Notes under the pieces: model-generated | The model's database searches: none | Told to the model about the DNA's origin: nothing | The model's input: the letters and a program-made list of their open reading frames with translations, nothing else | Made by a program: the position numbers and the translations under genes | NCBI GenBank assembly: GCA_038747425.1 | Contig: JBCDJV010000006.1 | Span: forward strand, 13,470-77,469 | DNA length: 64,000 bases | Direction of reading: 5' to 3' | From: Bacteroidota bacterium | Lineage (GTDB): Bacteria; Bacteroidota; Rhodothermia; Rhodothermales; JBCDJV01 | Part shown: positions 1-64,000 of the stretch, piece by piece | How the letters are laid out: each line of letters begins with the position of its first letter | Numbering within the stretch: position 1 is the first letter of the stretch

Positions 1-2
1 AA

Positions 3-146
3 CCAGATAGCGATTTCGTGCAAGTATGGAGAAGTGAGGTTGAAGAAGACTATGCGTTTCCTTGGCTGATCTCACCAGGCGACCGCTACGAAGCTCGGTA
101 CGAACACGGTGAGATCATACTCGGTGATACACATGTCCATGAGTAA
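3..146 (+). CDS. C-terminal 47 codons of an unidentified ORF entering from upstream of the window
   Basis: Frame 3 is open from the window edge to TAA at 144-146 (...PWLISPGDRYEARYEHGEIILGDTHVHE*). No family recognised. Local GC is clearly below the window average. Confidence 0.2.
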   Translation, partial: PDSDFVQVWRSEVEEDYAFPWLISPGDRYEARYEHGEIILGDTHVHE

Positions 147-410
147 ACGCCCTACAGGAAGACCCAACCTGCACAATAAAAACGAAACTCATCCCCCCGT
201 TTACGTATATTAGCTATGATCTGTGTACTAAGCGGGCGCGTTCTACGAAGTCTCTGACCAGTTCTCTTCCTCACCGAGTCGCAACAGCGATAGTCTAGGT
301 CCATCCTCCTAGTTGCCTTTGGCGAAGAGATGACCGACGAGATAAGTAGAAATCCCGCTTGTAATGCCTACTGCACACGTTCTTGTGTGTAGAGCATTGT
401 GCTCGCTCCG

Positions 411-439
411 CTTGCCGGTGAGGTACCCTCACCGGCAAG
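411..439. promoter_or_regulatory. Perfect 13-bp inverted repeat with 3-nt spacer (CTTGCCGGTGAGG-TAC-CCTCACCGGCAAG), 39 nt upstream of the first precursor gene
   Basis: Read directly from the sequence. No T-run follows on either strand, so it is not a canonical intrinsic terminator. Candidate operator or 5'-UTR stem. Confidence 0.35.
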
Positions 440-477
440 TTCACTGCTCCTCACATAATCTTAACTGAGGTTCCGCT

Positions 478-597
478 ATGAAAACGTGGAATACACCCAA
501 ACTCACTCGCTTTGGCAACGTCCAGGATATCACCGCACAGGGGAACGCAAAGCCCGTCCTCGGTGGTGACCTGATCATCGCAGTCGCCACGTCGTAG
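478..597 (+). CDS. Lasso-type RiPP precursor peptide, copy 1 (39 aa: MKTWNTPKLTRFGNVQDITAQGNAKPVLGGDLIIAVATS)
   Basis: ATG at 478, TAG at 595-597, GAGG 7 nt upstream. The leader fits the published lasso leader pattern (Y/W)xxPxLx3Gx5Tx. The peptide ends in Ser, and an HPrK-like kinase, ABC exporter and B2 protease follow on the same strand. It is below the 60-aa cut-off of the ORF track. Confidence 0.7.
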   Translation: MKTWNTPKLTRFGNVQDITAQGNAKPVLGGDLIIAVATS

Positions 598-880
598 TGG
601 TATCCTGGGCAGGGTAAATCCTGTCAAAGCAGCGAACGACAGTGGTAGGATGCCTCGGAGCCCTGACGTGGGGCCTCACCCGGGTATCATCAGGACACCA
701 CAGCGAAGCGCATGCTGAATGAGCCAAAGGTGCGACTATGAGTAGTCAGACAGCCTAGCATCTAGCATGCAATGTGGCTAAATTATCCTAGGGCTCAGAC
801 ACGCTCTGAATACGTAAGAGTCACAAGGGCTCCTATGTACACGTCCCGAACTTGTTTTTCCTAACCAAGGAGGTTCAGTC

Positions 881-1000
881 ATGAAGACGTGGTCAACGCC
901 TCAGCTGGCTCGCTTCGGCAACGTCAAGGATATCACCGCACAGGGCAACGCAAAGCCCGTCCTAGGTGGTGACCTGATCATCGCGGTCGCGACGTCCTAA
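881..1000 (+). CDS. Lasso-type RiPP precursor peptide, copy 2 (39 aa: MKTWSTPQLARFGNVKDITAQGNAKPVLGGDLIIAVATS)
   Basis: ATG at 881, TAA at 998-1000, strong AAGGAGG at 867-873. The C-terminal 19 residues are identical to copy 1 with only synonymous DNA differences. The leader motif is the same. Confidence 0.75.
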   Translation: MKTWSTPQLARFGNVKDITAQGNAKPVLGGDLIIAVATS

Positions 1001-1041
1001 GTGGCCACTGTAGACTCCACCCTGGAGTTATCAGACTGGGT

Positions 1042-1079
1042 CCCGCCATGGCTTCGGCCAGGGCGGGGCTTTTTCTTTG
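1042..1079 (+). terminator. Intrinsic terminator / attenuator directly after precursor copy 2
   Basis: CCCGCCATGGC-TTCG-GCCAGGGCGGG: an 11-bp stem with one mismatch and a TTCG loop, followed by CTTTTTCTTT. Confidence 0.6.
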
Positions 1080-1170
1080 ATGGACCTGTTCGTGCGGAGA
1101 CTTCGGTGCGAACGACGTGAGGCTCGCCGGTGTACAAGCTCTCCTCGTATCGTGCCAGCTCTTGTGATCC

Positions 1171-2100
1171 ATGCCTTCGCTTGCCACGCCGCATCGTTAC
1201 ACCTTCGCCGGATCGCTCATTGCATCGGACCGCCTTCTGCCACTCGTGACGTCTCAGGGCGCCGAGCAGGAACCGACGCTTCGCATCCATGCCGAACGCG
1301 AACTCGGTGCTCAACCACCTGTAGAGGACATCGGGTGTGTGTCTTCCGAGCCGGGGCAAGCCCTGCTGTACTACCCGTGGACCGGCTACATACGCGTCAC
1401 GGGGGGAGCACGGATTACCTACAACCCCGCCTCGGAAGACGAGGCTGCGTTGCTTGATACTTTGCTCACCGGTGCGGCCCTGGGCGTCGCCCTGCACCAG
1501 CGCGGTCACTTCACCCTTCATGCCAGTGCGGTGCAAATCGGAGACGAGGCCGTCGCGCTGGTCGGCGGGATGCGTGCAGGCAAAACCACGCTCGCTTGCG
1601 CCTTCCAGGCCGCTGGCCACACAATCCTGGCGGATGACATGATTGTATTCGGTGGTTCAGAGCAGGTATCGGTGTGGCCGGGCGTGCCGGAGGTGCGCGT
1701 TGACCCGGATGTGCTGCTGAACATTGTGCGGATAGAGCCGACCACCCTGCGCCGCATACACCCTTCGTCGGGTCGGCGCATCCTGCCTGTACCGACCCAG
1801 CAGGTTCCGGCCCCGGTCCCCCTGCGCGCCATCGTTTCGCTGACCGAGGGTGAACGCGCACCATGGGAGCGCCTTCGCCCACCACAGGCCTTCATGGAAC
1901 TGCTGCAGCATGCCTATGCACCACGCCTGTTGCGCCATGACAGTGTCACGCCGGGTCACCTGAGTCAGCTGCAGCGCTTGGCCACTCAAGTCCCAGTGTA
2001 CACCCTTCACCGTCCCATGAGCCTGAAAGACGTGCCTGATACCGTCTCGTGGGTCACCGAGCGACTGGCCCAGCGGACGACCAGCACGCCCGACCCCTGA
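1171..2100 (+). CDS. HPr-kinase-like (HprK-related) serine kinase of lasso/RiPP clusters
   Basis: 309 aa. The block LHASAVQIGDEAVALVGGMRAGKTTLACAFQAAGHTILADD parallels the HPr kinase catalytic core (HG..v...G.GvLi.G.SG.GKS..AL.L...GH.LvaDD). Its position is directly after precursors that end in Ser. Confidence 0.75.
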   Translation: MPSLATPHRYTFAGSLIASDRLLPLVTSQGAEQEPTLRIHAERELGAQPPVEDIGCVSSEPGQALLYYPWTGYIRVTGGARITYNPASEDEAALLDTLLTGAALGVALHQRGHFTLHASAVQIGDEAVALVGGMRAGKTTLACAFQAAGHTILADDMIVFGGSEQVSVWPGVPEVRVDPDVLLNIVRIEPTTLRRIHPSSGRRILPVPTQQVPAPVPLRAIVSLTEGERAPWERLRPPQAFMELLQHAYAPRLLRHDSVTPGHLSQLQRLATQVPVYTLHRPMSLKDVPDTVSWVTERLAQRTTSTPDP

Positions 2101-2308
2101 TAAAGCAACGCCGCGGAGCCAACCGCGCCATCATCTGGCATTGACGCATGTGCCATGCGTTAAAAACGCACCGTGGGCAGGAGGTAGATCTTGTATTCTG
2201 TGGGTGCGCTCTCCACTACAGCCACGCCTACCTCGACGGGGGCTTGGCCTTCACCAGGACCACCCACTAGTTGGCATCAAGGCCTCCCGCTGCGGTTCCC
2301 AGCGTATT

Positions 2309-4243
2309 ATGGATTCTGTAAAGCGCCGTCTTAAAGAGATCAATGAGTTGTTCGCGTACCTACCGCGAGCCTTGAGCCTTGTGTGGGCTGCGGCCAAGTG
2401 GTGGACGCTCTCCTGGGTTCTCTTGCTGCTGCTCCAAGGGCTGATGCCTGGGGCCGTGGTCTATCTCACCAAGCTGGTCCTGGACGGTGCCGGCGCCGCG
2501 ATTGGCCAAGGGCTCACCTGGGACAATGCCGAGCAGGTGGTGCAGCCTCTCATCTACATGGTGGTGGTCCTGGTCGTCCAACAGCTCGTGGGTAGCTTGA
2601 GCACCTGGGTCAACACAGCGCAGGCGGATGTAACCCGGGATTACATCCAAGGCTTGGTGCACGACAAGGCGATCCATGTGGACCTAGCGTTCTTTGACTC
2701 GGCCGAGAGTTACAACCGGCTGCACCAGGCTACCTCGCAGGCCAGCACACGCTCGCTGGAAATGCTCCAAAGCATGGGGTCGTTGTTCCAGAATAGCATC
2801 ACGCTAGTCACCATCGCGGCGCTGCTGATTCCGTATGGGGCCTGGATTCCACTTGTCCTCGTCCTCAGCACGTTACCCGCGCTGTGGGTGGTGGTCCAGC
2901 ATAATCGTCGGTACCATGCGTGGTGGAAGCAGGCCTCCATGGAAGAGCGGCAAGCTCGGTACTACGACATGATGATCACCATGGACCATTCGGCGTCTGA
3001 GGTGCGCATCTATGACAATGGGACCTACTTCAAGGACCTGTACCAGTCGCTCCGGGCCAAGCTGCGCGAGGAGAAGTTAGACCTCGTCAAGAAACAAGGA
3101 CTCGCGAGTTTCACCTCAAGCTTCATCGGCTTGGTGGCTGCCGGCGGCATCATGGCGCTGATGATCTGGCGGGCTCTCCAGGGGCTGGCTACCATCGGTG
3201 ACCTCGGCCTGTTCTACCAAGCCTTCAATCGCGGGCAAGCCTTGCTTCGAACCCTGCTCAGCAGTGCCGGACGCATCTTCACCAGCTCGCTCTTCCTGCA
3301 GCACCTCTTCGACTTCCTGGAGCTGTCGTCCAAGGTGACCAGTCCGGAGGAGCCTGTCCCGGTGCCCGCGCAGATGCAGGAAGGCATTCGCTTTGAGGAT
3401 GTCAGCTTTGCCTATCCAGGGACAGAGCGCAAGGCGCTGAGTAACTTCGATCTGCACATCCCCGCTGGCAAGGTCACCGCCATCGTGGGCCAAAACGGGG
3501 CCGGGAAGAGTACCTTCGTCAAGCTGCTCTGCCGTTTCTATGACCCCTCCGAGGGGACCGTCACCATTGATGGTACCGATATCCGATCCTTCGACGTGGA
3601 CGAGCTGCGCCGCCTAATCACGGTGATGTTTCAGTTCCCGATGCGCTATCAGGACACGGCCATCAATAACATTGCGATCAGCGATGTGCACCGCCCGCTG
3701 GATATGGAGCGTGTGCGGGCGGCGGGCGAGGCCGCCATGCTCACGGACATCGTCAAGAAGCTTCCATTTGGCTATGAAACGCAGCTCGGACGTTGGTTCA
3801 CGCAAGACCTGGACAAAAACATGGAGCTCAGTGGCGGTGAGTGGCAGCGCGTGAGCTTGGCGCGGGCCTTCTATCGGGAATCGCCCATCATCGTGCTGGA
3901 CGAACCCACGAGCGCCATGGATGCCTGGTCTGAATATCAATGGATGCAAGGCTTCGGGCAGCTCGTGGAGGGACGGACGGCCCTCATGATCACGCACCGA
4001 TTTACGACGGCCATGCATGCTGATGTCATCTATGTGATGATGGATGGGGCGGTTGTTGAGGTCGGCACGCATCGCGAGTTGCTGCAGCAGGACGGCTACT
4101 ATGCCCAGTCCTGGCGAGCTCAAATGGATCAAGGCTGGCGCGCTGCCCATGAAGAGGAGACCGCACAGCCCGAGGCGCCCAGGCCACCTCAGGATCTCGA
4201 TCCGACACCGATGCCGTTCGAGGACAACCCGCATTCGCTTTGA
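2309..4243 (+). CDS. ABC transporter, fused permease/ATPase (McjD-like peptide exporter)
   Basis: N-terminal six-TM-type region, then Walker A GQNGAGKST, signature LSGGEWQRVSLARA and Walker B IIVLDEPTSAMD. The start is taken at ATG 2309 (MDSVKRRL). The 2141-2308 extension of the ORF looks non-coding. Confidence 0.85.
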   Translation: MDSVKRRLKEINELFAYLPRALSLVWAAAKWWTLSWVLLLLLQGLMPGAVVYLTKLVLDGAGAAIGQGLTWDNAEQVVQPLIYMVVVLVVQQLVGSLSTWVNTAQADVTRDYIQGLVHDKAIHVDLAFFDSAESYNRLHQATSQASTRSLEMLQSMGSLFQNSITLVTIAALLIPYGAWIPLVLVLSTLPALWVVVQHNRRYHAWWKQASMEERQARYYDMMITMDHSASEVRIYDNGTYFKDLYQSLRAKLREEKLDLVKKQGLASFTSSFIGLVAAGGIMALMIWRALQGLATIGDLGLFYQAFNRGQALLRTLLSSAGRIFTSSLFLQHLFDFLELSSKVTSPEEPVPVPAQMQEGIRFEDVSFAYPGTERKALSNFDLHIPAGKVTAIVGQNGAGKSTFVKLLCRFYDPSEGTVTIDGTDIRSFDVDELRRLITVMFQFPMRYQDTAINNIAISDVHRPLDMERVRAAGEAAMLTDIVKKLPFGYETQLGRWFTQDLDKNMELSGGEWQRVSLARAFYRESPIIVLDEPTSAMDAWSEYQWMQGFGQLVEGRTALMITHRFTTAMHADVIYVMMDGAVVEVGTHRELLQQDGYYAQSWRAQMDQGWRAAHEEETAQPEAPRPPQDLDPTPMPFEDNPHSL

Positions 4244-4375
4244 GGAAGGCCTAGGCGGCTGATATACAGCAAAAGCACACCGAAGTGTGCGTACGGGGTG
4301 TGGCCAAAGAGGGAACACCGAACCAGCATCGAACGAGGTCGCTTGAGACGGGTACTATACACTGTTTAGGATTCT

Positions 4376-4858
4376 ATGCTACTGACGATGCCCCAGCAAA
4401 GACGTGCCTTGCGCTACATCCTTCAGCGCCTCCGCTCGCTGACGGGGGCGGAGTGGAAGCATCTGCTCACGGCGTTATGGCTGATCCCAGCCGTGCGGCT
4501 GGCGCTCTCGGCGTTTCCGTTCAAGTCTATGCTGCGGTTCATCGATGAGCTGGACCCCGCCAAACAGGAGGCCTCACCGGCCTACGTGGACGGCGCCAGT
4601 TGGGCGCTGGCTCTCATGGCGCGCACCCTCCTAGGCGACAAGCCGTGCCTCACTCAGGCACTGGCCCTACAGATCCTGCTACGCCGCCGAGCCATTCCGT
4701 CCACGCTCCGCATCGGAGTCAAGCGGGATGAGCAAGGCGGGCTGGCGGCCCACGCGTGGTTGGAGCGCGAAGAACGCGTGCTGATTGGGGGGGCCGACTC
4801 GCCGAAGCAGTACGCGCTGCTCCAGAGCCCCGATCAATACGGGGGCGCCCTGGTCTGA
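4376..4858 (+). CDS. Lasso peptide biosynthesis B2 protein (transglutaminase-fold leader peptidase, PF13471-like)
   Basis: 160 aa. The N-terminal helix is typical of B2 (LLTALWLIPAVRLALSAFPFKSML). Catalytic Cys context is KPCLTQALALQILLRRR and His context is LAAHAWLE. Confidence 0.8.
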   Translation: MLLTMPQQRRALRYILQRLRSLTGAEWKHLLTALWLIPAVRLALSAFPFKSMLRFIDELDPAKQEASPAYVDGASWALALMARTLLGDKPCLTQALALQILLRRRAIPSTLRIGVKRDEQGGLAAHAWLEREERVLIGGADSPKQYALLQSPDQYGGALV

Positions 4859-4983
4859 GTCCGTCGCCATACCGGGTGGCAAAACGGTGCGGTGCAACAA
4901 TAACCGGATGGACCGCGTCGTTAGCTGGGGTATCAACCGGGGTCCTGTGCCCTGAGCCTGCTTTGCTCTCAACCCACGCTTCC

Positions 4984-5586
4984 ATGCCTCACACCGACGA
5001 ACAGCTCGTGGCCGCCTACCTGGAACGGTCGGACCAGCAGGCCTTCAGAATGCTGGTCGAGCGTCATCAGGAGCGGATCTTCGGCTACCTGCTGGGCATG
5101 GTGCGGGATCGCCACCTCGCGAACGACCTGTTCCAAGAGACGTTCTACCGCGTCATCGCCGCGATGCAGAGGCAGCGCGGTACGTATGCCAGGCAGGGAC
5201 GCTGGTTGGCGTGGGTCATGCGCATTGCCCGCAACGCGACGCTCGATCATCTGCGCAGCCGAAAGAAGTGGCAAGACGTGGATGCCGGTCATGATGACGA
5301 TGATCGCTCCTACTGGGACTCCCTCCCGGATGCGGGTCCAGACCCTGAAGCGCTGCTGCACCGGATGGACCAAGGGGCCTGGCTGGCCCGGGCCATCGAG
5401 CGCCTGCCGAACGAACAGCGAGAAGTTCTCCTCCTTCGCCAAAACACAGATCTCACCTTTCGCGAGATCGCTGACCTCACCGATGTCTCGATCAATACAG
5501 CGCTGGGACGGATGCGCTATGCCCTCCTGAACTTGCGTAAGATGATGGTGGCCGAACAGCGAGCTACAGGCAGCCATGAAGTGTAG
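4984..5586 (+). CDS. ECF (sigma-70 family) RNA polymerase sigma factor
   Basis: Region 2 (FRMLVERHQERIFGYLLGMVRDRHLANDLFQETF) and region 4 HTH (REVLLLRQNTDLTFREIADLTDVSINTALGRMRYA). ATG at 4984. Confidence 0.9.
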   Translation: MPHTDEQLVAAYLERSDQQAFRMLVERHQERIFGYLLGMVRDRHLANDLFQETFYRVIAAMQRQRGTYARQGRWLAWVMRIARNATLDHLRSRKKWQDVDAGHDDDDRSYWDSLPDAGPDPEALLHRMDQGAWLARAIERLPNEQREVLLLRQNTDLTFREIADLTDVSINTALGRMRYALLNLRKMMVAEQRATGSHEV

Positions 5587-5638
5587 CCGCTAGCGCCCCC
5601 CACCAACGAGACCCTTCCGAAAGCCGCATACGCTCCAA

Positions 5639-6286
5639 ATGGACAAACAGCTACAACTCCTGCTCCACCTCTATGGAGAAGAGGGAGCCCCCACCGACCG
5701 GCGTGCGCTTCTGGACGATCCAGAGCTGGCTGACACGCACCAGATGTTCAGTGACGTCAAATTCCGCCTGGATCACCAGCGGATCGAACGTCCGGCCGCT
5801 GAGGTTCTGGATCAGGTTTTCCAGGCCGCTGAGCATGGCCTGCCCGCTTCACGCTTGGCACGGGCGGACCGGGCTCCCGTGGCCCGTACGTCGGTACGTC
5901 GCCGCCGTGCGCTCTTCGTGGGTGCGTGCATGACGGTCCTCCTGGGGCTCAGTCTAGCCGTGTGGACCGTAGTCCCGATAGGCTCACATGCGCCAGCCGC
6001 GTCCATGGCCACCATGGACGCCGCCCCCACAGCGCCGGCTCCAGCCGACGTATCGCCTCGTGTACTTGGCCCCTCGCAGGCGGCTCTCGGATCTCCGGCA
6101 CGGGCGCAGCATCTCACGCCGAGTGGATCGTGGGATGCTCGAGAGGACTTGCTGCAAGTACATGAGCGGCTGGAAACACTGGAAGCCTTCCGCCTGGGGC
6201 AGGACGCCTCCCGCTCGGCTCCTCAGGGCTGGCAGCTCGCTCGCCAACCAGGACCGCAGCCCGCCGCGCCTCCGTCCCCTCGGTGA
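5639..6286 (+). CDS. Putative anti-sigma factor (single-pass membrane protein)
   Basis: Lies directly downstream of the ECF sigma gene. One hydrophobic span (ALFVGACMTVLLGLSLAVWTVV). Call rests on position and architecture only. Confidence 0.5.
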   Translation: MDKQLQLLLHLYGEEGAPTDRRALLDDPELADTHQMFSDVKFRLDHQRIERPAAEVLDQVFQAAEHGLPASRLARADRAPVARTSVRRRRALFVGACMTVLLGLSLAVWTVVPIGSHAPAASMATMDAAPTAPAPADVSPRVLGPSQAALGSPARAQHLTPSGSWDAREDLLQVHERLETLEAFRLGQDASRSAPQGWQLARQPGPQPAAPPSPR

Positions 6287-6339
6287 TGCGTGCCCACCCG
6301 CTAGTCGTTGACTGTCTACCAGGTGTCAAGTCTCTTTAG

Positions 6340-7185
6340 ATGCTTCGCTTGATCCAACACGTGGCTGACGATCTCCTTCGTCTAGCCACCTGTGTCTTCG
6401 TACTGGCTGGGTGTCTGGGATGGCCCACAGATGGACATGCCCAAGACGTACGTACGTTGGTGATCCGGCAGGGGGTTGTCGAGATCGATGGCCAGAAGGT
6501 GCCGGCCTCACGCTGGCCGACCACGCTTCGTGTGGATAGCCTCAGTCTACACTTCGTGTTCAGTGGAGACCGGGAGCCGCTCGTAGACATCGGCCCCTAC
6601 ATCTACCGGGTAGAGGCCAACCAGCTGGTCGTCGTCGACGAAGTCTCCGCCTGGGACCGGCGGGCAGCCCACCGGGTGCCCTCGGCGCCTGATTCTTCGT
6701 TGGGGCGCCTGCTTGAGCTCCTCCGGCTTGAGGCCCAAGAAGCCGTGGAGACCGCGAAGACCGTCTCCGAACGGCCGCGCACGGCCCACTTCTACGCCAT
6801 CTCTACACGAGCAGCCCCTGAAGAGACGACCGCCCCCGTCCAAGCCTATGTTGAGAAGCTCCGAACCAAAGAGGCGGCCCTCTATGAACGGCTGACCCTA
6901 GAGTGGCGCCTAGAAGAGCAGGCGAGGCGCGAGGCCCACAGAGTTGCTGCACTGGCGGCTGGTGCCGAACGCCAAGCGGCTGAGCAGGCGCTGCGCGTGC
7001 TGCTGGAAGAGCTCTTCGTCTTGAAGCAGCAAAACCTCCAGGATGAGCTCACCGAGATGCAGGCTCGGCTGGACAGTATGCAGGCCAATCTGGACGCGCG
7101 TTCGGCCGCCCGAAACGCCATTGTGCAGCAGAGACTGGACGAATTGCTCGATTATGCCCGCACACACAGTCGTACCCACGAGTAG
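6340..7185 (+). CDS. Hypothetical exported protein with long C-terminal coiled-coil-like region
   Basis: N-terminal hydrophobic segment, then heptad-like A/E/R/L/Q-rich C-terminus. It is the third gene of the sigma/anti-sigma unit. Confidence 0.45.
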   Translation: MLRLIQHVADDLLRLATCVFVLAGCLGWPTDGHAQDVRTLVIRQGVVEIDGQKVPASRWPTTLRVDSLSLHFVFSGDREPLVDIGPYIYRVEANQLVVVDEVSAWDRRAAHRVPSAPDSSLGRLLELLRLEAQEAVETAKTVSERPRTAHFYAISTRAAPEETTAPVQAYVEKLRTKEAALYERLTLEWRLEEQARREAHRVAALAAGAERQAAEQALRVLLEELFVLKQQNLQDELTEMQARLDSMQANLDARSAARNAIVQQRLDELLDYARTHSRTHE

Positions 7186-7282
7186 CTGAGCGGAGTCTGG
7201 GCCTGCCCTCGCTTTCTCGGCGCGGCATGTCGTACCTTAGGGAGCCTACGATGAGCATCGCATCGGCTCGGTTTTTGCCTGG

Positions 7283-8572
7283 ATGGTTGTGACTCTACGG
7301 CTTCACTTCCTCCTACCTGCCGGGTACCCTCTTATGATCCGCTTGGCATACGGGCGCCGCGTCTGCCTGCTGTTGCCCCTGGTGGTTCTTGGCCTCGTTT
7401 GGACGACCGCCGTACAGGCGGCTCCCGTGGTCGAACGCATCTCCGTGGCCGCGCGGAGCGATGGCGCCGGGTATGTGGTCCGCTTTCACCTTTCTGAGCG
7501 GCTACAGGCCTACAGCGTGCCCACCGCAGACGGTGCCCATGGGATCACGTTCACGCTGTTCAACACCAGGCTGGCCCGTACCGTGCAGCAGGATCCCCCC
7601 CAAGGGCCCCTCAAGCAGCTGCGCTCGCGCATGGAAGCGGGCCACCTTCACATTTCGATGCTCCTGGACGAGACGCAGCCTATCAAGGCCGAGGCCTATC
7701 GAGACCGAGATACTCCGGACTTGCTGCTCAGCTTGACCTACACGGACCAGCCTGCTCGTCAGCAGGCTCTGCCTGTGGCGCCAGTAGCTGTGCGGCCCGA
7801 GGCGGCACCACCAGCCCAGGAAGAGACCGAGCGGTCCACCGAGCGCATCAACGCGTTCAGCGAACGTTGGCAACTGGACACCGTCGTGATCGATGCCGGT
7901 CATGGTGGCCATGACCCAGGTACCATCGGCGTGGACGGGCTCCGCGAGAAGGACATTGTGCTCCCGGTGGCGCTCAAGCTAGGCCAGTACATTGAGGAGC
8001 GGATGGGCCTTCGGGTAGTCTACACCCGAGACACCGATACCTTCGTTGAACTGCATGAACGAGGCCGCATTGCCAACCGGGAACGGGGGAAGCTCTTCAT
8101 TTCGATTCACGCCAACGGACACAGCCGCTCTGGCGCCTACGGCACCGAAACGTTTTTCCTCGGTCTCCATCGCACCGAGACGGCCCGTGAAGTGATGGAG
8201 CGAGAGAACAGCGTGATCCTGCTCGAAGATGACCAAGACTACTACGAGCAGTACGGGGGGGACGTCCAGTTCACGCTGGCCCAGAGTGCCTATCTGCGCA
8301 AAAGTGAGCAACTGGCTAGCCTCATTGAGGACCAGTTTGCCCAGCGCGTGAACCGCAAGAGCCGGGGCGTCAAGCAGGCAGGCTTTATCGTCTTGCACCA
8401 GTCCTCGATGCCCGGCGTACTGGTTGAGCTAGGTTTCCTCACCAACCCTGACGAGGCCGCCTTCCTGCGCACAGAGGAGGGGCAAACTTTTATGGCAAGC
8501 GCCATCTTCCGAGCCGTGCGCGACTTCCGCGCGCAGTATGAGCGGGATCTGCTAAACGCGACGCCCAATTGA
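7283..8572 (+). CDS. N-acetylmuramoyl-L-alanine amidase (Amidase_3 / AmiC-like)
   Basis: VVIDAGHGGHDPGTIG...ISIHANG...ETFFL...AGFIVLHQSSMPGVLVELGFLTNP. An alternative start at ATG 7334 (MIRLAYGRR...signal peptide) is possible. Confidence 0.85.
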   Translation: MVVTLRLHFLLPAGYPLMIRLAYGRRVCLLLPLVVLGLVWTTAVQAAPVVERISVAARSDGAGYVVRFHLSERLQAYSVPTADGAHGITFTLFNTRLARTVQQDPPQGPLKQLRSRMEAGHLHISMLLDETQPIKAEAYRDRDTPDLLLSLTYTDQPARQQALPVAPVAVRPEAAPPAQEETERSTERINAFSERWQLDTVVIDAGHGGHDPGTIGVDGLREKDIVLPVALKLGQYIEERMGLRVVYTRDTDTFVELHERGRIANRERGKLFISIHANGHSRSGAYGTETFFLGLHRTETAREVMERENSVILLEDDQDYYEQYGGDVQFTLAQSAYLRKSEQLASLIEDQFAQRVNRKSRGVKQAGFIVLHQSSMPGVLVELGFLTNPDEAAFLRTEEGQTFMASAIFRAVRDFRAQYERDLLNATPN

Positions 8573-8626
8573 TCGCGTGCCTCCAAGTGCCTCGCCTGCC
8601 CACCACGTTCTTGATGCGCCACCGGC

Positions 8627-9154
8627 ATGTCTGTTGATCCCTCCGCGCTCGCCCAGGCTATCCGAGTCGTGCCTGATTTTCCGCAGGCGGGTATCCAGTT
8701 TCAGGACATCACGCCACTGCTCGGAGATCCCGCCTTGCTGGCACAAGCGGTGTCGCTGCTGGCAGCCCCCTTCAGCGAGGCGGGCATCACCAAGGTGGTG
8801 GCCATTGAGTCACGCGGCTTCATCCTGGGCGCGGCCCTGGCGCATCGCCTGGGCGCAGGATTCGTGCCCATGCGTAAATCCGGCAAGCTACCCTACGAGA
8901 CGCAGGCGGCCTCGTACGACCTGGAATACGGCACCGACACCATCGAAATGCACCAGGATGCGTTGCAGTCCACGGACCGTGTTCTCATCCATGACGATGT
9001 GATCGCCACGGGCGGTACGGCGGCGGCGGCCGCCCAACTCGTACAGGATAACGCGCAACTGTTCGGCTTTGCGTTCCTCCTCGAGATCAAGGCTCTGCAA
9101 GGCCGTGGCCGACTGGATCAGGACACCCCCGTTCACAGCGTACTGACCGTTTGA
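8627..9154 (+). CDS. apt: Adenine phosphoribosyltransferase
   Basis: IRVVPDFPQAGIQFQDITPLL...VLIHDDVIATGGTAAAA (PRPP-binding motif). Confidence 0.9.
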   Translation: MSVDPSALAQAIRVVPDFPQAGIQFQDITPLLGDPALLAQAVSLLAAPFSEAGITKVVAIESRGFILGAALAHRLGAGFVPMRKSGKLPYETQAASYDLEYGTDTIEMHQDALQSTDRVLIHDDVIATGGTAAAAAQLVQDNAQLFGFAFLLEIKALQGRGRLDQDTPVHSVLTV

Positions 9155-9227
9155 CGCGCTCGCCCACCGTGTAGGCCCCGGCCGGCTCGTCGGCGCTCGT
9201 CCATCACGAGTCTCTTCCTCTCCTTCC

Positions 9228-9797
9228 ATGTCTGATCCCCTCCCTATGCGATTCTCTTTCCGCCACGTGTCCAGCAGCGCCATCCTCATGCTGTTGCTGA
9301 TGGGCTGTGACTCTGTCGGGTCTGAAACCGTCACCCTCGTGGCCGACAATCTCGAGTTCGAGTTCGAGTTCAATTCGAACGACGTGGCTACGGGCGCACT
9401 CGTGGATCTGCGCTCGCGCGATGGCATGGACGTAGACCTCGGCACTTTCCTGGCCTCCCAAGGCTTTTCAAAGGCCGACATCCTGGCCGCGCAGGTTGAG
9501 GCCGTACGTCTGGAAATTGCCTTTCCCATCAGCGCCCGGGCGACGTTCCTAGAGTCTGCCATTCTGAAGCTAGAAGCCAACGGGCTCTCGGCCACCGAGA
9601 TCGCCCAGCAAAGCACGTTTCCAAACGAGCGGGGCGCCGACTTCGAGGTGGTGGCCGGACGAGATATTGGGGACCTGGTCAACCGGAGTGGCGGCCTTCA
9701 AGCCATCCTCCAGGTCAACGCGCGCGAGTTAGCGCCCAATACGACGTACGAGCTCGGCGTGTCTCTTCGCATGCGCATCGAGCTGGACGAGGGGTAG
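9228..9797 (+). CDS. Hypothetical lipoprotein
   Basis: Signal peptide plus lipobox-like LLLMGC. No family recognised. Confidence 0.45.
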   Translation: MSDPLPMRFSFRHVSSSAILMLLLMGCDSVGSETVTLVADNLEFEFEFNSNDVATGALVDLRSRDGMDVDLGTFLASQGFSKADILAAQVEAVRLEIAFPISARATFLESAILKLEANGLSATEIAQQSTFPNERGADFEVVAGRDIGDLVNRSGGLQAILQVNARELAPNTTYELGVSLRMRIELDEG

Positions 9798-9834
9798 GTC
9801 ATCGTCTGTGCGCCCTGCTGCCCCCACGGCCGCT

Positions 9835-10233
9835 TCAGCGTACGGCGATGCAGGAGATCTCGATGCGCGCCCCGCGAGGCAGCACCGCCACCTGGACGGC
9901 TTCTCGGGTAGGGGGGCGTTCGCTGAAGTAGCGAGCGTAGATCTCGTTGACCGTGCCGTAGTCGTTCATGTCGGCCAGGAAGACCGTGCAGCGCACCACG
10001 TGTTCGTAGGACATGCTGGCGGCTTTGAGCACGGCGCCCAGGTTCTCAAGCACCTGTTCGGTTTCGGCCTCGATGCCCCCTGAAACCATCTGGCCGGAGC
10101 GTGGGTCAATGGGAATCTGCCCAGAGCAATACAGGGTATCCCCAGCCAGAATGCCTTGGTTGTAGGGACCGATAGCCGCGGGGGCCATCCGGGTCTTGAT
10201 GACGAGTCGGTCTACGACGATGTCTTGAGCCAT
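9835..10233 (-). CDS. ridA: RidA/YjgF family reactive-intermediate deaminase
   Basis: APAAIGPYNQGI...LYCSGQIPIDP...NLGAVLKAA...VRCTVFLADMNDY..VNEIY..F....PTREAVQVAVLPRGARIEI. Confidence 0.9.
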   Translation of the reverse strand: MAQDIVVDRLVIKTRMAPAAIGPYNQGILAGDTLYCSGQIPIDPRSGQMVSGGIEAETEQVLENLGAVLKAASMSYEHVVRCTVFLADMNDYGTVNEIYARYFSERPPTREAVQVAVLPRGARIEISCIAVR

Positions 10234-10397
10234 ACAGAGAGGCGAGTAATAGAGGGGCGGAACGGGACATCCGGCCCGGTACAGCGAGAGCGCTGTAGCA
10301 CCGGATCCTTTAATGTGCTTGCACGCGTGTAGAACTACAATCCTGCCGAGTGAAAGATTGTCGAAGCTCGTGCTTAATCATTTAACTTTTATACAGC

Positions 10398-11210
10398 ATG
10401 AACTTAGGTCTGACCGATCAAGTGGCGCTCATCACAGGGGCTAGCGCTGGCTTGGGGTTTGCAACGGCCGAGGCGTTGCTTCGTGAGGGCGCCCGTGTAG
10501 CACTGTGCAGCCGGGACCAAGCCCGCATCGAAGCAGCCGCCGCCAGCCTGCGTGCGTCGGTGGGCGCCCCTGATGACCATGTGCTGCCCCTGGTGTGCGA
10601 TGTCACCGACGAGGCGCAGATCCAGGCGACGTTAGCCGCTGTGGTGGACGCCTGGGGAGGGCTGCAGGTACTCATCACGAACGCTGGGGGCCCACCAGCC
10701 GGTGCGGCCCTGGCCTTCGACGCTCCGCAGTGGCGTCGGGCTCTGGAGCTCAACCTGATGAGCACGGTCAACCTGTGCCGCCATGCACTTCCACGCTTGC
10801 GCGAAAGTGCTCAGCGGGGGCAACTAGCCCGGGTGGTCATGGTGGCCTCGATTTCCGCCAAGCAACCGATTCCAGGTCTGGCTCTGTCCAACACCGCCCG
10901 CGCAGGCGTGCTGGGCTTCATGAAGAGTCTAGCTGCAGAGGTAGGGCCCGATGGGGTCACGGTCAACGCCGTCTTGCCGGGCTACACGCGCACCGAACGC
11001 CTCACGGATTTGGCCATATCGATTCGTACACGCACCGGGCAGACGGTAGAAGAAGTAGAGGCTGGGTGGGCTGCCGAGTCCGTGCTGGATCGTATTGCCG
11101 ATCCCGTGGAGTTCGCCGAAGTGGTGGCCTTCCTGGCGAGTCGACCGGCTTCGTACCTGACCGGCTTGGCGATCCCTGTGGACGGAGGGGCCTCTCAGCA
11201 TCTCCTCTGA
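10398..11210 (+). CDS. SDR family oxidoreductase
   Basis: ALITGASAGLGFA (TGxxxGxG), NAGG, and the S...Y-less classical layout with N-terminal Rossmann fold. 270 aa. Confidence 0.8.
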   Translation: MNLGLTDQVALITGASAGLGFATAEALLREGARVALCSRDQARIEAAAASLRASVGAPDDHVLPLVCDVTDEAQIQATLAAVVDAWGGLQVLITNAGGPPAGAALAFDAPQWRRALELNLMSTVNLCRHALPRLRESAQRGQLARVVMVASISAKQPIPGLALSNTARAGVLGFMKSLAAEVGPDGVTVNAVLPGYTRTERLTDLAISIRTRTGQTVEEVEAGWAAESVLDRIADPVEFAEVVAFLASRPASYLTGLAIPVDGGASQHLL

Positions 11211-11287
11211 GTCTGATCACAACGGCGTCAGGTAATGGTACGCCTTCCCTTTTTGTCGTCCATCCCCCCTTTTATCGACGTTATCGT

Positions 11288-12199
11288 ATGTCAGAGGCTG
11301 TCATTTTCGCACGGACACTGCTTCGTTTGGACGGCGTGGGGCGCGTCACGGCCGGGCGGTTGCTGCGTCACTTTGGTCGGTACAGCGAGCTGGTGCAGTA
11401 CCCGCGGGAGCAAGTGTTGACCCGGCTGAAGGGTGTGCCCCGTGCGGCGGCCCTCGTGAAGCAGCTCTTTGATCGAGACGCCATGGAGCCTCATCTCCAG
11501 GCCGCCCGGGAGGACCTGGCCCACTTGAGCGCTAAGCGGGTCGCGCTGCTGACCCAGCGCGAGGCCGCGTGGCCGCGCGGTCTCAATGATTTGCCGGCGT
11601 CGCAGCGCCCGCTCATCATGTACGCGTACGGCAATGTGGTCTGCCTCACTCAGCCTCGGGTCGCCATCTTCGGCGCTCCAGGACTTTCTGTGGAGGCTTT
11701 TGAGGGGGCTCAGCGCCTGGCACGCCGCATTCTACAGGGAGGGGGCGTGGTGATCACGGGGATGGCCCACGGGTTCGATGTGGCCCTGCAAAAACTCGCC
11801 CATGCGGGCCCGGCACGATATCCTGGGGCCGTTGTGGCGGACATGGGCATGGCTGTTCTGCCCAAGCCCATGCGCCCTCACGTAACGGCCGCCGTACGCG
11901 CGGCGGGGGTATTTCTGTCGCCCTTTGACATGGATCATGGTCCGTTTGCCTATGATGAAAAGGAGAGTGCCCTCGTGCGGGCGGCCTTGGCCGACGCGGT
12001 GGTGTTCGCCGATCCTCAGCCGGACACCCCCGCCGCTCGTGCCTTGGCGTGGGCGCAGGAAGCGGAGCGTCCGGTTTTTGTGGTGGGTCCTCCGGCGCCG
12101 CATCTGGCTGAACGCATCCACCGTGTGACGACCTCCACTGACGAAGACTGGGTGCTCGAGGCGGCGGGTCTCCGTCCCCGTAGCGGCGAGGACGGGTAG
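11288..12199 (+). CDS. dprA: DNA-processing protein DprA-like
   Basis: N-terminal LLRLDGVGRVTAGRLLRHFG helix-hairpin-like region, then VAIFGAPG...VVITGMAHGFDVALQKLAH Rossmann core. ATG at 11288. The upstream part of ORF 10595-12199 overlaps the SDR gene out of frame. Confidence 0.65.
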   Translation: MSEAVIFARTLLRLDGVGRVTAGRLLRHFGRYSELVQYPREQVLTRLKGVPRAAALVKQLFDRDAMEPHLQAAREDLAHLSAKRVALLTQREAAWPRGLNDLPASQRPLIMYAYGNVVCLTQPRVAIFGAPGLSVEAFEGAQRLARRILQGGGVVITGMAHGFDVALQKLAHAGPARYPGAVVADMGMAVLPKPMRPHVTAAVRAAGVFLSPFDMDHGPFAYDEKESALVRAALADAVVFADPQPDTPAARALAWAQEAERPVFVVGPPAPHLAERIHRVTTSTDEDWVLEAAGLRPRSGEDG

Positions 12200-12210
12200 G
12201 AGGTACGGCG

Positions 12211-13140
12211 TCAACGTGCGCGCCGCATCAACACCAGTCCGCCGATCAAAATGACACCGCCCGCCACTTGAAACGCGGTGACGGCTTCATCCAGGAACAA
12301 GACGCCCGTGATTAGTGCGATAAGCGGCACCAAGTTAGAGTACGCCGCTGTTTGGGAGGGGCCAATCCGTTGGACCGCCAGATTCCAGAGCACCACGGCC
12401 ACTCCGATGGAGAGGCCACCGGAGTATAGTAACGCCCACCATACCCAGACGCCTATGTCAGGCCACGAGACGGCCTGCACGTAGGGGATCCCCAAGGCGG
12501 TCAGGAACGGCAGCATGAAGAGCAAGCTCAGAAAGGTCAAGCTGATAGGCCGCACCTCTTTGAGGACAGGCTTGCTGAGTACCGTGTACAGCGCCCAGAA
12601 CAGTGCGGCGGTCAGCATGATCAGGTTGCCGCGAAAAACATCACTGGAGAGGCTGATCTCGCGCGTGCCGAACAGGATGACACAGGCCGTCCCCATCAGA
12701 GACAGCAGGAGTCCACACCAGCCCAGCGTGTTCAGACGGTCGGCCCCCTGTACCTGACCGATCAAGGCGGTCCACAAAGGGGCACTGGCCATGATGAGCG
12801 CTGCATTCCCGGACGTGGTGTAATCGATGCCTAGGATGAAGCAAAACTGGTAGAGGAGATAGCCCAGAAGGCCCAGCGCGATGATCTGGCGTCCATGGGT
12901 TCTCATGGGCGCAAAAAATGAGGCCCCCGTCTCTCGCTGAGCCCGGGCATGGAGCAGGCCGAGCACAAGCGCGGAGATCACAAACCGGAAGATGTTGACC
13001 ACGTGGGGATGCATCAGCTCCAACACGCCCTTCAAGAGTGGAAAGTTGATGCCCCAGATGGTGACTACACCAAGCAGCAGGGCGTCCCATCGCCACGAGC
13101 GAGCGGTGGGGGTGGAGGTTGAGGTGGAGGTGGAGCGCAT
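12211..13140 (-). CDS. EamA/DMT family transporter
   Basis: Ten hydrophobic segments in two EamA-like halves. 309 aa. Confidence 0.8.
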   Translation of the reverse strand: MRSTSTSTSTPTARSWRWDALLLGVVTIWGINFPLLKGVLELMHPHVVNIFRFVISALVLGLLHARAQRETGASFFAPMRTHGRQIIALGLLGYLLYQFCFILGIDYTTSGNAALIMASAPLWTALIGQVQGADRLNTLGWCGLLLSLMGTACVILFGTREISLSSDVFRGNLIMLTAALFWALYTVLSKPVLKEVRPISLTFLSLLFMLPFLTALGIPYVQAVSWPDIGVWVWWALLYSGGLSIGVAVVLWNLAVQRIGPSQTAAYSNLVPLIALITGVLFLDEAVTAFQVAGGVILIGGLVLMRRAR

Positions 13141-13294
13141 GCAGACTCGTGGGGAAGAAGCAGATGGAACAGAAGGGCGCGTCCGTACGATATCCGGTTC
13201 AGGTCGTACCTTGGGGCACCCTGTATAGGAGCCAGGCGGTCTGTGCAGACCCTGCGCACCGCGCCACTAAACCCTCGATCGCCCCCTTGATCCC

Positions 13295-13633
13295 ATGCAA
13301 CGTGATGGCCTCACCGATGGCATCCCTCGCCTCTACTACTCGATCCGCGAAGTGAGCGATCAGCTGGACCTTGAGCCGCACGTCCTGCGGTACTGGGAGT
13401 CTGAGTTTCCTCGCCTGGCGCCCCGAAAAAATGCGGCCGGTCGGCGCGTGTACACGGAGGAAAACATCCAGGCGCTACGTCGCATCAAGGAACTGCTCAA
13501 AGAGGACAAGTACACGTTGGAGGGCGCTCGCCAGGTCTTGGACCGCGAAGCACGCGGAGAACATACGGACGAGGCACGGCGGGACTTGCGCGCCCTGCGT
13601 GCATTTTTGGCAAACCTACGAGACCAGCTCTGA
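13295..13633 (+). CDS. MerR family transcriptional regulator
   Basis: YYSIREVSDQLDLEPHVLRYWESEF....PRKNAAGRRVYTEENIQALRRIKELL (MerR HTH). Confidence 0.8.
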   Translation: MQRDGLTDGIPRLYYSIREVSDQLDLEPHVLRYWESEFPRLAPRKNAAGRRVYTEENIQALRRIKELLKEDKYTLEGARQVLDREARGEHTDEARRDLRALRAFLANLRDQL

Positions 13634-13706
13634 TTCCTGTTGCGAAATGAAGCGACAGTTCGTTTAATAACAACCCTGTCCTCTGGTCAACAGCCACGAC
13701 GTACGT

Positions 13707-13780
13707 CGGGACGTGGCGCAGCCCGGTAGCGCACCACAATGGGGTTGTGGGGGTCGCAGGTTCAAATCCTGTCGTCCCGA
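13707..13780 (+). tRNA. tRNA-Pro (anticodon GGG)
   Basis: Hand-folded cloverleaf. Acceptor CGGGACG/CGTCCCG, D stem GCGC/GCGC, anticodon stem CCACA/TGTGG with loop AU-GGG-GU, T arm GCAGG-TTCAAAT-CCTGT, discriminator A. CCA is not encoded. Confidence 0.9.
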
Positions 13781-13785
13781 CTGAG

Positions 13786-13814
13786 CCCTCGCTCCTCAGG
13801 AGCGAGGGTTTTTT
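13786..13814 (+). terminator. Intrinsic terminator after tRNA-Pro
   Basis: CCCTCGCTCC-TCA-GGAGCGAGGG followed by TTTTTT. Confidence 0.7.
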
Positions 13815-13873
13815 GTGTCTAGGAGCCATTGGAGGGCGGAGCCTACGGCTGCTCGCTCCGCCCACCGACTTCG

Positions 13874-14623
13874 TCAGCCCGCATACAGGGTGCTGCAGGC
13901 CGTCCAGTCCACCACCTCCCAGAACGCCGAGACGTAGGCGCCTCGCTGATTCTGGTAGGCCAGGTAATAGGCATGCTCCCAGACATCTAGCCCCAAGATG
14001 GGTTGTTGGCCCTCCATGAGCGGTGTGTCTTGGTTGGCCGTGGCGGTGATGCGCAGCAGGCCGGCCTCGTCTTGAACCAGCCAAGCCCAGCCACTGCCGA
14101 ATACACCCCCAGCGGCTTCGGCAAACTCTGCTTTGAAGGCGTCGAAGGACCCGAAGGTCTGGTTAAGTCCGTCGGCCAAGGCCCCACTGGGGAGGCCTCC
14201 TCCAGAGGGGCTGAGCGTTGCCCAGAACAAGGCATGGTTCACGTAGCCGCCTCCGGTGTTCCGTATCGTCTCACGCGCCTCGGCGGGGATCTGCTCTAGG
14301 TCCGCCAGCAAGGCTCCAATGGGCTGGCTCTGGAGGTCGGGCAGATTCTCAAGCGCGGCGTTGAGGCCGTTGATGTAGCCCTGATGATGCCGACTATGGT
14401 GGATCTCCATGGTCTGGGCATCTATGGCCGGCGCGAGGGCATCGTAGGCGTACGGGAGGTCGGGGAGGGCCACCGGGAAGGTAGACTGTGAGCCCGGCAC
14501 GGCTGCGGCCGATGCGGTGGAAGGGCCCGCACCCGTGGCGCAGCCGGGCACCAGGAGAGCGCCGGCTGTGCCCGCCATCATCCATTTAAGTGCATCGCGA
14601 CGGGTGGGCACAGGACGAGACAT
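13874..14623 (-). CDS. Fe/Mn superoxide dismutase with Tat signal and lipobox-like motif
   Basis: LPDLPYAYDALAPAIDAQTMEIHHSRHHQGYI...GWAWL...DVWEHAYYL. The N-terminus MSRPVPTRRDALKWMMAGTAGALLVPGC carries a twin-arginine motif. ATG at 14623. The longer ORF reaching 14848 looks non-coding. Confidence 0.9.
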   Translation of the reverse strand: MSRPVPTRRDALKWMMAGTAGALLVPGCATGAGPSTASAAAVPGSQSTFPVALPDLPYAYDALAPAIDAQTMEIHHSRHHQGYINGLNAALENLPDLQSQPIGALLADLEQIPAEARETIRNTGGGYVNHALFWATLSPSGGGLPSGALADGLNQTFGSFDAFKAEFAEAAGGVFGSGWAWLVQDEAGLLRITATANQDTPLMEGQQPILGLDVWEHAYYLAYQNQRGAYVSAFWEVVDWTACSTLYAG

Positions 14624-14747
14624 AGCGAGACCGGGAGAAAGCGAAAGGGATGAGCGGGCCAGACACCGATGAGCAGGCAAGCGAGTTCCATAAGGCCGTA
14701 CCCAGGCCCGGGGCGAAACAGACCCGTTACAAGTGCAGGAGGCCGCG

Positions 14748-15329
14748 TCAGCGCGGCGGCCAGGGAGTTTGCTTTCGGAGATCGAGGGCTTCTTTGAGGG
14801 CGGGCAACAGCCGCTCCATCTCAGGCCACTCGGCGTCATGGAGAGCATAGGGAATCAGGCCAACCGTGACCTCGACCGTCGTGCGGGTTTTGCGTAGGTC
14901 AAAGAGCGGATCCCAGGTCAGGGGCTGACTGGGGGGCGCGGCCTCCCACGCGGACTGCACCGCCACGGCTCCACCCGCTACATAGATCCGGGCGGGGAGA
15001 CGCTGCAAACTGTACACGCTCCATCCGGCCGCTAGCCCCATCGCGGCGGGGGGGAGGGGAACGAACCACAAGGCCGGGTACCCTTCGAGGACGGCCACCA
15101 GCGCCCCAATCATAGCCGGTAGCATCAACAGACTGAACGGCTGAACTACGTGACGAGCCAGCAGCAAAGGGCGCGAGAGCTCCCGAGGATCGTGCCGACT
15201 GCTGAATCGATGGGAGGAGAGGGCGCTAGGCAAGAGGATCAGCTCTGCTTGAAGAGACAGACAGGGTCTCGGCGGGGCGAAACAAGCGCCGCGCTGGGAG
15301 AAGGCACTGAAGGCGCCGTTCCTCCCCAT
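14748..15329 (-). CDS. Hypothetical membrane protein (start uncertain)
   Basis: Two or three hydrophobic spans in the middle (MLPAMIGALVAVLEGYPALWFVPLPPAAMGLAAGWSVYSL). The N-terminal ~60 codons look non-coding. Confidence 0.3.
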   Translation of the reverse strand: MGRNGAFSAFSQRGACFAPPRPCLSLQAELILLPSALSSHRFSSRHDPRELSRPLLLARHVVQPFSLLMLPAMIGALVAVLEGYPALWFVPLPPAAMGLAAGWSVYSLQRLPARIYVAGGAVAVQSAWEAAPPSQPLTWDPLFDLRKTRTTVEVTVGLIPYALHDAEWPEMERLLPALKEALDLRKQTPWPPR

Positions 15330-15362
15330 CAGCCTGGGGGCGGAGACGAGGGGTCAGCACGG

Positions 15363-16442
15363 CTATCCCACCGTTTCACGCACCGCCAGCTGCCCGCACG
15401 CGGCATCGATGTCTTGCCCACGGCTGCGGCGGACGGTCACGGTCACCCCTTCATCCACCAAGATGCGGATAAACCGGTTGAGGGGCCTCTCGTGGGTTTG
15501 CCTGAAGCCGAGCCCCTCCACAGGGTTGTACATGATGAGGTTGACCTTGCTGGGGGCCCACTGGACCACCTCGGCCAGGTGACGTGCATCAGATGGCGTG
15601 TCGTTTACGCCGTCGAACATGCAATACTCATAGGTGATGCGTCGCCCGGTAGCGTCGGTGTAGTACTGGATGGATTCGCGGAGGGCCGTGAGGTCCGTCG
15701 CTTCTGAGCGATTGACCGGCATGATGGCGCTGCGCTTATCGTCGGTGGGGGCGTGGAGCGAAACAGCCAGGTTGACCCCCACACGGTCGTCGGCCAACTG
15801 CTTGATGCGCCGAGCCAAGCCCACGGTGGAGACGGTGATGCGCTTGGGGGCGAGCCCGAACCCGTCGGCGTGGGTGAGTGCTTCCACGCTGCGCAGGACG
15901 CGGTCGTAGTTGAGCAGCGGTTCGCCCATCCCCATGTAGACGATGTTCGTGATCCGTCGTCCGTACCGGGCCTCGGCAATCTGGTTCATATGCCAGACCT
16001 GCCCGAAGATCTCGCCGGCGGCCAGGTTTTGCTGGAAGCCCATGAGTCCGGTGGCACAGAATGAGCACTGCATGGCACACCCGACCTGGCTGGACACGCA
16101 GACCGTGAGGCGACGGGCACGCGTTCCGTCAGGGAGCAGATCAGGAATCAGGACGGCCTCCACATGGCGTCCGGTGCTGAGCGCAAACAAGCACTTGACC
16201 GTTTGGTCACTGGCGGTTTGCTGGGTAACCTTGGTCAGCGTGGCGATCTGCGTATGCTCGTGCAGGTAGCTGCGAAATCGCTTTGGAAGGTTGGTCATGG
16301 CCTCCACTTCCGTGACTCCCTGGCTATAGAGCCAGGTGAACAGCTGCCGGCCTCGGTATCGGGGCTGCCCGGCCTGGACGGCCAGCTCTTCCAAGCCGGC
16401 GCGGCTCAGGTCATTGAGCACGATGGGAGCACGGGTGGCCAT
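15363..16442 (-). CDS. rlmN: 23S rRNA/tRNA (adenine-C2)-methyltransferase RlmN (radical SAM)
   Basis: VSSQVGCAMQCSFCATG radical-SAM cluster motif, GMGEPLLNY, and C-terminal DIDAACGQL. Confidence 0.9.
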   Translation of the reverse strand: MATRAPIVLNDLSRAGLEELAVQAGQPRYRGRQLFTWLYSQGVTEVEAMTNLPKRFRSYLHEHTQIATLTKVTQQTASDQTVKCLFALSTGRHVEAVLIPDLLPDGTRARRLTVCVSSQVGCAMQCSFCATGLMGFQQNLAAGEIFGQVWHMNQIAEARYGRRITNIVYMGMGEPLLNYDRVLRSVEALTHADGFGLAPKRITVSTVGLARRIKQLADDRVGVNLAVSLHAPTDDKRSAIMPVNRSEATDLTALRESIQYYTDATGRRITYEYCMFDGVNDTPSDARHLAEVVQWAPSKVNLIMYNPVEGLGFRQTHERPLNRFIRILVDEGVTVTVRRSRGQDIDAACGQLAVRETVG

Positions 16443-16452
16443 GAGGCGATGA

Positions 16453-17229
16453 TCAGGCGGTCTCGAACAGGGGTCGGCGCAGCGTCTGCACGGTCAGCCC
16501 GACCATGGCGAGCGCGAAGACGGCGCTTATGCCTACACAAACCGCCATCGGCGCCACAGGGTCCGGGGCGTCAAAAGGCAGATACAACGCTTGCTGCAAG
16601 CCGTTGACGGCATACGTGACCGGATTGAGCCGCATGGCCCACTCCAGCCCCGAAGCCGCGCCGACCACCGGAAAAAACGCTCCAGAGAGGAGCCACAGCG
16701 GCAGCAAGACCAGGTTCATCACCGCATGGAAGCCCCGCGTGGTCTCCATGCGCCACGCCATGGTGACGCCCATGGCGGTAAACGCCAGCGCGAGCAGAAA
16801 GCAGGTGAGAATCGCCAGGATCAGGCCACCCAGCGTGGGCTGGAGGCCCATGGCGGGCAGGAGGAGGAGGAAAAGGACGGCTTGAAGCACGGCCAGGGTC
16901 GTGCCACCAAGGGTGGTGCCCAGCGCCAGCAGGGTACGCGGGATGGGCGCCACGAGCGCAGCCTGCAGGAAGCCGCTCTTGCGTTCCTCGATCACCGAGA
17001 TGGTCGAGAAGATGGCCGTGAAAAGGACCATCAGGGCGATGATGCCCGGAAACAGAAACTCGAGGTAGGTCATGCCCTCCTGGCCTTCCACCTGGAACGA
17101 GCCCTGGAACCCGAATCCAAGCATGAGCCAGAATCCAAGCGGCTGGACCAGAGCACCGATGACGCGGCTCCGTTCGCGCACGAACTTCAGCAGCTCGCGT
17201 TTCCAGAGGACGTAGAGCGAAGACCACAT
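16453..17229 (-). CDS. ABC-2 type transporter permease
   Basis: 258 aa with six hydrophobic spans. Lies immediately downstream of the ATPase gene. Confidence 0.8.
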   Translation of the reverse strand: MWSSLYVLWKRELLKFVRERSRVIGALVQPLGFWLMLGFGFQGSFQVEGQEGMTYLEFLFPGIIALMVLFTAIFSTISVIEERKSGFLQAALVAPIPRTLLALGTTLGGTTLAVLQAVLFLLLLPAMGLQPTLGGLILAILTCFLLALAFTAMGVTMAWRMETTRGFHAVMNLVLLPLWLLSGAFFPVVGAASGLEWAMRLNPVTYAVNGLQQALYLPFDAPDPVAPMAVCVGISAVFALAMVGLTVQTLRRPLFETA

Positions 17230-17249
17230 GGGCGGTGTGGGGTAAGGAG

Positions 17250-18209
17250 TCAGGAGGTGGGGCTGGGGGCTGGTTCGGCGCTGTAGGTCTGTCCGGTTTT
17301 GGCCAGAAACACGTCTTCGAGTGTTGGGGCGCGAACGGTCGCGCTCTGGATCAGGGCTCCGCAGGTGTCGTAGAGCCGGGAGAGGAGAGACGGTGCTTCA
17401 GGATGAGGCACGTGAACCAGGGTGCCTAGATTCTGGGCCGGGAGTCCGGTCAGGGTCCGGATCTGCTCGGCCAAGCGCTGGGGCGAGTCCGCGGGGGTGA
17501 GCCAGACGGCTTCCGTACCCAAGTCTTGCTTGAGGGCGTTCGGAGACCCCTGCGTGACCAGCGTGCCGGTATCGAGAATAGCCACCTCGTCACACCGCTC
17601 CGCCTCATCCATGAGGTGGGTCGCCACGATCAGCGTCAGCGCCTCCGTGGTGCGGAGCTGGTCCAGCACCTGCCAAAAGGCATAGCGAGCCGCGGGGTCC
17701 AGTCCTGTGGTGGGCTCATCGAGGAGCAAGAGGGCCGGGCGATGAAGCAGGCCCCGCACCAGGTCCACACGGCGCCGCAGGCCGCCCGAAAGCACCGGCG
17801 GTTTTTCCTGGCGCCGCTCAGCGAGCCCAAAGCGGGGAAGGAGGTCATCCAGCCGCTCCGACAGATCCCGGGCTGACAGGCCATAGAGCGTGCCATGGAT
17901 GCGCAGGTTCTCCTCCACGGTAAGCTCGTCATCCAACGCAGGCTGCTGAAACACCACCCCCAGCCGGGCGCGGACGGCCGCGGGCGCGTGAGCCGTCGAG
18001 TGCCCGAAGACCAGGGCCTCGCCCTCAGAGGGTCTCAGCAGGGTGGATAAGATGCGAAACAGGGTGGTCTTGCCGCTTCCATTGGGGCCCAGCAGTCCAA
18101 ACAGGCCACCGGCGGGGACATGCAGGTTGAGGTTCGAGAGCGCAAGCCGTGTGGCGTAACGATGCGACACGTCGCGGAGGCGTACCGCCTCGGAGGAGAG
18201 TTCGGACAT
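17250..18209 (-). CDS. ABC transporter ATP-binding protein
   Basis: Walker A GPNGSGKTT, signature LSGGLRRRV, Walker B LLLLDEPTTGLD. Confidence 0.9.
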   Translation of the reverse strand: MSELSSEAVRLRDVSHRYATRLALSNLNLHVPAGGLFGLLGPNGSGKTTLFRILSTLLRPSEGEALVFGHSTAHAPAAVRARLGVVFQQPALDDELTVEENLRIHGTLYGLSARDLSERLDDLLPRFGLAERRQEKPPVLSGGLRRRVDLVRGLLHRPALLLLDEPTTGLDPAARYAFWQVLDQLRTTEALTLIVATHLMDEAERCDEVAILDTGTLVTQGSPNALKQDLGTEAVWLTPADSPQRLAEQIRTLTGLPAQNLGTLVHVPHPEAPSLLSRLYDTCGALIQSATVRAPTLEDVFLAKTGQTYSAEPAPSPTS

Positions 18210-18247
18210 GGGGCCGCGCAGGTGGGAGGTGTGGAGGGGCGCCGGGG

Positions 18248-19213
18248 CTAGAGAAAGAGGCGATCCAAGGTGATGGCGATCACCAAGGCCGGGATGTAGA
18301 GGACGGAGGCCTTGAGGACACGGCGTGCATCCTGAACGCTGCGGGACTGGTAGAACGTCACCACACTTCGCAAAAACCAGAGGCCGAGGATGCCGGCTAC
18401 GACGGCATACCCTAGGCTACTCAACCCCAGCCACGTGGGAAGCAGGCTGGCCCCAAGCAGCAGAATCGTGAAGCCCAGCGTCTGCCGGACCGTGTTGGTG
18501 CCCTCAGGGTCTGTAACCGTAAGCATCTGGTAGCCGCCTCGGTCATAATCTTTGCGGTACATCCACGCCAGCGACAGAAAGTGCGGCATCTGCCAGCAGA
18601 CCAGGACGGCAAAGAGGGCCCAGCCGCCGGCCCCCAGAGTGCCTGTGGCGGCGGTCCAGCCCCCCAGGGCGGGCAAGGCACCCGGGATGGTGCCCACGAG
18701 GGTATTGTAGGTGGTGACCCGCTTCAGCGGCGTGTACACGTAGAGGTAGAGGACCACGGTGAGGATCGCGAGCGTGGCCGTAAGCGGGTTGGTGAGCGGA
18801 CACAGGATGCCGATGCCGACGGCCACGAGAAACACGCCGAACCGGTAGGCCGTCCGCACCGAGATCCGACCATCGGGAAGGGGGCGGCGGGCGGTGCGTT
18901 TCATGGTGCGATCGTGCTCCACCTCCAGGCAGTGGTTGAGCGCGCCCACGCCGGCTGAGGTGAGGAGCGTGCCCACGACGGCAAAGAACAGCGTCCATCC
19001 GGCGATCTCGGGCCCTGAACCCAGCATGAATCCGGCTAAGGTGGACAGCGCCACCAAGAACGAGATCTCTGGCTTCGTGAGCGTGAGGAAATCACGCCAC
19101 GTAGCCGGTGTAACCGAGGCGGACGGGGCCACCGGACGGGGCGGCGCCGCGGCGGATGGGGCCGTCGCAGGGGGGGGCGTCACAGGTTCAGCGTGGGTGA
19201 TAGGAGGGGTCAC
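18248..19213 (-). CDS. ctaB: Protoheme IX farnesyltransferase (heme O synthase)
   Basis: UbiA-family layout: LTKPEISFLV...NHCLEVEHDRTMKRTARRPLP...YTPLKR...GA.P...GW. GTG start at 19213. Confidence 0.9.
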   Translation of the reverse strand: MTPPITHAEPVTPPPATAPSAAAPPRPVAPSASVTPATWRDFLTLTKPEISFLVALSTLAGFMLGSGPEIAGWTLFFAVVGTLLTSAGVGALNHCLEVEHDRTMKRTARRPLPDGRISVRTAYRFGVFLVAVGIGILCPLTNPLTATLAILTVVLYLYVYTPLKRVTTYNTLVGTIPGALPALGGWTAATGTLGAGGWALFAVLVCWQMPHFLSLAWMYRKDYDRGGYQMLTVTDPEGTNTVRQTLGFTILLLGASLLPTWLGLSSLGYAVVAGILGLWFLRSVVTFYQSRSVQDARRVLKASVLYIPALVIAITLDRLFL

Positions 19214-19236
19214 AGAGCGTGGCCTTTAACAGATAT

Positions 19237-20199
19237 TCAAGAGATCGAAAGCGATAGCGAGGGCTCAGCCACAGGCTCCAGGCGCCGGGTGGCCAGCGCT
19301 GCGTTGCCAAAGAGCAGATAGGCGATCCAGATGCCATCGGCTACGAGCAGATGCACCAGTTGCATCCAGACCGGGGCCTTCAGCCAGATGTTTGCCATGC
19401 CCAGCAGCATCTGCCCGAAGTACAGGGCCAGTAGCGCCACGCCAAAGAGGCGGACGCGGGCATCTGGGCGTTCGGCCATCGTGCGCCGCACGCTCAGCAG
19501 CAGGATGGCGCCGAGGATCACGGCAAACACAGGATGGTAGACCCGGAGGCGCTCAAGGTGGTGCGCGGTGGGGTCGGTACTACGGTTCAGAACCTCGGCG
19601 GTCGAGGTGGCCTCGAAAAGCGTATCGCCCAGGGCGGTCACCGCGCCGGTGGCACTGAGGATCATCAAGCCCAGGCCGAGGCCCAGCAGGCTCCAGCCCA
19701 CGCGCCCTTGCTTTTTGAGCGTGAAGGGGCGGCCCCCACTCGCCCACCAGGCGGTCAGTGTGGCGAAGGCCAGGAGAATGAGCGTGTTGTTGAGATGCAG
19801 GGCGATCGAGATGGTGCGTCCCATGGATGCATTCTCGGCGGTCCACTCGAACAGCACGATGGCCGCCCCGATCAGGCCCTCGATAATGACGAAGACGAGG
19901 GTCCCCACAGCCGCAAAGCGGACCGGACTTCCTTTGGGATAGCGCCGGTAGGCCCACACGACGAGGCCGATGATCAGAAACCCGGCCAGCGCACTCGTGA
20001 TACGGTGCGATAGCTCAATGATGGTCTCCACGGCCGGGGCCCGTGGGATCACTTCACCGTTGCACAGAGGCCAGTGGCTGCCGCAGCCGGCCCCCGATCC
20101 TGTGGCCCGCACGAAGGCCCCCCACAGGATGATCAGCACGAGGTACCCAAGCAGGGCCCAAGCGTACTGTGCAAAACGGTGAAATCGAAGCGGTTGCAT
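19237..20199 (-). CDS. ctaA: Heme A synthase (COX15/CtaA family)
   Basis: Eight-TM layout, GSGAGCGSHWPLCNG Cys pair, and conserved His residues (ELSHR, LHL, VHL). Confidence 0.8.
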   Translation of the reverse strand: MQPLRFHRFAQYAWALLGYLVLIILWGAFVRATGSGAGCGSHWPLCNGEVIPRAPAVETIIELSHRITSALAGFLIIGLVVWAYRRYPKGSPVRFAAVGTLVFVIIEGLIGAAIVLFEWTAENASMGRTISIALHLNNTLILLAFATLTAWWASGGRPFTLKKQGRVGWSLLGLGLGLMILSATGAVTALGDTLFEATSTAEVLNRSTDPTAHHLERLRVYHPVFAVILGAILLLSVRRTMAERPDARVRLFGVALLALYFGQMLLGMANIWLKAPVWMQLVHLLVADGIWIAYLLFGNAALATRRLEPVAEPSLSLSIS

Positions 20200-20360
20200 A
20201 GCCTAAAATCGTGGTGATGACCAGGCCGATCTACCCTGGGCAACGCATCGCTGTTCCATTAATAACGTGTTGAAACGAAGGCACTCAGGGTCCTACCTTG
20301 CGCCCTCGTTGAGCTGGCAATCATCCGGCTGCAAATACCCTGCCTTACACGTGCGTGCTT

Positions 20361-21770
20361 ATGCCTGCCCCTGCTGCCCCCGTCCTCGTTGTATCCATCT
20401 CTGGCATCCGTGGTATCGTGGGGCATGGCCTGGATCCGCAGGTCATGGTCTCGTTCGTGGCCAGTTTCGGCACATGGTGCCGGCGGAAGGCTGAAGCCGC
20501 AGGGCGACCGCCCTTGGTGGCCATGGGTCGGGATGGCCGCGTCACAGGGCCCATGTATGCGCGTTTGGTGGAAGCCACGCTCCAGAGTGTGGGGTGCCAC
20601 GTGCTGCAAGTGGGCCTGGCCACCACCCCAACGGTCCAGATTGCCGTGGAGGAGGCCGAGGCCATAGGGGGCCTCACGCTCTCGGCTTCACACAACCCCG
20701 CCGAGTGGAACGCGCTCAAGCTCTTCAATGAGCGAGGGGAATACCTCGGTCCTGAAGAAGCGCAGACGGTCATCGACATGGTCGAGGCGGGGGAGGCCGA
20801 CTATGTAGCGTATGACCAAATTGGCGACGTACGCGAGCAGGTCTACCTGGATGCCCATCTGGATCGTATCCTGGCGGCTGGACTGTTCGACCCCGCTCGA
20901 ATCCAGGCCCGCGGCTTTCGGGTGGTGGTGGATGCGATCAACTCGGTCGGAGCCCTCGCGGTGCCGGCCCTCTTGGCACGTCTAGGTATAGAGGCCAGTC
21001 AGGTCGTCGTGCTCAACGCCACGCCCGACGGACGTTTTGCCCACACCCCCGAGCCCTTGCCCCAACATCTCACGGCCACGCTGGAGGCTGTGCGCGAGCA
21101 CGATGCAGACCTGGGCTTGGTGGTAGACCCCGATGTGGACCGGTTGGCCCTCGTTGGCCGCGGGGGGGTCTATGTGAACGAAGAACTCACCCAAGTCCTC
21201 TGCGCCGACTTTATCTGGCGCCGCCAGCCAGGTCCGTACGTAACGAACCTCTCCTCCTCTCGGGCCATTGACGACGTGGCCGCACGGTATGGCATGACCG
21301 TCCATCGATCAAAGGTGGGGGAGATCAACGTGGTCAAAAAGATGCAAGCCGTGGGGGCCGTGATGGGCGGGGAAGGCAGTGGAGGGATCATCGTGCCCGC
21401 AGTCCACTACGGCCGAGACGCCTTGGTGGGCATTGCCATGATCTTGCAGCACCTGGCCGAACAAAAGCGCGACCTCCTCGACCTGGTCAAAGACTTGCCG
21501 GCCTATGCCATCGTCAAGCAGAAAATGCCGCTGGACGCTGTGGACGCCTCGACGGCGCTGGCCGCCTTGAGCGCGCTGTACGCGGACCAAGACGACGTGC
21601 GCGTGACCACCACAGACGGCGTCAAGCTGGATTGGCCCGAGGGGTGGGTGCATGTGCGCCCCTCGAATACAGAACCGATCCTGCGCATCTACGCCGAGGG
21701 CCCTACGACCGAGCAGGCCGAGGCGCTCATCCAACGCGTTCGCACAGGCCTCGACACGAACGCCCCGTGA
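20361..21770 (+). CDS. glmM: Phosphoglucosamine mutase / phosphohexomutase family
   Basis: GIRG near the N-terminus, active-site LTLSASHNPAEWNALK, Mg site VVDPDVDRL, sugar loop GGEGSGG. ATG at 20361. Confidence 0.85.
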   Translation: MPAPAAPVLVVSISGIRGIVGHGLDPQVMVSFVASFGTWCRRKAEAAGRPPLVAMGRDGRVTGPMYARLVEATLQSVGCHVLQVGLATTPTVQIAVEEAEAIGGLTLSASHNPAEWNALKLFNERGEYLGPEEAQTVIDMVEAGEADYVAYDQIGDVREQVYLDAHLDRILAAGLFDPARIQARGFRVVVDAINSVGALAVPALLARLGIEASQVVVLNATPDGRFAHTPEPLPQHLTATLEAVREHDADLGLVVDPDVDRLALVGRGGVYVNEELTQVLCADFIWRRQPGPYVTNLSSSRAIDDVAARYGMTVHRSKVGEINVVKKMQAVGAVMGGEGSGGIIVPAVHYGRDALVGIAMILQHLAEQKRDLLDLVKDLPAYAIVKQKMPLDAVDASTALAALSALYADQDDVRVTTTDGVKLDWPEGWVHVRPSNTEPILRIYAEGPTTEQAEALIQRVRTGLDTNAP

Positions 21771-21856
21771 GGGGCCCCCAGGTAGGGGCTAGGTGGATGA
21801 GCGGAGACAAGCTGTGGTAGGAATTCCGTACAACCGTTACGATGTTGCTTGCGCCC

Positions 21857-21887
21857 TTGACGTAGAACTCTTCCGCGCTTAACTTTC
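21857..21887 (+). promoter_or_regulatory. Promoter-like element (TTGACG-N17-TAACTTTC) in an AT-rich island
   Basis: TTGACG at 21857-21862 and TAACTTTC from 21880. This fits both sigma70-like -35/-10 spacing and the Bacteroidota TTG...TAnnTTTG pattern. Confidence 0.35.
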
Positions 21888-21892
21888 AATCG

Positions 21893-22010
21893 TTACTGAA
21901 AACAGTGAACTAAATACGGCACTGCCAGTAGGTACAAACGCTAAGAGGGTAGCGGTGATTCCCTCCAGCCCGGCGGAGTCTCTTTGAGGGGAGAGGCTCC
22001 GCCTTTTTTT
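21893..22010 (+). ncRNA. Candidate small RNA (~115 nt) bounded by the promoter-like element and a strong terminator
   Basis: No ORF. Internal hairpins GGCA-C-TGCC and GAGGG-N11-CCCTC, with the terminator at the 3' end. The next gene is convergent. Identity unknown. Confidence 0.3.
21972..22010 (+). terminator. Strong plus-strand intrinsic terminator
   Basis: GGCGGAGTCTC...GAGAGGCTCCGCC (11 bp with a 2-nt bulge) followed by T7. No T-run on the minus strand. Confidence 0.7.
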
Positions 22011-22116
22011 ATGGCCTCGGTTTTCGTGGCTCGTGTGCAGGTCCTCGTGCGATCCTGGGTGGTGGCACGCGTCTGGGGTTCGTGGGCCCGAGGCTTGGCG
22101 GCGTCTGCTGGAGCGG

Positions 22117-23274
22117 TCAGGCCGACTCTGGATCGGCGGTGGGCTGTGGAGGGGGGGCGTCCGAGACCGCCGGTGAAGGCGGCGGCGGAGTGAGCGCCGT
22201 CACGAAGCCATCGCCGGGAACGGTTCCGCGCTCTAGCCGGGCACGCGCCTCGGATTCGGGACCCAGCAAGACGGCAATCCAGCGTAGCTCAGCATTGCTC
22301 TCGAAGGCAATCTTGAGCACCATGGTGAGCGGCACGGCCAGCAGCATGCCGATCGGCCCTAGAATCCACCCCCAGAACACGAGGGAGCAGAAGACGACGA
22401 GCGTCGAAAGCCCCACGCCACGGCCCATGAGACGGGGCTCGATGAAGTTGCCCATGATCAGGTTGATCGCCATGTAACCGGCTCCGACAATCAATCCTGA
22501 GCCCAGGTTGAACTGCACAATGGCCACCATCACCGGGGGTACAGCTGCGATGATAGAGCCAATGGTAGGGATGTAGTTCAGCAGAAAAGCGACCACCCCC
22601 CATAAAATCGGGAAGTCTACGCCCAGCGAGAAGAGCCACACGGTAGCCAAGACACCGGTGAGCAAACTGACAAACGTTTTGAGGGCCAGGTAGCGCAGCA
22701 CCGTCTGCGAGAAGCGCTGAAAAAAGGCAATCGATCCTTCAGGGGCATCCAGCGCAGCCCGCAGCTTGGCCGGAAACCCAGCCATTTCCAGCAGGATGAA
22801 GACGATGGTGATGATGATGAGAAACGAATTCGTGAGCACATCGCCGGCGGCAGACAACGTATTGGTCACCACCTGCATGGCCAGTTCAGGATCGAACACC
22901 TCCTGAAGGTCCGTGCTGGCGGGAAGCAGCCCAGAGGCGACCATACGTTCCAGCAGAGACTGGAATTCGTTGCGGAGCTGGCTCTGATACGTAGGCAGTT
23001 CCGCTGTAAAACTCCCCACGCTGGTGCCCAGCACCGTACCGATCAAGGCGAAGAGGCCGATCAGCCCCGTCACCACGATCAGCACCGATAAGAAGGACGG
23101 AATCCGTTTGCTTTGCAGCCAAAACAGGGGCTGCGCGCAGATGGTGGCCAAAAAGATGGCCAACAGGAAGGGCACTACGATCGGGGCGGCTGCCCGCACG
23201 CCCGCCACCACAATCACGAAGGCCGCCATCGTGCCTAGTACGCGAATGGAATACGGGACCGTGGAGGAGTGCAT
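22117..23274 (-). CDS. AI-2E family transporter (PerM-like permease)
   Basis: 385 aa, about 8 TM. Conserved C-terminal block NYIPTIGSIIAAVPP...GNFIEPRLMGRGVGLS.LVVF.SLVFWGWILGPIGMLLAVPLT. Confidence 0.85.
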   Translation of the reverse strand: MHSSTVPYSIRVLGTMAAFVIVVAGVRAAAPIVVPFLLAIFLATICAQPLFWLQSKRIPSFLSVLIVVTGLIGLFALIGTVLGTSVGSFTAELPTYQSQLRNEFQSLLERMVASGLLPASTDLQEVFDPELAMQVVTNTLSAAGDVLTNSFLIIITIVFILLEMAGFPAKLRAALDAPEGSIAFFQRFSQTVLRYLALKTFVSLLTGVLATVWLFSLGVDFPILWGVVAFLLNYIPTIGSIIAAVPPVMVAIVQFNLGSGLIVGAGYMAINLIMGNFIEPRLMGRGVGLSTLVVFCSLVFWGWILGPIGMLLAVPLTMVLKIAFESNAELRWIAVLLGPESEARARLERGTVPGDGFVTALTPPPPSPAVSDAPPPQPTADPESA

Positions 23275-23931
23275 GAACGAGGACGTGGTGGGAGGAAAGG
23301 GACTTCCGTAGGCGTGTCAACCCGTGAGGGCGCGTAGTCCTACTCAGTACACATCAGGCGGGACCAACATGGAGGTGGGGTACAACGAAAGGCATCAGGT
23401 GAGCTCAAGGCGCTCCGCACATCGATGCCATCCCGCACTCCCAGAGAGTACCCCTTGGGGCTTTAGGAGGATCCTTTGCACAGGGATCGGGGGCGGCTCA
23501 AAGACGGCTTGGCCGGTCCACACCGGGCGAAGCCTCACCTCGCCTGGTCTTCTGACCAACGAAAGTCGTACCACTCTCTCTTCTACGGACGAAGTTCAGC
23601 CGAGGTTTATTCCACCTTAGCCAAGAGGAAGAATCCACACCACGCATCGAGCGCGCGAAAAGGACGAATCGGGCCGGTGCCGTCAGGCGGTGTCGCCTCG
23701 GGGATTCATGCATGAGCCCCCTCGCGAACAGGTCCTGGACCTTGGCTTTGGGCTGACCTTGCCGACTCCCGCCAATCTTTCCTCGGACGAAGGCGCCCGC
23801 TGTTGTAGGAGAGGAGGGTCCGGGTGTGGGCATCGCCGCCTGGAGAACCCGGTTCGTTATGATTCGTTCGACACGCTTCCATCAAAATGTGCACGTTTGC
23901 AGCGCGCTTCATGCAGGTTCGTTCTCAGTCC

Positions 23932-25281
23932 ATGGATTGGTCGCCCTCCTCCTGGCAGGCCAAGGAGGCCCTCCAACAACCTGTGTACGAAGACGAAGGT
24001 CAGTTACGCGCGATCTGCGAGCATCTGTCGTCTGTACCGCCTCTGGTGACCTCGTGGGAGGCAAAGTCGTTGCAGCGCCAGCTCGCGGAAGCGGCACACG
24101 GGCGTCGTTTCCTACTGCAGGGGGGCGACTGTGCCGAGCGGTTCGACGAATGCCGGGTGGATATCATCGCCAACCGGCTGAAGGTCCTACTCCAGATGAG
24201 CTTGGCCCTCGTCTACGGCCTCAAGCTCCCCGTGGTGCGTGTGGGGCGCTTTGCGGGGCAGTACGCCAAGCCTCGATCCTCGGGTATGGAGACGCGAGGG
24301 GACGTTTCCCTGCCCAGCTACCGGGGTGACATCATCAACGGCCCCGCCTTCACCGAGGCCGATCGTACGCCGGATCCGCAGCGTCTCATCCAAGCTCACA
24401 GCTATTCAGCGCTGGTGCTGAACTATGTGCGAGCCCTGTCAGACAGTGGGTTCGCCAATTTGAAGCACCCTGAGCAGTGGAACCTAGAATTCGTGCACCA
24501 ATCGCCCTGGGCCCAGGAGTATCGGCGGATGGTCAGCGAGATTCAGGAGGCCATTCAGTTTATGGAGACCGTATCCAACGTCGATGCGGACAGCCTCGGG
24601 CGCGTCGACTTCTACACGTCCCACGAAGCCCTCCACTTGCATTACGAGGAGGCCTTCACGCGAGGCGTTCCCGGCGCTGCTCCCCACTACAACTTATCCA
24701 CTCACATGCCCTGGATTGGCATGCGCACGGCACAGCCAGGTGGTGCGCATGTAGAATATGCACGCGGCATTGCTAACCCATTGGGGCTCAAGGTCGGACC
24801 AGCCATGTCTCCGTCGATGCTGCGCACGCTGATCCAGACCCTCAACCCGGACAACACGCCGGGTCGGCTCACGCTGATCCACCGGTTTGGGGTGCATCAG
24901 ATTGAGACGCTGCTCCCGCCGCTGCTTGAGGTGGTCCGTGCCGAAGGGGCCGATGTGCTCTGGTGCTGCGATCCCATGCATGGCAACACGGAGACGACGG
25001 ACCAAGGGATCAAGACGCGTCACTTTGACAAGATCCTGGGCGAGTTGGAGCACGCATTCGACATCCACGCCGCTGAAGGCACCATCCTGGGCGGCGTGCA
25101 CCTGGAGCTGACGGGCGAGGACGTGACGGAGTGCATTGGGGGCGCTCGGGGGCTGGAAGAGGCCGATCTCCAGCGCGCCTACACCTCTCACGTGGATCCA
25201 CGCCTCAACTACGAGCAGGCATTGGAGATGACCTTCTGCATCGTGCGGAAGCGTCGCCGCTCCTTGCGTGAAGGCCAATAG
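23932..25281 (+). CDS. 3-deoxy-7-phosphoheptulonate (DAHP) synthase, class II
   Basis: MDWSPSSWQAKEALQQPVY...LLQGGDCAERF...RFAGQYAKPRS...CDPMHGNT...HLELTG. ATG at 23932. Confidence 0.9.
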   Translation: MDWSPSSWQAKEALQQPVYEDEGQLRAICEHLSSVPPLVTSWEAKSLQRQLAEAAHGRRFLLQGGDCAERFDECRVDIIANRLKVLLQMSLALVYGLKLPVVRVGRFAGQYAKPRSSGMETRGDVSLPSYRGDIINGPAFTEADRTPDPQRLIQAHSYSALVLNYVRALSDSGFANLKHPEQWNLEFVHQSPWAQEYRRMVSEIQEAIQFMETVSNVDADSLGRVDFYTSHEALHLHYEEAFTRGVPGAAPHYNLSTHMPWIGMRTAQPGGAHVEYARGIANPLGLKVGPAMSPSMLRTLIQTLNPDNTPGRLTLIHRFGVHQIETLLPPLLEVVRAEGADVLWCCDPMHGNTETTDQGIKTRHFDKILGELEHAFDIHAAEGTILGGVHLELTGEDVTECIGGARGLEEADLQRAYTSHVDPRLNYEQALEMTFCIVRKRRRSLREGQ

Positions 25282-25389
25282 TAACGGCTATGTTGCATGG
25301 CCAGGGCGTAACCCATTGCACAACGTGCGTACGATGGTGTATTATAACCCGTTCGTAGCTTCGCTCTCGCCACTCATCCATCAGTCTGC

Positions 25390-25971
25390 ATGAAGACGGA
25401 CGTGTACATTGACGTCATGGTGGCTGAGCCGGATCACCTGATGTACGCCCAGGAGATCTGTGACATCATCGAAGATGCGGCCATCAAGCGCAAAACGGGC
25501 ATTGCGAAGCGAGAGCCTAGCTACATCGAGCAGAAGATTCGTGAAGGGAAAGCCATCATCGCCCTGGGCGAGCACGGCCAGCTTGCGGGCTTCTGCTACA
25601 TCGAAACATGGGGCCATGGCCGGTATGTGGCCAACTCGGGCCTGATTGTGGCCGAGGCATTCCGCCGCACCGGCTTGGCCAAACGGATTAAGGCCGCCAT
25701 CTTCGATCTGTCTCGTACGCGGTATCCAGACGCCAAGATCTTTGGCATCACCACCAGCCTGGCGGTGATGAAGATCAACTCAGACCTGGGCTATGAACCG
25801 GTCACGTACTCCGAGCTGACAGACGACGAACAGTTCTGGAAAGGCTGCCGCAGCTGCCCCAACCACGACATCTTGATGCGGAACGAGCGTCGGATGTGCC
25901 TGTGCACGGCCATGCTCTTCGACCCAGAGGCCAAGGCCCGCAAAGCGGCTCAGCGTAAAGACGACGAGTGA
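25390..25971 (+). CDS. GNAT family N-acetyltransferase
   Basis: Acetyl-CoA-binding-like block VAEAFRRTGLAKRIKAAIFDL. 193 aa. Confidence 0.65.
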   Translation: MKTDVYIDVMVAEPDHLMYAQEICDIIEDAAIKRKTGIAKREPSYIEQKIREGKAIIALGEHGQLAGFCYIETWGHGRYVANSGLIVAEAFRRTGLAKRIKAAIFDLSRTRYPDAKIFGITTSLAVMKINSDLGYEPVTYSELTDDEQFWKGCRSCPNHDILMRNERRMCLCTAMLFDPEAKARKAAQRKDDE

Positions 25972-26013
25972 CCACGAGCACCGCGTGGCGCGTTCTGTGG
26001 GCACGCTCGTGGT

Positions 26014-27345
26014 CTAGCTGTTGCGCCCGGCGAGCTCAATTCCTTCTTGCTCGTTCACGCGCAGCAGCAGGAGCCCACCCACCAGGAAGAAGACCAGCAC
26101 GACCGATACGCCGACGCGCTGGGAATCGAAGGCCTCCGTGAGAAGGCCGAGAAAGAGAGGCCCCATGAACGCGGTAAATTTGCCCGAGAAGGCAAAGAAG
26201 CCATAAAACTCGGTCTCCTTGGCTGGAGGGACGAAACGCCCCATCAGGGACCGGCTGGCCGACTGATTGGGGCCGGCCAGCAGCCCCACCAGAATACCTG
26301 ACACCCAGAAGAGGGTCACATTGGTGGTCAGCACGGCCAGCACTGTGGCGGCGCTCAGCCCGACCAGGCTCACCAGGATGGTCCACCGTCCGCCCACGTA
26401 GTCGTCCAGGAAGCCAAACAGCAAGGCGCCCACCCCCGCGCTCACGTTCAGGGCGATGCCGAAGAAAAAGATCTCGTTCGTGGTAAACCCGAAGGTCCCC
26501 GCCGCATAGATGCCGCCAAAGGCGAAGATGGTGATGAGGCCATCGTTGTAGACGAGCCGAGCCACGAGCAGGCGGACAATCTGCCGAAACCGGCGCACCT
26601 CAGTGAACGTGGTCTTGATTTGCTGCAACGCGGCCTTGAGGCCTCCACGGGACGTGTCGGATCCCTTTGGATCTTCAACGAGAAAGAAAAACGGCAAGGC
26701 GAACACCGCATACCAGGCGGCCACGAGCAGGTTGGTGGCGCGCACATGCGTGCCATCCTTGAGCAGGCCGAACGGCGGCGCATCGGCATTGATGAAGACC
26801 AGCCAGGCCAGAATCATGCACGCGAGTCCGCCCACATACCCAGCGCCCCACCCATAGCCAGAGATCCGGCCGATGGTAGAGGGCGTGGCCAGGTCCGGTA
26901 GGTAGGCATTGTAAAAGACGTTGGCCATCTCAAACGCTACGTTGGCCACCACAAACCACACCAGCGCTTGGGTAACATCACCCGGCAGGGGAAAGAAGAG
27001 ACCAACCGTAGCGGCGATGCACACCACCGTAGAGATCAGCAAAAACACCTTCCGGCTGCCCCCACGGTCGGCTAGGGCCCCCATGATGGGCGAGAGGAGG
27101 GCGATGATGATGGCCGAGGCGGTGATCCCGCGCGACCACAACGCCGTCCCCGTGTTCGAGTCTGGGGCGATGGCCTCGGTGAAATACGTGGCGTAGACGA
27201 ACGTGACGACCAGCGTGGTGAAGGCTGAGTTGGCGAAGTCGTACACCATCCAGCTCACGATGGCACGGCGTGGCGCAGGTGAGGTCGACACAAGCAGGAG
27301 AGGCAAGGTGGTGGAGAGGTCGCAAGGTAGACGGCGCCCGCGCAA
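26014..27345 (-). CDS. MFS transporter (UMF1-like)
   Basis: WMVYDFANSAFTT N-terminal signature and 12 hydrophobic spans. The true start is probably the GTG encoding VSTSPAPRR (~27.30 kb) rather than 27345. Confidence 0.8.
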   Translation of the reverse strand: MRGRRLPCDLSTTLPLLLVSTSPAPRRAIVSWMVYDFANSAFTTLVVTFVYATYFTEAIAPDSNTGTALWSRGITASAIIIALLSPIMGALADRGGSRKVFLLISTVVCIAATVGLFFPLPGDVTQALVWFVVANVAFEMANVFYNAYLPDLATPSTIGRISGYGWGAGYVGGLACMILAWLVFINADAPPFGLLKDGTHVRATNLLVAAWYAVFALPFFFLVEDPKGSDTSRGGLKAALQQIKTTFTEVRRFRQIVRLLVARLVYNDGLITIFAFGGIYAAGTFGFTTNEIFFFGIALNVSAGVGALLFGFLDDYVGGRWTILVSLVGLSAATVLAVLTTNVTLFWVSGILVGLLAGPNQSASRSLMGRFVPPAKETEFYGFFAFSGKFTAFMGPLFLGLLTEAFDSQRVGVSVVLVFFLVGGLLLLRVNEQEGIELAGRNS

Positions 27346-27429
27346 GAGGCAAGCGGCCGGTCAGGGTGCGCGGGCTGGTGGGTGTAGGTCTCAGGAAGAG
27401 CATGTATCTTTGGCCCTTACTTGTTCTTC

Positions 27430-28815
27430 ATGCGCAGGATGGCGCGTGGAAGCGCCTCTCTGCTTTATCGACCGACGTCTATGGTTGCCCGCTTCGCTCT
27501 CTTCGGCCTGGTGCTGACTTTGCTGCCGGCGGCTACCCTCTCCGCTCAAGGCCTCAGTGAGGAGGAGGCTCGCATCGTGGCGTTCGTGGATGCCCACTTG
27601 GAGGAGGCCATCGACCTGCTGGAGGCCTCCGTCAATATCAACAGCGGGACGCTCAACCCAGAGGGCGTCTATGCGGCTGGCGAGCACATACGGCCGCATT
27701 TTGAGGCGCTAGGCCTGACCACGCGGTGGGCCACCGTACCGGATTCGTTGGAGCGGGCGGGGCACCTCGTGGCTGAGCGGACGGGGAGCCAGGGGCAGCG
27801 CCTCTTGCTCATCGGGCACCTGGATACGGTCTTCGAGCCCGACAGCCCCTTTCAGACGTACGCCCGGGACGGCGACCGCGCCACGGGGCCCGGCGTGTCC
27901 GACATGAAGGGCGGCAACATCGTGCTGCTCTACGCGCTCAAAGCGCTGCATGCCGTGGGAGCCCTGGAGGGCACGACCATCACGGCCGTGCTCACGGGCG
28001 ATGAGGAGCGCCCCGGCCGCCCCATCTCGGTGTCGCGCGCGGCCCTCATCGAGGCGGCACAGCGGAGTGATGTGGCCCTGGGCTTTGAAGGCAGCGCACG
28101 GGCCGGCGGTCAGGAATATGCCACCATCGCCCGGCGCAGCTCCAGCGGCTGGACACTTCAGGTGACGGGCCGGCAGAATCATTCATCGGGCGTGTTCAGC
28201 GCACGCGCCGGTTATGGGGCGATCTATGAACTGGCTCGCATTCTCAATGCCTTCCGCGAGGAACTGGTGGGGGAGCCGTACCTCACCTTCAACCCCGGCG
28301 TGGTGTTGGGCGGCACCACGCTCTCCTACGACGCCGCCACCAGCCAAGGCGCGGCCTACGGCAAAACCAACGTGATTGCCCCCACCGCTCTGGCCGTGGG
28401 GGACATCCGGACGATCACCAATCAGCAACTCGACGAGACGCGGGCCCGCATGGAAGCCATTGTGGAACGGCACCTACCCGGCACCTCGGCCGAAATCACG
28501 TTCACGGATGGCTATCCCTCCATGCCGCCCACCGAGGGCAACCGGGCGCTCATGGAGGTGCTCAGCGGAATCAACCGCGACCTGGGTCGCACATCGATGC
28601 AAGCCTTTGACCCCGGCCATCGCGGCGCCGCCGACAGTTCGTTTGTAGCGCCGTATGTTAAGGCAGGCCTGGCCGGTGTGGGCGTCTACGGAGCGGGCGC
28701 TCACGGCCCCCATGAATCCATTGACCTGGCCTCGCTGCCCGTGGTGATGAAACGAGCCGCCCTGCTTGTGTACCGGCTCACCCGTCCGGGCGCGGATCCG
28801 CTGTCTACGGATTAA
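27430..28815 (+). CDS. M20 family metallopeptidase (glutamate carboxypeptidase-like), secreted
   Basis: LLLIGHLDTVF, GPGVSDMKGG, TGDEE. The signal peptide MVARFALFGLVLTLLPAATLSA suggests ATG 27481 as an alternative start. Confidence 0.85.
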   Translation: MRRMARGSASLLYRPTSMVARFALFGLVLTLLPAATLSAQGLSEEEARIVAFVDAHLEEAIDLLEASVNINSGTLNPEGVYAAGEHIRPHFEALGLTTRWATVPDSLERAGHLVAERTGSQGQRLLLIGHLDTVFEPDSPFQTYARDGDRATGPGVSDMKGGNIVLLYALKALHAVGALEGTTITAVLTGDEERPGRPISVSRAALIEAAQRSDVALGFEGSARAGGQEYATIARRSSSGWTLQVTGRQNHSSGVFSARAGYGAIYELARILNAFREELVGEPYLTFNPGVVLGGTTLSYDAATSQGAAYGKTNVIAPTALAVGDIRTITNQQLDETRARMEAIVERHLPGTSAEITFTDGYPSMPPTEGNRALMEVLSGINRDLGRTSMQAFDPGHRGAADSSFVAPYVKAGLAGVGVYGAGAHGPHESIDLASLPVVMKRAALLVYRLTRPGADPLSTD

Positions 28816-28848
28816 TCCCCACCCCCATCACGACCCTGCGCGTTCTCC

Positions 28849-30606
28849 ATGTCTCACCTCGATCGCACGTCCCGCGCCGCCGTCCTTCTGCGCATCGCTG
28901 TATTGGGCACCTTCGGCGTTCTGCTGGCCGCTTGCGGAGGCCCTGAGCCCGCCGACCTTATCCTTCACAACGGCCGTATCGTCACCGTGGACTCCACCGC
29001 TCCCGAAGTGGAGGCGCTGGCCGTACAGGGCGATCGGATTCTGGCCGTAGGCACAGAAGCTGAGGTGATGGCACTCGCGGGCCCCAGCACCCAGGTCATC
29101 AACCTGGACGGCCGCTTGGCTATTCCCGGCCTCATCGAGGGGCACGGCCATTTTCTCGGCTACGGGCAGAGCCAGATGATCCTCGATCTAGCCGCCGCCA
29201 CCAGCTGGGACGAGATCGTGGCGATGGTCGAGGAGGCTGCCGCCGAGGCCGAGCCGGGCGAATGGATCACCGGGCGCGGGTGGCATCAGGAGAAGTGGGA
29301 GACGGTCCCCGAGGGCACCGTGGATGGCGTGCCGACGCACCATGGCCTCAGCGAGGTCTCGCCGGACAACCCCGTGCTGCTGACCCATGCCAGCGGGCAT
29401 GCAGGGTTCGCCAACGCCCTCGCCATGGAACTGGGCCGCGTGAGCCCAGAGACGGCCGACCCAGACGGTGGCGCCATCGTGCGCGATGCGGGGGGCAACC
29501 CCACAGGGCTCCTGCGCGAAACGGCCCAGGGGTTGGTGCGCCGCGCCTACAACTCATGGCGCAGTGAGATGTCTCCCGAGGAGTTGGAAGCCGAGCTTCG
29601 GCAGCGGGCCGCCCTGGCTGGCGCCTCCTCACTGGCGCACGGCGTGACCTCCTTCCAGGATGCGGGCACCCCGTTTGATGAGATCGACTTGCTCAAGCAG
29701 ATGGCCGAGGAGGGCACCTTGCCGGTGCGGCTGTACGTGATGGTGCGTGGGGAGAGCCTGGAAGACTTGGAAGCGCAGCTTCCCGAGTACCGTATGGTGG
29801 GACACGGCAACCACTTCCTGACGGTCCGCTCGATCAAACGTGCCGTGGACGGCGCGCTGGGGGCGCACGGCGCCTGGCTGTTGGAGCCGTACGAAGACAT
29901 GCCGGGCGAAACGGGGCACGTGGTCGAGCCCTTGGATGTCATCGAACGGACGGCGGCCCTGGCGCTCGCCAATGACTTCCAGCTGAACGTGCACGCCATC
30001 GGCGACCGCGGCAATCGAGAGGTGCTCGACCTCTTCGAGCGCACGCTGCCCCTGGAAGGCGGCCCGAGCGACAAGCGGTGGCGCATTGAGCACGCCCAGC
30101 ATCTGCACCCCGACGACATCCCGCGCTTCGGGGCGCTGGGCGTCATCCCGGCCATGCAAGCGGTCCACAGCACGTCGGACGGCCCGTGGGTGCCGGTCCG
30201 CTTGGGCGATCTGCGCGCCCGATACGGGGCTTACATGTGGCGTGAGCTGTGGGACACCGGGGCGGTGGTCACCAATGGCACCGACGTGCCGGTGGAGCGC
30301 ATCGATCCCCTGGCGAGTTACTATGCTACGGTGACGCGCATCACCAATACCGGCGAGGCCTTCTATCCCGGCCAAGCCCTCACCCGGGAAGAGGCCCTGC
30401 AGAGCTACACCATCAACAACGCCTACGCCGCCTTCGAGGAAGACCTGAAGGGCTCGCTGACCCCCGGCAAGCTGGCCGATATTGTCGTCCTCTCGGACGA
30501 CATCCTCACGATTCCGGCCGAACAGATTCTCGACACGCAAGTCGTGTACACGATCCTGGGCGGCACCGTGGCCTACGAAAACCCCGAAGCCCTGGCCCAG
30601 CGCTGA
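28849..30606 (+). CDS. Amidohydrolase family protein (YtcJ-like metal-dependent hydrolase), lipoprotein-like signal
   Basis: GLIEGHGHF, HAIGDRGN, IEHAQH, GTDVPVE. N-terminus has LLAACGG. Confidence 0.85.
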   Translation: MSHLDRTSRAAVLLRIAVLGTFGVLLAACGGPEPADLILHNGRIVTVDSTAPEVEALAVQGDRILAVGTEAEVMALAGPSTQVINLDGRLAIPGLIEGHGHFLGYGQSQMILDLAAATSWDEIVAMVEEAAAEAEPGEWITGRGWHQEKWETVPEGTVDGVPTHHGLSEVSPDNPVLLTHASGHAGFANALAMELGRVSPETADPDGGAIVRDAGGNPTGLLRETAQGLVRRAYNSWRSEMSPEELEAELRQRAALAGASSLAHGVTSFQDAGTPFDEIDLLKQMAEEGTLPVRLYVMVRGESLEDLEAQLPEYRMVGHGNHFLTVRSIKRAVDGALGAHGAWLLEPYEDMPGETGHVVEPLDVIERTAALALANDFQLNVHAIGDRGNREVLDLFERTLPLEGGPSDKRWRIEHAQHLHPDDIPRFGALGVIPAMQAVHSTSDGPWVPVRLGDLRARYGAYMWRELWDTGAVVTNGTDVPVERIDPLASYYATVTRITNTGEAFYPGQALTREEALQSYTINNAYAAFEEDLKGSLTPGKLADIVVLSDDILTIPAEQILDTQVVYTILGGTVAYENPEALAQR

Positions 30607-30636
30607 TTTTTTCCGTCTCTCACCCTGCATCGCCTC

Positions 30637-31851
30637 ATGAACGCCCCCGCCACCACCCTGAGCTTGCACGAACGCCTCTCGGACCGCGTCAAGTCCGTGC
30701 CCCCCAGTGGGATCCGACGCTTCTTTGAGATCGCCGCCACCATGGACAACGTCATCTCGCTGGGCATCGGCGAGCCGGACTTTGTCTCGCCGCGCCCGAT
30801 CATCGATGCCGCCATCCAGTCGCTGAACGCCGGCAAGACGGGCTACACCGCCAATGCCGGCTTGGCCGAGCTACGCGAGGAGATTGCCGCCGATATCAGC
30901 GGACGGTACGGGGTGCACTACGATCCAGCCCAGGAGATTCTGGTGAGCGTAGGCGTCAGCGAGGCCATGATGCTCACCATGCTGGCCCTGCTCAACCCCG
31001 GCGATGAGATCCTCATTCCCGAGCCGTGCTTCGTCTCCTACGGCCCCACGGCGGTCTTTGCAGGCGGCAAGGTGGTGTATGTACCCACCTCGGCCGAGCA
31101 CGACTTCCAGGTGACCGCCGCCGACATTGAGGCGCGCATTACCCCGCGGACCAAGGCGCTGTTCTTGGCCTATCCGAACAACCCCACCGGGGCCGTGCTG
31201 CGGCGGTCCGTGCTGGAAGAGATCGCGAAGGTGGTGATCAAGCACGACCTGCTCGTCATCTCCGATGAGATTTACGACCGCCTCGTCTACGGCAGCGCCT
31301 TCGCCGAGGGGCACACCTGCCTGCCCAGCATCGAAGCCTTGCGGGACCGTACCGTCCTCTTAGGCGGCTTCTCCAAGAACTACGCCATGACGGGGTGGCG
31401 GATCGGGTATGCCTGTGCCCCGGTGCCCATTCTACAGGCCCTGTACAAGTGCCACCAGTATGTGGTGATGAGTGCGCCAACCATGGGCCAGATCGGGGCC
31501 ACCACGGCCATCCAGGCGTGTCAGGCGGAGGTTGAGTCCATGCGCCTGGCCTACGACGCCCGGCGCCGGGTGCTGGTAGATGGCCTGCGGGAGGCTGGCC
31601 TCCCCACGTTCGAGCCGGAAGGCGCCTTTTATGCGTTTCCAGACATCCGCTCCACGGGCCTGAGTTCCGAGGAGTTCGCCCAGCGACTCTTGCAAGAGGA
31701 ACGCGTGGCCGTGGTGCCCGGTGATGCCTTTGGCCCCAGCGGGGCGGGGTACGTCCGGTGCGCCTACGCCACGTCTCTGGAGAAGGTGGAGGAAGCGGTG
31801 CAGCGCATCGGCCGGTTTGTGGAGCGCGTGAGGGGATCAGAGGCTGGCTGA
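30637..31851 (+). CDS. Pyridoxal-phosphate-dependent aminotransferase (class I/II, aspartate aminotransferase-like)
   Basis: ISLGIGEPDF, YPNNPTG, SDEIYDRL, FSKNYAMTGWRIGY (PLP Lys). Confidence 0.9.
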   Translation: MNAPATTLSLHERLSDRVKSVPPSGIRRFFEIAATMDNVISLGIGEPDFVSPRPIIDAAIQSLNAGKTGYTANAGLAELREEIAADISGRYGVHYDPAQEILVSVGVSEAMMLTMLALLNPGDEILIPEPCFVSYGPTAVFAGGKVVYVPTSAEHDFQVTAADIEARITPRTKALFLAYPNNPTGAVLRRSVLEEIAKVVIKHDLLVISDEIYDRLVYGSAFAEGHTCLPSIEALRDRTVLLGGFSKNYAMTGWRIGYACAPVPILQALYKCHQYVVMSAPTMGQIGATTAIQACQAEVESMRLAYDARRRVLVDGLREAGLPTFEPEGAFYAFPDIRSTGLSSEEFAQRLLQEERVAVVPGDAFGPSGAGYVRCAYATSLEKVEEAVQRIGRFVERVRGSEAG

Positions 31852-31893
31852 TAGGTGGGGCGGTGCATGGCGGGCCAGACCGTCTCCAACGCC

Positions 31894-32643
31894 CTACTCG
31901 GAAAAGAGGCGAGCCGCGACTTCCTGCCAAAGCGCTCGGTAGGCCGTGGCGGCTCGGCTGCGTCGGTCGTAGGTGCCCAGCGGGGCCCGTTCCACGCCCA
32001 TCCGTTCGATGGTGCTGGCGTAAGGGATGGTGGTGGTGAGGAAGCCCTCTTGGCCCCCGGCATACGTGTCCACCACCTCCCGGTGGATCCGTTTGCGGCG
32101 ATCGATCATCGTCAGGAAGGGCAGTACCTGGGTGCGCGTGCGTGCATGCTCCTTCAGGTAGTGCTTCATCTGCGTCCAGGTGCGCAGAGACAGGGGCGTG
32201 GGGATGAGCGGCACCAGCAGAGCATCCGCGGCCCGCACAATACTGTCCGAGAGGAGCGAAAACGTGGCTGGACAGTCCAGGATGAGCACATCGTAGGCTT
32301 TGGTGGCGGGCTTGAGAGCCTTCGCTAGGCGTTTTTCGGGCCTCTTGAGCGCGCTGAGATCCAGGTCGAGATGGCGGTAGGACCAGTCGGCAGGGAGGAG
32401 GTCCAGGTGGGGAACGTCGCTTTCCTTGACGGAGCGCTCCCACGAACCGGCTTGGGTGAGGAGCCGCTGAGCGCCTCCCTTGACCTTGGGTTTGACGCGC
32501 AGGTAAAACGTGCTCGCTCCTTGCGGATCCAGGTCCCACAGGAGCGTCTGGTACCCGGCGCGGGCCGCATGGTAGCCCATGTTGACGGCCGTGGTGGTCT
32601 TACCCACGCCCCCCTTGGGGTTGAAGACGGCGAGCACAGCCAT
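31894..32643 (-). CDS. ParA/MinD-family P-loop ATPase (orphan)
   Basis: MAVLAVFNPKGGVGKTTTAVN deviant Walker A, and LLWDLDPQG. Confidence 0.8.
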   Translation of the reverse strand: MAVLAVFNPKGGVGKTTTAVNMGYHAARAGYQTLLWDLDPQGASTFYLRVKPKVKGGAQRLLTQAGSWERSVKESDVPHLDLLPADWSYRHLDLDLSALKRPEKRLAKALKPATKAYDVLILDCPATFSLLSDSIVRAADALLVPLIPTPLSLRTWTQMKHYLKEHARTRTQVLPFLTMIDRRKRIHREVVDTYAGGQEGFLTTTIPYASTIERMGVERAPLGTYDRRSRAATAYRALWQEVAARLFSE

Positions 32644-32710
32644 GAGGAAACGAAAGGGGAGAGGGGGAATAGCAGCCAGGCACCACCAAGGTAGTTCACA
32701 GAGGAAGGGG

Positions 32711-33202
32711 ATGAAAACGGTCCTGTTGTTTCGCCACGGGAAGTCGGATTGGGAGGCCGATTACGGCAACGATCACGAGCGGCCGTTGGCCAAGCGAGGC
32801 CGCAAGGCGGCCAACAAGATGGGCCGCTGGCTGGCCCAGGTTGGGCCGATGCCTGACCGTGTACTCACGTCTACAGCCCTCCGCGCCCAAGACACCGTGG
32901 CTCGGGCCGCCCAGGCTGGAGGCTGGACGGTGCCCATCGAACCCGATCCGGCGCTGTACCTGGCCGCGCCGGCCTATCTGATCCGGGTTATGCGGTCCAT
33001 GCCGGATGAGGTTGAGACCCTGATGCTGGTGGGTCATGAGCCTGGGTGGTCAGAGACCGTGGAGGCCCTCATGGGCGGCGGTTCGGTACGATTCCCGACG
33101 GCGGCGCTGGCGCACCTCGTCTGCCACGTGGATCGGTGGGAGGCGGTCACGCCTGGGTGCGCTACACTTCACGCCTTGGTGATTCCGCGGGCCCTGCCTT
33201 GA
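32711..33202 (+). CDS. Histidine phosphatase family protein (SixA-like)
   Basis: LLFRHGKS...ERPL..RG...LVGHEP. ATG at 32711 preceded by GAGGAAGGGG. Confidence 0.8.
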   Translation: MKTVLLFRHGKSDWEADYGNDHERPLAKRGRKAANKMGRWLAQVGPMPDRVLTSTALRAQDTVARAAQAGGWTVPIEPDPALYLAAPAYLIRVMRSMPDEVETLMLVGHEPGWSETVEALMGGGSVRFPTAALAHLVCHVDRWEAVTPGCATLHALVIPRALP

Positions 33203-33363
33203 AGTCACCGTTGCGTGAATAACGAGCCAAGGTTGGAAACGAAGACGGGTGGCTCCTATATTACCGAGCTCCCTGCTCACCCTTATTGGTCTACATGCGG
33301 ACCGATGGTGGCGTGGGCATGATGCTTCACCTGAGTCCGAACATCGTTCCAGAGGGAACTACT

Positions 33364-33744
33364 ATGTCTGACGCATACCAGTACGAGATGTTGTACGTGG
33401 TGAACGCGACGTTGAGTGACGACCAAACGCAATCCGTCATTGACCGCGTCCACAAGTACATCGAATCCAACGGTGGTTCGATCACCGACACGGATCGTAT
33501 CGGGAATCGCCGCTTGGCCTACCCGATCAACAAGAAGCGCAACGGCTTTTACGTGAACGTCTACTTCACGGCGCCGGGCGACATGATTCCGAAGCTGGAG
33601 CGCTCGCTCCAGATCAGCGACGAGATCCTCCGGTACCTCACGCTGCGGATGGACACCAAGATGGTGCGGCACTACGAGCGCACCAAGAAGCGCCGCGCCG
33701 AAGAGGCCGCCGCTACCGCCACCGCCACCGCCGAGAGTGAGTAA
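33364..33744 (+). CDS. rpsF: 30S ribosomal protein S6
   Basis: YEMLYVVNATL......RIGNRRLAYPINKKRNGFYV. Confidence 0.9.
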   Translation: MSDAYQYEMLYVVNATLSDDQTQSVIDRVHKYIESNGGSITDTDRIGNRRLAYPINKKRNGFYVNVYFTAPGDMIPKLERSLQISDEILRYLTLRMDTKMVRHYERTKKRRAEEAAATATATAESE

Positions 33745-33813
33745 GTAGAACCCGGTGGTCTCGGAGGGATGCGTCCACGCTCGCCTCTGGCCCCGCAGAC
33801 TTTTCCGACCGTT

Positions 33814-34029
33814 ATGGCCAAGCAAGAAGACCGTTACGATACGTCGAACGTCGACTACATCGATTACAAAGACACCGAACTGCTAGAGCGGTTCATCAAC
33901 GAGCAGGGGAAGCTGCTGCCGCGCCGCATCACCGGCGTCTCGGCCAAGTTTCAGCGCCAGCTTACCCGCGCCATCAAGCGCGCCCGCCACGTGGCGCTGC
34001 TGCCCTTCGTGGCTGACGCCGTCAAGTAG
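33814..34029 (+). CDS. rpsR: 30S ribosomal protein S18
   Basis: [50 protein letters not shown]. Confidence 0.9.
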
Positions 34030-34100
34030 GTCCCAGGCGCTCTCGCTTGTCTGTTGAACCGTGCGGGCCCCGAGCTGGCGCCCGCCCAACGCTTTATCTG

Positions 34101-34565
34101 ATGAAAATCATTCTACTCAAAGAGGTCGAGAACCTCGGCGACGAAGGGGAAATCGTTGATGTGAAAGACGGCTACGGCCGCAATTACCTGATCCCCCAGG
34201 GCTTCGCCCGCATCGCCACGAAGGGTACCGTCAAGGCACGGCAAGAAGAGCTGCGCCAGCGAGCCCGCAAACTCGAGAAAGCTCGCGAAGACGCCGAGGC
34301 TCTGGCCAAAGAGCTGGCGGCCGTCGAAGTCGTCGTGCACGCCAAAGTCGGGGAAGAGAATCGCATCTTCGGAACCGTCACGCCCACGCAGGTGGCCGAT
34401 CAGCTCGTCCAGAAAGGCTACATGATCGACCGTCGCAACGTGACGATCGACGAAGACATCCGCATGATTGGAGTCTACACCGCCAGCGTGAAGCTGCACT
34501 CCAAGGTGCGGGGCCAGGTTAAGGTGCGCGTTGAGCCCGAAGTTGAGGAAGACGTGGACCTCTAG
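34101..34565 (+). CDS. rplI: 50S ribosomal protein L9
   Basis: MKIILLKEVENLGDEGEIVDVKDGYGRNYLIPQGFA. Confidence 0.9.
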   Translation: MKIILLKEVENLGDEGEIVDVKDGYGRNYLIPQGFARIATKGTVKARQEELRQRARKLEKAREDAEALAKELAAVEVVVHAKVGEENRIFGTVTPTQVADQLVQKGYMIDRRNVTIDEDIRMIGVYTASVKLHSKVRGQVKVRVEPEVEEDVDL

Positions 34566-34591
34566 GACCCCGGTCCGTCCTCTTGTTCTCG

Positions 34592-34624
34592 AACGGCTCC
34601 TTTCCGATGGGAAGGAGCCGTTTT
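34592..34624 (+). terminator. Intrinsic terminator of the rpsF-rpsR-rplI operon
   Basis: AACGGCTCCTT-TCCGATGGG-AAGGAGCCGTT followed by a T-run. Confidence 0.7.
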
Positions 34625-34677
34625 GCATTCAGGTACGACGAGTGTGGCGGGGATGCTGTACCTTACCTGGGTCCGCT

Positions 34678-35268
34678 ATGTACCAGCGCGAGCAGCGGCC
34701 CAGCCTCACCAGAACTGCGACCTCCATGCCTATCTACGCTCGTGTCCTCCCCGTACTGGTGTTCCTGCTGCTGGTTGGAAGCTCCGTGGCGCACGCCCAG
34801 GAGGGCCCCTTCGGGGCGATGGATCGGAGCGAAGACCTGGTCACGTGGACCGCCGTGGGCCCAGCCGTTCCTGTCCAGGCTGGCGAGGCCTACACGGTGG
34901 CCTTGCACGCCCGCATTGACGCGCCGTGGAAGCTCTATGCGACAACAGCGCCCGCGCCGGTGATTGCCTTGAGTGTGCAGGTGGGGGACCCGGAGATGGC
35001 CGCTGAACCTGACCAATTAATCGAGACGACGCCTCAGGTCGCCTTCGACCGCGTCTTTGAGCAAGAGATCGCCTATCACACCGGGCGGGTGCTCCTCACG
35101 TGGAGACAGGCGGTAAGCGGGGACGCGGAGACGGGCCGTCGGACGCACCTGGGGCGGGTGCGCTACCAGATCTGCAACGATGAGCGAGGTCTATGCTTGC
35201 CGCCCACCAACCAGGCGTTCAGCGTGGTGGTGGAGGTCGTGCCAGCAGAGCCTGAGGGCTCGCGCTAG
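34678..35268 (+). CDS. Secreted protein with DsbD N-terminal-domain-like fold (thiol:disulfide interchange domain)
   Basis: Signal peptide, WKLYATT, and the C-terminal VRYQICNDERGLCLPP Cys pair typical of the DsbD-alpha-like domain family. Start ambiguous (34678 or 34726). Confidence 0.5.
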   Translation: MYQREQRPSLTRTATSMPIYARVLPVLVFLLLVGSSVAHAQEGPFGAMDRSEDLVTWTAVGPAVPVQAGEAYTVALHARIDAPWKLYATTAPAPVIALSVQVGDPEMAAEPDQLIETTPQVAFDRVFEQEIAYHTGRVLLTWRQAVSGDAETGRRTHLGRVRYQICNDERGLCLPPTNQAFSVVVEVVPAEPEGSR

Positions 35269-35331
35269 AAAGCTGGGGTCAGCGCGTGGACCGTAGAGGG
35301 GTGGGGCGTGCTTGTGAGGGCGGTGCCCCAC

Positions 35332-35556
35332 TCAGCGGTTCAAGGCATTGAGGGTCAGCCCAACGCCCATGAAAGCGCCACAGACGGCAAACCAGAGCCA
35401 CGATTCCTGGATGCCGACCCACATGTCCGGGCCATTGTAAAAGACGGAGGCGAAGGCGCCAAAGAAGACGCCAAAGCTGGCTCCGCCGGCGAAGCCAAGG
35501 CCCACGTTGCGGAGAGCAAGACGGAAGACAGAAACTGGAGCGGCGTCAGAAGACAT
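35332..35556 (-). CDS. Small (74 aa) two-TM membrane protein, hypothetical
   Basis: Gly/Phe-rich hydrophobic helices. It lies just downstream of the rhodopsin terminator on the same strand. Confidence 0.4.
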   Translation of the reverse strand: MSSDAAPVSVFRLALRNVGLGFAGGASFGVFFGAFASVFYNGPDMWVGIQESWLWFAVCGAFMGVGLTLNALNR

Positions 35557-35612
35557 AGCAGCAGCAGGCGGCGGTTGAAGGGGCTGGGTATAAGATGAGG
35601 CGCACAGGCCAC

Positions 35613-35646
35613 AAAAAAAAGGAGGGGAGCCTTTCAGCCCCCCTCC
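35613..35646 (-). terminator. Intrinsic terminator of the rhodopsin gene
   Basis: Minus-strand reading is GGAGGGGGGCTGAAAGGCTCCCCTCC followed by T8. Confidence 0.75.
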
Positions 35647-35685
35647 GTGGGTATCCGCTAGAGAGCAGATCCGCAGATCTCGCGC

Positions 35686-36480
35686 TTAGCTAGCAGCGGC
35701 GACCGTCTTGGTGGAGCCAATCTCCCAACCTTCGGCCTCGCTCTTGGCGCGGGCGATGGCGTAGATCATGACACCGTATCCGGCCTTGGCCGCCACGTCG
35801 GCGATGGTGTATCCGACCTGGATGATCACCTCAGCACCGGCACCACTCACGCCCAGGAACGGACCCATGTAAGCGATCGGGTAGAAGCCCCAGGTGAAGA
35901 GCAGCAGCAGGCGGATGTTCTTGAGAAGCACGCGCGGACGCTCAGGCTGTGTCTCGATGGCCTTGCCCAGCTCGCCCCAGAGGACGACGAGGATGTAGGC
36001 GAACGGAATCGAGCTCAGCGTGCCCCAGATGGCGCGCGTCGTGTTGTCATCGCTGACCTCACCCGGGTACCCGAGCGCAATCATGAGAGCCGAGGCGATG
36101 ATGAGCTTCGTGAGCAGGCCAGCCTGCTTCGACTTCTCGAGGTTCATGACCAGCACCAGCTCCACCACAAGGAGCGGCACCGTCAGCAGCCAGTCCACGT
36201 AGCGGTAGGCGTCGTTGAACGGCTGGCCAGAGGCCATGTACATGCCGTTCGTCAGCGTGTAAGCGCCTTCCCAGCTACCCAGGATGCGCCAGTAGTGGTA
36301 TCCAGCGATGCCAACCACCAGGGCCGACACCATCATGGAGATCCGATACTTGGGCGCTAGCCGTGACTGAGCCATGATGAAGAACACGAACGCCGCCAGC
36401 ATGGAGGCAATCGTGAACGAGAACATGTTGAAGGCCAGGGAATACTGGCCCATAGTTAGATCGGGCAAGTTGTCGACCAT
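35686..36480 (-). CDS. Xanthorhodopsin-type light-driven proton pump (microbial rhodopsin, DTE motif)
   Basis: RYVDWLLTVPLLVVE gives Asp96/Thr100/Glu107. His62 lies in AGYHYW. The Schiff-base Lys lies in YTIADVAAKAGYG. Leu occupies the PR-105 tuning position. Trp-Gly (AIWGTLSSIPF) is at the position of the xanthorhodopsin antenna-permissive Gly156. The protein is colinear with S. ruber xanthorhodopsin as I recall it. Confidence 0.95.
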   Translation of the reverse strand: MVDNLPDLTMGQYSLAFNMFSFTIASMLAAFVFFIMAQSRLAPKYRISMMVSALVVGIAGYHYWRILGSWEGAYTLTNGMYMASGQPFNDAYRYVDWLLTVPLLVVELVLVMNLEKSKQAGLLTKLIIASALMIALGYPGEVSDDNTTRAIWGTLSSIPFAYILVVLWGELGKAIETQPERPRVLLKNIRLLLLFTWGFYPIAYMGPFLGVSGAGAEVIIQVGYTIADVAAKAGYGVMIYAIARAKSEAEGWEIGSTKTVAAAS

Positions 36481-36961
36481 ACGGAGTTCCTCCCGGGAGT
36501 GAGTCCCTTAGTTCTTGTAGGTATAGGATGAGTACTGCGCTCTCTTGGTGTTCGCGCAGCGTGGGTGGTGAGTCTGTACGCACGAAAGGTCGTACATGCG
36601 AAAACGATGAAAAGAAACAAACATGTGAACGGGTATGACGGTCACGTAACAAAGACCACTCACTACCACAAATTGGACGATTATCAGGCGTCAGCTCCCA
36701 TCCTGACCCCGGTGGCAGCTCCTTCAAACCGCCCGGTGACGCCCGGGCTGTATCGAAGACACCACCCCTGCCCATCGCCTGTTACGTCGCCTCGTTTTCC
36801 GAGCCCTTTTCTCCGCCTTCCACCTCCCCTGCCTGTGCCGCGACCGGTTGACCTAGGCGTCTGGGTGCGCCCGAACGTGTTGGCCTGTTGACATCTCTTG
36901 ACAACCCGTCCGCACGATGGGTCGTACCTTAAGCCATTCACTACGCCGGTTGCACTGCAGT

Positions 36962-38563
36962 ATGACTACCCGTCACAAAATTCTGGGCCTGCTCATCGGG
37001 CTCGTCGCGCTGCCCATCCTCATCTCCGTAGGGCTTGAAATGCAGTCCGCAGGGAGTCAGGAGGCCCTCATTGAGGCGATCTACGACCAGCAGCTCGACG
37101 GCCTGCTCTATGCCGCTGATCAGCATGCGTATAACGTGACGGACAGTTGGAGCACGTCCATACGCCGTACCCTGGCGGAGCCGCTGCCGCCCACGGCTAA
37201 CGAGGCTATGCGGCAAGAGATGCGCACCAGCACGCTGCGCGCTTTCTTGACGTCCTCGCAATCGGTAGAAGCCCTGCTCCTCTACAGCCGTTCCAGGCGT
37301 TCCCTCCGTTACCTGGGCGTGGACGCGGAGACGGAGCGCCCCGTAGACGTGCTGGATCAAGCTAGGTTGGACGAGCTGACCAAGTTTGCCACCCTCGGCT
37401 ACTGGCCCATCGAGCCTATCCGCTGGACGGAAGACACCGAGGCGCATCCTGCGCTCTTTTTTGCCACCCCTCGAACACCCGATGGCATCGACTTCGTAGG
37501 TCTGGTCGTAGACCCAGAGGCCTTTATTGGATCTGTATTCGTACCTAAAATTGAAGAGGTTTCTAGGGATCAGTTTCACATAGGTATCTTTGCTGACGGG
37601 CAAGAAGACCCGTTGTATGCCACGAGCCCGTTGGTCTTCGACGATGTCAAACAGCTACGTGATATCTGGTTCTTGGAAGGGTACACCCTGGGCATCCGCT
37701 TGGCCGCCGGTACCGTTGAGGCGCTGGTGGAAGACCGCCTTACACAACGCTTGACCGTGATCGGTGTCATCGCCTTGGCCTTGCTGGCCGTAGCGGGTGT
37801 GCTCTACGGCACGGTGCGCCGCGAGATGGAGCTCTCCCGCATGAAGTCTGACTTTGTGTCCAACGTTTCGCATGAGCTGCGGACGCCGCTGGCGCTCATC
37901 CGCATGTTTGCTGAAACGTTGGAGCTAGGTCGGGTGCCTACCGAAGAGCGGCGGCAAGACTACTATCGCATCATCGGCCAAGAGACGGATCGCTTGACGC
38001 GCCTGGTGAACACCATCCTGGACTTCTCGCGCATGGAAGCTGGCGAGAAGACCTACCAGCAGGCCCCGATACAGCTCAATGAGGTGGTCACGGAGGTCCT
38101 GGACGTCTATGCCTACCATCTGGACTCCAAGGGCTTCTCGGTACACGTGGAGCTCACACCCGGCCTGGCGCCCATCCAGGGCGATACCGAAGCCTTGGCC
38201 GAAGCACTGATCAACCTCATTGACAATGCCGTCAAGTACAGTCCGAAGGCTCAGTACCTGGGCGTCCGGACCGGCCAGGAAGAGCACGAAGTGTACGTGG
38301 AAGTGGAGGATCACGGCCTGGGCATCGCTGAAGCCGACCAGAAGCGCATCTTCGACAAATTTGTGCGCGTCTCCTCCGCCCTCGTGCACGACACCAAAGG
38401 CACGGGTTTGGGTTTGGCACTCCTCCGCCACATCATGCACGCTCACCGTGGCCGTGTCACCCTGGACAGTACAGAAGGCGTAGGGAGCCGCTTTCGGTTG
38501 TGGTTTCCCGTGGTCGATCAACCGGCTCTCCATTCCCCTCACCCATCATCCGCTGCCCCATGA
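36962..38563 (+). CDS. Sensor histidine kinase (HisKA + HATPase_c)
   Basis: Two TM segments flank a periplasmic region. H-box FVSNVSHELRTPL, N-box LINLIDNAVKYS, G-boxes DHGLGI and GTGLGLAL. An alternative start is at 36917. Confidence 0.85.
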   Translation: MTTRHKILGLLIGLVALPILISVGLEMQSAGSQEALIEAIYDQQLDGLLYAADQHAYNVTDSWSTSIRRTLAEPLPPTANEAMRQEMRTSTLRAFLTSSQSVEALLLYSRSRRSLRYLGVDAETERPVDVLDQARLDELTKFATLGYWPIEPIRWTEDTEAHPALFFATPRTPDGIDFVGLVVDPEAFIGSVFVPKIEEVSRDQFHIGIFADGQEDPLYATSPLVFDDVKQLRDIWFLEGYTLGIRLAAGTVEALVEDRLTQRLTVIGVIALALLAVAGVLYGTVRREMELSRMKSDFVSNVSHELRTPLALIRMFAETLELGRVPTEERRQDYYRIIGQETDRLTRLVNTILDFSRMEAGEKTYQQAPIQLNEVVTEVLDVYAYHLDSKGFSVHVELTPGLAPIQGDTEALAEALINLIDNAVKYSPKAQYLGVRTGQEEHEVYVEVEDHGLGIAEADQKRIFDKFVRVSSALVHDTKGTGLGLALLRHIMHAHRGRVTLDSTEGVGSRFRLWFPVVDQPALHSPHPSSAAP

Positions 38564-39243
38564 ACCCGCGTATCCTGGTCGTAGAAGATGAGCCCCACAT
38601 GCAACAAGGGCTCCGGGACAACCTGATGTTCGAGGGCTACGACGTAGACGTAGCTGGCGATGGACGGGATGGGCTCGAGCGGCTACGCGCCAACGCCTAC
38701 GATCTCGTTCTGCTCGATGTCATGCTGCCGCACCTATCGGGCTTTGACGTGTGCCGCACCATGAGAGCTGAGGGTATGCACGTGCCGGTCATCATGCTGA
38801 CCGCCAAAGGGCAAGAGATGGACAAGGTGCTGGGGCTCGAACTGGGCGCCGACGATTATGTCACGAAGCCGTTCAGTCTCCGCGAGCTGCTGGCCCGGGT
38901 CAAGGCGGCGCTGCGACGCCGTGGCCCTGAGGGGGTCAAAGACGACTTTGTCCGCATCGGCCGGCTGCGCATCGACTTTGAAGCCCACGAGGCCTACGAC
39001 GGCGAGGCGTTGGTCTCGCTGACGCATCTCGAGCTGGAAGTGCTGCGGTACATGAACGCGCGTGCCCGGCATCCCGTAAGCCGTGAAGAGCTGCTCCAGC
39101 ACGTGTGGGGGTATGAGACAAACCCCACAACGCGCACCGTGGATAACTTCATCCTGAAGCTGCGTCAAAAGATCGAGACGGATCCCCGCCAGCCTCGCCA
39201 CCTGCTCACCGCCCACGGCATCGGCTACAAGCTGGTGGTGTGA
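38560..39243 (+). CDS. OmpR-family response regulator
   Basis: ILVVEDE...LVLLDVMLP...LTAKG...DDYVTKPF, plus a winged-helix C-terminus (LT.LE.EVLRYM...TRTVDNFILKLRQKIE). ATGA overlap with the kinase stop. Confidence 0.9.
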   Translation: MNPRILVVEDEPHMQQGLRDNLMFEGYDVDVAGDGRDGLERLRANAYDLVLLDVMLPHLSGFDVCRTMRAEGMHVPVIMLTAKGQEMDKVLGLELGADDYVTKPFSLRELLARVKAALRRRGPEGVKDDFVRIGRLRIDFEAHEAYDGEALVSLTHLELEVLRYMNARARHPVSREELLQHVWGYETNPTTRTVDNFILKLRQKIETDPRQPRHLLTAHGIGYKLVV

Positions 39244-39280
39244 TCCACGCTGGCCCCGGCCGCGTATTTCGCCGAACGCT

Positions 39281-40408
39281 ATGATTCGCACGCTCTTTCT
39301 GATCAGCTTGACGCTCGGAGGCGCCGCCACGCTGTGGTCTGCCCAGGCGCCGTCGGCTGAGCGATCGTCTGCGAAAGATCGGTGGGTGGAGTGGGTGAAT
39401 CTGCGGGGCAAGTGGCGCATTGCCCTGGGCGATGATCCCGCCTGGGCCTCGGTGGAGCACGATGACAGCCAGTGGGAGACCATCAAGGTGCCGGCCCGCT
39501 GGGAAGATGAAGGGTTCTATGGCTACGACGGCTATGCGTGGTATCGCCGGACCTTCTTCGTGGATGCCATGGCAGAGACGGTCTCCTTGGCGCTCCACCT
39601 GGGCCGGATCGACGACGTCGATGAGGTCTATGTGAACGGCATCCTCATCGGTCAGTGTGGGCAAGCAACGCCCACGCACAAGACGGCCTACCACATCTTT
39701 CGCGAATACCCTGTCCCGGCCCACGTGCTGCGATTTGGTGAACGCAACGTGGTGGCCGTGCGAGTGTATGATGACCACCTGGAGGGAGGAATCGTGGAAG
39801 GGCCTCGCATCGGACTGTACGAAGACACGTGGGCTCCGTCCATGCTGCTCAACTTGGCGGGTGTCTGGAAAGCCAAGCAAGGCGATGACGGCGCCTGGGC
39901 TCTCCCCGAGATCGTGGACGAAGCCTGGACGTCGCTCCAGGTCCCCATGCCGTGGGAAGGCCAGCAGCAGTGGGAGGGCTATGACGGCTATGCCTGGTAC
40001 CGAATTCGCTTTCCCACGCCCTCGGTTCCGAAAGAGGACTCCCTCCTTTTCGTCATGGGCAAAGTGGACGACCTCGACGAAACCTTCCTGAATGGGATCC
40101 GGATTGGGGCCACGGGCGATATCAAGGAGGCTCGCGTGCAAGGAGACGAGTGGCAGATGACGCGGGCCTATGCGGTTCCCACATCCATGCTGCGGCCCCC
40201 CGGCCAAGGCGACAATGTAATCGCCGTGCGGGTGTATGACGGACTCATCGACGGCGGGATCTTCGAAGGGCCGGTGGGCCTGATGACGCGGCCTCAATAT
40301 GAGGACTGGCTCCAGTTCGACAGCGAGAACCCGGAGGTGTACTGGGAGCGCCGGGGCCAGGAGGAGGGCTTCTGGGAATGGCTCCGCTTTCGGCTCTTCG
40401 GCGGCTGA
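39281..40408 (+). CDS. Secreted protein with two galactose-binding/GH2-sugar-binding-like jelly-roll domains
   Basis: Signal peptide. Internal duplication: W..IKVPARWEDEGFYGYDGYAWYRRTFFV... versus W.SLQVPMPWEGQQQWEGYDGYAWYRIRFP.... Both halves end in NV(V/I)AVRVYD....GGI.EGP. No catalytic domain seen. Confidence 0.6.
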   Translation: MIRTLFLISLTLGGAATLWSAQAPSAERSSAKDRWVEWVNLRGKWRIALGDDPAWASVEHDDSQWETIKVPARWEDEGFYGYDGYAWYRRTFFVDAMAETVSLALHLGRIDDVDEVYVNGILIGQCGQATPTHKTAYHIFREYPVPAHVLRFGERNVVAVRVYDDHLEGGIVEGPRIGLYEDTWAPSMLLNLAGVWKAKQGDDGAWALPEIVDEAWTSLQVPMPWEGQQQWEGYDGYAWYRIRFPTPSVPKEDSLLFVMGKVDDLDETFLNGIRIGATGDIKEARVQGDEWQMTRAYAVPTSMLRPPGQGDNVIAVRVYDGLIDGGIFEGPVGLMTRPQYEDWLQFDSENPEVYWERRGQEEGFWEWLRFRLFGG

Positions 40409-40427
40409 GGCCGCGCTTGCAGGCCGC

Positions 40428-42068
40428 CTACCGCACCAGAACTAACGTTTGGGTTTCATCCAGCGTGATCCCAGCGAAGCCCTCCACCGTCAGCCGCGCA
40501 AAGTAGACGCCAGGTGCGAGGCCCTCGGCGTTGAAGGCATGAGCGTACCACCGCCGCCCCTCCACGAACCCGTCGGCCAAGGTCGTAATTTCACGGCCCG
40601 TGGTATCGTAGAGCCGAAGGAGCACGAACCCGTCGTCGTCCAGGTAATACCGGATCGTGGTCTGGTCCTGAAACGGGTTCGGGAAGGTCTCGGTGAGGAC
40701 GCTCTGGGTGGGAAACTCGATCTCCACAACGGTGGTGGCCAGCAGCTGCTCGCGACCGGTGCTGCTGATCCCAAACAGCCGGTAGGTCACCTCGCCAGGG
40801 CCTACGGTGTTGGCATCCGCGATGCTCAGGGACTCGACGGTGGTGCCTTCGAAGATCACCTTCTCTTGGGGGCCAAAGACGCGCACCACCCGGTACGAGA
40901 CGATATCGCTCACCTCCACGAAGTCCCACGAAATGGCTACCACCCCGTCGGGGTCTACCTCCGCGATGACGGTGGCCTGTCCAATCGGCTGGTTGCCCAC
41001 GAGGAGCAGCTCTGTCATCGCCTCCTGAAATTCGTCGAGGAGTTCGTAGTTGTTATCGCCGGGGCAGGCGGTGCTTCCGAAGTCCCGGTGGCCTCGAAGC
41101 TGCCTCGGCGCTACGCCATACGTCTCCGAGAGGAACGCGAGCAGCACCTCAAGGGAAGCCCGCGCCTCGGGGGTGATTTCGTCGCGGCAGGAGCCGCCCT
41201 CCGGGGGGTGGAAGCAGCCGAGCAAGCAGATGCCAATATTACCGGTGTTGGCGCCCCCGGCATGGGCCCCTTGAACCAAGACCGGGCCGCTCTCCAGCGT
41301 CACATTCCCATTCAGGAAGGGGCGGCCCTGAAAGACGTTGCCGCCCTTGTCGATCACGAAGTGGTACCCGATGTCGCTCCAGCCGCGTCCATTCTGGTGG
41401 AAGTCCTGAATGCGTTTCACCTGTTCCTTGCCGTCCTCCAGGGTGGTGGCACTGAAGCCCGCTGCGTGATGCACGGTCAGGAAGTCGTAGGAGGGCCGGG
41501 CCAGGCGGATAGGCGATCCGCGGAAGGACGAGGCGCCCCAGGCTGATCGGGTAACGAGGGGCGGGGGCACGATCAGGTCATTGTCCTCGAAGAACCGTTG
41601 GTCCTCCTCACCCCGGGGCGGCAACAGGGCGGCCTCGGGCCACCAGCGAAAAACGCCTGCGCGGAGGCCCTCTAGCGGCGCGCCATCCGGGACGACAATA
41701 CGCACCTCGAACGGCTGCCCTTTGTAGAGATCGGCCCCCCGGTAGGCCGCCATGAAGAAGCCATCGGTAAAGGAGGGCACGATGTAGAGGGGATGCCAAG
41801 CCCCCCAGCCGTCATCCGTCGCGAAGCGCACCTCGCCTGTCACGTCCTCGGCGGAGCCTCGCACGATGCCATGCAGGGCCACCCCGTTGTAGGTGCGCTG
41901 CGCCCCCTGGGCACGCAAGGTCACGGTACGTGCCGCTCCCTGAAAGCTAGATCCCGTGATCTCCAGGGCCACAGCCTCGTCCACGACATCATCCACAGAC
42001 TGCCCCCAGGCGGTCGCAGCGCTAGCGAAGAGCAGGAGGCAGAGAACAGAGCAGAGGCGGCGGGCCAT
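40428..42068 (-). CDS. N-acetylmuramoyl-L-alanine amidase (Amidase_2/PGRP-like) with T9SS C-terminal sorting domain
   Basis: TVHHAAG...IQDFHQNGRGWSDIGYHFVIDKGGNVFQGRP...GAHAGGANTGNIGICLLG. The C-terminus FPNPF...LRLYDTTGREI...GVYFARL...LVLVR is a T9SS type-A CTD. ATG at 42068 gives a signal peptide. Confidence 0.8.
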   Translation of the reverse strand: MARRLCSVLCLLLFASAATAWGQSVDDVVDEAVALEITGSSFQGAARTVTLRAQGAQRTYNGVALHGIVRGSAEDVTGEVRFATDDGWGAWHPLYIVPSFTDGFFMAAYRGADLYKGQPFEVRIVVPDGAPLEGLRAGVFRWWPEAALLPPRGEEDQRFFEDNDLIVPPPLVTRSAWGASSFRGSPIRLARPSYDFLTVHHAAGFSATTLEDGKEQVKRIQDFHQNGRGWSDIGYHFVIDKGGNVFQGRPFLNGNVTLESGPVLVQGAHAGGANTGNIGICLLGCFHPPEGGSCRDEITPEARASLEVLLAFLSETYGVAPRQLRGHRDFGSTACPGDNNYELLDEFQEAMTELLLVGNQPIGQATVIAEVDPDGVVAISWDFVEVSDIVSYRVVRVFGPQEKVIFEGTTVESLSIADANTVGPGEVTYRLFGISSTGREQLLATTVVEIEFPTQSVLTETFPNPFQDQTTIRYYLDDDGFVLLRLYDTTGREITTLADGFVEGRRWYAHAFNAEGLAPGVYFARLTVEGFAGITLDETQTLVLVR

Positions 42069-42154
42069 AGAAGAGGGTGTGAGCGAGGTGAGATAGGACG
42101 AGCATTGTCGGCTATGGACGCTCGAACACGTAGGTTCCCAGACCCACAGGCCAT

Positions 42155-43207
42155 CTAGAAGCCGAGGTCCAGGGTGAACCAATGGGTTTGCTCCAGGCGG
42201 CCAAACTCGGCGTAGGCATAGTCCACGCGAGCCCGCAGGCTGCGGTCGATGCGCACGTTGAGGCCGGCGCCCAGGGTGAGCCCTTGTTCGCCGTCTTGCT
42301 CGTACAGGTTTCGGTAGCCCGCGCGGAAGGAGATGAGGTCGCGGAAGGTGTATTCGGCACCGAGGTTGACATACTGCGTGTTGTCATTGGGGTTCGTCGC
42401 GTCCGTCATGGCTACGAAGCGGTGCTCGGCCGTGCTGATGGCATCCCAAGCGAGGCCTACGCGGAACATGAGCGGCAAGGCATGGCGCTCCGTCTGGTAC
42501 TGGGCATTGACGATCTCCACATTGCCCTGCTCGTCCCGAGAGGGGTCCTGGCTGAAGAGGTTGTCTCGCCCGCCCATCTGCATCTTGGAGCCGAAGTTGG
42601 AGATGCTGGCGCCCAGGCGCAGCCGTTCCACCGGGGTTCTGAACAGCGTGCCGATATCCACGGCCACGGCCGTGGCTGCGCTGTGCCAGATCGACTCGCG
42701 GATGAACTTAGCCGACCCCCCGATGGAGAACCGGTCTGTCAGCATGCGGCCATAAGTCACCTGCATGGCCAGGTTCTGCACCGAGAACCGCTCGCCGGTG
42801 CCGTCGGGCTGCCGGGTCGTCCGGACGTCCATCTCGCCCGAGTCAAGCAGCGTCAGGGAGAAGCCCAAGGTGCCGAGTGCCCCGAGATTGATCCCAAAGG
42901 CCGCATAGTTGTAGGTGATGTCGGCCAGGTATTGTGTGTAGTTGAACTGGACCGCGGTGCCGCGCAGGAGGCCCAGGCCCGCTGGGTTCCAGTACATGGC
43001 CGAGAGGTCATTGGCCTCGGCCACAAAGGCGCCGCCCAGGGCCACAGGCCGAGCGCCCACGCCCAGCTTCAAGAACTGAGCGGCGGTGGTCCCGGTCTTG
43101 GTGATGGTGCCTTGGTCCGGGTTGACCGATTGGGCCTGGGCCGTGGAGATGGGCCATGCGGCGAGCCCGATCGAAACGGCACAGAGGAGGAAGAAGCGCT
43201 GTAGCAT
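42155..43207 (-). CDS. PorV/PorQ-family outer-membrane beta-barrel protein
   Basis: Signal peptide. GARPVALGGAFVAEANDLSAMYWNPAGLG signature. Alternating beta-strand pattern ending in ...WFTLDLGF. Confidence 0.7.
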   Translation of the reverse strand: MLQRFFLLCAVSIGLAAWPISTAQAQSVNPDQGTITKTGTTAAQFLKLGVGARPVALGGAFVAEANDLSAMYWNPAGLGLLRGTAVQFNYTQYLADITYNYAAFGINLGALGTLGFSLTLLDSGEMDVRTTRQPDGTGERFSVQNLAMQVTYGRMLTDRFSIGGSAKFIRESIWHSAATAVAVDIGTLFRTPVERLRLGASISNFGSKMQMGGRDNLFSQDPSRDEQGNVEIVNAQYQTERHALPLMFRVGLAWDAISTAEHRFVAMTDATNPNDNTQYVNLGAEYTFRDLISFRAGYRNLYEQDGEQGLTLGAGLNVRIDRSLRARVDYAYAEFGRLEQTHWFTLDLGF

Positions 43208-43236
43208 GATGGCGTCGGTTCGTCTGTGTTCGATCG

Positions 43237-46200
43237 CTACTTGATGACGGCAAATTTGCCGATGTGGGTGCCTTCGGGCGAATCCACATGGTAGATGTAG
43301 AGGCCGTACGCGATGTTCATGTTGTCCTTGGTGCGAAGGTCCCAGAAGGCGCGTCCATTTTCGATCCCCTCATTGTGCTCGATGGTATCGACCAGCTCAC
43401 CGGCCAGGCTGTAGATGCGGATGGTGCACTGCGGCGGCAAGTTGGCGAAGTAGAGGCGTCGGTCGCCGCGTTCGGTGTTCGAGAACGGGTTGCGCGGCTC
43501 AATCTCGTTGGTGGCCACATAAGGGTTGGGCACCACGTAGATCTCATCCAGGTTCTCCGCCACCTGCTCGGGGTCGCTGCGGGCCCCTTGCGTGCGGAAG
43601 AGCAGCTGATCGCTCTCGCCGAAGGGCTTGCGGGTGGCCACGTAGAAGATGTCACCGTCTTGGGGCGTCGCTTCAGAGAAGCGCACTTCCCACGTGGCGG
43701 TCTGAGACCGGGTCGGTAGATCCTCAATGAAGATGATCTGCTCATTCACATCCCACGAGCCGTTCCGGTTGACATCCGGGACGAAGGCTTGGATGGGTTG
43801 GTTGGCCTGGGTCAGATTGTAGATGGTGAACGGAAGCTCGAGGTTGGTGCTCACGCTCGTGGAGGGCTCACCGAAGCGAATTTCGTAATCGCTAGGCTGG
43901 GGGAGGCGTCCGGGGCCTGCCGTAGCCGGTAGGACCTCGAAGAGCGTGCTACGGCCACCGGTGGTCCACCCCGTCTGCCCCTGGTCCACTTCGAGGGGTT
44001 CATCCGTCACGAAGAGGTCCAGGCCATCGAACACCAGGTTGCCCTCTTCGCCCGCCAGCCGCGGGCTGGACGCCACTGGCCGGTACTTAAAGACCGCCGT
44101 GAGCGGGTCGTCTTCATTGGCCCCCGTTGTGACGATCACGGTGCCGAGCTCAGGATTGAGGGTGTAGTTCGTCCCTTCAGCCAGGGTGGTGCCGTTGCTT
44201 GTGCGGAGCTCGAACGAACCGGGAAGGATATTACGGAACCCAAGCTGAGCGGACTTCCCGAGGCTGGCCGCCACGATTACCTCCTGAGGCACATCGTTGA
44301 TGACGTCGTAGACCAGCTGACCGTCCTCCTCACGGAAGTCGATGACGAACTGGCCTTCGTCAGGAACGGCTAGCTCATCGACGATGCGGATGTCGATCGG
44401 TCCCGTTCCATTCCCGGAGACGCGCTGCACGCCACCGGCGGCTTCCACGCTGGGCGGCACATAGCCCGCCGTGCGAGGACCAGGGATGACGCGGACCGTG
44501 TTCACGTCAAAGATATACGAGTCCGTGGTGGGGTCGTAGGTGATGGTCTTCGAGGTTTCGCTGGGGGGGATGCCTCCTGCGCCCAACTCGCTGGCCTCGG
44601 TGAAGCCACGGTCGTAGGCGACCACCGTGTAGAAGTAGGTCTGCCCATTGACCACGTTGTTGGAGTCCACGTAGCTATGGAACAGGCCGGTGTCATCGCC
44701 CAGGTCATATGCGACGCCGCGCCGTGGGAAGGGCACTGACGAGGGGCCGGTGATTCCGTTCTTGAGGTCGAACTTAGCCTCGACGCCCACGCTATTGGTA
44801 TGCGGGGCGAAGAGGAAGCTAGACCCGTTGATGTCCGTGATCGTTTGCTGATCACTGAACAAGGGGTCTGTGGAGCGGTAGATGACGTAGCCCTCGAAGT
44901 CACGCTCATTGGAGAGCGGATCCACGGATGCTTCGGCGCGGTCATCCCAATACAGTGTTACCTGGCCGTCGCCAGGCACGGCGCGGACGATGGGCTTCTC
45001 AGGCGGCTTCGCAAACCGGTAGCCTACGTCGTAGATCTGCTGCACTGTCTCGGCGTTGAGCACCAGATCCTCAAAGTTTTCCCCCAAGATCAAGGCGATA
45101 GAGAAGCGCTTGGTCTCGCCCGCGCGCAGCGAGATGGGGCCGGAGCCATACAGGAAGACATAATCTCCGGGCTCAGACGGAATATCGTCGAAGCGACCGG
45201 GCTGTACGAAGTCCCACACGCGCTCATCGTTGGATACGCGGTTGCCTGCGAAGGGCGGCGACGCAAAGGAGGTCAGCCCGATCTGGTCGGACTCGTCGAT
45301 GTCCGTGAACTCGAAGTTCGGCTCCCCGGGCTTGGTGATATCGAACGGGTCGCCCGCGGTGGGCAGGCCGTCGTCTTCGCCCTCATCGCCGGTGCCGGGG
45401 ATACCGTCGATCCCCACGTCGTCGCGCTCCGGATTCCAGTCGCCATCATTGTCGATGCCGTCAGTCCACGATTCGTCGACCAACCCATCGCCGTCATTGT
45501 CGATGCCATCGCCGGGGAAGGCCTGGCCATTGATGACTTCGTTGCCAATGCCGGGGCTCTCCAGGAAGATGTACCCAAAATAGCCTGGCTCTCGGCCGGC
45601 GATGTCCGAGATGCCATCGGAGTCGAACGCAAAGACCATGTTGAGGTCGCGATCGAAGAAGGCGAGGTCATCGAACCAGTTGCGCGGACCGCCCACGTGC
45701 GGGTCGCCCCACATCCCGAAGATGACGTTTTCGAGATCGCGGTCACTCTTGTTGGTGATCTTGTAGATGAGGAAGATCGCATCCTCAGCCAGGGGGTTGG
45801 CCCACTGGTAGAGGCGCGTCTCGATCTCCAACCCTAGGCCCTTGCGGGTGGTGTCTGGCCAGAAGGGGAAGTAGCCGAATTCCTGGTTGGCGTAGTCGTT
45901 CATGAAGTAGAGCGCCTCTTTGTCGGCATTGGACGCCCCCTGTTGGAGGGCACCGGGCCACACAAAGCGCTCCAAGTTGTCGTTGTACCAGGACTCCGGC
46001 CAGGAGTCGGGCTTGCCATCCAGGTTGGCGTCGGGCGCGTCGCTGGTGGGGATGCGGCTGGAGGTGGGCTCGACCACCTGGAGACCGTCGAAGAGGCCGC
46101 CTACCGGCAGGGTACAGGGGATGGGCTGCCAGCCCCAGAACGTCGACCCATCCGGCGAGACCTCGCCGCCGTTGGAGACCAGGCCATCAGACACGATGCG

Positions 46201-46650
46201 CATGACCCAGGTGGTGTCGCCTTGGGCATTCAGCACCACGTTGCCGTTTTCGTCGACGCGCGGCACGCTCTGCGGGTCACGCAGGCGGCCTTCCTCGCGG
46301 TAGGTATCCACCACCTCGGCGGCCACAAACGGCCCAAACTCATAGCCGTACCCGAGGCCATTCCAGACCACATTCGTGATCGTGTTGCCGGGCGCCGACA
46401 CGGAGCCAAAGTTGAAAATCTGGGTCGTGATGCGGTTGCCATTCAGGATGGCATCGCGGCGGTTGGTGAAGTCCGGGCACTCATCGTCGAGCACACCCCC
46501 GCTCAGGCGCTGGCGGCTTTGCGCGTCGAGCCAGCGCTGGACCTCGGCCTCGGACCAATCACGCTGCCGCCCGTCCTGAATGGACTGGGCCTGGGTGGGA
46601 AGGCCAGCGAGGGCGGTTACCAGAAGGAGAAGAAAAACGCGTTGAAGCAT
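43237..46650 (-). CDS. Large (1137 aa) secreted hypothetical protein with thrombospondin-type-3-like Ca-binding Asp repeats and T9SS-like C-terminal domain
   Basis: Signal peptide MLQRVFLLLLVTALAGLPTQAQS. DGIDNDGDGLVDESWTDGIDNDGDWNPERDDVGIDGIPG repeats. C-terminus TIRIYSLAGELVDTI....FWDLRTKDN..IAYGLYIYHV....THIGKFAVIK. Confidence 0.7.
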   Translation of the reverse strand: MLQRVFLLLLVTALAGLPTQAQSIQDGRQRDWSEAEVQRWLDAQSRQRLSGGVLDDECPDFTNRRDAILNGNRITTQIFNFGSVSAPGNTITNVVWNGLGYGYEFGPFVAAEVVDTYREEGRLRDPQSVPRVDENGNVVLNAQGDTTWVMRIVSDGLVSNGGEVSPDGSTFWGWQPIPCTLPVGGLFDGLQVVEPTSSRIPTSDAPDANLDGKPDSWPESWYNDNLERFVWPGALQQGASNADKEALYFMNDYANQEFGYFPFWPDTTRKGLGLEIETRLYQWANPLAEDAIFLIYKITNKSDRDLENVIFGMWGDPHVGGPRNWFDDLAFFDRDLNMVFAFDSDGISDIAGREPGYFGYIFLESPGIGNEVINGQAFPGDGIDNDGDGLVDESWTDGIDNDGDWNPERDDVGIDGIPGTGDEGEDDGLPTAGDPFDITKPGEPNFEFTDIDESDQIGLTSFASPPFAGNRVSNDERVWDFVQPGRFDDIPSEPGDYVFLYGSGPISLRAGETKRFSIALILGENFEDLVLNAETVQQIYDVGYRFAKPPEKPIVRAVPGDGQVTLYWDDRAEASVDPLSNERDFEGYVIYRSTDPLFSDQQTITDINGSSFLFAPHTNSVGVEAKFDLKNGITGPSSVPFPRRGVAYDLGDDTGLFHSYVDSNNVVNGQTYFYTVVAYDRGFTEASELGAGGIPPSETSKTITYDPTTDSYIFDVNTVRVIPGPRTAGYVPPSVEAAGGVQRVSGNGTGPIDIRIVDELAVPDEGQFVIDFREEDGQLVYDVINDVPQEVIVAASLGKSAQLGFRNILPGSFELRTSNGTTLAEGTNYTLNPELGTVIVTTGANEDDPLTAVFKYRPVASSPRLAGEEGNLVFDGLDLFVTDEPLEVDQGQTGWTTGGRSTLFEVLPATAGPGRLPQPSDYEIRFGEPSTSVSTNLELPFTIYNLTQANQPIQAFVPDVNRNGSWDVNEQIIFIEDLPTRSQTATWEVRFSEATPQDGDIFYVATRKPFGESDQLLFRTQGARSDPEQVAENLDEIYVVPNPYVATNEIEPRNPFSNTERGDRRLYFANLPPQCTIRIYSLAGELVDTIEHNEGIENGRAFWDLRTKDNMNIAYGLYIYHVDSPEGTHIGKFAVIK

Positions 46651-46706
46651 CTTCAATAAAGTTAGGCTCACCTTGCTAAAGAGTCTTGAGAGGCATCGTG
46701 GTCAAG

Positions 46707-47216
46707 ATGCCAGTACCTATGCGACGCACACAGCGCCTGCCCCAGTACGATTATCGGGCGTCCGGGGCGTACTTCGTGACCTGCTGCCTGCGCCCCAGGC
46801 GCCCGGTGTTCGGCCGGGTAACGCGGGTCGGGGTGCACCTCAGCCCCACCGGCTACCTCGCCGACGGTTGCTGGGAGGCCATCCCGGTGCATCACCCGCA
46901 CGTCCGCCTGGACGCCTTTGTCGTGATGCCGGATCACATCCATGGCCTGCTGTGGATCGAGCCGAGTCCGGTTACGTCGCGCGGTGCCTTCCGGCCGCGC
47001 ACCTTCGGGACGTCGCACGCGGGGTCGTTGTCGGTCGTCATCGGCACGTACAAGGCCGCCGTCACGCGGAGCGCCCGGCGCCAAGGCCTCGACCTCCCGA
47101 ACTGGCAGCCTCGTTTCTACGAGCACATCGTCCGCAACGAACGCGCGCTGCATGCCATCCGGCGCTACATCCGCGCCAACCCCCAGCGGTGGTTCGACCG
47201 GTACGGCGCAGGATAA
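46707..47216 (+). CDS. REP-associated tyrosine transposase (RAYT; IS200/Y1_Tnp-like HUH enzyme)
   Basis: RLPQYDYRASGAYFVTCC. HUH motif in VVMPDHIHGLLW. Catalytic-Tyr context QPRFYEHIVRNE. An alternative TTG start is at 46686. Confidence 0.8.
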   Translation: MPVPMRRTQRLPQYDYRASGAYFVTCCLRPRRPVFGRVTRVGVHLSPTGYLADGCWEAIPVHHPHVRLDAFVVMPDHIHGLLWIEPSPVTSRGAFRPRTFGTSHAGSLSVVIGTYKAAVTRSARRQGLDLPNWQPRFYEHIVRNERALHAIRRYIRANPQRWFDRYGAG

Positions 47217-47253
47217 CGCGCCCGCCGAACCGCCCCGCCCGTTGCCGCCGAAG

Positions 47254-47281
47254 GTAGGGACACGATATATCGTGTCCCTAC
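47254..47281. repeat. REP-like perfect 28-bp palindrome with GTAG head (GTAGGGACACGATAT|ATCGTGTCCCTAC)
   Basis: Read directly. It lies 38 nt after the RAYT stop codon. Confidence 0.8.
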
Positions 47282-47284
47282 TAC

Positions 47285-47374
47285 GGCGGTACCGAATGCC
47301 GTTGGCGTGGGGCCGATCGCCGTCGGGGCGGTACCGAATGCCGCGGGCGTCTGGCCGGGCGCCATCGGGGCGGG
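47285..47374. repeat. Two 42-bp tandem direct repeats plus a 6-nt start of a third (GGCGGTACCGAATGCCG...)
   Basis: Units 47285-47326 and 47327-47368 match at 35/42 positions. The third unit is truncated (GGCGGG at 47369-47374). Confidence 0.7.
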
Positions 47375-47398
47375 TCTGTATGTATCTGCGGGCGGTCA

Positions 47399-50173
47399 TT
47401 AGAATGACAACGTGGCGCCGACGCGGATCTCGCGGGGGGCGCTGTACCAATGGGGGCGGACGTTGTATTCGTCGAGGGTAGAGATCCCGGGGAAGCCATA
47501 GTAGGGCTCCCAGGTCGCATGCAGGTTGCGCTGCTCGGCGAGCGAGTAGGTTGCGCGCCCGGTGTCGTCGAAGACAAAGCGCTCGTTCAGGCGGTCCAGG
47601 ATGTTGAAGATACGGGCGAAGACCCGCACCCCCGTGCCTCCGAAGTCAAAGTCTTTGTAGAGGTTGGCATCCAGACGGATCTGCGCAGGCTTCCGCTCTG
47701 AGTTGGGCAGCAGATCCAGCACCTGGTCAAAGATCAGCGGCGAGTAGGGGTACCCGGTGGCGTACTGCCCAATGAACGAGGCGCCCCAGTTGCCCACATC
47801 CGTAATGGTGACCGTGCCGGAGAGGACATGCCGCTGATCGAAGTCGAGCGGAACCACTTCCAGTTCGTTCTCCCGTCCGGAGAGCGAGTTGAAGAAGAAG
47901 GCGTTCGAGTCCGTGTTGTTGCCCTCGGCGATCTGGAACGTGTAGTCCACCGTGGCGCTGACGAGCCCGTTCTGCGAGCGGCGCTTCGTCATGGACACCG
48001 TCACGCCCTTCACATTGGCGTAGTCGCGGTTGAGGAAGATGGAGTACTGGTCTTCGCCAGCGATGGTGCTGTAGCGAATCGTCTGCTGGGCCAGGTAGTC
48101 TCGGATGTCTTTGAAGAAGCCGGTGACGTCGAACGCAAACACATCGGTCAGCTGCTGCTGCAAGCCCATCTCGTACTGCACCGTCCGCTCTGGGCGCATG
48201 TTGCTGTTGCCGAAGAGAGGAACAGACCCGCGTGGGAATTCGAACTCCGGATTGATGTACAGATTGCGCAGCCGTGGCATCTGGGCGAAGTGTCCGTACG
48301 AGAAGTGGATAATGCCACGCTCGGTGATCGGGAAAGAGACGCCCAGGCGTGGGAGGAGCAGGGTGCTCGTCTCGGCCGCTTGGCGCTCGCCGAAGGGGTC
48401 CAGCAGGTCGGGGAAGAAGACGCCGTTTGGCTGGAAGTACTCGAAGCGAAGGCCGGCGTTGATGATGAAGTCATCGAATTCCAGCTTGTCCTGCAGGTAG
48501 GCGCTCAGCTCCGTGACGTTCTGGTTGGTGTAGACGTCGCGCGAAGGCGAGTCGATGGGCGGCAGGGTGGGCTCACGGAAGCGGTTGCCGTCGAAGAGCA
48601 CGGCGAAGTTCTCACGGTCCAGGCTGTGCAGGTTGAGCTCAATCCCCGCCTTGGCCTCGTGGATCACCCCAAACTGGCGGGTGGCATCGAGCTTGGCCCG
48701 GAACGAGCGCGCATCCTCGTAGATGTGCGTCTTCTGGTTGCCGCCCATCAAGAAGTTGGTGCCGGGGAAGCCGTTCAGGTTGCCGTTGCCGATGCCCGCG
48801 CGGTCCACCACGTACCGAGGGTCCGTAGGGTCCCGGTACAGAAACTCCCGATAGGCGTTGTTGGCGTAGGAGAGGCGCAGCGTGTAGAACGAGCGGTCGT
48901 CCAGCGTGTGGGTCCAGTGGACGCTATGGTTGTAGCTCCGGTCTCGGACGGTGCGCACTCCGTCTGGATTGAGGCGGTAGGAGAAGCTGAACGGCGTGCG
49001 CTCAGCGCCGTCGCGCAGGTGCGAGTACTCGATCTTGGCTCCGGGGAAGGGCCGCCACGTCAGCTTGCCCAGAATGTTGTAGCTGTTGCGTGGGTTCATG
49101 GCCACGCTCTCGGTGGGGAGAGGGAGGCCAGGGATGACCGTCGTGGTGCCGTCCTCGTTGACTACCGTCTGGTCTTGGTAGTCCTGGTACGGCCGGCCCT
49201 GGATCTCGTAGTACCACGGGTCTGCGTTGAAGTTGGCCGAATCCGAGGGGGCGAAGAGGCGGGTGCCGAAGATGTGTCCATCGTCCTCGTCGTAGCGGCC
49301 CGACAGGAAAAACTTGACGTTCCGAAACACCGGCACCGGGCCACTCAGCGAGCCTTCCAGCGTGAATACATTCAGGCTCCGGCTGCTGGGTGTGCCAAAG
49401 ATATCGCTGTGGGCCGTGAACGTGTCGCCGCCATAGGCGCTCAGCGAGCCCTCCATCCGGTCGCCCCCTTCCTTGGTGACGAGGTTCACGATACCGGACA
49501 TCGCTTTGCCATACTCGGCGTTGAAGGCGCCTGAGATGACGGTCAGTTCCTGGATGGCATCGCGGGCTACCTCGGTGGCGAGGCCGTTGGTGTTGAACGG
49601 GTTGCCCACGGACATGCCGTCCACCAGGTAGGCGATCTCGTTGTTGCGTCCGCCCCGGATGTGGATAGACCCGTCAGCGCCCGTTGTGACGCCCGCCTGG
49701 GCCGTGAGTATGTCCGTGAAGCTTTCCACCGGCAGTGACTCGATCTCCTCCGCGATCACGGTTTGCTTGGAGGCGGTCAGGTCTTTCTGCACCAGCGGGC
49801 GCTCGGCCTGGACCACCACCTCCTGGCCTTCGATCACGGCCTCGCGCAGGTCCACGTCGTACCGCGTGGTTTGCCCGGTGATCACCTGGATCCCCTCGAT
49901 GCGCTGCGGCTGGAACCCGATGTAGGAGAATTGAAGCGTGTACGTACCCGGCCGCACGTTGACCAGGATGTAGTTGCCATCCAGATCGGTCACGGTCCCT
50001 TGCTCGGTCTCCGTGAGGATCACGTTGACCCCGATCAAGGGGTCGCCGTTGCCGGCATCGGTCACGCGGCCTGCAATCTTGCCTTGGGCGAACAGGGCGT
50101 CGGGCAGCAGAAAAAAGCACGCGAAGAGCCCTATGAGGGCCCCGGTCATTGGTCTCGACATGGGACGGATCAT
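47399..50173 (-). CDS. TonB-dependent receptor with N-terminal carboxypeptidase-regulatory-like domain
   Basis: GKIAGRVTDAGNGDPLIGVNVIL...DLDGNY.L.NV.PGTYTL.FSYIGF. Plug domain (IHIRGGRNNEIAYLVDGMSV). C-terminal ...RVGATLSF. Start ambiguous (ATG 50173, 50161 or 50149). Confidence 0.85.
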   Translation of the reverse strand: MIRPMSRPMTGALIGLFACFFLLPDALFAQGKIAGRVTDAGNGDPLIGVNVILTETEQGTVTDLDGNYILVNVRPGTYTLQFSYIGFQPQRIEGIQVITGQTTRYDVDLREAVIEGQEVVVQAERPLVQKDLTASKQTVIAEEIESLPVESFTDILTAQAGVTTGADGSIHIRGGRNNEIAYLVDGMSVGNPFNTNGLATEVARDAIQELTVISGAFNAEYGKAMSGIVNLVTKEGGDRMEGSLSAYGGDTFTAHSDIFGTPSSRSLNVFTLEGSLSGPVPVFRNVKFFLSGRYDEDDGHIFGTRLFAPSDSANFNADPWYYEIQGRPYQDYQDQTVVNEDGTTTVIPGLPLPTESVAMNPRNSYNILGKLTWRPFPGAKIEYSHLRDGAERTPFSFSYRLNPDGVRTVRDRSYNHSVHWTHTLDDRSFYTLRLSYANNAYREFLYRDPTDPRYVVDRAGIGNGNLNGFPGTNFLMGGNQKTHIYEDARSFRAKLDATRQFGVIHEAKAGIELNLHSLDRENFAVLFDGNRFREPTLPPIDSPSRDVYTNQNVTELSAYLQDKLEFDDFIINAGLRFEYFQPNGVFFPDLLDPFGERQAAETSTLLLPRLGVSFPITERGIIHFSYGHFAQMPRLRNLYINPEFEFPRGSVPLFGNSNMRPERTVQYEMGLQQQLTDVFAFDVTGFFKDIRDYLAQQTIRYSTIAGEDQYSIFLNRDYANVKGVTVSMTKRRSQNGLVSATVDYTFQIAEGNNTDSNAFFFNSLSGRENELEVVPLDFDQRHVLSGTVTITDVGNWGASFIGQYATGYPYSPLIFDQVLDLLPNSERKPAQIRLDANLYKDFDFGGTGVRVFARIFNILDRLNERFVFDDTGRATYSLAEQRNLHATWEPYYGFPGISTLDEYNVRPHWYSAPREIRVGATLSF

Positions 50174-50345
50174 GGTGGAGGGAGCGGATCCACGGCGGAA
50201 GCCTTCAAGAAGCCTCAGGATACGCAAAACGAGATTGGGAAAGGGTCCCAATAGAGATGCCCAGTGGCTGGTAGCGAAAGAAAAGGGGGGCGTCTGAGCG
50301 CGAGGGCAGGCGGCCTGTCGGCTCACGCTCAGACACCCACGTCCG

Positions 50346-52016
50346 CTATTTGAGGAGGGTCATGCGGCGCGTCTGCCGCTGCTGTGACGTCTCCAGCGCA
50401 TACAGGTAGACGCCGCTGCTCACGAGCTGCCCGGCGTCGTTGCGACCGTTCCACTGGACCTCGTAGCTGCCTGGCGACGAAGCCTGGCCGTCAACCAACG
50501 TGCGCACGAGCTGGCCCATCACGTTGTAGACCCGCACCGAGACCACGTCGGCCTGGGGCAACACGTAGGAGATGGACGTGCTGGGGTTGAACGGGTTGGG
50601 ATAGTTCTGGCGCAAGATATAGGCGCCCGGGAGCTCGGCTACATCGTCTGTGGACGTCGCCTCAGCTTGGGCCTCGACCACGATGATCATCGGTTGCCCG
50701 GGAGACGAGGCGAACAAGTTGGTCAGCACGACTTCGTTGAGGCCATCCCCATCGAGGTCATCGGTGACGGTCATCGGGTAGTAGCGGTCCAACGGCTCGC
50801 CCACGCTCTCGAGCAGGGAGCTCCAGGTGTAGCTCGTCGAATCGGCGTAGCTGCCGGTGCCATTGTACTCGATGCGGGAGACGATTTCGGCGGTGCCGTG
50901 CGAGGCCACGATGTCCACGTTGCCGTCGCCATCGATGTCGCCCATGGCGCCTCCGCGCGCACTGCCGGTGGCATCGAACATGCCGATGGTGGTGAAGCTC
51001 TCGAACGTCAGGGTGGACACGTCGTCCAGGCTGTCCAAGAAATACAGGTTGCCATCGGTCATCGGATAAAACAGCTCCAGGCTGCCGTCGCCGTCCACGT
51101 CGTCGAACAGCATATCATGCGAGTTGAACCCGCCGGGGTCGTCCACGGGGTTGACGCCGTTAAGCTCAGCCTGTAGCTCGTAGGTGTCGGCCCCGGTGGC
51201 TTCCCAGACTGCCATGCTGAAGTTGTCCCACGTGTTGACCCAGATCTCGTTGAGGCCGTCGCCGTCGAAGTCAGCCACGTCCACGTCGTAGACGCCGCCG
51301 CCGCCCAAGATGGCTTCCCCGGCTTCGAACTCGATGCTGAAGGTGGCGAAGGCGTTGAGGTCGCCGTTGACGGTGGCCACCACGAGCTCGCGAGCCCCGC
51401 TCCGGCGAGACACCGTCAGGAGCTCCTGCGTGCCGTCGTTGTCCACGTCCACGATTTGGAAGCCAGCCGGCCGGAAATCGGCGCTGCCCTCCCGGTCATA
51501 GCCCCAGACGGCCGTCGGCTCATCCGGGAAGACGCCGGAGTCGTCTTGCTCAAACACAAAGAGGTCTTCGGCATCGTCATTGATGGTGGGCACGCCGAAG
51601 TAGATCTCGTTGAGGCCATCCCCATCGATGTCGCCATGGCCGAGTGCGGGGAGGGAGTTGGAGGGGATGTGCGAGTAGTGCCACACGTACTCATACGTGT
51701 TGTCGGCGGTGGCTTCGTAGAGGTAGACATCCAGGACGCCGGGGTCAGGGCCTTCAGGCGCTAGGGTTTCGTCGGTGGTGAAGAGAATTTCCTTGAGACC
51801 GTCCCCGTCCAGGTCCATCCCGGCTTGGACGCTGCGGGCGCCGAAGGCGGGGCCTCGGGGGAAGAGGTCCGGGAAATCACGTGGATCGAGGGTCCAGGAG
51901 ACGGTCAGGTCCGAGCCCGGCACATACTGGGCCACGGCGGGGGCGGCTGAGAGGCCCGTCATCAGACCAACGAGAAGGGTGCAAACGAAAAGTCGACCTG
52001 GTAGCGTACGACGCAT
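50346..52016 (-). CDS. FG-GAP/VCBS-repeat protein with T9SS C-terminal sorting domain
   Basis: Repeated D.DGDG..E(I/L) Ca-binding turns. CTD is NYPNPFNPSTSISYVLP...VRVYNVMGQLV...SGVYLYAL...MTLLK. Confidence 0.8.
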   Translation of the reverse strand: MRRTLPGRLFVCTLLVGLMTGLSAAPAVAQYVPGSDLTVSWTLDPRDFPDLFPRGPAFGARSVQAGMDLDGDGLKEILFTTDETLAPEGPDPGVLDVYLYEATADNTYEYVWHYSHIPSNSLPALGHGDIDGDGLNEIYFGVPTINDDAEDLFVFEQDDSGVFPDEPTAVWGYDREGSADFRPAGFQIVDVDNDGTQELLTVSRRSGARELVVATVNGDLNAFATFSIEFEAGEAILGGGGVYDVDVADFDGDGLNEIWVNTWDNFSMAVWEATGADTYELQAELNGVNPVDDPGGFNSHDMLFDDVDGDGSLELFYPMTDGNLYFLDSLDDVSTLTFESFTTIGMFDATGSARGGAMGDIDGDGNVDIVASHGTAEIVSRIEYNGTGSYADSTSYTWSSLLESVGEPLDRYYPMTVTDDLDGDGLNEVVLTNLFASSPGQPMIIVVEAQAEATSTDDVAELPGAYILRQNYPNPFNPSTSISYVLPQADVVSVRVYNVMGQLVRTLVDGQASSPGSYEVQWNGRNDAGQLVSSGVYLYALETSQQRQTRRMTLLK

Positions 52017-52157
52017 GCAGAAGCTCCTGTCTCAGTGAGACATGCTAAGGAGGGGAACGAGCGGAGAAGTAACAGAGAGGTGAAGTTGTAAAAACAGCAG
52101 AGGGAGGGACTAATGCAAGTCCCTCCCTCTGCGGTAGGCCGTTGAATGGAGGTGCCG

Positions 52158-54017
52158 TTACTTGATGAGCACCATGGAGCGGCTTTGGCGGAAGCTGCCC
52201 CATTCCAAGCTGTACAGGTAGGTGCCACTGGCCACGGTGGCGCCTGCATTGTTGGTGCCGTCCCACGTGACCTGGTGCGTGCCGGCAGCGTAGCGCTGAC
52301 CGTCGATCAGGGTTTTCACGAGGCGCCCGGTCACGTCGTAGACCCGCACGCTGACCGCCTTGTCGATGGGCAGCGTGAAGTCAAACGAGGTGGTCGGGTT
52401 GAACGGGTTCGGGTAGTTGCCGGACAGTTTGTAGTCAGACGGCAAGATGATGCGCTCGTCCTGCACAGACACCGAAGTGCCATCTCCCGAGATGACCCGC
52501 AGGTAGACACGGTTCTCGTTCACACGGGATTCCACGGTCTCGCGCACGAAGGCGGAGTCGGACGGGCTGTAGGTGGACTGGATCACAAACGTAGAGTCAT
52601 CCACGCCCTGGAACGCCAGGGCCACCTCGTTTTGGCCGTCGTTGTCCGGATCCCCGAGATAGGCCAACTTGGACACGAAGACGGGCCCCTGTGTGGGGTT
52701 CTCGAGGAACTCCGTCATGACGCCGGCGGAGTCCTGCCGGATCAGGTTGAAGGTGGTGGCCGTGGTGTCGTACGGCTGGGTGATGTCCAGCGACTCCACC
52801 TCCGAGTAGTTGGCCGGGTCTTCGGGGTCACCGCCCAAGAACTCGGTCACCCGCACGTACTGCGTGGGCGCTCCCTGGCTGCCGGCCGAGTAGGAGGGAC
52901 CACTCCCGATGAGCTCGATCTGGCCATCGCCATCAATGTCGCCTGCGGTCAGGCCCAGGCTGGTGAGTGTCGGGGCCAGGCCCAGAACAACGTTGTCCGG
53001 CGTGATCTGCAGCGGATCCTCGCCCTCCTCGTAGTTGAGCAGGGTCACGCTATTGGTCTGGAACGTCGGGAAGAAGACCTCGTCATCGCCGTTGCCATCG
53101 ATGTCCACCACAACCCCACCGAAGAGCGAGACATGGTCCGCATCGGACGCATTCAAGAACCCGTTGGCGTCCGTCTCGCCGGGAAAGACGTACGTGTCAG
53201 CGCCGGTGATGTCGCCGGTGGTGAGGTTGAAGTTATTCCACGAGTGCAAGGCGAGCTCAACCGTGCCGTCGCCATCGAGGTCAGCGGGATGGATGGCATA
53301 GGGGCTGCCACCCCCACGCGCTACCGGATCATAGTCCGTGACGCGGCTGGACAGACGGGCTTCGACGTTGAAGAATTCGAACCCACTGCCAATGTCGCCG
53401 CCGACAGAGAGGACGTACCAGCTGTCGAAGTCATTGTTGGCGCCGTTGTTACCGAACATGAGCTCTTCGGTGCCATCGCCATCGACGTCTTGGATGATCA
53501 TCTGCTCGGCGCGCCAGCGGTCCGGTAGGTCCACATCGAACGTGTAGATGGTAGTGGGCTCGGTGCCAAAGTCGGTGCCGTTGAATTCGAAGACGAAGAG
53601 GCCCGGCTCGTAGGGGCCGGTCTCGGAGTAGTTGCGTCCAGACAGGAAGACGATTTCGCCGTTACCGTCGCCGTCCAGGTCACCCCCGGCGATGGTGCGG
53701 ATGTTGTTGGTGGTAGCCGTGGAGTCTAGCCAAGGCGTCATGTAGGCCAGCTCCCAGGTATCGACGCCCACGTTCTCGATCACGTGCACGCGGCCGCCGC
53801 CGGTGTAGTCGGCGAGGAGGATTTCGAGTTGCCCATCACCGTCCAGATCGTGCGGGCCGCTCACGTCACGAGCACCGGAGCTCAGTCCGCTGGTGTAGGG
53901 GGCCATGAAGTCCTCGGAGGTCGGCACGTTGAGCTCGAGCTCCGTGGACTGAGACCATGCCGGGGCCACAAGCAGGCACAGTCCAAGTAAAGAGAAGAGA
54001 ATGGTAGCGTTACGCAT
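52158..54017 (-). CDS. FG-GAP/VCBS-repeat protein with T9SS C-terminal sorting domain (paralog of 50346-52016)
   Basis: Same repeat type (DLDGDGQLEIL, DVDGDGTEEL, DIDGNGDDEV, DIDGDGQIEL). CTD is NYPNPFNPTTSFDFTLP...VRVYDVTGRLV...SGTYLYSL...MVLIK. Confidence 0.8.
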   Translation of the reverse strand: MRNATILFSLLGLCLLVAPAWSQSTELELNVPTSEDFMAPYTSGLSSGARDVSGPHDLDGDGQLEILLADYTGGGRVHVIENVGVDTWELAYMTPWLDSTATTNNIRTIAGGDLDGDGNGEIVFLSGRNYSETGPYEPGLFVFEFNGTDFGTEPTTIYTFDVDLPDRWRAEQMIIQDVDGDGTEELMFGNNGANNDFDSWYVLSVGGDIGSGFEFFNVEARLSSRVTDYDPVARGGGSPYAIHPADLDGDGTVELALHSWNNFNLTTGDITGADTYVFPGETDANGFLNASDADHVSLFGGVVVDIDGNGDDEVFFPTFQTNSVTLLNYEEGEDPLQITPDNVVLGLAPTLTSLGLTAGDIDGDGQIELIGSGPSYSAGSQGAPTQYVRVTEFLGGDPEDPANYSEVESLDITQPYDTTATTFNLIRQDSAGVMTEFLENPTQGPVFVSKLAYLGDPDNDGQNEVALAFQGVDDSTFVIQSTYSPSDSAFVRETVESRVNENRVYLRVISGDGTSVSVQDERIILPSDYKLSGNYPNPFNPTTSFDFTLPIDKAVSVRVYDVTGRLVKTLIDGQRYAAGTHQVTWDGTNNAGATVASGTYLYSLEWGSFRQSRSMVLIK

Positions 54018-54189
54018 ACGAACAGCATCGCGGGTTGAGGGAACGAACGGGCCACAGTATAGCCTAGCCCCCCAGACGGTGTCAATGCTAAGGCGAACGC
54101 CTGCGACTACGGCGGGTCTTGGAGGCCACGACCACGCGTCCAGCTGAGGGTCCGGTGTGGGCTCGGTGTACCGTCCAGCGCCCCGGTGC

Positions 54190-55035
54190 TCACAGCATCA
54201 GCCGATCCCGTAGCAGCTTGGAGCGATCCCGGCTCGCGATGACCTCATGGTCTCCCGCAAGCATCACCTTGAACCGGCCGCTGAACCAGGGTATCAGCTC
54301 TCGGATATGCTCCAGGCCAATCAAGGCCGAGCGGTGGACCCGCATGAAATCGCTGGGATCCAGGTTGCTCTCCAGCTGATCCAGGGTGTAGCTCACCACG
54401 TGCTTCCGGAGGCGAGGCGCGCCGGTGCGGGTCTCTTCGAGCACGAAGAGCCGCGTGATGCCCTCGTTGATTTCGGCGCTCACCAACTGACCGACGGGCA
54501 CCACCAGGATCCGGTCTGGGTAGGGGATGGAGAGCTGGCGTAGCGTCTCCGTGGGCAGCGCAACGGGACCCTGTGCCGCCGGTGGGGGGGCGGCCTGCGC
54601 CCGGGCCTCGACCCAGTCCAGCAGCGCCCCCAGCCGCTCGTCCACCGCCGTGCGATCGGCGGGGGCTCGAAGCAGGCGGTCGGCTTTGGAGAGGGCATCT
54701 TCCAGGCGCCCCCGCCCTATGGGCTTGAGCAGATAATCCACGGCACTGGCCTCGAAGGCGCGGACGGCATACGTGTCGTAGGCCGTGGTAAACACCACCA
54801 CCGGCCGACTCTCAGGCGAGAGACGCTCTAAGACCTCGAAGCCGTCCAGGCCGGGCATGCGGATATCCAGGAGCAGGACGTCTACCTCTTGATCGGCCAA
54901 CGCGTGCAGGGTGCTGGGGCCGTCGCCCGCCTCGCCCACCACCTGGACCGGGGTCCCGGGGTCGATGTCATCGAGCAGGCTGCGAAGCCGGTTTCGGGCG
55001 GGAGGCTCGTCGTCGGCGATGAAGACGCGAATCAT
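54190..55035 (-). CDS. LytR/AlgR-family response regulator (REC + LytTR)
   Basis: IRVFIADDEPPARNRL...VLLLDIRMPGLDGFE...DYLLKP. The C-terminal LytTR domain reads FMRVHRSALIGLEHIRELIPWFSGRFKVML. ATG at 55035. Confidence 0.9.
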   Translation of the reverse strand: MIRVFIADDEPPARNRLRSLLDDIDPGTPVQVVGEAGDGPSTLHALADQEVDVLLLDIRMPGLDGFEVLERLSPESRPVVVFTTAYDTYAVRAFEASAVDYLLKPIGRGRLEDALSKADRLLRAPADRTAVDERLGALLDWVEARAQAAPPPAAQGPVALPTETLRQLSIPYPDRILVVPVGQLVSAEINEGITRLFVLEETRTGAPRLRKHVVSYTLDQLESNLDPSDFMRVHRSALIGLEHIRELIPWFSGRFKVMLAGDHEVIASRDRSKLLRDRLML

Positions 55036-55063
55036 AACAAAGGAGGGTGGAGGAACGCGCAGG

Positions 55064-57727
55064 TTAGGGAGAGCCCAAGGAGGAGGGGACATCGCCGGGC
55101 CGCGGCGTGGGCACACGCGGGTGGGCGCTGTCTGGGCGGTGCGGGGGGCCGTCGCCGCTGGGGGCGCGGGGGGGAAGCCGGAGGGCGGCGGTGGTGCCTG
55201 AGTCGGGGGCGCTATGCAGGTGAAGCAGGTCGGGCTCGCCAAATAGGTGCTCCAGGCGAGAGGCCACGTTACGAAGGCCGATCCCGAAGAACGGGGCCAG
55301 CCCCACGTGCCCGTCAGGCCGATCAAACAAGGCTGGGATGCCGACGCCGGTGTCGTGGATGCGCACGCACACCGATCCATCCGGCTCGCGCGTGGCCTGG
55401 AGATGAAGCGTACCCGGCCCTGGCGCGGGTTCCAGGCCATGCTTGATGCTGTTCTCGACCAGCGTCTGAACCGAAAAGGCCGGGACGGGATGGGTGCGCA
55501 GCGATGGAGGCATGTCCAGCTGCACGGTGAGCCGGTCCCCGAAGCGCGCCTCTTCGATGTGGAGGTAGTGCCGCACCAGGTTCAGCTCTTCGTGGAGCGT
55601 GACGAAGGTGCGATCGCCGGTGTGGAGCGTGTGGCGGAAGATGGCCGCCAAGTCCTCCACCACCTCTTCAGCCTCCTCAGGCTGTTCGTGGATGAAGGCC
55701 AGCAGGGTGTTCAGAGCGTTGAAGAGAAAGTGCGGGTTGATCTGCGCCCGCAGCGCCACCAGGTTGGCCTCGGCCGTCTGGCGGACCAGCGCTTTTTCGC
55801 GCTCGACGAGCACAAGGCGCTCGATGGCCAGCGCGAGCTGGCTGCTGAGTGCCCGCAGCATGTCGAGGTCCGTCAGGTTGTAGACGCCAAAGCGGGTCCG
55901 CTTCGGCCCGAGGATCAGCAGGCCCATCGGGGAGCCCTCGCCCATGATGGGGACGGCCAACGCGGCCCCGTGCGCGGTGAGCAGGGCCGCCGGTGCCGGG
56001 GGCAACCGGCTGTCGTTGACCTCGGCGATACGGGACCAGATGCGCCCATCCTGCTGGATGTAGGGCCACACCTGACGCACGATGCGCTCGGTCAGGTACG
56101 GAGACTCCGGCTGGTAGCGGCTGGACACCCACCGGACGGGCTCGTCTTCGATTTGCACATACAGAACCCCGGAGCGCACGTCGAACGCTTGCCCCACCAC
56201 CTCCATGGTGCGCTGGATCAGCGTCTCGGGGTCGATGATGGTGCGCATCTGCTCCTGGAACTGGCGAAGCATACGCCGGGTGCGCGGCCCTTCGGTGCCA
56301 AAGAACTCCTGCGAGGTGGTTCGCAGCCGCCGCAGCACCCGCTCAAAAAGAAGCAAGACGACGGTGGCAAAGGCGCCGCCCACCACGTAGAGCGACGTCT
56401 CCAGCCGGTCTCGGTAGAAGTCGATGAGAGAAAGGCCCCCCACCACCAAGATGAACAGCAGCCCTGAGACCAAGGCGTACACCACGCCCCGGCTGATCAC
56501 CTGGTTGACCTTGCCGTAGCGGAGGGTGCTGAGCGAGACCAAGCTGATCGGGCCGATCGAGAGCAGCTGCGCGCTCACGATGAGCCAGCCGACCGTCTGG
56601 TCCGTCACCGCTTCAAGCAGCGGGACCACACCAGGCACCGTGAGCACGGCAAATAGGGCGATGAGCAGGGTCAGCCCGCTACCCGTGCGGCCCCAGCCGC
56701 CTACGAGATGCGCCGCTTCGTCGCTGCGGAACCGGTACAGGCCCAGCACCAACACGGAGGCGATGGCCACGTACCAACTCACGTAGAACAGCACCGGACC
56801 GATCAGCCGCGCCAGGGTGAACGGTCCCAAGGGCCCCGCCACGGTGGTGAACACCGCGAGGCCACAAAGGAGCAACGGCGGGGCATACACCAGCCCGATG
56901 ATCCAGGCCATCTGCGGCCCTCGTGGCAGGGACGTGTCGTGCACGATCTTATGAACCAGCAGAACAGGGAAGAGAATCCATCCCATGAGGCCCAGCAGCG
57001 TCAGCGCTTCGAAGAGCGGGGCAAAGGAGCTGCCTGGCATGATAGGCCCCAGCACCTGGATCAACAGGAGGCGGAACAGGGTGCCGAAGATCCACAGGGA
57101 GGACGCCGCAATGAGCAGGAGCGAGAAGCGCGCCCGGCGGCTGCGTAGGGCCAGGGGGGCCGCCAGAATCAAACCCAGCAGGTGGAGAAAGCCCCCGACG
57201 GTGAAGCTCCACAGAGAGAACTGCCACAGCGAGGGCGAGAGGGGATACAAAAACGTGGGATAAGGGCCGATGCGCACCTGTACGTCGAGCGGCTGGCCCG
57301 CCCGCGTGAGCGAGTAGGCGCGCTGTGATCCCGGTGGGATCCCTTCGATGGAGCGCTTGAGGTCCTGCGCCGTGAAGAACTGCGCCCCATCCAGCGTGAA
57401 GAAAAGGTCTCCGGCTTCGATCCCCGCGAGGTCGCCCGGGCCTCCGGGGAAGACGTAGGAGGCGGTGATGACGCCTTCCTCATCGGACCACACCACCCAG
57501 TCAAATCCAGGCGTGGCGGAGCTCGAGGGTGCATCCGGGACAAACGCCTGCATGTCCAGCCAGTCCAGCAGCAAGGTCCCTAGGGGCACCACAGCCACCA
57601 GGGGCGCAATCAGCAGGAGCGCACGGGCGATCAGGAAATAACGCTTCACAGAGAGGCGGTAGCGTGGTGACGTGACGTGGTGTCGTCCAGTGGGGGAGGC
57701 CCTGGGCGAACGAAAAGCGGGCCTCAT
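55064..57727 (-). CDS. Sensor histidine kinase, LytS/His_kinase (PF06580) type, with N-terminal PDZ-like domain, polytopic membrane region and GAF-like domain
   Basis: PDZ-like VFPGGPGDLAGIEAGDLFFTLDG. More than 8 hydrophobic spans. RAQINPHFLFNALNTL H-box. ENSIKHG...HDTGVGI...GIGLRNV ATPase motifs. Confidence 0.85.
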   Translation of the reverse strand: MRPAFRSPRASPTGRHHVTSPRYRLSVKRYFLIARALLLIAPLVAVVPLGTLLLDWLDMQAFVPDAPSSSATPGFDWVVWSDEEGVITASYVFPGGPGDLAGIEAGDLFFTLDGAQFFTAQDLKRSIEGIPPGSQRAYSLTRAGQPLDVQVRIGPYPTFLYPLSPSLWQFSLWSFTVGGFLHLLGLILAAPLALRSRRARFSLLLIAASSLWIFGTLFRLLLIQVLGPIMPGSSFAPLFEALTLLGLMGWILFPVLLVHKIVHDTSLPRGPQMAWIIGLVYAPPLLLCGLAVFTTVAGPLGPFTLARLIGPVLFYVSWYVAIASVLVLGLYRFRSDEAAHLVGGWGRTGSGLTLLIALFAVLTVPGVVPLLEAVTDQTVGWLIVSAQLLSIGPISLVSLSTLRYGKVNQVISRGVVYALVSGLLFILVVGGLSLIDFYRDRLETSLYVVGGAFATVVLLLFERVLRRLRTTSQEFFGTEGPRTRRMLRQFQEQMRTIIDPETLIQRTMEVVGQAFDVRSGVLYVQIEDEPVRWVSSRYQPESPYLTERIVRQVWPYIQQDGRIWSRIAEVNDSRLPPAPAALLTAHGAALAVPIMGEGSPMGLLILGPKRTRFGVYNLTDLDMLRALSSQLALAIERLVLVEREKALVRQTAEANLVALRAQINPHFLFNALNTLLAFIHEQPEEAEEVVEDLAAIFRHTLHTGDRTFVTLHEELNLVRHYLHIEEARFGDRLTVQLDMPPSLRTHPVPAFSVQTLVENSIKHGLEPAPGPGTLHLQATREPDGSVCVRIHDTGVGIPALFDRPDGHVGLAPFFGIGLRNVASRLEHLFGEPDLLHLHSAPDSGTTAALRLPPRAPSGDGPPHRPDSAHPRVPTPRPGDVPSSLGSP

Positions 57728-57831
57728 TGATTCCCCGGTCTGCACGGGGGCTTCTGGCGGTGGGTCTCCGGGGACCCTGGATCGGGGAGGGCACGTACTC
57801 TGCGGCCGCTTCCACCTGACCCCGCTCGCCC

Positions 57832-58635
57832 ATGCCCTTCATCGACACCCACATCCACCTGTACGCCAAGGCTTTTGAGGCGGACCGCGCGGCGGCCGTC
57901 GAGCGCGCCCGCGCGGCCGGTGTCGGGCCCATGGTGCTGCCGGCCATCGATGTGGCCTCCATCGAGCAGGCGCTGGCGCTGTGTGAGATGTACCCTGATC
58001 TCTACGCCATGGCGGCCCTCCATCCATCCGCCACGAAGGAGGCCACCGAGGCTGACTTCCAGGCCGTGGCCGAGGCCATGGCGGACCCACGGGTCGTTGC
58101 CGTCGGAGAAAGCGGCCTGGACTACTACTGGGACCGGAGCTTCGACGAGGCTCAGCATCGCGCGTTTCGGTGGCACATCCGGCTGGCGTTGGACACAAAC
58201 CGGCCCCTCATCCTCCACAGCCGCGACAAAAAGGGGCGGGAGGAGGTCTACGAGGATCTGGTGCGCCTCTTGGAGGAGGAACAGGCCCAGCACCCTCATG
58301 GTGAGCGGCTCCGAGGCATCTTCCATTGCTTCGGGGGGCCGGGTTGGCTGGCTGAGGCGGCTCAGCGTCTCGGGTTTCTGCTGGGCCTGGGCGGGACGCT
58401 CACGTTCAAGAACAGCGGCGTGGCTGAGCTCGTGGCCACGGTGCCCCTGGATCGCTTCGTCCTGGAAACCGACGCGCCCTACCTGGCCCCGGTGCCGTAT
58501 CGCGGCAAGCGCAACGAGCCGGCGTATGTCCCCCTGGTGGCCGCCCGGCTGGCCGAGGTGCACGGGGTCTCGGTGGAAGAAGTGGAACGCGTGACCTCGC
58601 AGAATGCCCGCGCTTTGTTCGACCTGCCGGCTTGA
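57832..58635 (+). CDS. tatD: TatD family metal-dependent hydrolase
   Basis: FIDTHIHL...GESGLDYYW...ILHSRD...GIFHCFGG...LLGLGGTLTFKN...ETDAPYLAP.PYRGKRNEPAYV. Confidence 0.9.
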   Translation: MPFIDTHIHLYAKAFEADRAAAVERARAAGVGPMVLPAIDVASIEQALALCEMYPDLYAMAALHPSATKEATEADFQAVAEAMADPRVVAVGESGLDYYWDRSFDEAQHRAFRWHIRLALDTNRPLILHSRDKKGREEVYEDLVRLLEEEQAQHPHGERLRGIFHCFGGPGWLAEAAQRLGFLLGLGGTLTFKNSGVAELVATVPLDRFVLETDAPYLAPVPYRGKRNEPAYVPLVAARLAEVHGVSVEEVERVTSQNARALFDLPA

Positions 58636-58871
58636 CCTCGACGACGAGCATCCAGGTGGCGGTCCAGCCGGTGTTTATTCGCCATAGAGCATGTGGAGAA
58701 ACCGGGTCTGAGCGTCAAGACGTGATCCGTAGCGCCGTCAGGGTTCGGCAGACAGGTCGACGGACCGTCGTGGATGTTTCTTCCTCATATTGCGTACCAT
58801 AGGAGAGCTCCTTCTTCTCCCGTGCGGGCCTCGGCCTGCTCGGCATCCTTTGTTTACGTCTGGCGTCTGGC

Positions 58872-59477
58872 ATGCCTGAAATCCCCGAGTACTACAAACA
58901 CCTCGCTAGCCAGAAAAAAGAGGCGCCCCCTCCGCGCCCAAGCCGCGAGCAGCCGGCGCGGCCGACGCCGACCGGCCCTGCACCCATGGGGGCTGCCTAT
59001 CGGGCTCAGACGTTTGATCTGCGCCTGGCGGAGGGCTGGGACGATCAGACGGTCTACACCCTGCTGGGGCCTGTAGAAGACGATGTACAGCACAACGTCA
59101 CGGTTGTCGTGGGGTCCGATATCAACGAAGAGATGACCCTGATCGAGTTCGCTCAGACGCACATTCAAACCGTGGAGCAGCAGCTCAAAGGGTGCCGGGT
59201 TCTTCTCAAAGAACGCGTGGCGTTGGCGAGCGGCCGCCCGGCGGTGCGCGCCATCTACGTCTGGTATCCCACGGAAGAGGTGCGCCTGTACCAGGAGCAG
59301 CTGTACATCCTCGACACGCCCCGCAGCTACATTCTCACGGCTTCGTTTTCAAAAAAGACACGCAAAACGCTGGGCCCAGCCGTCGAGCGCATGATGCTGA
59401 GCTTTGAGCCACACGATCCGGCCCGGCATCAACCTCCCCCTGCACGCTCGGATGGGGCCTACGCCTACCGTCGCTGA
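58872..59477 (+). CDS. Cytoplasmic DUF1795 (DcrB/Eag-like) domain protein with Pro-rich N-terminal extension
   Basis: No signal peptide. The core F.L.LAEGWDDQTVYTLLGP.....HNVTVVVGSDINEEMTLIEFAQTHIQTVEQQLKGCRVLLKERVALASGRPAVRAIYVWYP.EEVRLYQEQLYIL....SYILTASF follows the DUF1795 pattern (f.lP.gW.D.sv....p......l.i.r......tl.e....q...l...l.g.......................q.q......). Confidence 0.6.
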   Translation: MPEIPEYYKHLASQKKEAPPPRPSREQPARPTPTGPAPMGAAYRAQTFDLRLAEGWDDQTVYTLLGPVEDDVQHNVTVVVGSDINEEMTLIEFAQTHIQTVEQQLKGCRVLLKERVALASGRPAVRAIYVWYPTEEVRLYQEQLYILDTPRSYILTASFSKKTRKTLGPAVERMMLSFEPHDPARHQPPPARSDGAYAYRR

Positions 59478-59519
59478 GCAGGATGCCTTCTCCCTTTGCC
59501 ACCACGCTGTTGTAGTCAC

Positions 59520-61406
59520 ATGGACGCCCCCTCCAAACGCGGTCAGTTCACCATTACCTCCACCCCAGACGAGACTCGTGTCGTGCGGGAGGCCCCCGCC
59601 GAGGCCCGCGAAGAGGTGGCCTTGCCGCTGCGCCTGCTGTTCGTGAGCGACCTCCTCCCTCACCGATCGGCGCCCAACTGGGAGGAGGGCACCCACCGTG
59701 TGCGGGTGGACCCGTACCGGTACACGGATCTGATGCAGTCGTATGCCCCTCGGTTGGACATCACCGTGCCCAACCGGCTGAGTGAGACGCCCAGCCACCT
59801 GGAGCTGGAATTGACCGTGACCAGCCTCAAAGGACTGCGGCCGGATCGCCTCCTGAGCCAGATCCCTGAGCTGACCCGGCTCACGGCCATCCGAGGCCTT
59901 GTGGGGCAAGTCCAGGAGAAGCAGCTCGGGTTGGATCGATTCAAGGCCGAGTTGAAGGCCATCGGCGTCGAGGCTGCCTGGGCCGCTCAGCTGTACGATG
60001 CTCTCGCCCAGCCGCCCGCCGCCCCTCCACCATCCCGTAGCACCTCCTCGGCCGCGCCCTCCTCAGACGATGCAGCCTTGGACCGCTTGTTTTCGATGGT
60101 CGATGTAGAGGGGGACAGCGAGGACGAGGCGCCGCCGGCGCCAGAGGCAGAATCGGGGACGGGCGGTATGCTCATGGATGCCCTCATGGGCGCCGTCACC
60201 GGTTCGAGTGCACCGTCCGCGCGCGTCAAACAGGACGCCGCCACCCTGATGCTGGACGATCTGGACACCACGATCCAAGCGCAGCTTAACGAGGTGATGA
60301 GCCACCCGGCTGTCCGAGCGCTGGAACGTTCGTGGCGCAGCCTCAAGCTGCTCGTGGACCGGCTGGACATGCGGCGTGGGATCCAACTGGAGGTGCTGGC
60401 TGCCGCGAAAGACGACCTCAGCGAGGCGCTGTACCATCAGGTCCTGATGCCAGAGCACGCGGCCACGGACCCGTCGCATGTACCGCTGGCCGCCATCGTC
60501 CTCGACACGGACTTCTCCCATACCAACGCTGACCTCGAATTGCTAGCCGACCTGGCGGAGACCTGTGCGAGCTTGCAGGTGCCGTTGCTGGCGGGCGTGG
60601 AGGCCTCCTTCTTTGGTGTTGAGACGCCGACCGGCCTCAACAAGCTGCCGCTGCTGTGGCAGCATCTCCAAGGCTATGCCTATGCGGAGTGGAATGCGCT
60701 CCGGAAGAAGCCTGAGGCCTCCTACGTGTCCCTGTTTGTGCCTCCCCTCCTGCTCCGCGCGCCCTACGGACCGGACCACAGCGCCGGGCTGCCGTTCGAG
60801 GAAGACGGATACGTGTGGGGATCAGGAGCCTTGGCGGCGGCCATCATGATGGGGCAGAGCTTTGCCCAGACCGGATGGCCAACGCATCTGGGTAGCACGA
60901 AGCACCATCGCCTCCAAGACATGCCGACCTGGCCCAGCCAGCAGGGGGCCATCTCGGTGGCTGCGCTCATCAACGAAGACAAGCAGGTCGAGCTGGCGCA
61001 ATCTGGCTTCGGGGTGCTGAGCGGCCGACCGAACCAAGACGTGGTCTACCTGGCGCAAAGCCCCACCCTCGCCGACCTCGAAGCCGGGGCCGAGGCCGAG
61101 ATGACCACCGCGTCCCTGGCGGGCCAGCTGTTCGCCTCACGAATGGCTCAACTCTTGCTGCGCTACCAGCAAGCACTGCCCGCTGGTACCTCCACGGCCT
61201 CAGCCCAAGCCGATCTGCAACATCGGCTGGCTCACCTGTTCGGGGTTGGGGAGGAGCAAGAAGAGGTCTTCCGCGTGCAACCCGTACCCGAGCTGGCGAC
61301 GGCGGCCTACGAGGTCCTGGCGGTGGTGCTGCACCCCCCAGAGACCGTGGTGCCCCGGTCGGTCCGGCTCACGTTGGCCGTTCAGGTGACCAAGGCCAGC
61401 GGCTGA
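59520..61406 (+). CDS. T6SS contractile-sheath-like protein: single-polypeptide TssB(VipA)-TssC(VipB) fusion
   Basis: The N-terminal part resembles TssB: EEVALPLRLLFVSDL......VPNRL....LELELTVTSLKGLRPDRLLSQIPELTRLTAIRGL. This compares with VipA ELPLKLLAIGDY...VPNRL...L.F.SLKDF.P..V..QVPEL..LL.LR. A ~75-aa P/S/A/D/E-rich linker follows. The C-terminal part resembles TssC: LDDLDTTIQAQLNEVMSHPAVRALERSWRSLKLLV..., ...AEWNALRKKPEASYVSLFVPPLLLRAPYG, ...YVWGSGALAAAIMMGQSFAQTGW, ...LFASRMAQLLL. ATG at 59520. Confidence 0.75.
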   Translation: MDAPSKRGQFTITSTPDETRVVREAPAEAREEVALPLRLLFVSDLLPHRSAPNWEEGTHRVRVDPYRYTDLMQSYAPRLDITVPNRLSETPSHLELELTVTSLKGLRPDRLLSQIPELTRLTAIRGLVGQVQEKQLGLDRFKAELKAIGVEAAWAAQLYDALAQPPAAPPPSRSTSSAAPSSDDAALDRLFSMVDVEGDSEDEAPPAPEAESGTGGMLMDALMGAVTGSSAPSARVKQDAATLMLDDLDTTIQAQLNEVMSHPAVRALERSWRSLKLLVDRLDMRRGIQLEVLAAAKDDLSEALYHQVLMPEHAATDPSHVPLAAIVLDTDFSHTNADLELLADLAETCASLQVPLLAGVEASFFGVETPTGLNKLPLLWQHLQGYAYAEWNALRKKPEASYVSLFVPPLLLRAPYGPDHSAGLPFEEDGYVWGSGALAAAIMMGQSFAQTGWPTHLGSTKHHRLQDMPTWPSQQGAISVAALINEDKQVELAQSGFGVLSGRPNQDVVYLAQSPTLADLEAGAEAEMTTASLAGQLFASRMAQLLLRYQQALPAGTSTASAQADLQHRLAHLFGVGEEQEEVFRVQPVPELATAAYEVLAVVLHPPETVVPRSVRLTLAVQVTKASG

Positions 61407-61485
61407 CCTGTGTCTTTTCAGGGCACCGCCGGTGGCGGAGCGCCTCTGTTCCACCTGCATGTTGCCGCCCACGTCGACCTTGCCG

Positions 61486-63174
61486 ATGCCACCTCGCCTC
61501 GCGATTCAGGAACAGGACGGCTCCGGGCCGATCCGGACCTTCGATGCCTCCTTCACGATGGGTCGCAGTGAAGACTGCGAATACCCCGTGCCGTTGCCCA
61601 TCGTCAGCCGCCGGCATACCACGGTAGAGCTTGATAGCCAGGGCTGGCTGGTTCGAGACCTGGGCAGCGCCAATGGCACGTACCTGGACGGCAAGCGGGT
61701 GCGTGACGCGCGCCTTGAGGGCGAACACGTCCTCAAGTTGGGCAACCGCGGGCCCGCCTTCACCGTGTCGCTGGTGGACACAGCGGCGGCTTCTTCTGGG
61801 CGTGACGCCCCGGCCAGCCGGCCCGCCCCGTCCCGGCGTGCCGACCGCCTCGCCTCGCCGACCTCGATCACCGAAGCCTCGGCGGCAACCTCTGTGGAGA
61901 CGCCAGGTCCCGCCGAGCGGAGCACAGCGGCCCGGGGCCCAGAGCCCCCGGCGGGACGCCGTGGGGCCAACGAGGGCCGGTCCCTGAGCGAGTACATGGA
62001 ACACTACTTCGGCGAGTCCGGGCAGCCCGCTGGGGAGCACACGCAGATGATCCGGCAGGCCTACCAGGTCGTCGAACAGAAGAAGCGGGTCCGGTTCATC
62101 TATATCTTGGCGGCCTTGGGCGTGGTGGTGGTGCTCGTCGGGGGGTATGCCATCTACCAGCGCATGGAGCGGGCCGAGCTGGAGACGTTAGCGCTGGAGG
62201 CGTTCGAAGACGTGCGCCGCCAGAATGCCAGCATCCTCCAGGCACAAAATGCCATCGCGTTGAAAGCCGGGGAGCCGGATGCGACGCTCCAGGACATCAT
62301 CCGTGACCTGCAGCAGACCCGCGAGCGGCAGCTGGATCGCTACGACAACTTCGTGGAAGAACTGGGCTACCGACGGGCGCCCACGGCTGAGGAGCGGGCC
62401 ATCTACCGGGTGGCCCGCATCTTCAACGAAAGCGAGATACAAAGCGCCATCCCCGCCGATTTCATCCGGTCTGTGCGAGATACCATCGCCATCTGGCAAT
62501 CGAGCAACCGGTTTCAGCGGGCGGTGGAGCGGGCCAACCGCCTCGGCTACACGCCGATGATCGTGGAGACCTTCCGCAAGTATGGACTCCCCCCGGAGTT
62601 TTTCTACCTGTCCATGCAGGAGAGCAACTTCAACGAGCGGGCGATTGGGCCTCGCACCCGGTGGGGGATTGCCAAGGGCATGTGGCAGTTCATCCCGAGT
62701 ACAGGGGAAGCCTACGGCCTCGCCATTGGACCTCGGGATGACCTCCGCTCGTTCGACCCGCAGGACGACCGGTTCGACCCCGCGAAGGCCACAGACGCCG
62801 CCGCACGCTACCTGCTGGAAATCCACAGCCAGCTCTCGGGAGCTTCTAGCCTGTTGGCGATGGCCTCGTACAACTGGGGCGAGCGCCGCGTCGTACCCCG
62901 TCTGCAAGATATGCTGGCCGAAAACGGCATCACCGACGAGACCGATGAGGTCTCCGACCGTTCGTACTGGGCGTTCTACAAGAAGTACGGCCGCATCATG
63001 CCTGACGAGACCAAAGGGTACGTGGCGCGCATCTTTGCCGCGGCGGTGATCGGGCAAGATCCCCAGCTCTGGGGCTACGACATGGAGAACCCCTTGCTGC
63101 CGTATCTGGAAGGGGGCGCTTCGGTGGATACCACTCCCCGTGCGGCCGAGGCCGAGGCGGACGGGGACCTGTGA
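61486..63174 (+). CDS. FHA domain - transmembrane - lytic transglycosylase (SLT) domain protein
   Basis: FHA: FTMGRSEDCEYPVPLPIVSRRHTTVELDSQGWLVRDLGSANGTYLDGKRV. Then a S/P/A-rich spacer and a TM segment FIYILAALGVVVVLVGGYAIY. SLT motifs: YLSMQESNFN, GIAKGMWQFIPSTG, MASYNWGE. The start lies between GTG 61432 and ATG 61486. Confidence 0.8.
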   Translation: MPPRLAIQEQDGSGPIRTFDASFTMGRSEDCEYPVPLPIVSRRHTTVELDSQGWLVRDLGSANGTYLDGKRVRDARLEGEHVLKLGNRGPAFTVSLVDTAAASSGRDAPASRPAPSRRADRLASPTSITEASAATSVETPGPAERSTAARGPEPPAGRRGANEGRSLSEYMEHYFGESGQPAGEHTQMIRQAYQVVEQKKRVRFIYILAALGVVVVLVGGYAIYQRMERAELETLALEAFEDVRRQNASILQAQNAIALKAGEPDATLQDIIRDLQQTRERQLDRYDNFVEELGYRRAPTAEERAIYRVARIFNESEIQSAIPADFIRSVRDTIAIWQSSNRFQRAVERANRLGYTPMIVETFRKYGLPPEFFYLSMQESNFNERAIGPRTRWGIAKGMWQFIPSTGEAYGLAIGPRDDLRSFDPQDDRFDPAKATDAAARYLLEIHSQLSGASSLLAMASYNWGERRVVPRLQDMLAENGITDETDEVSDRSYWAFYKKYGRIMPDETKGYVARIFAAAVIGQDPQLWGYDMENPLLPYLEGGASVDTTPRAAEAEADGDL

Positions 63175-63260
63175 ACAACTCTTGACGCCGGGGTGGAAGG
63201 CCTAACCTGACCCCCAAGGTCCCGTAGAGCGAGCTCTACGTTTTCCTATGGGGCCTTCCT

Positions 63261-64000
63261 GTGTATCTATCTCCCGAGATCGCCTGGCGGCGTGTGGCCG
63301 TGGGCGGCGGCCTCCTGCTCGCCTGGTCAGTGCCGGCGCTGGTGGCACTCAGCTACTACTACCTGAACCAGACGGTTACGGCCCAGCCGTTGGACTGGCG
63401 GTTTGGTCTGATCAGCACGCTGCCCAACTGGTACCTCTGGGCGCTCTTCTCGCCACTGGTCATGGTCCTGGCCCGTCGGGTGCGGCCGCGTGGGTCGGGG
63501 CTAAGCGCGTGGGGGCCTGTGCTGGCGGCACATCTGGGCCTGCTGAGCGTGCTGCTTCTGGTGCATGCGGGGGCCAACCTGGCGTTGTTTACCGGGACCG
63601 GGCTGCACGAGGAAGCGACCGCCAGCCTGTACCGGGTTCATCTCGGCGTGCGCTTGCACAGCAACGTCTTGGCCTACATCGCGCTCGCTGGGGCCGTGTA
63701 TGCGGTCGATTACTATCGGCAGAATCAGGAGCGGCAGCGACGGGCGGCGCAGCTAGAGGCGCAGCTGGCACAAGCCCACCTCCGGGCCCTGCGCATGCAG
63801 CTCAACCCGCACTTTCTCTTCAACGCCTTGCATGCGGTGGGGAGCCTGGTCCGGACCGGGAATGCTGAGGCGTCGGTCCAGATGATCGGACGGCTCGGGG
63901 CGTTCATGCGGGTCGCCTTGGAGAGCAACGGACAGCAGGAACAGCCCCTCGAGCACGAACTGGCCTTTGTACGGCGCTACCTGGAAATCGAGGAAATCCG
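63261..64000 (+). CDS. Sensor histidine kinase, LytS/His_kinase (PF06580) type, 5' part (runs off the window)
   Basis: This frame is not in the ORF track because no stop is reached. GTG at 63261, then 4-5 hydrophobic spans, then QLAQAHLRALRMQLNPHFLFNALHAVGSLV...PLEHELAFVRRYLEIEEI. Confidence 0.75.
   Translation, partial: MYLSPEIAWRRVAVGGGLLLAWSVPALVALSYYYLNQTVTAQPLDWRFGLISTLPNWYLWALFSPLVMVLARRVRPRGSGLSAWGPVLAAHLGLLSVLLLVHAGANLALFTGTGLHEEATASLYRVHLGVRLHSNVLAYIALAGAVYAVDYYRQNQERQRRAAQLEAQLAQAHLRALRMQLNPHFLFNALHAVGSLVRTGNAEASVQMIGRLGAFMRVALESNGQQEQPLEHELAFVRRYLEIEEI

What the first reader, a model, noticed from the sequence alone, without database searches (positions are those of the whole stretch)
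59520..61406. TssB and TssC fused into one polypeptide through a low-complexity linker, with a shortened TssC part
Approximate domain map from the sequence follows. The TssB-like part is about nt 59616-60011. It runs from EEVALPLRLLFVSDL through VPNRL and SLKGLRPDRLLSQIPELTRL. The linker is about nt 60012-60230 (PPAAPPPSRSTSSAAPSSDD...EGDSEDEAPPAPEAESGTGG). The TssC-like part is about nt 60240-61403. It starts at the hallmark helix LDDLDTTIQAQLNEVMSHPAVRALERSWRSLKLLV. The TssC-like part is roughly 385 aa, whereas canonical TssC proteins are, as I recall, close to 490-500 aa. Some insertion or domain is therefore probably missing, possibly the region used for ClpV-mediated recycling. A covalent 1:1 fusion fixes sheath stoichiometry and is not the arrangement in the well-studied T6SS subtypes.
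Basis: partly seen in the sequence, partly recalled or inferred. Interest (0 to 1): 0.7.

Follow-up and report, generated by a model that had tools for sequence, protein, structure and literature searches.

The report
Extra fused TssB–TssC sheath paralog
The gene really does encode the two type VI secretion sheath proteins joined into one full-length chain, but in relatives where the wider neighbourhood can be read (including this gene's own Rhodothermales-type family) it is an extra, fast-evolving copy kept alongside an ordinary separate TssB/TssC pair, which points to an undescribed accessory part of the secretion machine rather than a re-designed main sheath.

Summary
ORF 59520-61406 (+), 628 aa, carries TssB (PF05591) and TssC (PF05943) homology in one frame. 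About 135 of the 150 best-scoring 50%-identity cluster representatives show the same fusion, including cultured Rhodothermales, so it is not a frameshift artefact.

The "shortened TssC" reading fails. The "linker" contains a conserved motif (aa 183-197, DDAALDRLFSMVDVE) homologous to the N-terminal TssC helix that recruits ClpV. The protein aligns collinearly with canonical TssB+TssC (628 vs 683 aa; only the junction tails and several short loops are shorter). The AF2 model (pLDDT 86.9) covers the TssC fold (TM 0.66-0.79).

The larger correction concerns context. In Rubrivirga IMCC45206 and two metagenomic contigs, complete T6SS-i clusters with ordinary split tssB/tssC also carry this fused gene at one end. 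Fused paralogs sit beside split pairs in Azospirillum, Thermoanaerobaculia and Polyangiaceae too. The fused copy evolves faster (38-44% vs 69-72% identity). In 17 of 17 readable Rhodothermales-type loci it is followed by an FHA-TM-lytic transglycosylase gene.

In the window only an Eag-like chaperone, the fused gene and FHA-SLT are present, with no T6SS core genes in 64 kb.

Best reading: an undescribed accessory sheath-lattice subunit. Its precise role is inferred, not shown.

The parts
58872..59477 (+). DcrB/DUF1795-family gene: a cytoplasmic Eag-like T6SS effector chaperone, first gene of the three-gene module
   Evidence: PF08786 E 6.8e-10. No signal peptide or hydrophobic segment. Its only PDB matches are EagT6/PA0094, E about 0.006, full length. 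Homologs lie directly upstream of the fused gene in L012 and L016 and further upstream in L001.
59520..61406 (+). Fused TssB-TssC paralog ORF (628 aa from the ATG at 59520; the ORF opens at a TTG at 59496)
   Evidence: The homolog N-termini (MADSHSPSIGLRISSDPD...) fit the ATG start.
59520..60008 (+). TssB/VipA-homologous part (aa 1-163), including the conserved N-terminal strand region (aa 9-22; S14 95%, T19 89%) and three C-terminal helices
   Evidence: PF05591 at aa 27-159. The family profile matches VipA/TssB chains over positions 17-181. Secondary structure; conservation.
60009..60065 (+). True covalent linker L1 (aa 164-182): Pro/Ser-rich, variable, 7-30 aa across the family
   Evidence: Gap-rich, low-conservation columns. 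Per-sequence lengths. pLDDT below 50.
60066..60110 (+). Conserved motif DDAALDRLFSMVDVE (aa 183-197), homolog of the N-terminal TssC helix that recruits ClpV
   Evidence: Aligns to VipB LDEIMAQTR in the profile search. The family consensus is (D/E)xLDRL(L/M)GMVDxG. Canonical TssCs of the same clusters start ...SLLDSILAKVDV.... The role of this helix is described in PMC5048182. AF2 places a helix at 186-192.
60111..60227 (+). Variable acidic/Pro-rich segment L2 (aa 198-236), corresponding to the flexible stretch after the N-terminal helix of canonical TssC
   Evidence: pLDDT below 50.
60228..61076 (+). TssC core (aa 237-519): domain-3 helices plus the PF05943 sheath domain
   Evidence: PF05943 at aa 245-514; pLDDT above 90; collinear with canonical TssC.
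61077..61403 (+). Divergent C-terminal domain (aa 520-628), equivalent to the TssC gpW/gp25-like domain with the terminal beta-strands
   Evidence: No PF18945 hit. Even so, the profile alignment runs to chain residue 425-470 of 473-493. Helices 533-552 and 559-574 and strands 584-588, 597-604 and 617-624 are modelled confidently. The end-to-end alignment with canonical TssC includes the last strands.
61432..63174 (+). FHA - single TM - SLT lytic transglycosylase protein, the conserved partner gene
   Evidence: PF00498 at aa 42-104 and PF01464 at aa 383-487. TM at aa 223-241 preceded by KKRVR. Immediately downstream of the fused gene in 17/17 readable Rhodothermales-type loci.
63223..63240 (+). 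Terminator-like hairpin after the FHA-SLT gene, the probable end of the three-gene unit
   Evidence: This is a consensus scan only, so the evidence is weak.

Best explanation
The ORF is a genuine, intact member of a large unnamed family of single-chain TssB-TssC proteins. Shown: it contains a complete TssB part and a complete TssC part. Shown: the TssC part includes the homolog of the ClpV-recruiting N-terminal helix and the C-terminal strand domain. Shown: a 19-aa Pro/Ser-rich linker joins the two parts.

Shown in relatives: the family is an additional paralog carried by otherwise complete T6SS-i clusters that keep ordinary split tssB and tssC. It evolves about twice as fast as the canonical sheath. 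In the Rhodothermales-type clade it always sits directly upstream of a bitopic FHA(cytoplasm)-TM-SLT(periplasm) protein, usually followed by PP2C phosphatase and Ser/Thr kinase genes.

Inferred: the protein is an accessory sheath-lattice subunit present in few copies. It would join the canonical TssBC sheath through the retained handshake strands, most likely as a specialised terminal ring at the baseplate/membrane-proximal end. This would be the T6SS counterpart of the extra sheath paralogs of extracellular contractile injection systems. It would be removed by ClpV like ordinary sheath subunits. It would be coupled, perhaps through phospho-threonine recognition by the FHA domain, to local peptidoglycan opening by its SLT partner.

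In this window the module (Eag-like chaperone, fused gene, FHA-SLT) stands alone and presumably serves a main T6SS cluster elsewhere in the genome.
For: Identity: Pfam, NCBIfam and PDB matches to both subunits. Profile alignment covers VipB residues 4-425 of 473 and the 9n4v_A TssC homolog (deposited as 'DUF877 family protein') residues 16-470 of 493. AF2 pLDDT 86.9, pTM 0.83. Foldseek TM 0.66-0.79 on TssC chains. End-to-end collinearity with canonical TssB+TssC.

Family: 75 of 77 homologs fused; about 135 of the top 150 cluster representatives fused; cultured hosts.

Extra paralog: L144 carries TagF, TssA, TssB, TssC (both Pfam domains), Hcp, TssE/F/G, ClpV, VgrG, Rhs, DUF2169 and then the fused gene. 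In Rubrivirga CP177357.1 the canonical cluster (L167) lies 3.4 kb from the fused-gene locus (L004) on the same strand. On contig_59221, L168 overlaps L016. Azospirillum, Thermoanaerobaculia and Polyangiaceae show a fused gene beside a split pair.

Faster evolution: 38-44% vs 69-72% identity between the same genome pairs; long branches outside the tight canonical clade.

Partner: FHA-SLT downstream in 17/17 loci, and adjacent in a Nitrospirota locus (L023); topology.

Retained interaction elements: the N-terminal strand region and the helix motif are conserved yet low-confidence in the monomer model, as expected for segments that fold only on partners. ClpV is encoded in the clusters.

Not described: literature searches and the 2026 accessory-factor review found nothing comparable.
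Against: No experiment or oligomer model bears on whether the protein polymerises, where it sits or what it binds. The 'terminal ring' role is an analogy. The window's genome could not be searched, so a canonical tssBC pair there is assumed, not shown. The closest relative's locus (L001) is equally isolated. The NJ tree is rough and does not prove a single origin of the fused forms. Two MAG loci (L070, L074) have canonical-clade TssB and TssC fused in place before tssE, which shows that a fused chain might also work as a main sheath. The window lacks the PP2C and kinase genes, so the phospho-coupling idea has no local support.
Confidence: 0.55

Rival explanations
1. One reading: the fused chain is itself the contractile sheath, either the only one in this genome or an alternative homopolymer built on the same baseplate, with stoichiometry fixed by covalent linkage.
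For: All sheath elements are retained: both subunits, domain-3 helices, the ClpV-helix homolog and the terminal strands. No split tssB/tssC is seen in the 64-kb window or within 10 kb in L001. In-place fused canonical-type TssBC ORFs in two MAGs suggest a fused sheath can function.
Against: Wherever enough context is visible, a canonical split pair is present in the same cluster. The fused paralog diverges about twice as fast as canonical TssC, which is unexpected for a homopolymer that must keep lattice, Hcp, TssE, TssA and ClpV contacts. It scores below the NCBIfam equivalog cut-offs for both TssB and TssC. The window has no hcp, tssE/F/G/K or vgrG nearby.
Confidence: 0.2
2. A non-polymerising regulator or decoy: a sheath-protomer mimic that titrates or positions ClpV, TssA or the FHA protein as a checkpoint of the threonine-phosphorylation pathway, without entering the sheath lattice.
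For: The gene sits in the regulatory arm of the cluster, next to FHA-SLT, PP2C and the Ser/Thr kinase. The ClpV-helix homolog is the best-conserved part of the disordered region. Fast evolution. A family-specific conserved Thr19 lies in a flexible N-terminal segment.
Against: The handshake strands at both termini and the full three-domain protomer are conserved and confidently folded, which a simple decoy would not need. The window and L001 keep the gene without the kinase and phosphatase.
Confidence: 0.15
3. Artefact or decay: a sequencing or assembly frameshift joined ordinary tssB and tssC, or the locus is a degenerating remnant of a lost T6SS cluster.
For: The module is isolated from any T6SS core genes in the window. 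The Eag-like chaperone has no adjacent effector.
Against: The same in-frame architecture, with a conserved junction motif, appears in well over a hundred divergent clusters and in complete isolate genomes. There are no internal stops. The ORF shows high GC3 coding bias. The model is high-confidence. The three genes are syntenic with L001, L012 and L016.
Confidence: 0.02

Closest known systems
Canonical T6SS sheath TssB/TssC (VipA/VipB, HsiB/HsiC; PDB 3j9g, 5mxn, 5urw, 9n4v)
   Same: Homologous over the whole length of both subunits. Same three-domain protomer fold (TM 0.66-0.79 on TssC chains). Retains the N-terminal TssC helix homolog and the terminal strands.
   Different: One polypeptide instead of two. 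Only 28-32% identical to the canonical TssC of the same genomes. Below the NCBIfam equivalog cut-offs. The C-terminal domain is too divergent for PF18945. About 55 aa shorter in loops and tails. Encoded away from tssA/hcp/tssE and in addition to a canonical pair. Evolves about twice as fast.
Additional sheath paralogs of extracellular contractile injection systems (Afp2/3/4, Pvc2/3/4), some confined to baseplate-proximal layers. This is from my knowledge of the AFP and PVC cryo-EM studies; such chains appear among the Foldseek hits (9qgl_3A/4A, 6rao_D, 6j0n_t).
   Same: A contractile system that encodes a main sheath protein plus divergent sheath-fold paralogs. This offers a precedent for a low-copy adaptor ring.
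   Different: Only distant fold similarity (query-normalised TM 0.29-0.33, 10-13% identity). Those systems are not T6SS-i, have no TssB/TssC split and no ClpV recycling. No such ring has been reported for T6SS.
T6SS 'firing coordinator' accessory proteins TsmA/TagA, TsmB/TagB and TagJ (review PMC13584744)
   Same: Accessory, clade-restricted factors encoded in T6SS loci that act on the sheath, TssA or ClpV.
   Different: None is sheath-derived and there is no sequence or fold relationship. The review does not list any TssB/TssC paralog or fusion.
TagH/Fha1 of the threonine-phosphorylation pathway, and the lytic transglycosylase MltE (for the partner gene)
   Same: An FHA domain protein encoded with PpkA- and PppA-like genes in relatives. 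SLT-type lytic transglycosylase activity is needed for T6SS membrane-complex insertion in EAEC.
   Different: Here both functions are in one bitopic protein encoded inside the T6SS locus. The review states MltE is not encoded in T6SS loci. It has no T6SS_FHA_C domain.
In-place fused canonical TssBC ORFs in two MAGs (L070 Planctomycetota, L074 Pseudomonadota)
   Same: TssB and TssC in one ORF.
   Different: Those fall inside the canonical TssC clade (45-53% identity to Azospirillum TssC). They occupy the canonical position before tssE (after tssA and before hcp in L074) with no second sheath gene visible. They are a different, probably independent event, or MAG artefacts.

Membership tests
TssC, T6SS contractile sheath large subunit (PF05943 + PF18945; NCBIfam TIGR03355 equivalog) | N-terminal sheath domain PF05943 | tested here: met
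   E 5.7e-46, 157 bits against a cut-off of 27, aa 245-514.
TssC, T6SS contractile sheath large subunit (PF05943 + PF18945; NCBIfam TIGR03355 equivalog) | C-terminal gpW/gp25-like domain PF18945 | tested here: inconclusive
   No Pfam hit at E<=1, and none of the 75 fused homologs carries it. However, the profile alignment, the AF2 model and the alignment to canonical TssC show a collinear, folded C-terminal domain with the terminal strands.
TssC, T6SS contractile sheath large subunit (PF05943 + PF18945; NCBIfam TIGR03355 equivalog) | Score above the curated equivalog cut-off | tested here: not met
   147 bits against a cut-off of 271.5. NCBI names homologs 'sheath domain-containing protein'.
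TssC, T6SS contractile sheath large subunit (PF05943 + PF18945; NCBIfam TIGR03355 equivalog) | N-terminal helix that recruits ClpV | tested here: met
   The homologous motif at aa 183-197 aligns to the VipB helix, is conserved in the family and is similar to canonical TssCs of the same clusters. Its role is described in PMC5048182. Actual binding cannot be tested here.
TssC, T6SS contractile sheath large subunit (PF05943 + PF18945; NCBIfam TIGR03355 equivalog) | Separate polypeptide encoded after tssB in the tssA-tssB-tssC-hcp-tssE operon | tested here: not met
   It is fused to the TssB part. The neighbours are an Eag-like gene and FHA-SLT. There are no T6SS core genes in the window.
TssC, T6SS contractile sheath large subunit (PF05943 + PF18945; NCBIfam TIGR03355 equivalog) | Polymerises with TssB into a contractile tube around Hcp | not testable with these tools
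   This needs oligomer modelling or an experiment.
TssB, sheath small subunit (PF05591; TIGR03358 equivalog) | PF05591 domain above the Pfam cut-off, and a score above the NCBIfam equivalog cut-off | tested here: inconclusive
   Pfam criterion met (64.6 bits against 24). NCBIfam equivalog criterion not met (61.8 bits against 97.25).
Fused TssB-TssC paralog family (unnamed; defined here) | Single ORF of about 575-690 aa with PF05591 then PF05943, and a junction consisting of a Pro-rich linker, a (D/E)xLDRL(L/M)GMVDxG motif and a variable segment | tested here: met
Fused TssB-TssC paralog family (unnamed; defined here) | FHA-TM-SLT gene immediately downstream (Rhodothermales-type clade) | tested here: met
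   Window 61432-63174. Found in 17/17 readable related loci.
Fused TssB-TssC paralog family (unnamed; defined here) | Falls outside the canonical TssC clade and co-occurs with a canonical split pair in the same genome | tested here: inconclusive
   Tree position met (rough NJ tree). Co-occurrence is shown for relatives but could not be tested for the window's own genome.
T6SS-i main gene cluster | The 13 core genes tssA-M clustered near the gene | tested here: not met
   None in the 64-kb window. Present next to the fused gene in relatives: tssA-C, hcp, tssE-G, clpV and vgrG in L144; additionally tssK, tssL and tssM in L167+L004; and also tssJ in L168+L016.
Phage / eCIS tail sheath proteins | Closest structural or sequence match among sheath-fold proteins | tested here: not met
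   Foldseek query-normalised TM 0.22-0.34 and 8-14% identity, against 0.45-0.53 and 17-24% for T6SS TssC chains.

The most novel reading that the evidence does not exclude
T6SS-i machines in several phyla contain a previously unrecognised structural element: one or two rings of single-chain TssB-TssC paralogs. Most lineages would have the 'long' form seen here; Acidobacteriota would have a 'short' form as well. The rings would form an adaptor layer between the baseplate or membrane complex and the canonical sheath, analogous to the Afp4/Pvc3-4 layers of extracellular injection systems. A bitopic FHA-lytic-transglycosylase would recruit or license this layer, tying sheath nucleation to local cell-wall opening and Thr-phosphorylation signalling.
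Probability: 0.25. Interest if true: 0.8.

Novelty: new variant of a known kind. Interest (0 to 1): 0.6.

Why it matters
The T6SS sheath is regarded as a two-protein polymer with a fixed set of 13 core parts, and the known accessory factors that act on it are unrelated proteins.

The evidence here points to a large, phylogenetically broad family of fused TssB-TssC paralogs. In the loci where enough context is visible, these sit inside complete T6SS-i clusters next to an ordinary sheath pair. That suggests an extra, sheath-derived component whose role is unknown. Possible roles are nucleation, capping, anchoring or regulation.

It also brings to light a locus-encoded FHA-lytic transglycosylase. 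This could answer how some T6SSs cross the cell wall and how the phosphorylation pathway connects to assembly.

Cultured carriers exist (Rubrivirga, Rhodocaloribacter litoris, Roseithermus sacchariphilus RA), so the question is directly testable.

For annotation practice, these genes are currently labelled 'sheath large subunit' or 'hypothetical'. A pipeline that counts them as tssC could mis-score T6SS presence in genomes that, like this window, show only the orphan module.

Tried and rejected
(1) Frameshift artefact. Rejected on family-wide conservation of the in-frame junction.

(2) Missing TssC subdomain or ClpV region. Rejected by the profile, structure and collinear alignments.

(3) A new T6SS subtype with a fused sheath replacing TssB/TssC. 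This was my working idea, when only VgrG/PAAR/DUF2169 and FHA-SLT/PP2C/STK were visible within 10 kb. It was rejected once walking upstream from ClpV exposed canonical clusters with split tssB/tssC.

(4) Looking for T6SS core genes in the window by tblastn against related loci and Pfam scans of about 40 ORFs. None found.

(5) Testing whether the genome of the closest homolog (the 4.8-Mb chromosome CP030158.1; the same 90%-identity cluster also holds the Roseithermus sacchariphilus RA protein) has a canonical TssC, by matching contig lengths in the TssC homolog list. Uninformative, because only the best 120 of 7,958 hits are listed.

(6) Literature searches for natural TssB-TssC fusions, sheath paralogs, FHA-LT fusions and T6SS in Rhodothermales. 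Nothing relevant. The one 'fused TssB' hit I opened was an sfGFP-TssB construct.

(7) Promoter scan of the module. No sigma-70-like sites, which is not informative for this phylum.

(8) A single origin for all fused forms. The NJ tree is too rough to settle this, and two fused ORFs fall inside the canonical clade.
Full report
**1. Observation.** The window contains one uninterrupted ORF at 59496/59520..61406 on the + strand, with strong GC3 coding bias.
- Pfam finds T6SS_VipA (TssB) at aa 27-159 (E 1e-17) and the VipB (TssC) N-terminal domain at aa 245-514 (E 6e-46), but not the TssC C-terminal model PF18945.
- NCBIfam finds both sheath subunits, each below its equivalog cut-off: 147 against 271.5 bits for TssC, and 61.8 against 97.25 bits for TssB.
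- Sequence search of the PDB hits VipB/TssC and VipA/TssB chains.

**2. Not an artefact.**
- Of 77 homologs, 75 carry both domains in one protein of roughly 490-690 aa.
- An exhaustive search of 1.84 billion cluster representatives gives 211 hits at E<=1e-30. About 135 of the best 150 are 575-690-aa proteins matched in a single stretch spanning both parts. The first ordinary 510-aa TssC appears only near rank 137.
- Carriers include complete genomes and cultured strains: Rubrivirga sp. IMCC45206, Rhodocaloribacter litoris and Roseithermus sacchariphilus (Rhodothermaceae bacterium) RA.
- The window's own protein is not in the collection; the best hit is 49% identical.

**3. The 'linker' and the 'shortened TssC'.**
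These are a variable Pro/Ser-rich stretch (aa 164-182; 7-30 aa across the family), a conserved motif (aa 183-197, DDAALDRLFSMVDVE; family consensus (D/E)xLDRL(L/M)GMVDxG), and a second variable acidic stretch (aa 198-236).
- A profile of A1 against PDB sequences aligns that motif to the N-terminal VipB helix (LDEIMAQTR). It then carries the TssC alignment from profile position 186 to 586-606, against chain residues 4-425 of 473 (VipB) and 16-470 of 493 (9n4v_A).
- Canonical TssCs from related Rhodothermales clusters begin ...GSLLDSILAKVDV... or ...DSLLDNIFSQVDM....
- This N-terminal helix is the element through which ClpV is recruited to contracted sheaths (PMC5048182).
- A MAFFT alignment of fused proteins with concatenated canonical TssB+TssC of the same lineage is collinear from the first to the last residue. 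The 55-aa deficit (628 vs 173+510) comes from the trimmed TssB tail and TssC head at the junction, a shorter post-helix segment, and loop deletions of 11, 7, 5 and about 9 aa. The C-terminal strands align.
- The AlphaFold2 model built on A1 has mean pLDDT 86.9 and pTM 0.83. Apart from the first ~30 residues, only aa 165-183 and 192-236 are disordered, with a short helix at 186-192 between them. The C-terminal 100 aa are confident.
- Foldseek aligns 411-437 columns with VipB/TssC chains at target-normalised TM 0.66-0.79.
- The TssC part is therefore about 446 aa and complete. The proposal that a ClpV-related region is missing is not supported.

**4. Context in the window.**
- Upstream (58872-59477) is a DcrB/DUF1795 protein without a signal peptide. 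Its only PDB matches are EagT6/PA0094, so it is an Eag-type effector chaperone.
- Downstream (61432-63174) is a protein with an N-terminal FHA domain, one TM helix (aa 223-241, positive-inside) and a C-terminal SLT lytic transglycosylase domain.
- A terminator-like hairpin follows at 63223-63240.
- LytS/LytTR regulators flank the module. The remaining ~58 kb encode housekeeping functions, T9SS-type cargo and a rhodopsin. No T6SS core gene is present.

**5. Context in relatives.**
- All 18 Rhodothermales/Bacteroidota/KSB1 loci with the fused gene are syntenic. FHA-SLT follows immediately in 17/17 where the sequence continues.
- Most then continue with PP2C, a Ser/Thr kinase, two TPR/CsgG-like lipoproteins and a FlgD_ig protein. 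Upstream they are preceded by ClpV, VgrG, PAAR, Rhs, a pentapeptide-repeat protein and DUF2169.
- Walking upstream from the ClpV gene with the metagenome collection exposed the rest. L144 reads TagF, TssA, TssB (173 aa), TssC (510 aa, with PF05943+PF18945), Hcp, TssE, TssF, TssG, ClpV, VgrG, Rhs, pentapeptide, DUF2169, and then a fused gene whose TssB part runs in frame through SLDRLLGLVD into the TssC part.
- In Rubrivirga sp. IMCC45206, locus L167 (TssK, TssL, TssM, TagF, TssA, TssB, TssC, Hcp, TssE/F/G, ClpV, VgrG, PAAR, Rhs; record positions 238919-260445) lies 3.4 kb from L004 (fused gene, FHA-SLT, PP2C, STK...; 213789-235522) on the same strand of CP177357.1.
- On contig_59221, L168 (TssJ through PAAR) overlaps L016 (Eag-like, fused gene, FHA-SLT...).
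- Five more canonical TssC hits lie on contigs whose lengths equal those of fused-gene contigs.
- The fused protein is therefore an additional paralog of complete T6SS-i clusters, not their sheath.

**6. Beyond this clade.**
- In Azospirillum a distant fused homolog sits between tssC and tssE.
- In Thermoanaerobaculia and Polyangiaceae a fused gene lies next to a split pair.
- In other Acidobacteriota loci, TssK, TssL and TssM (preceded by TssJ in L024) are followed by a short (~489 aa) and a long (605-644 aa) fused paralog and then VgrG. The same short-plus-long tandem of fused genes, without the core genes in view, occurs in the unclassified low-GC locus L025.
- A rough NJ tree puts the canonical TssCs, including those of fused-gene carriers, in a tight short-branched clade. 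Most fused forms fall on long branches outside it.
- Between the same genome pairs, canonical TssC is 69-72% identical and the fused paralog 38-44%. Within a genome the two are 28-32% identical.
- Two MAG ORFs (L070, L074) are different. They fall in the canonical clade and are fused in place before tssE, so they are independent fusions or assembly errors.

**7. Mechanism.**
- Shown: a complete, foldable TssB+TssC protomer in one chain; retention of the ClpV-helix homolog and of the N- and C-terminal strand regions; co-residence with a canonical sheath, ClpV and the rest of T6SS-i in relatives; faster evolution; and obligate adjacency to a bitopic FHA-SLT protein.
- Inferred: the protein enters or abuts the canonical sheath lattice in low copy number and is a ClpV client. 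The N-terminal strand region and the helix motif are conserved yet unstructured in the monomer model, as expected for partner-dependent segments.
- Its gene neighbours differ by lineage: TssE in Azospirillum, TssM and VgrG in Acidobacteriota, and FHA-SLT here. Extracellular injection systems offer a precedent for extra sheath paralogs near the baseplate. Together these make the baseplate/membrane-proximal end the most likely site.
- The FHA domain may bind a phospho-threonine on it (Thr19 is 89% conserved and family-specific) or on another component. This step is speculative.
- Rivals are an alternative or sole sheath, a non-polymerising regulator, and an artefact or remnant. They are weighed in the structured fields.

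**8. Comparison and novelty.**
- By the curated NCBIfam cut-offs the protein is not an equivalog of TssB or TssC. It works like, and descends from, the sheath protomer, but is best filed as a separate, unnamed paralog family.
- Full-text searches found no description of natural TssB-TssC fusions or sheath paralogs. The August 2026 review of T6SS accessory factors lists TssA, TsmA/TagA, TsmB/TagB and TagJ as sheath-acting accessories. It mentions no sheath paralog or FHA-transglycosylase fusion, and notes that MltE is not encoded in T6SS loci.
- I rate it a new variant of a known kind, of moderate-to-good interest.

**9. Limits.**
- The window's genome outside these 64 kb could not be examined.
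- No oligomer modelling was possible.
- The tree is approximate.
- All functional statements about position in the machine, ClpV binding and phospho-regulation are inferences.

Noticed in passing
window 61432-63174 (+): A bitopic protein with a cytoplasmic FHA domain, one TM helix (aa 223-241) and a periplasmic SLT lytic transglycosylase (QES catalytic-type motif). It is conserved immediately downstream of the fused gene in 17/17 related loci, and in relatives is followed by PP2C and Ser/Thr kinase genes. It combines TagH-like and MltE-like functions. The 2026 T6SS accessory-factor review lists no such protein.
   Followed up: partly
window 58872-59477 (+): A DcrB/DUF1795 protein without a signal peptide. 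Its only PDB matches are EagT6/PA0094, so it looks like an Eag-type T6SS effector chaperone. No effector gene is adjacent in the window; in L016 an ~800-aa TM-rich protein precedes it.
   Followed up: partly
L022, L024, L033 (Acidobacteriota) and L025; e.g. L033:8526-9992 and 10004-11818: Two fused paralogs in tandem; in the Acidobacteriota loci they sit between TssM and VgrG. The first is a short form (~489 aa; VipA at aa 18-97 directly followed by VipB at 104-372), so it probably lacks the domain-3 helices and the ClpV-helix region. The second is a long form like the window's.
   Followed up: partly
L070:2834-4780 (Planctomycetota MAG) and L074:9770-11707 (Pseudomonadota MAG): Canonical-clade TssB and TssC (45-53% identical to Azospirillum TssC) lie in one ORF at the canonical position before tssE (after tssA and before hcp in L074). 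These are either independent in-place fusions or MAG assembly errors.
   Followed up: partly
L007:10001-11815 (Azospirillum sp.): A distant 604-aa fused paralog is inserted between canonical tssC and tssE in a proteobacterial T6SS-i cluster. It retains the DLDSLLSMVD motif. Shorter (~493-516 aa) proteobacterial fused forms (P0060-P0077) end soon after the PF05943 domain.
   Followed up: partly
window 35686-36480 (-): A bacteriorhodopsin-like protein (PF01036, E 5e-42). This fits a Rhodothermales-type organism.
   Followed up: no
window 40428-54017 (-): A type IX secretion neighbourhood. It includes an amidase with a T9SS C-terminal sorting domain, a PorV-like protein (42155-43207), a 1144-aa ORF with no Pfam hit (43237-46671, possibly PorU-like), a TonB-dependent receptor-like protein, and two FG-GAP/FlgD_ig proteins with sorting-domain hits.
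   Followed up: no
window 54190-57745 (-) and 63228-63998 (+): LytS-type histidine kinases (one with a GAF domain) and a LytTR response regulator flank the three-gene module on both sides. Whether they regulate it is unknown.
   Followed up: no
L002/L004/L017, 16.1-21.8 kb (downstream of the kinase): A conserved set of two TPR/CsgG-like lipoproteins, a FlgD_ig protein and a ~360-aa signal-peptide protein with no Pfam hit (a possible outer-membrane barrel, judged from its sequence only) follows the PP2C and kinase genes in most Rhodothermales clusters. It may be a sensor or outer-membrane module of the phosphorylation pathway. It is absent from the window.
   Followed up: no
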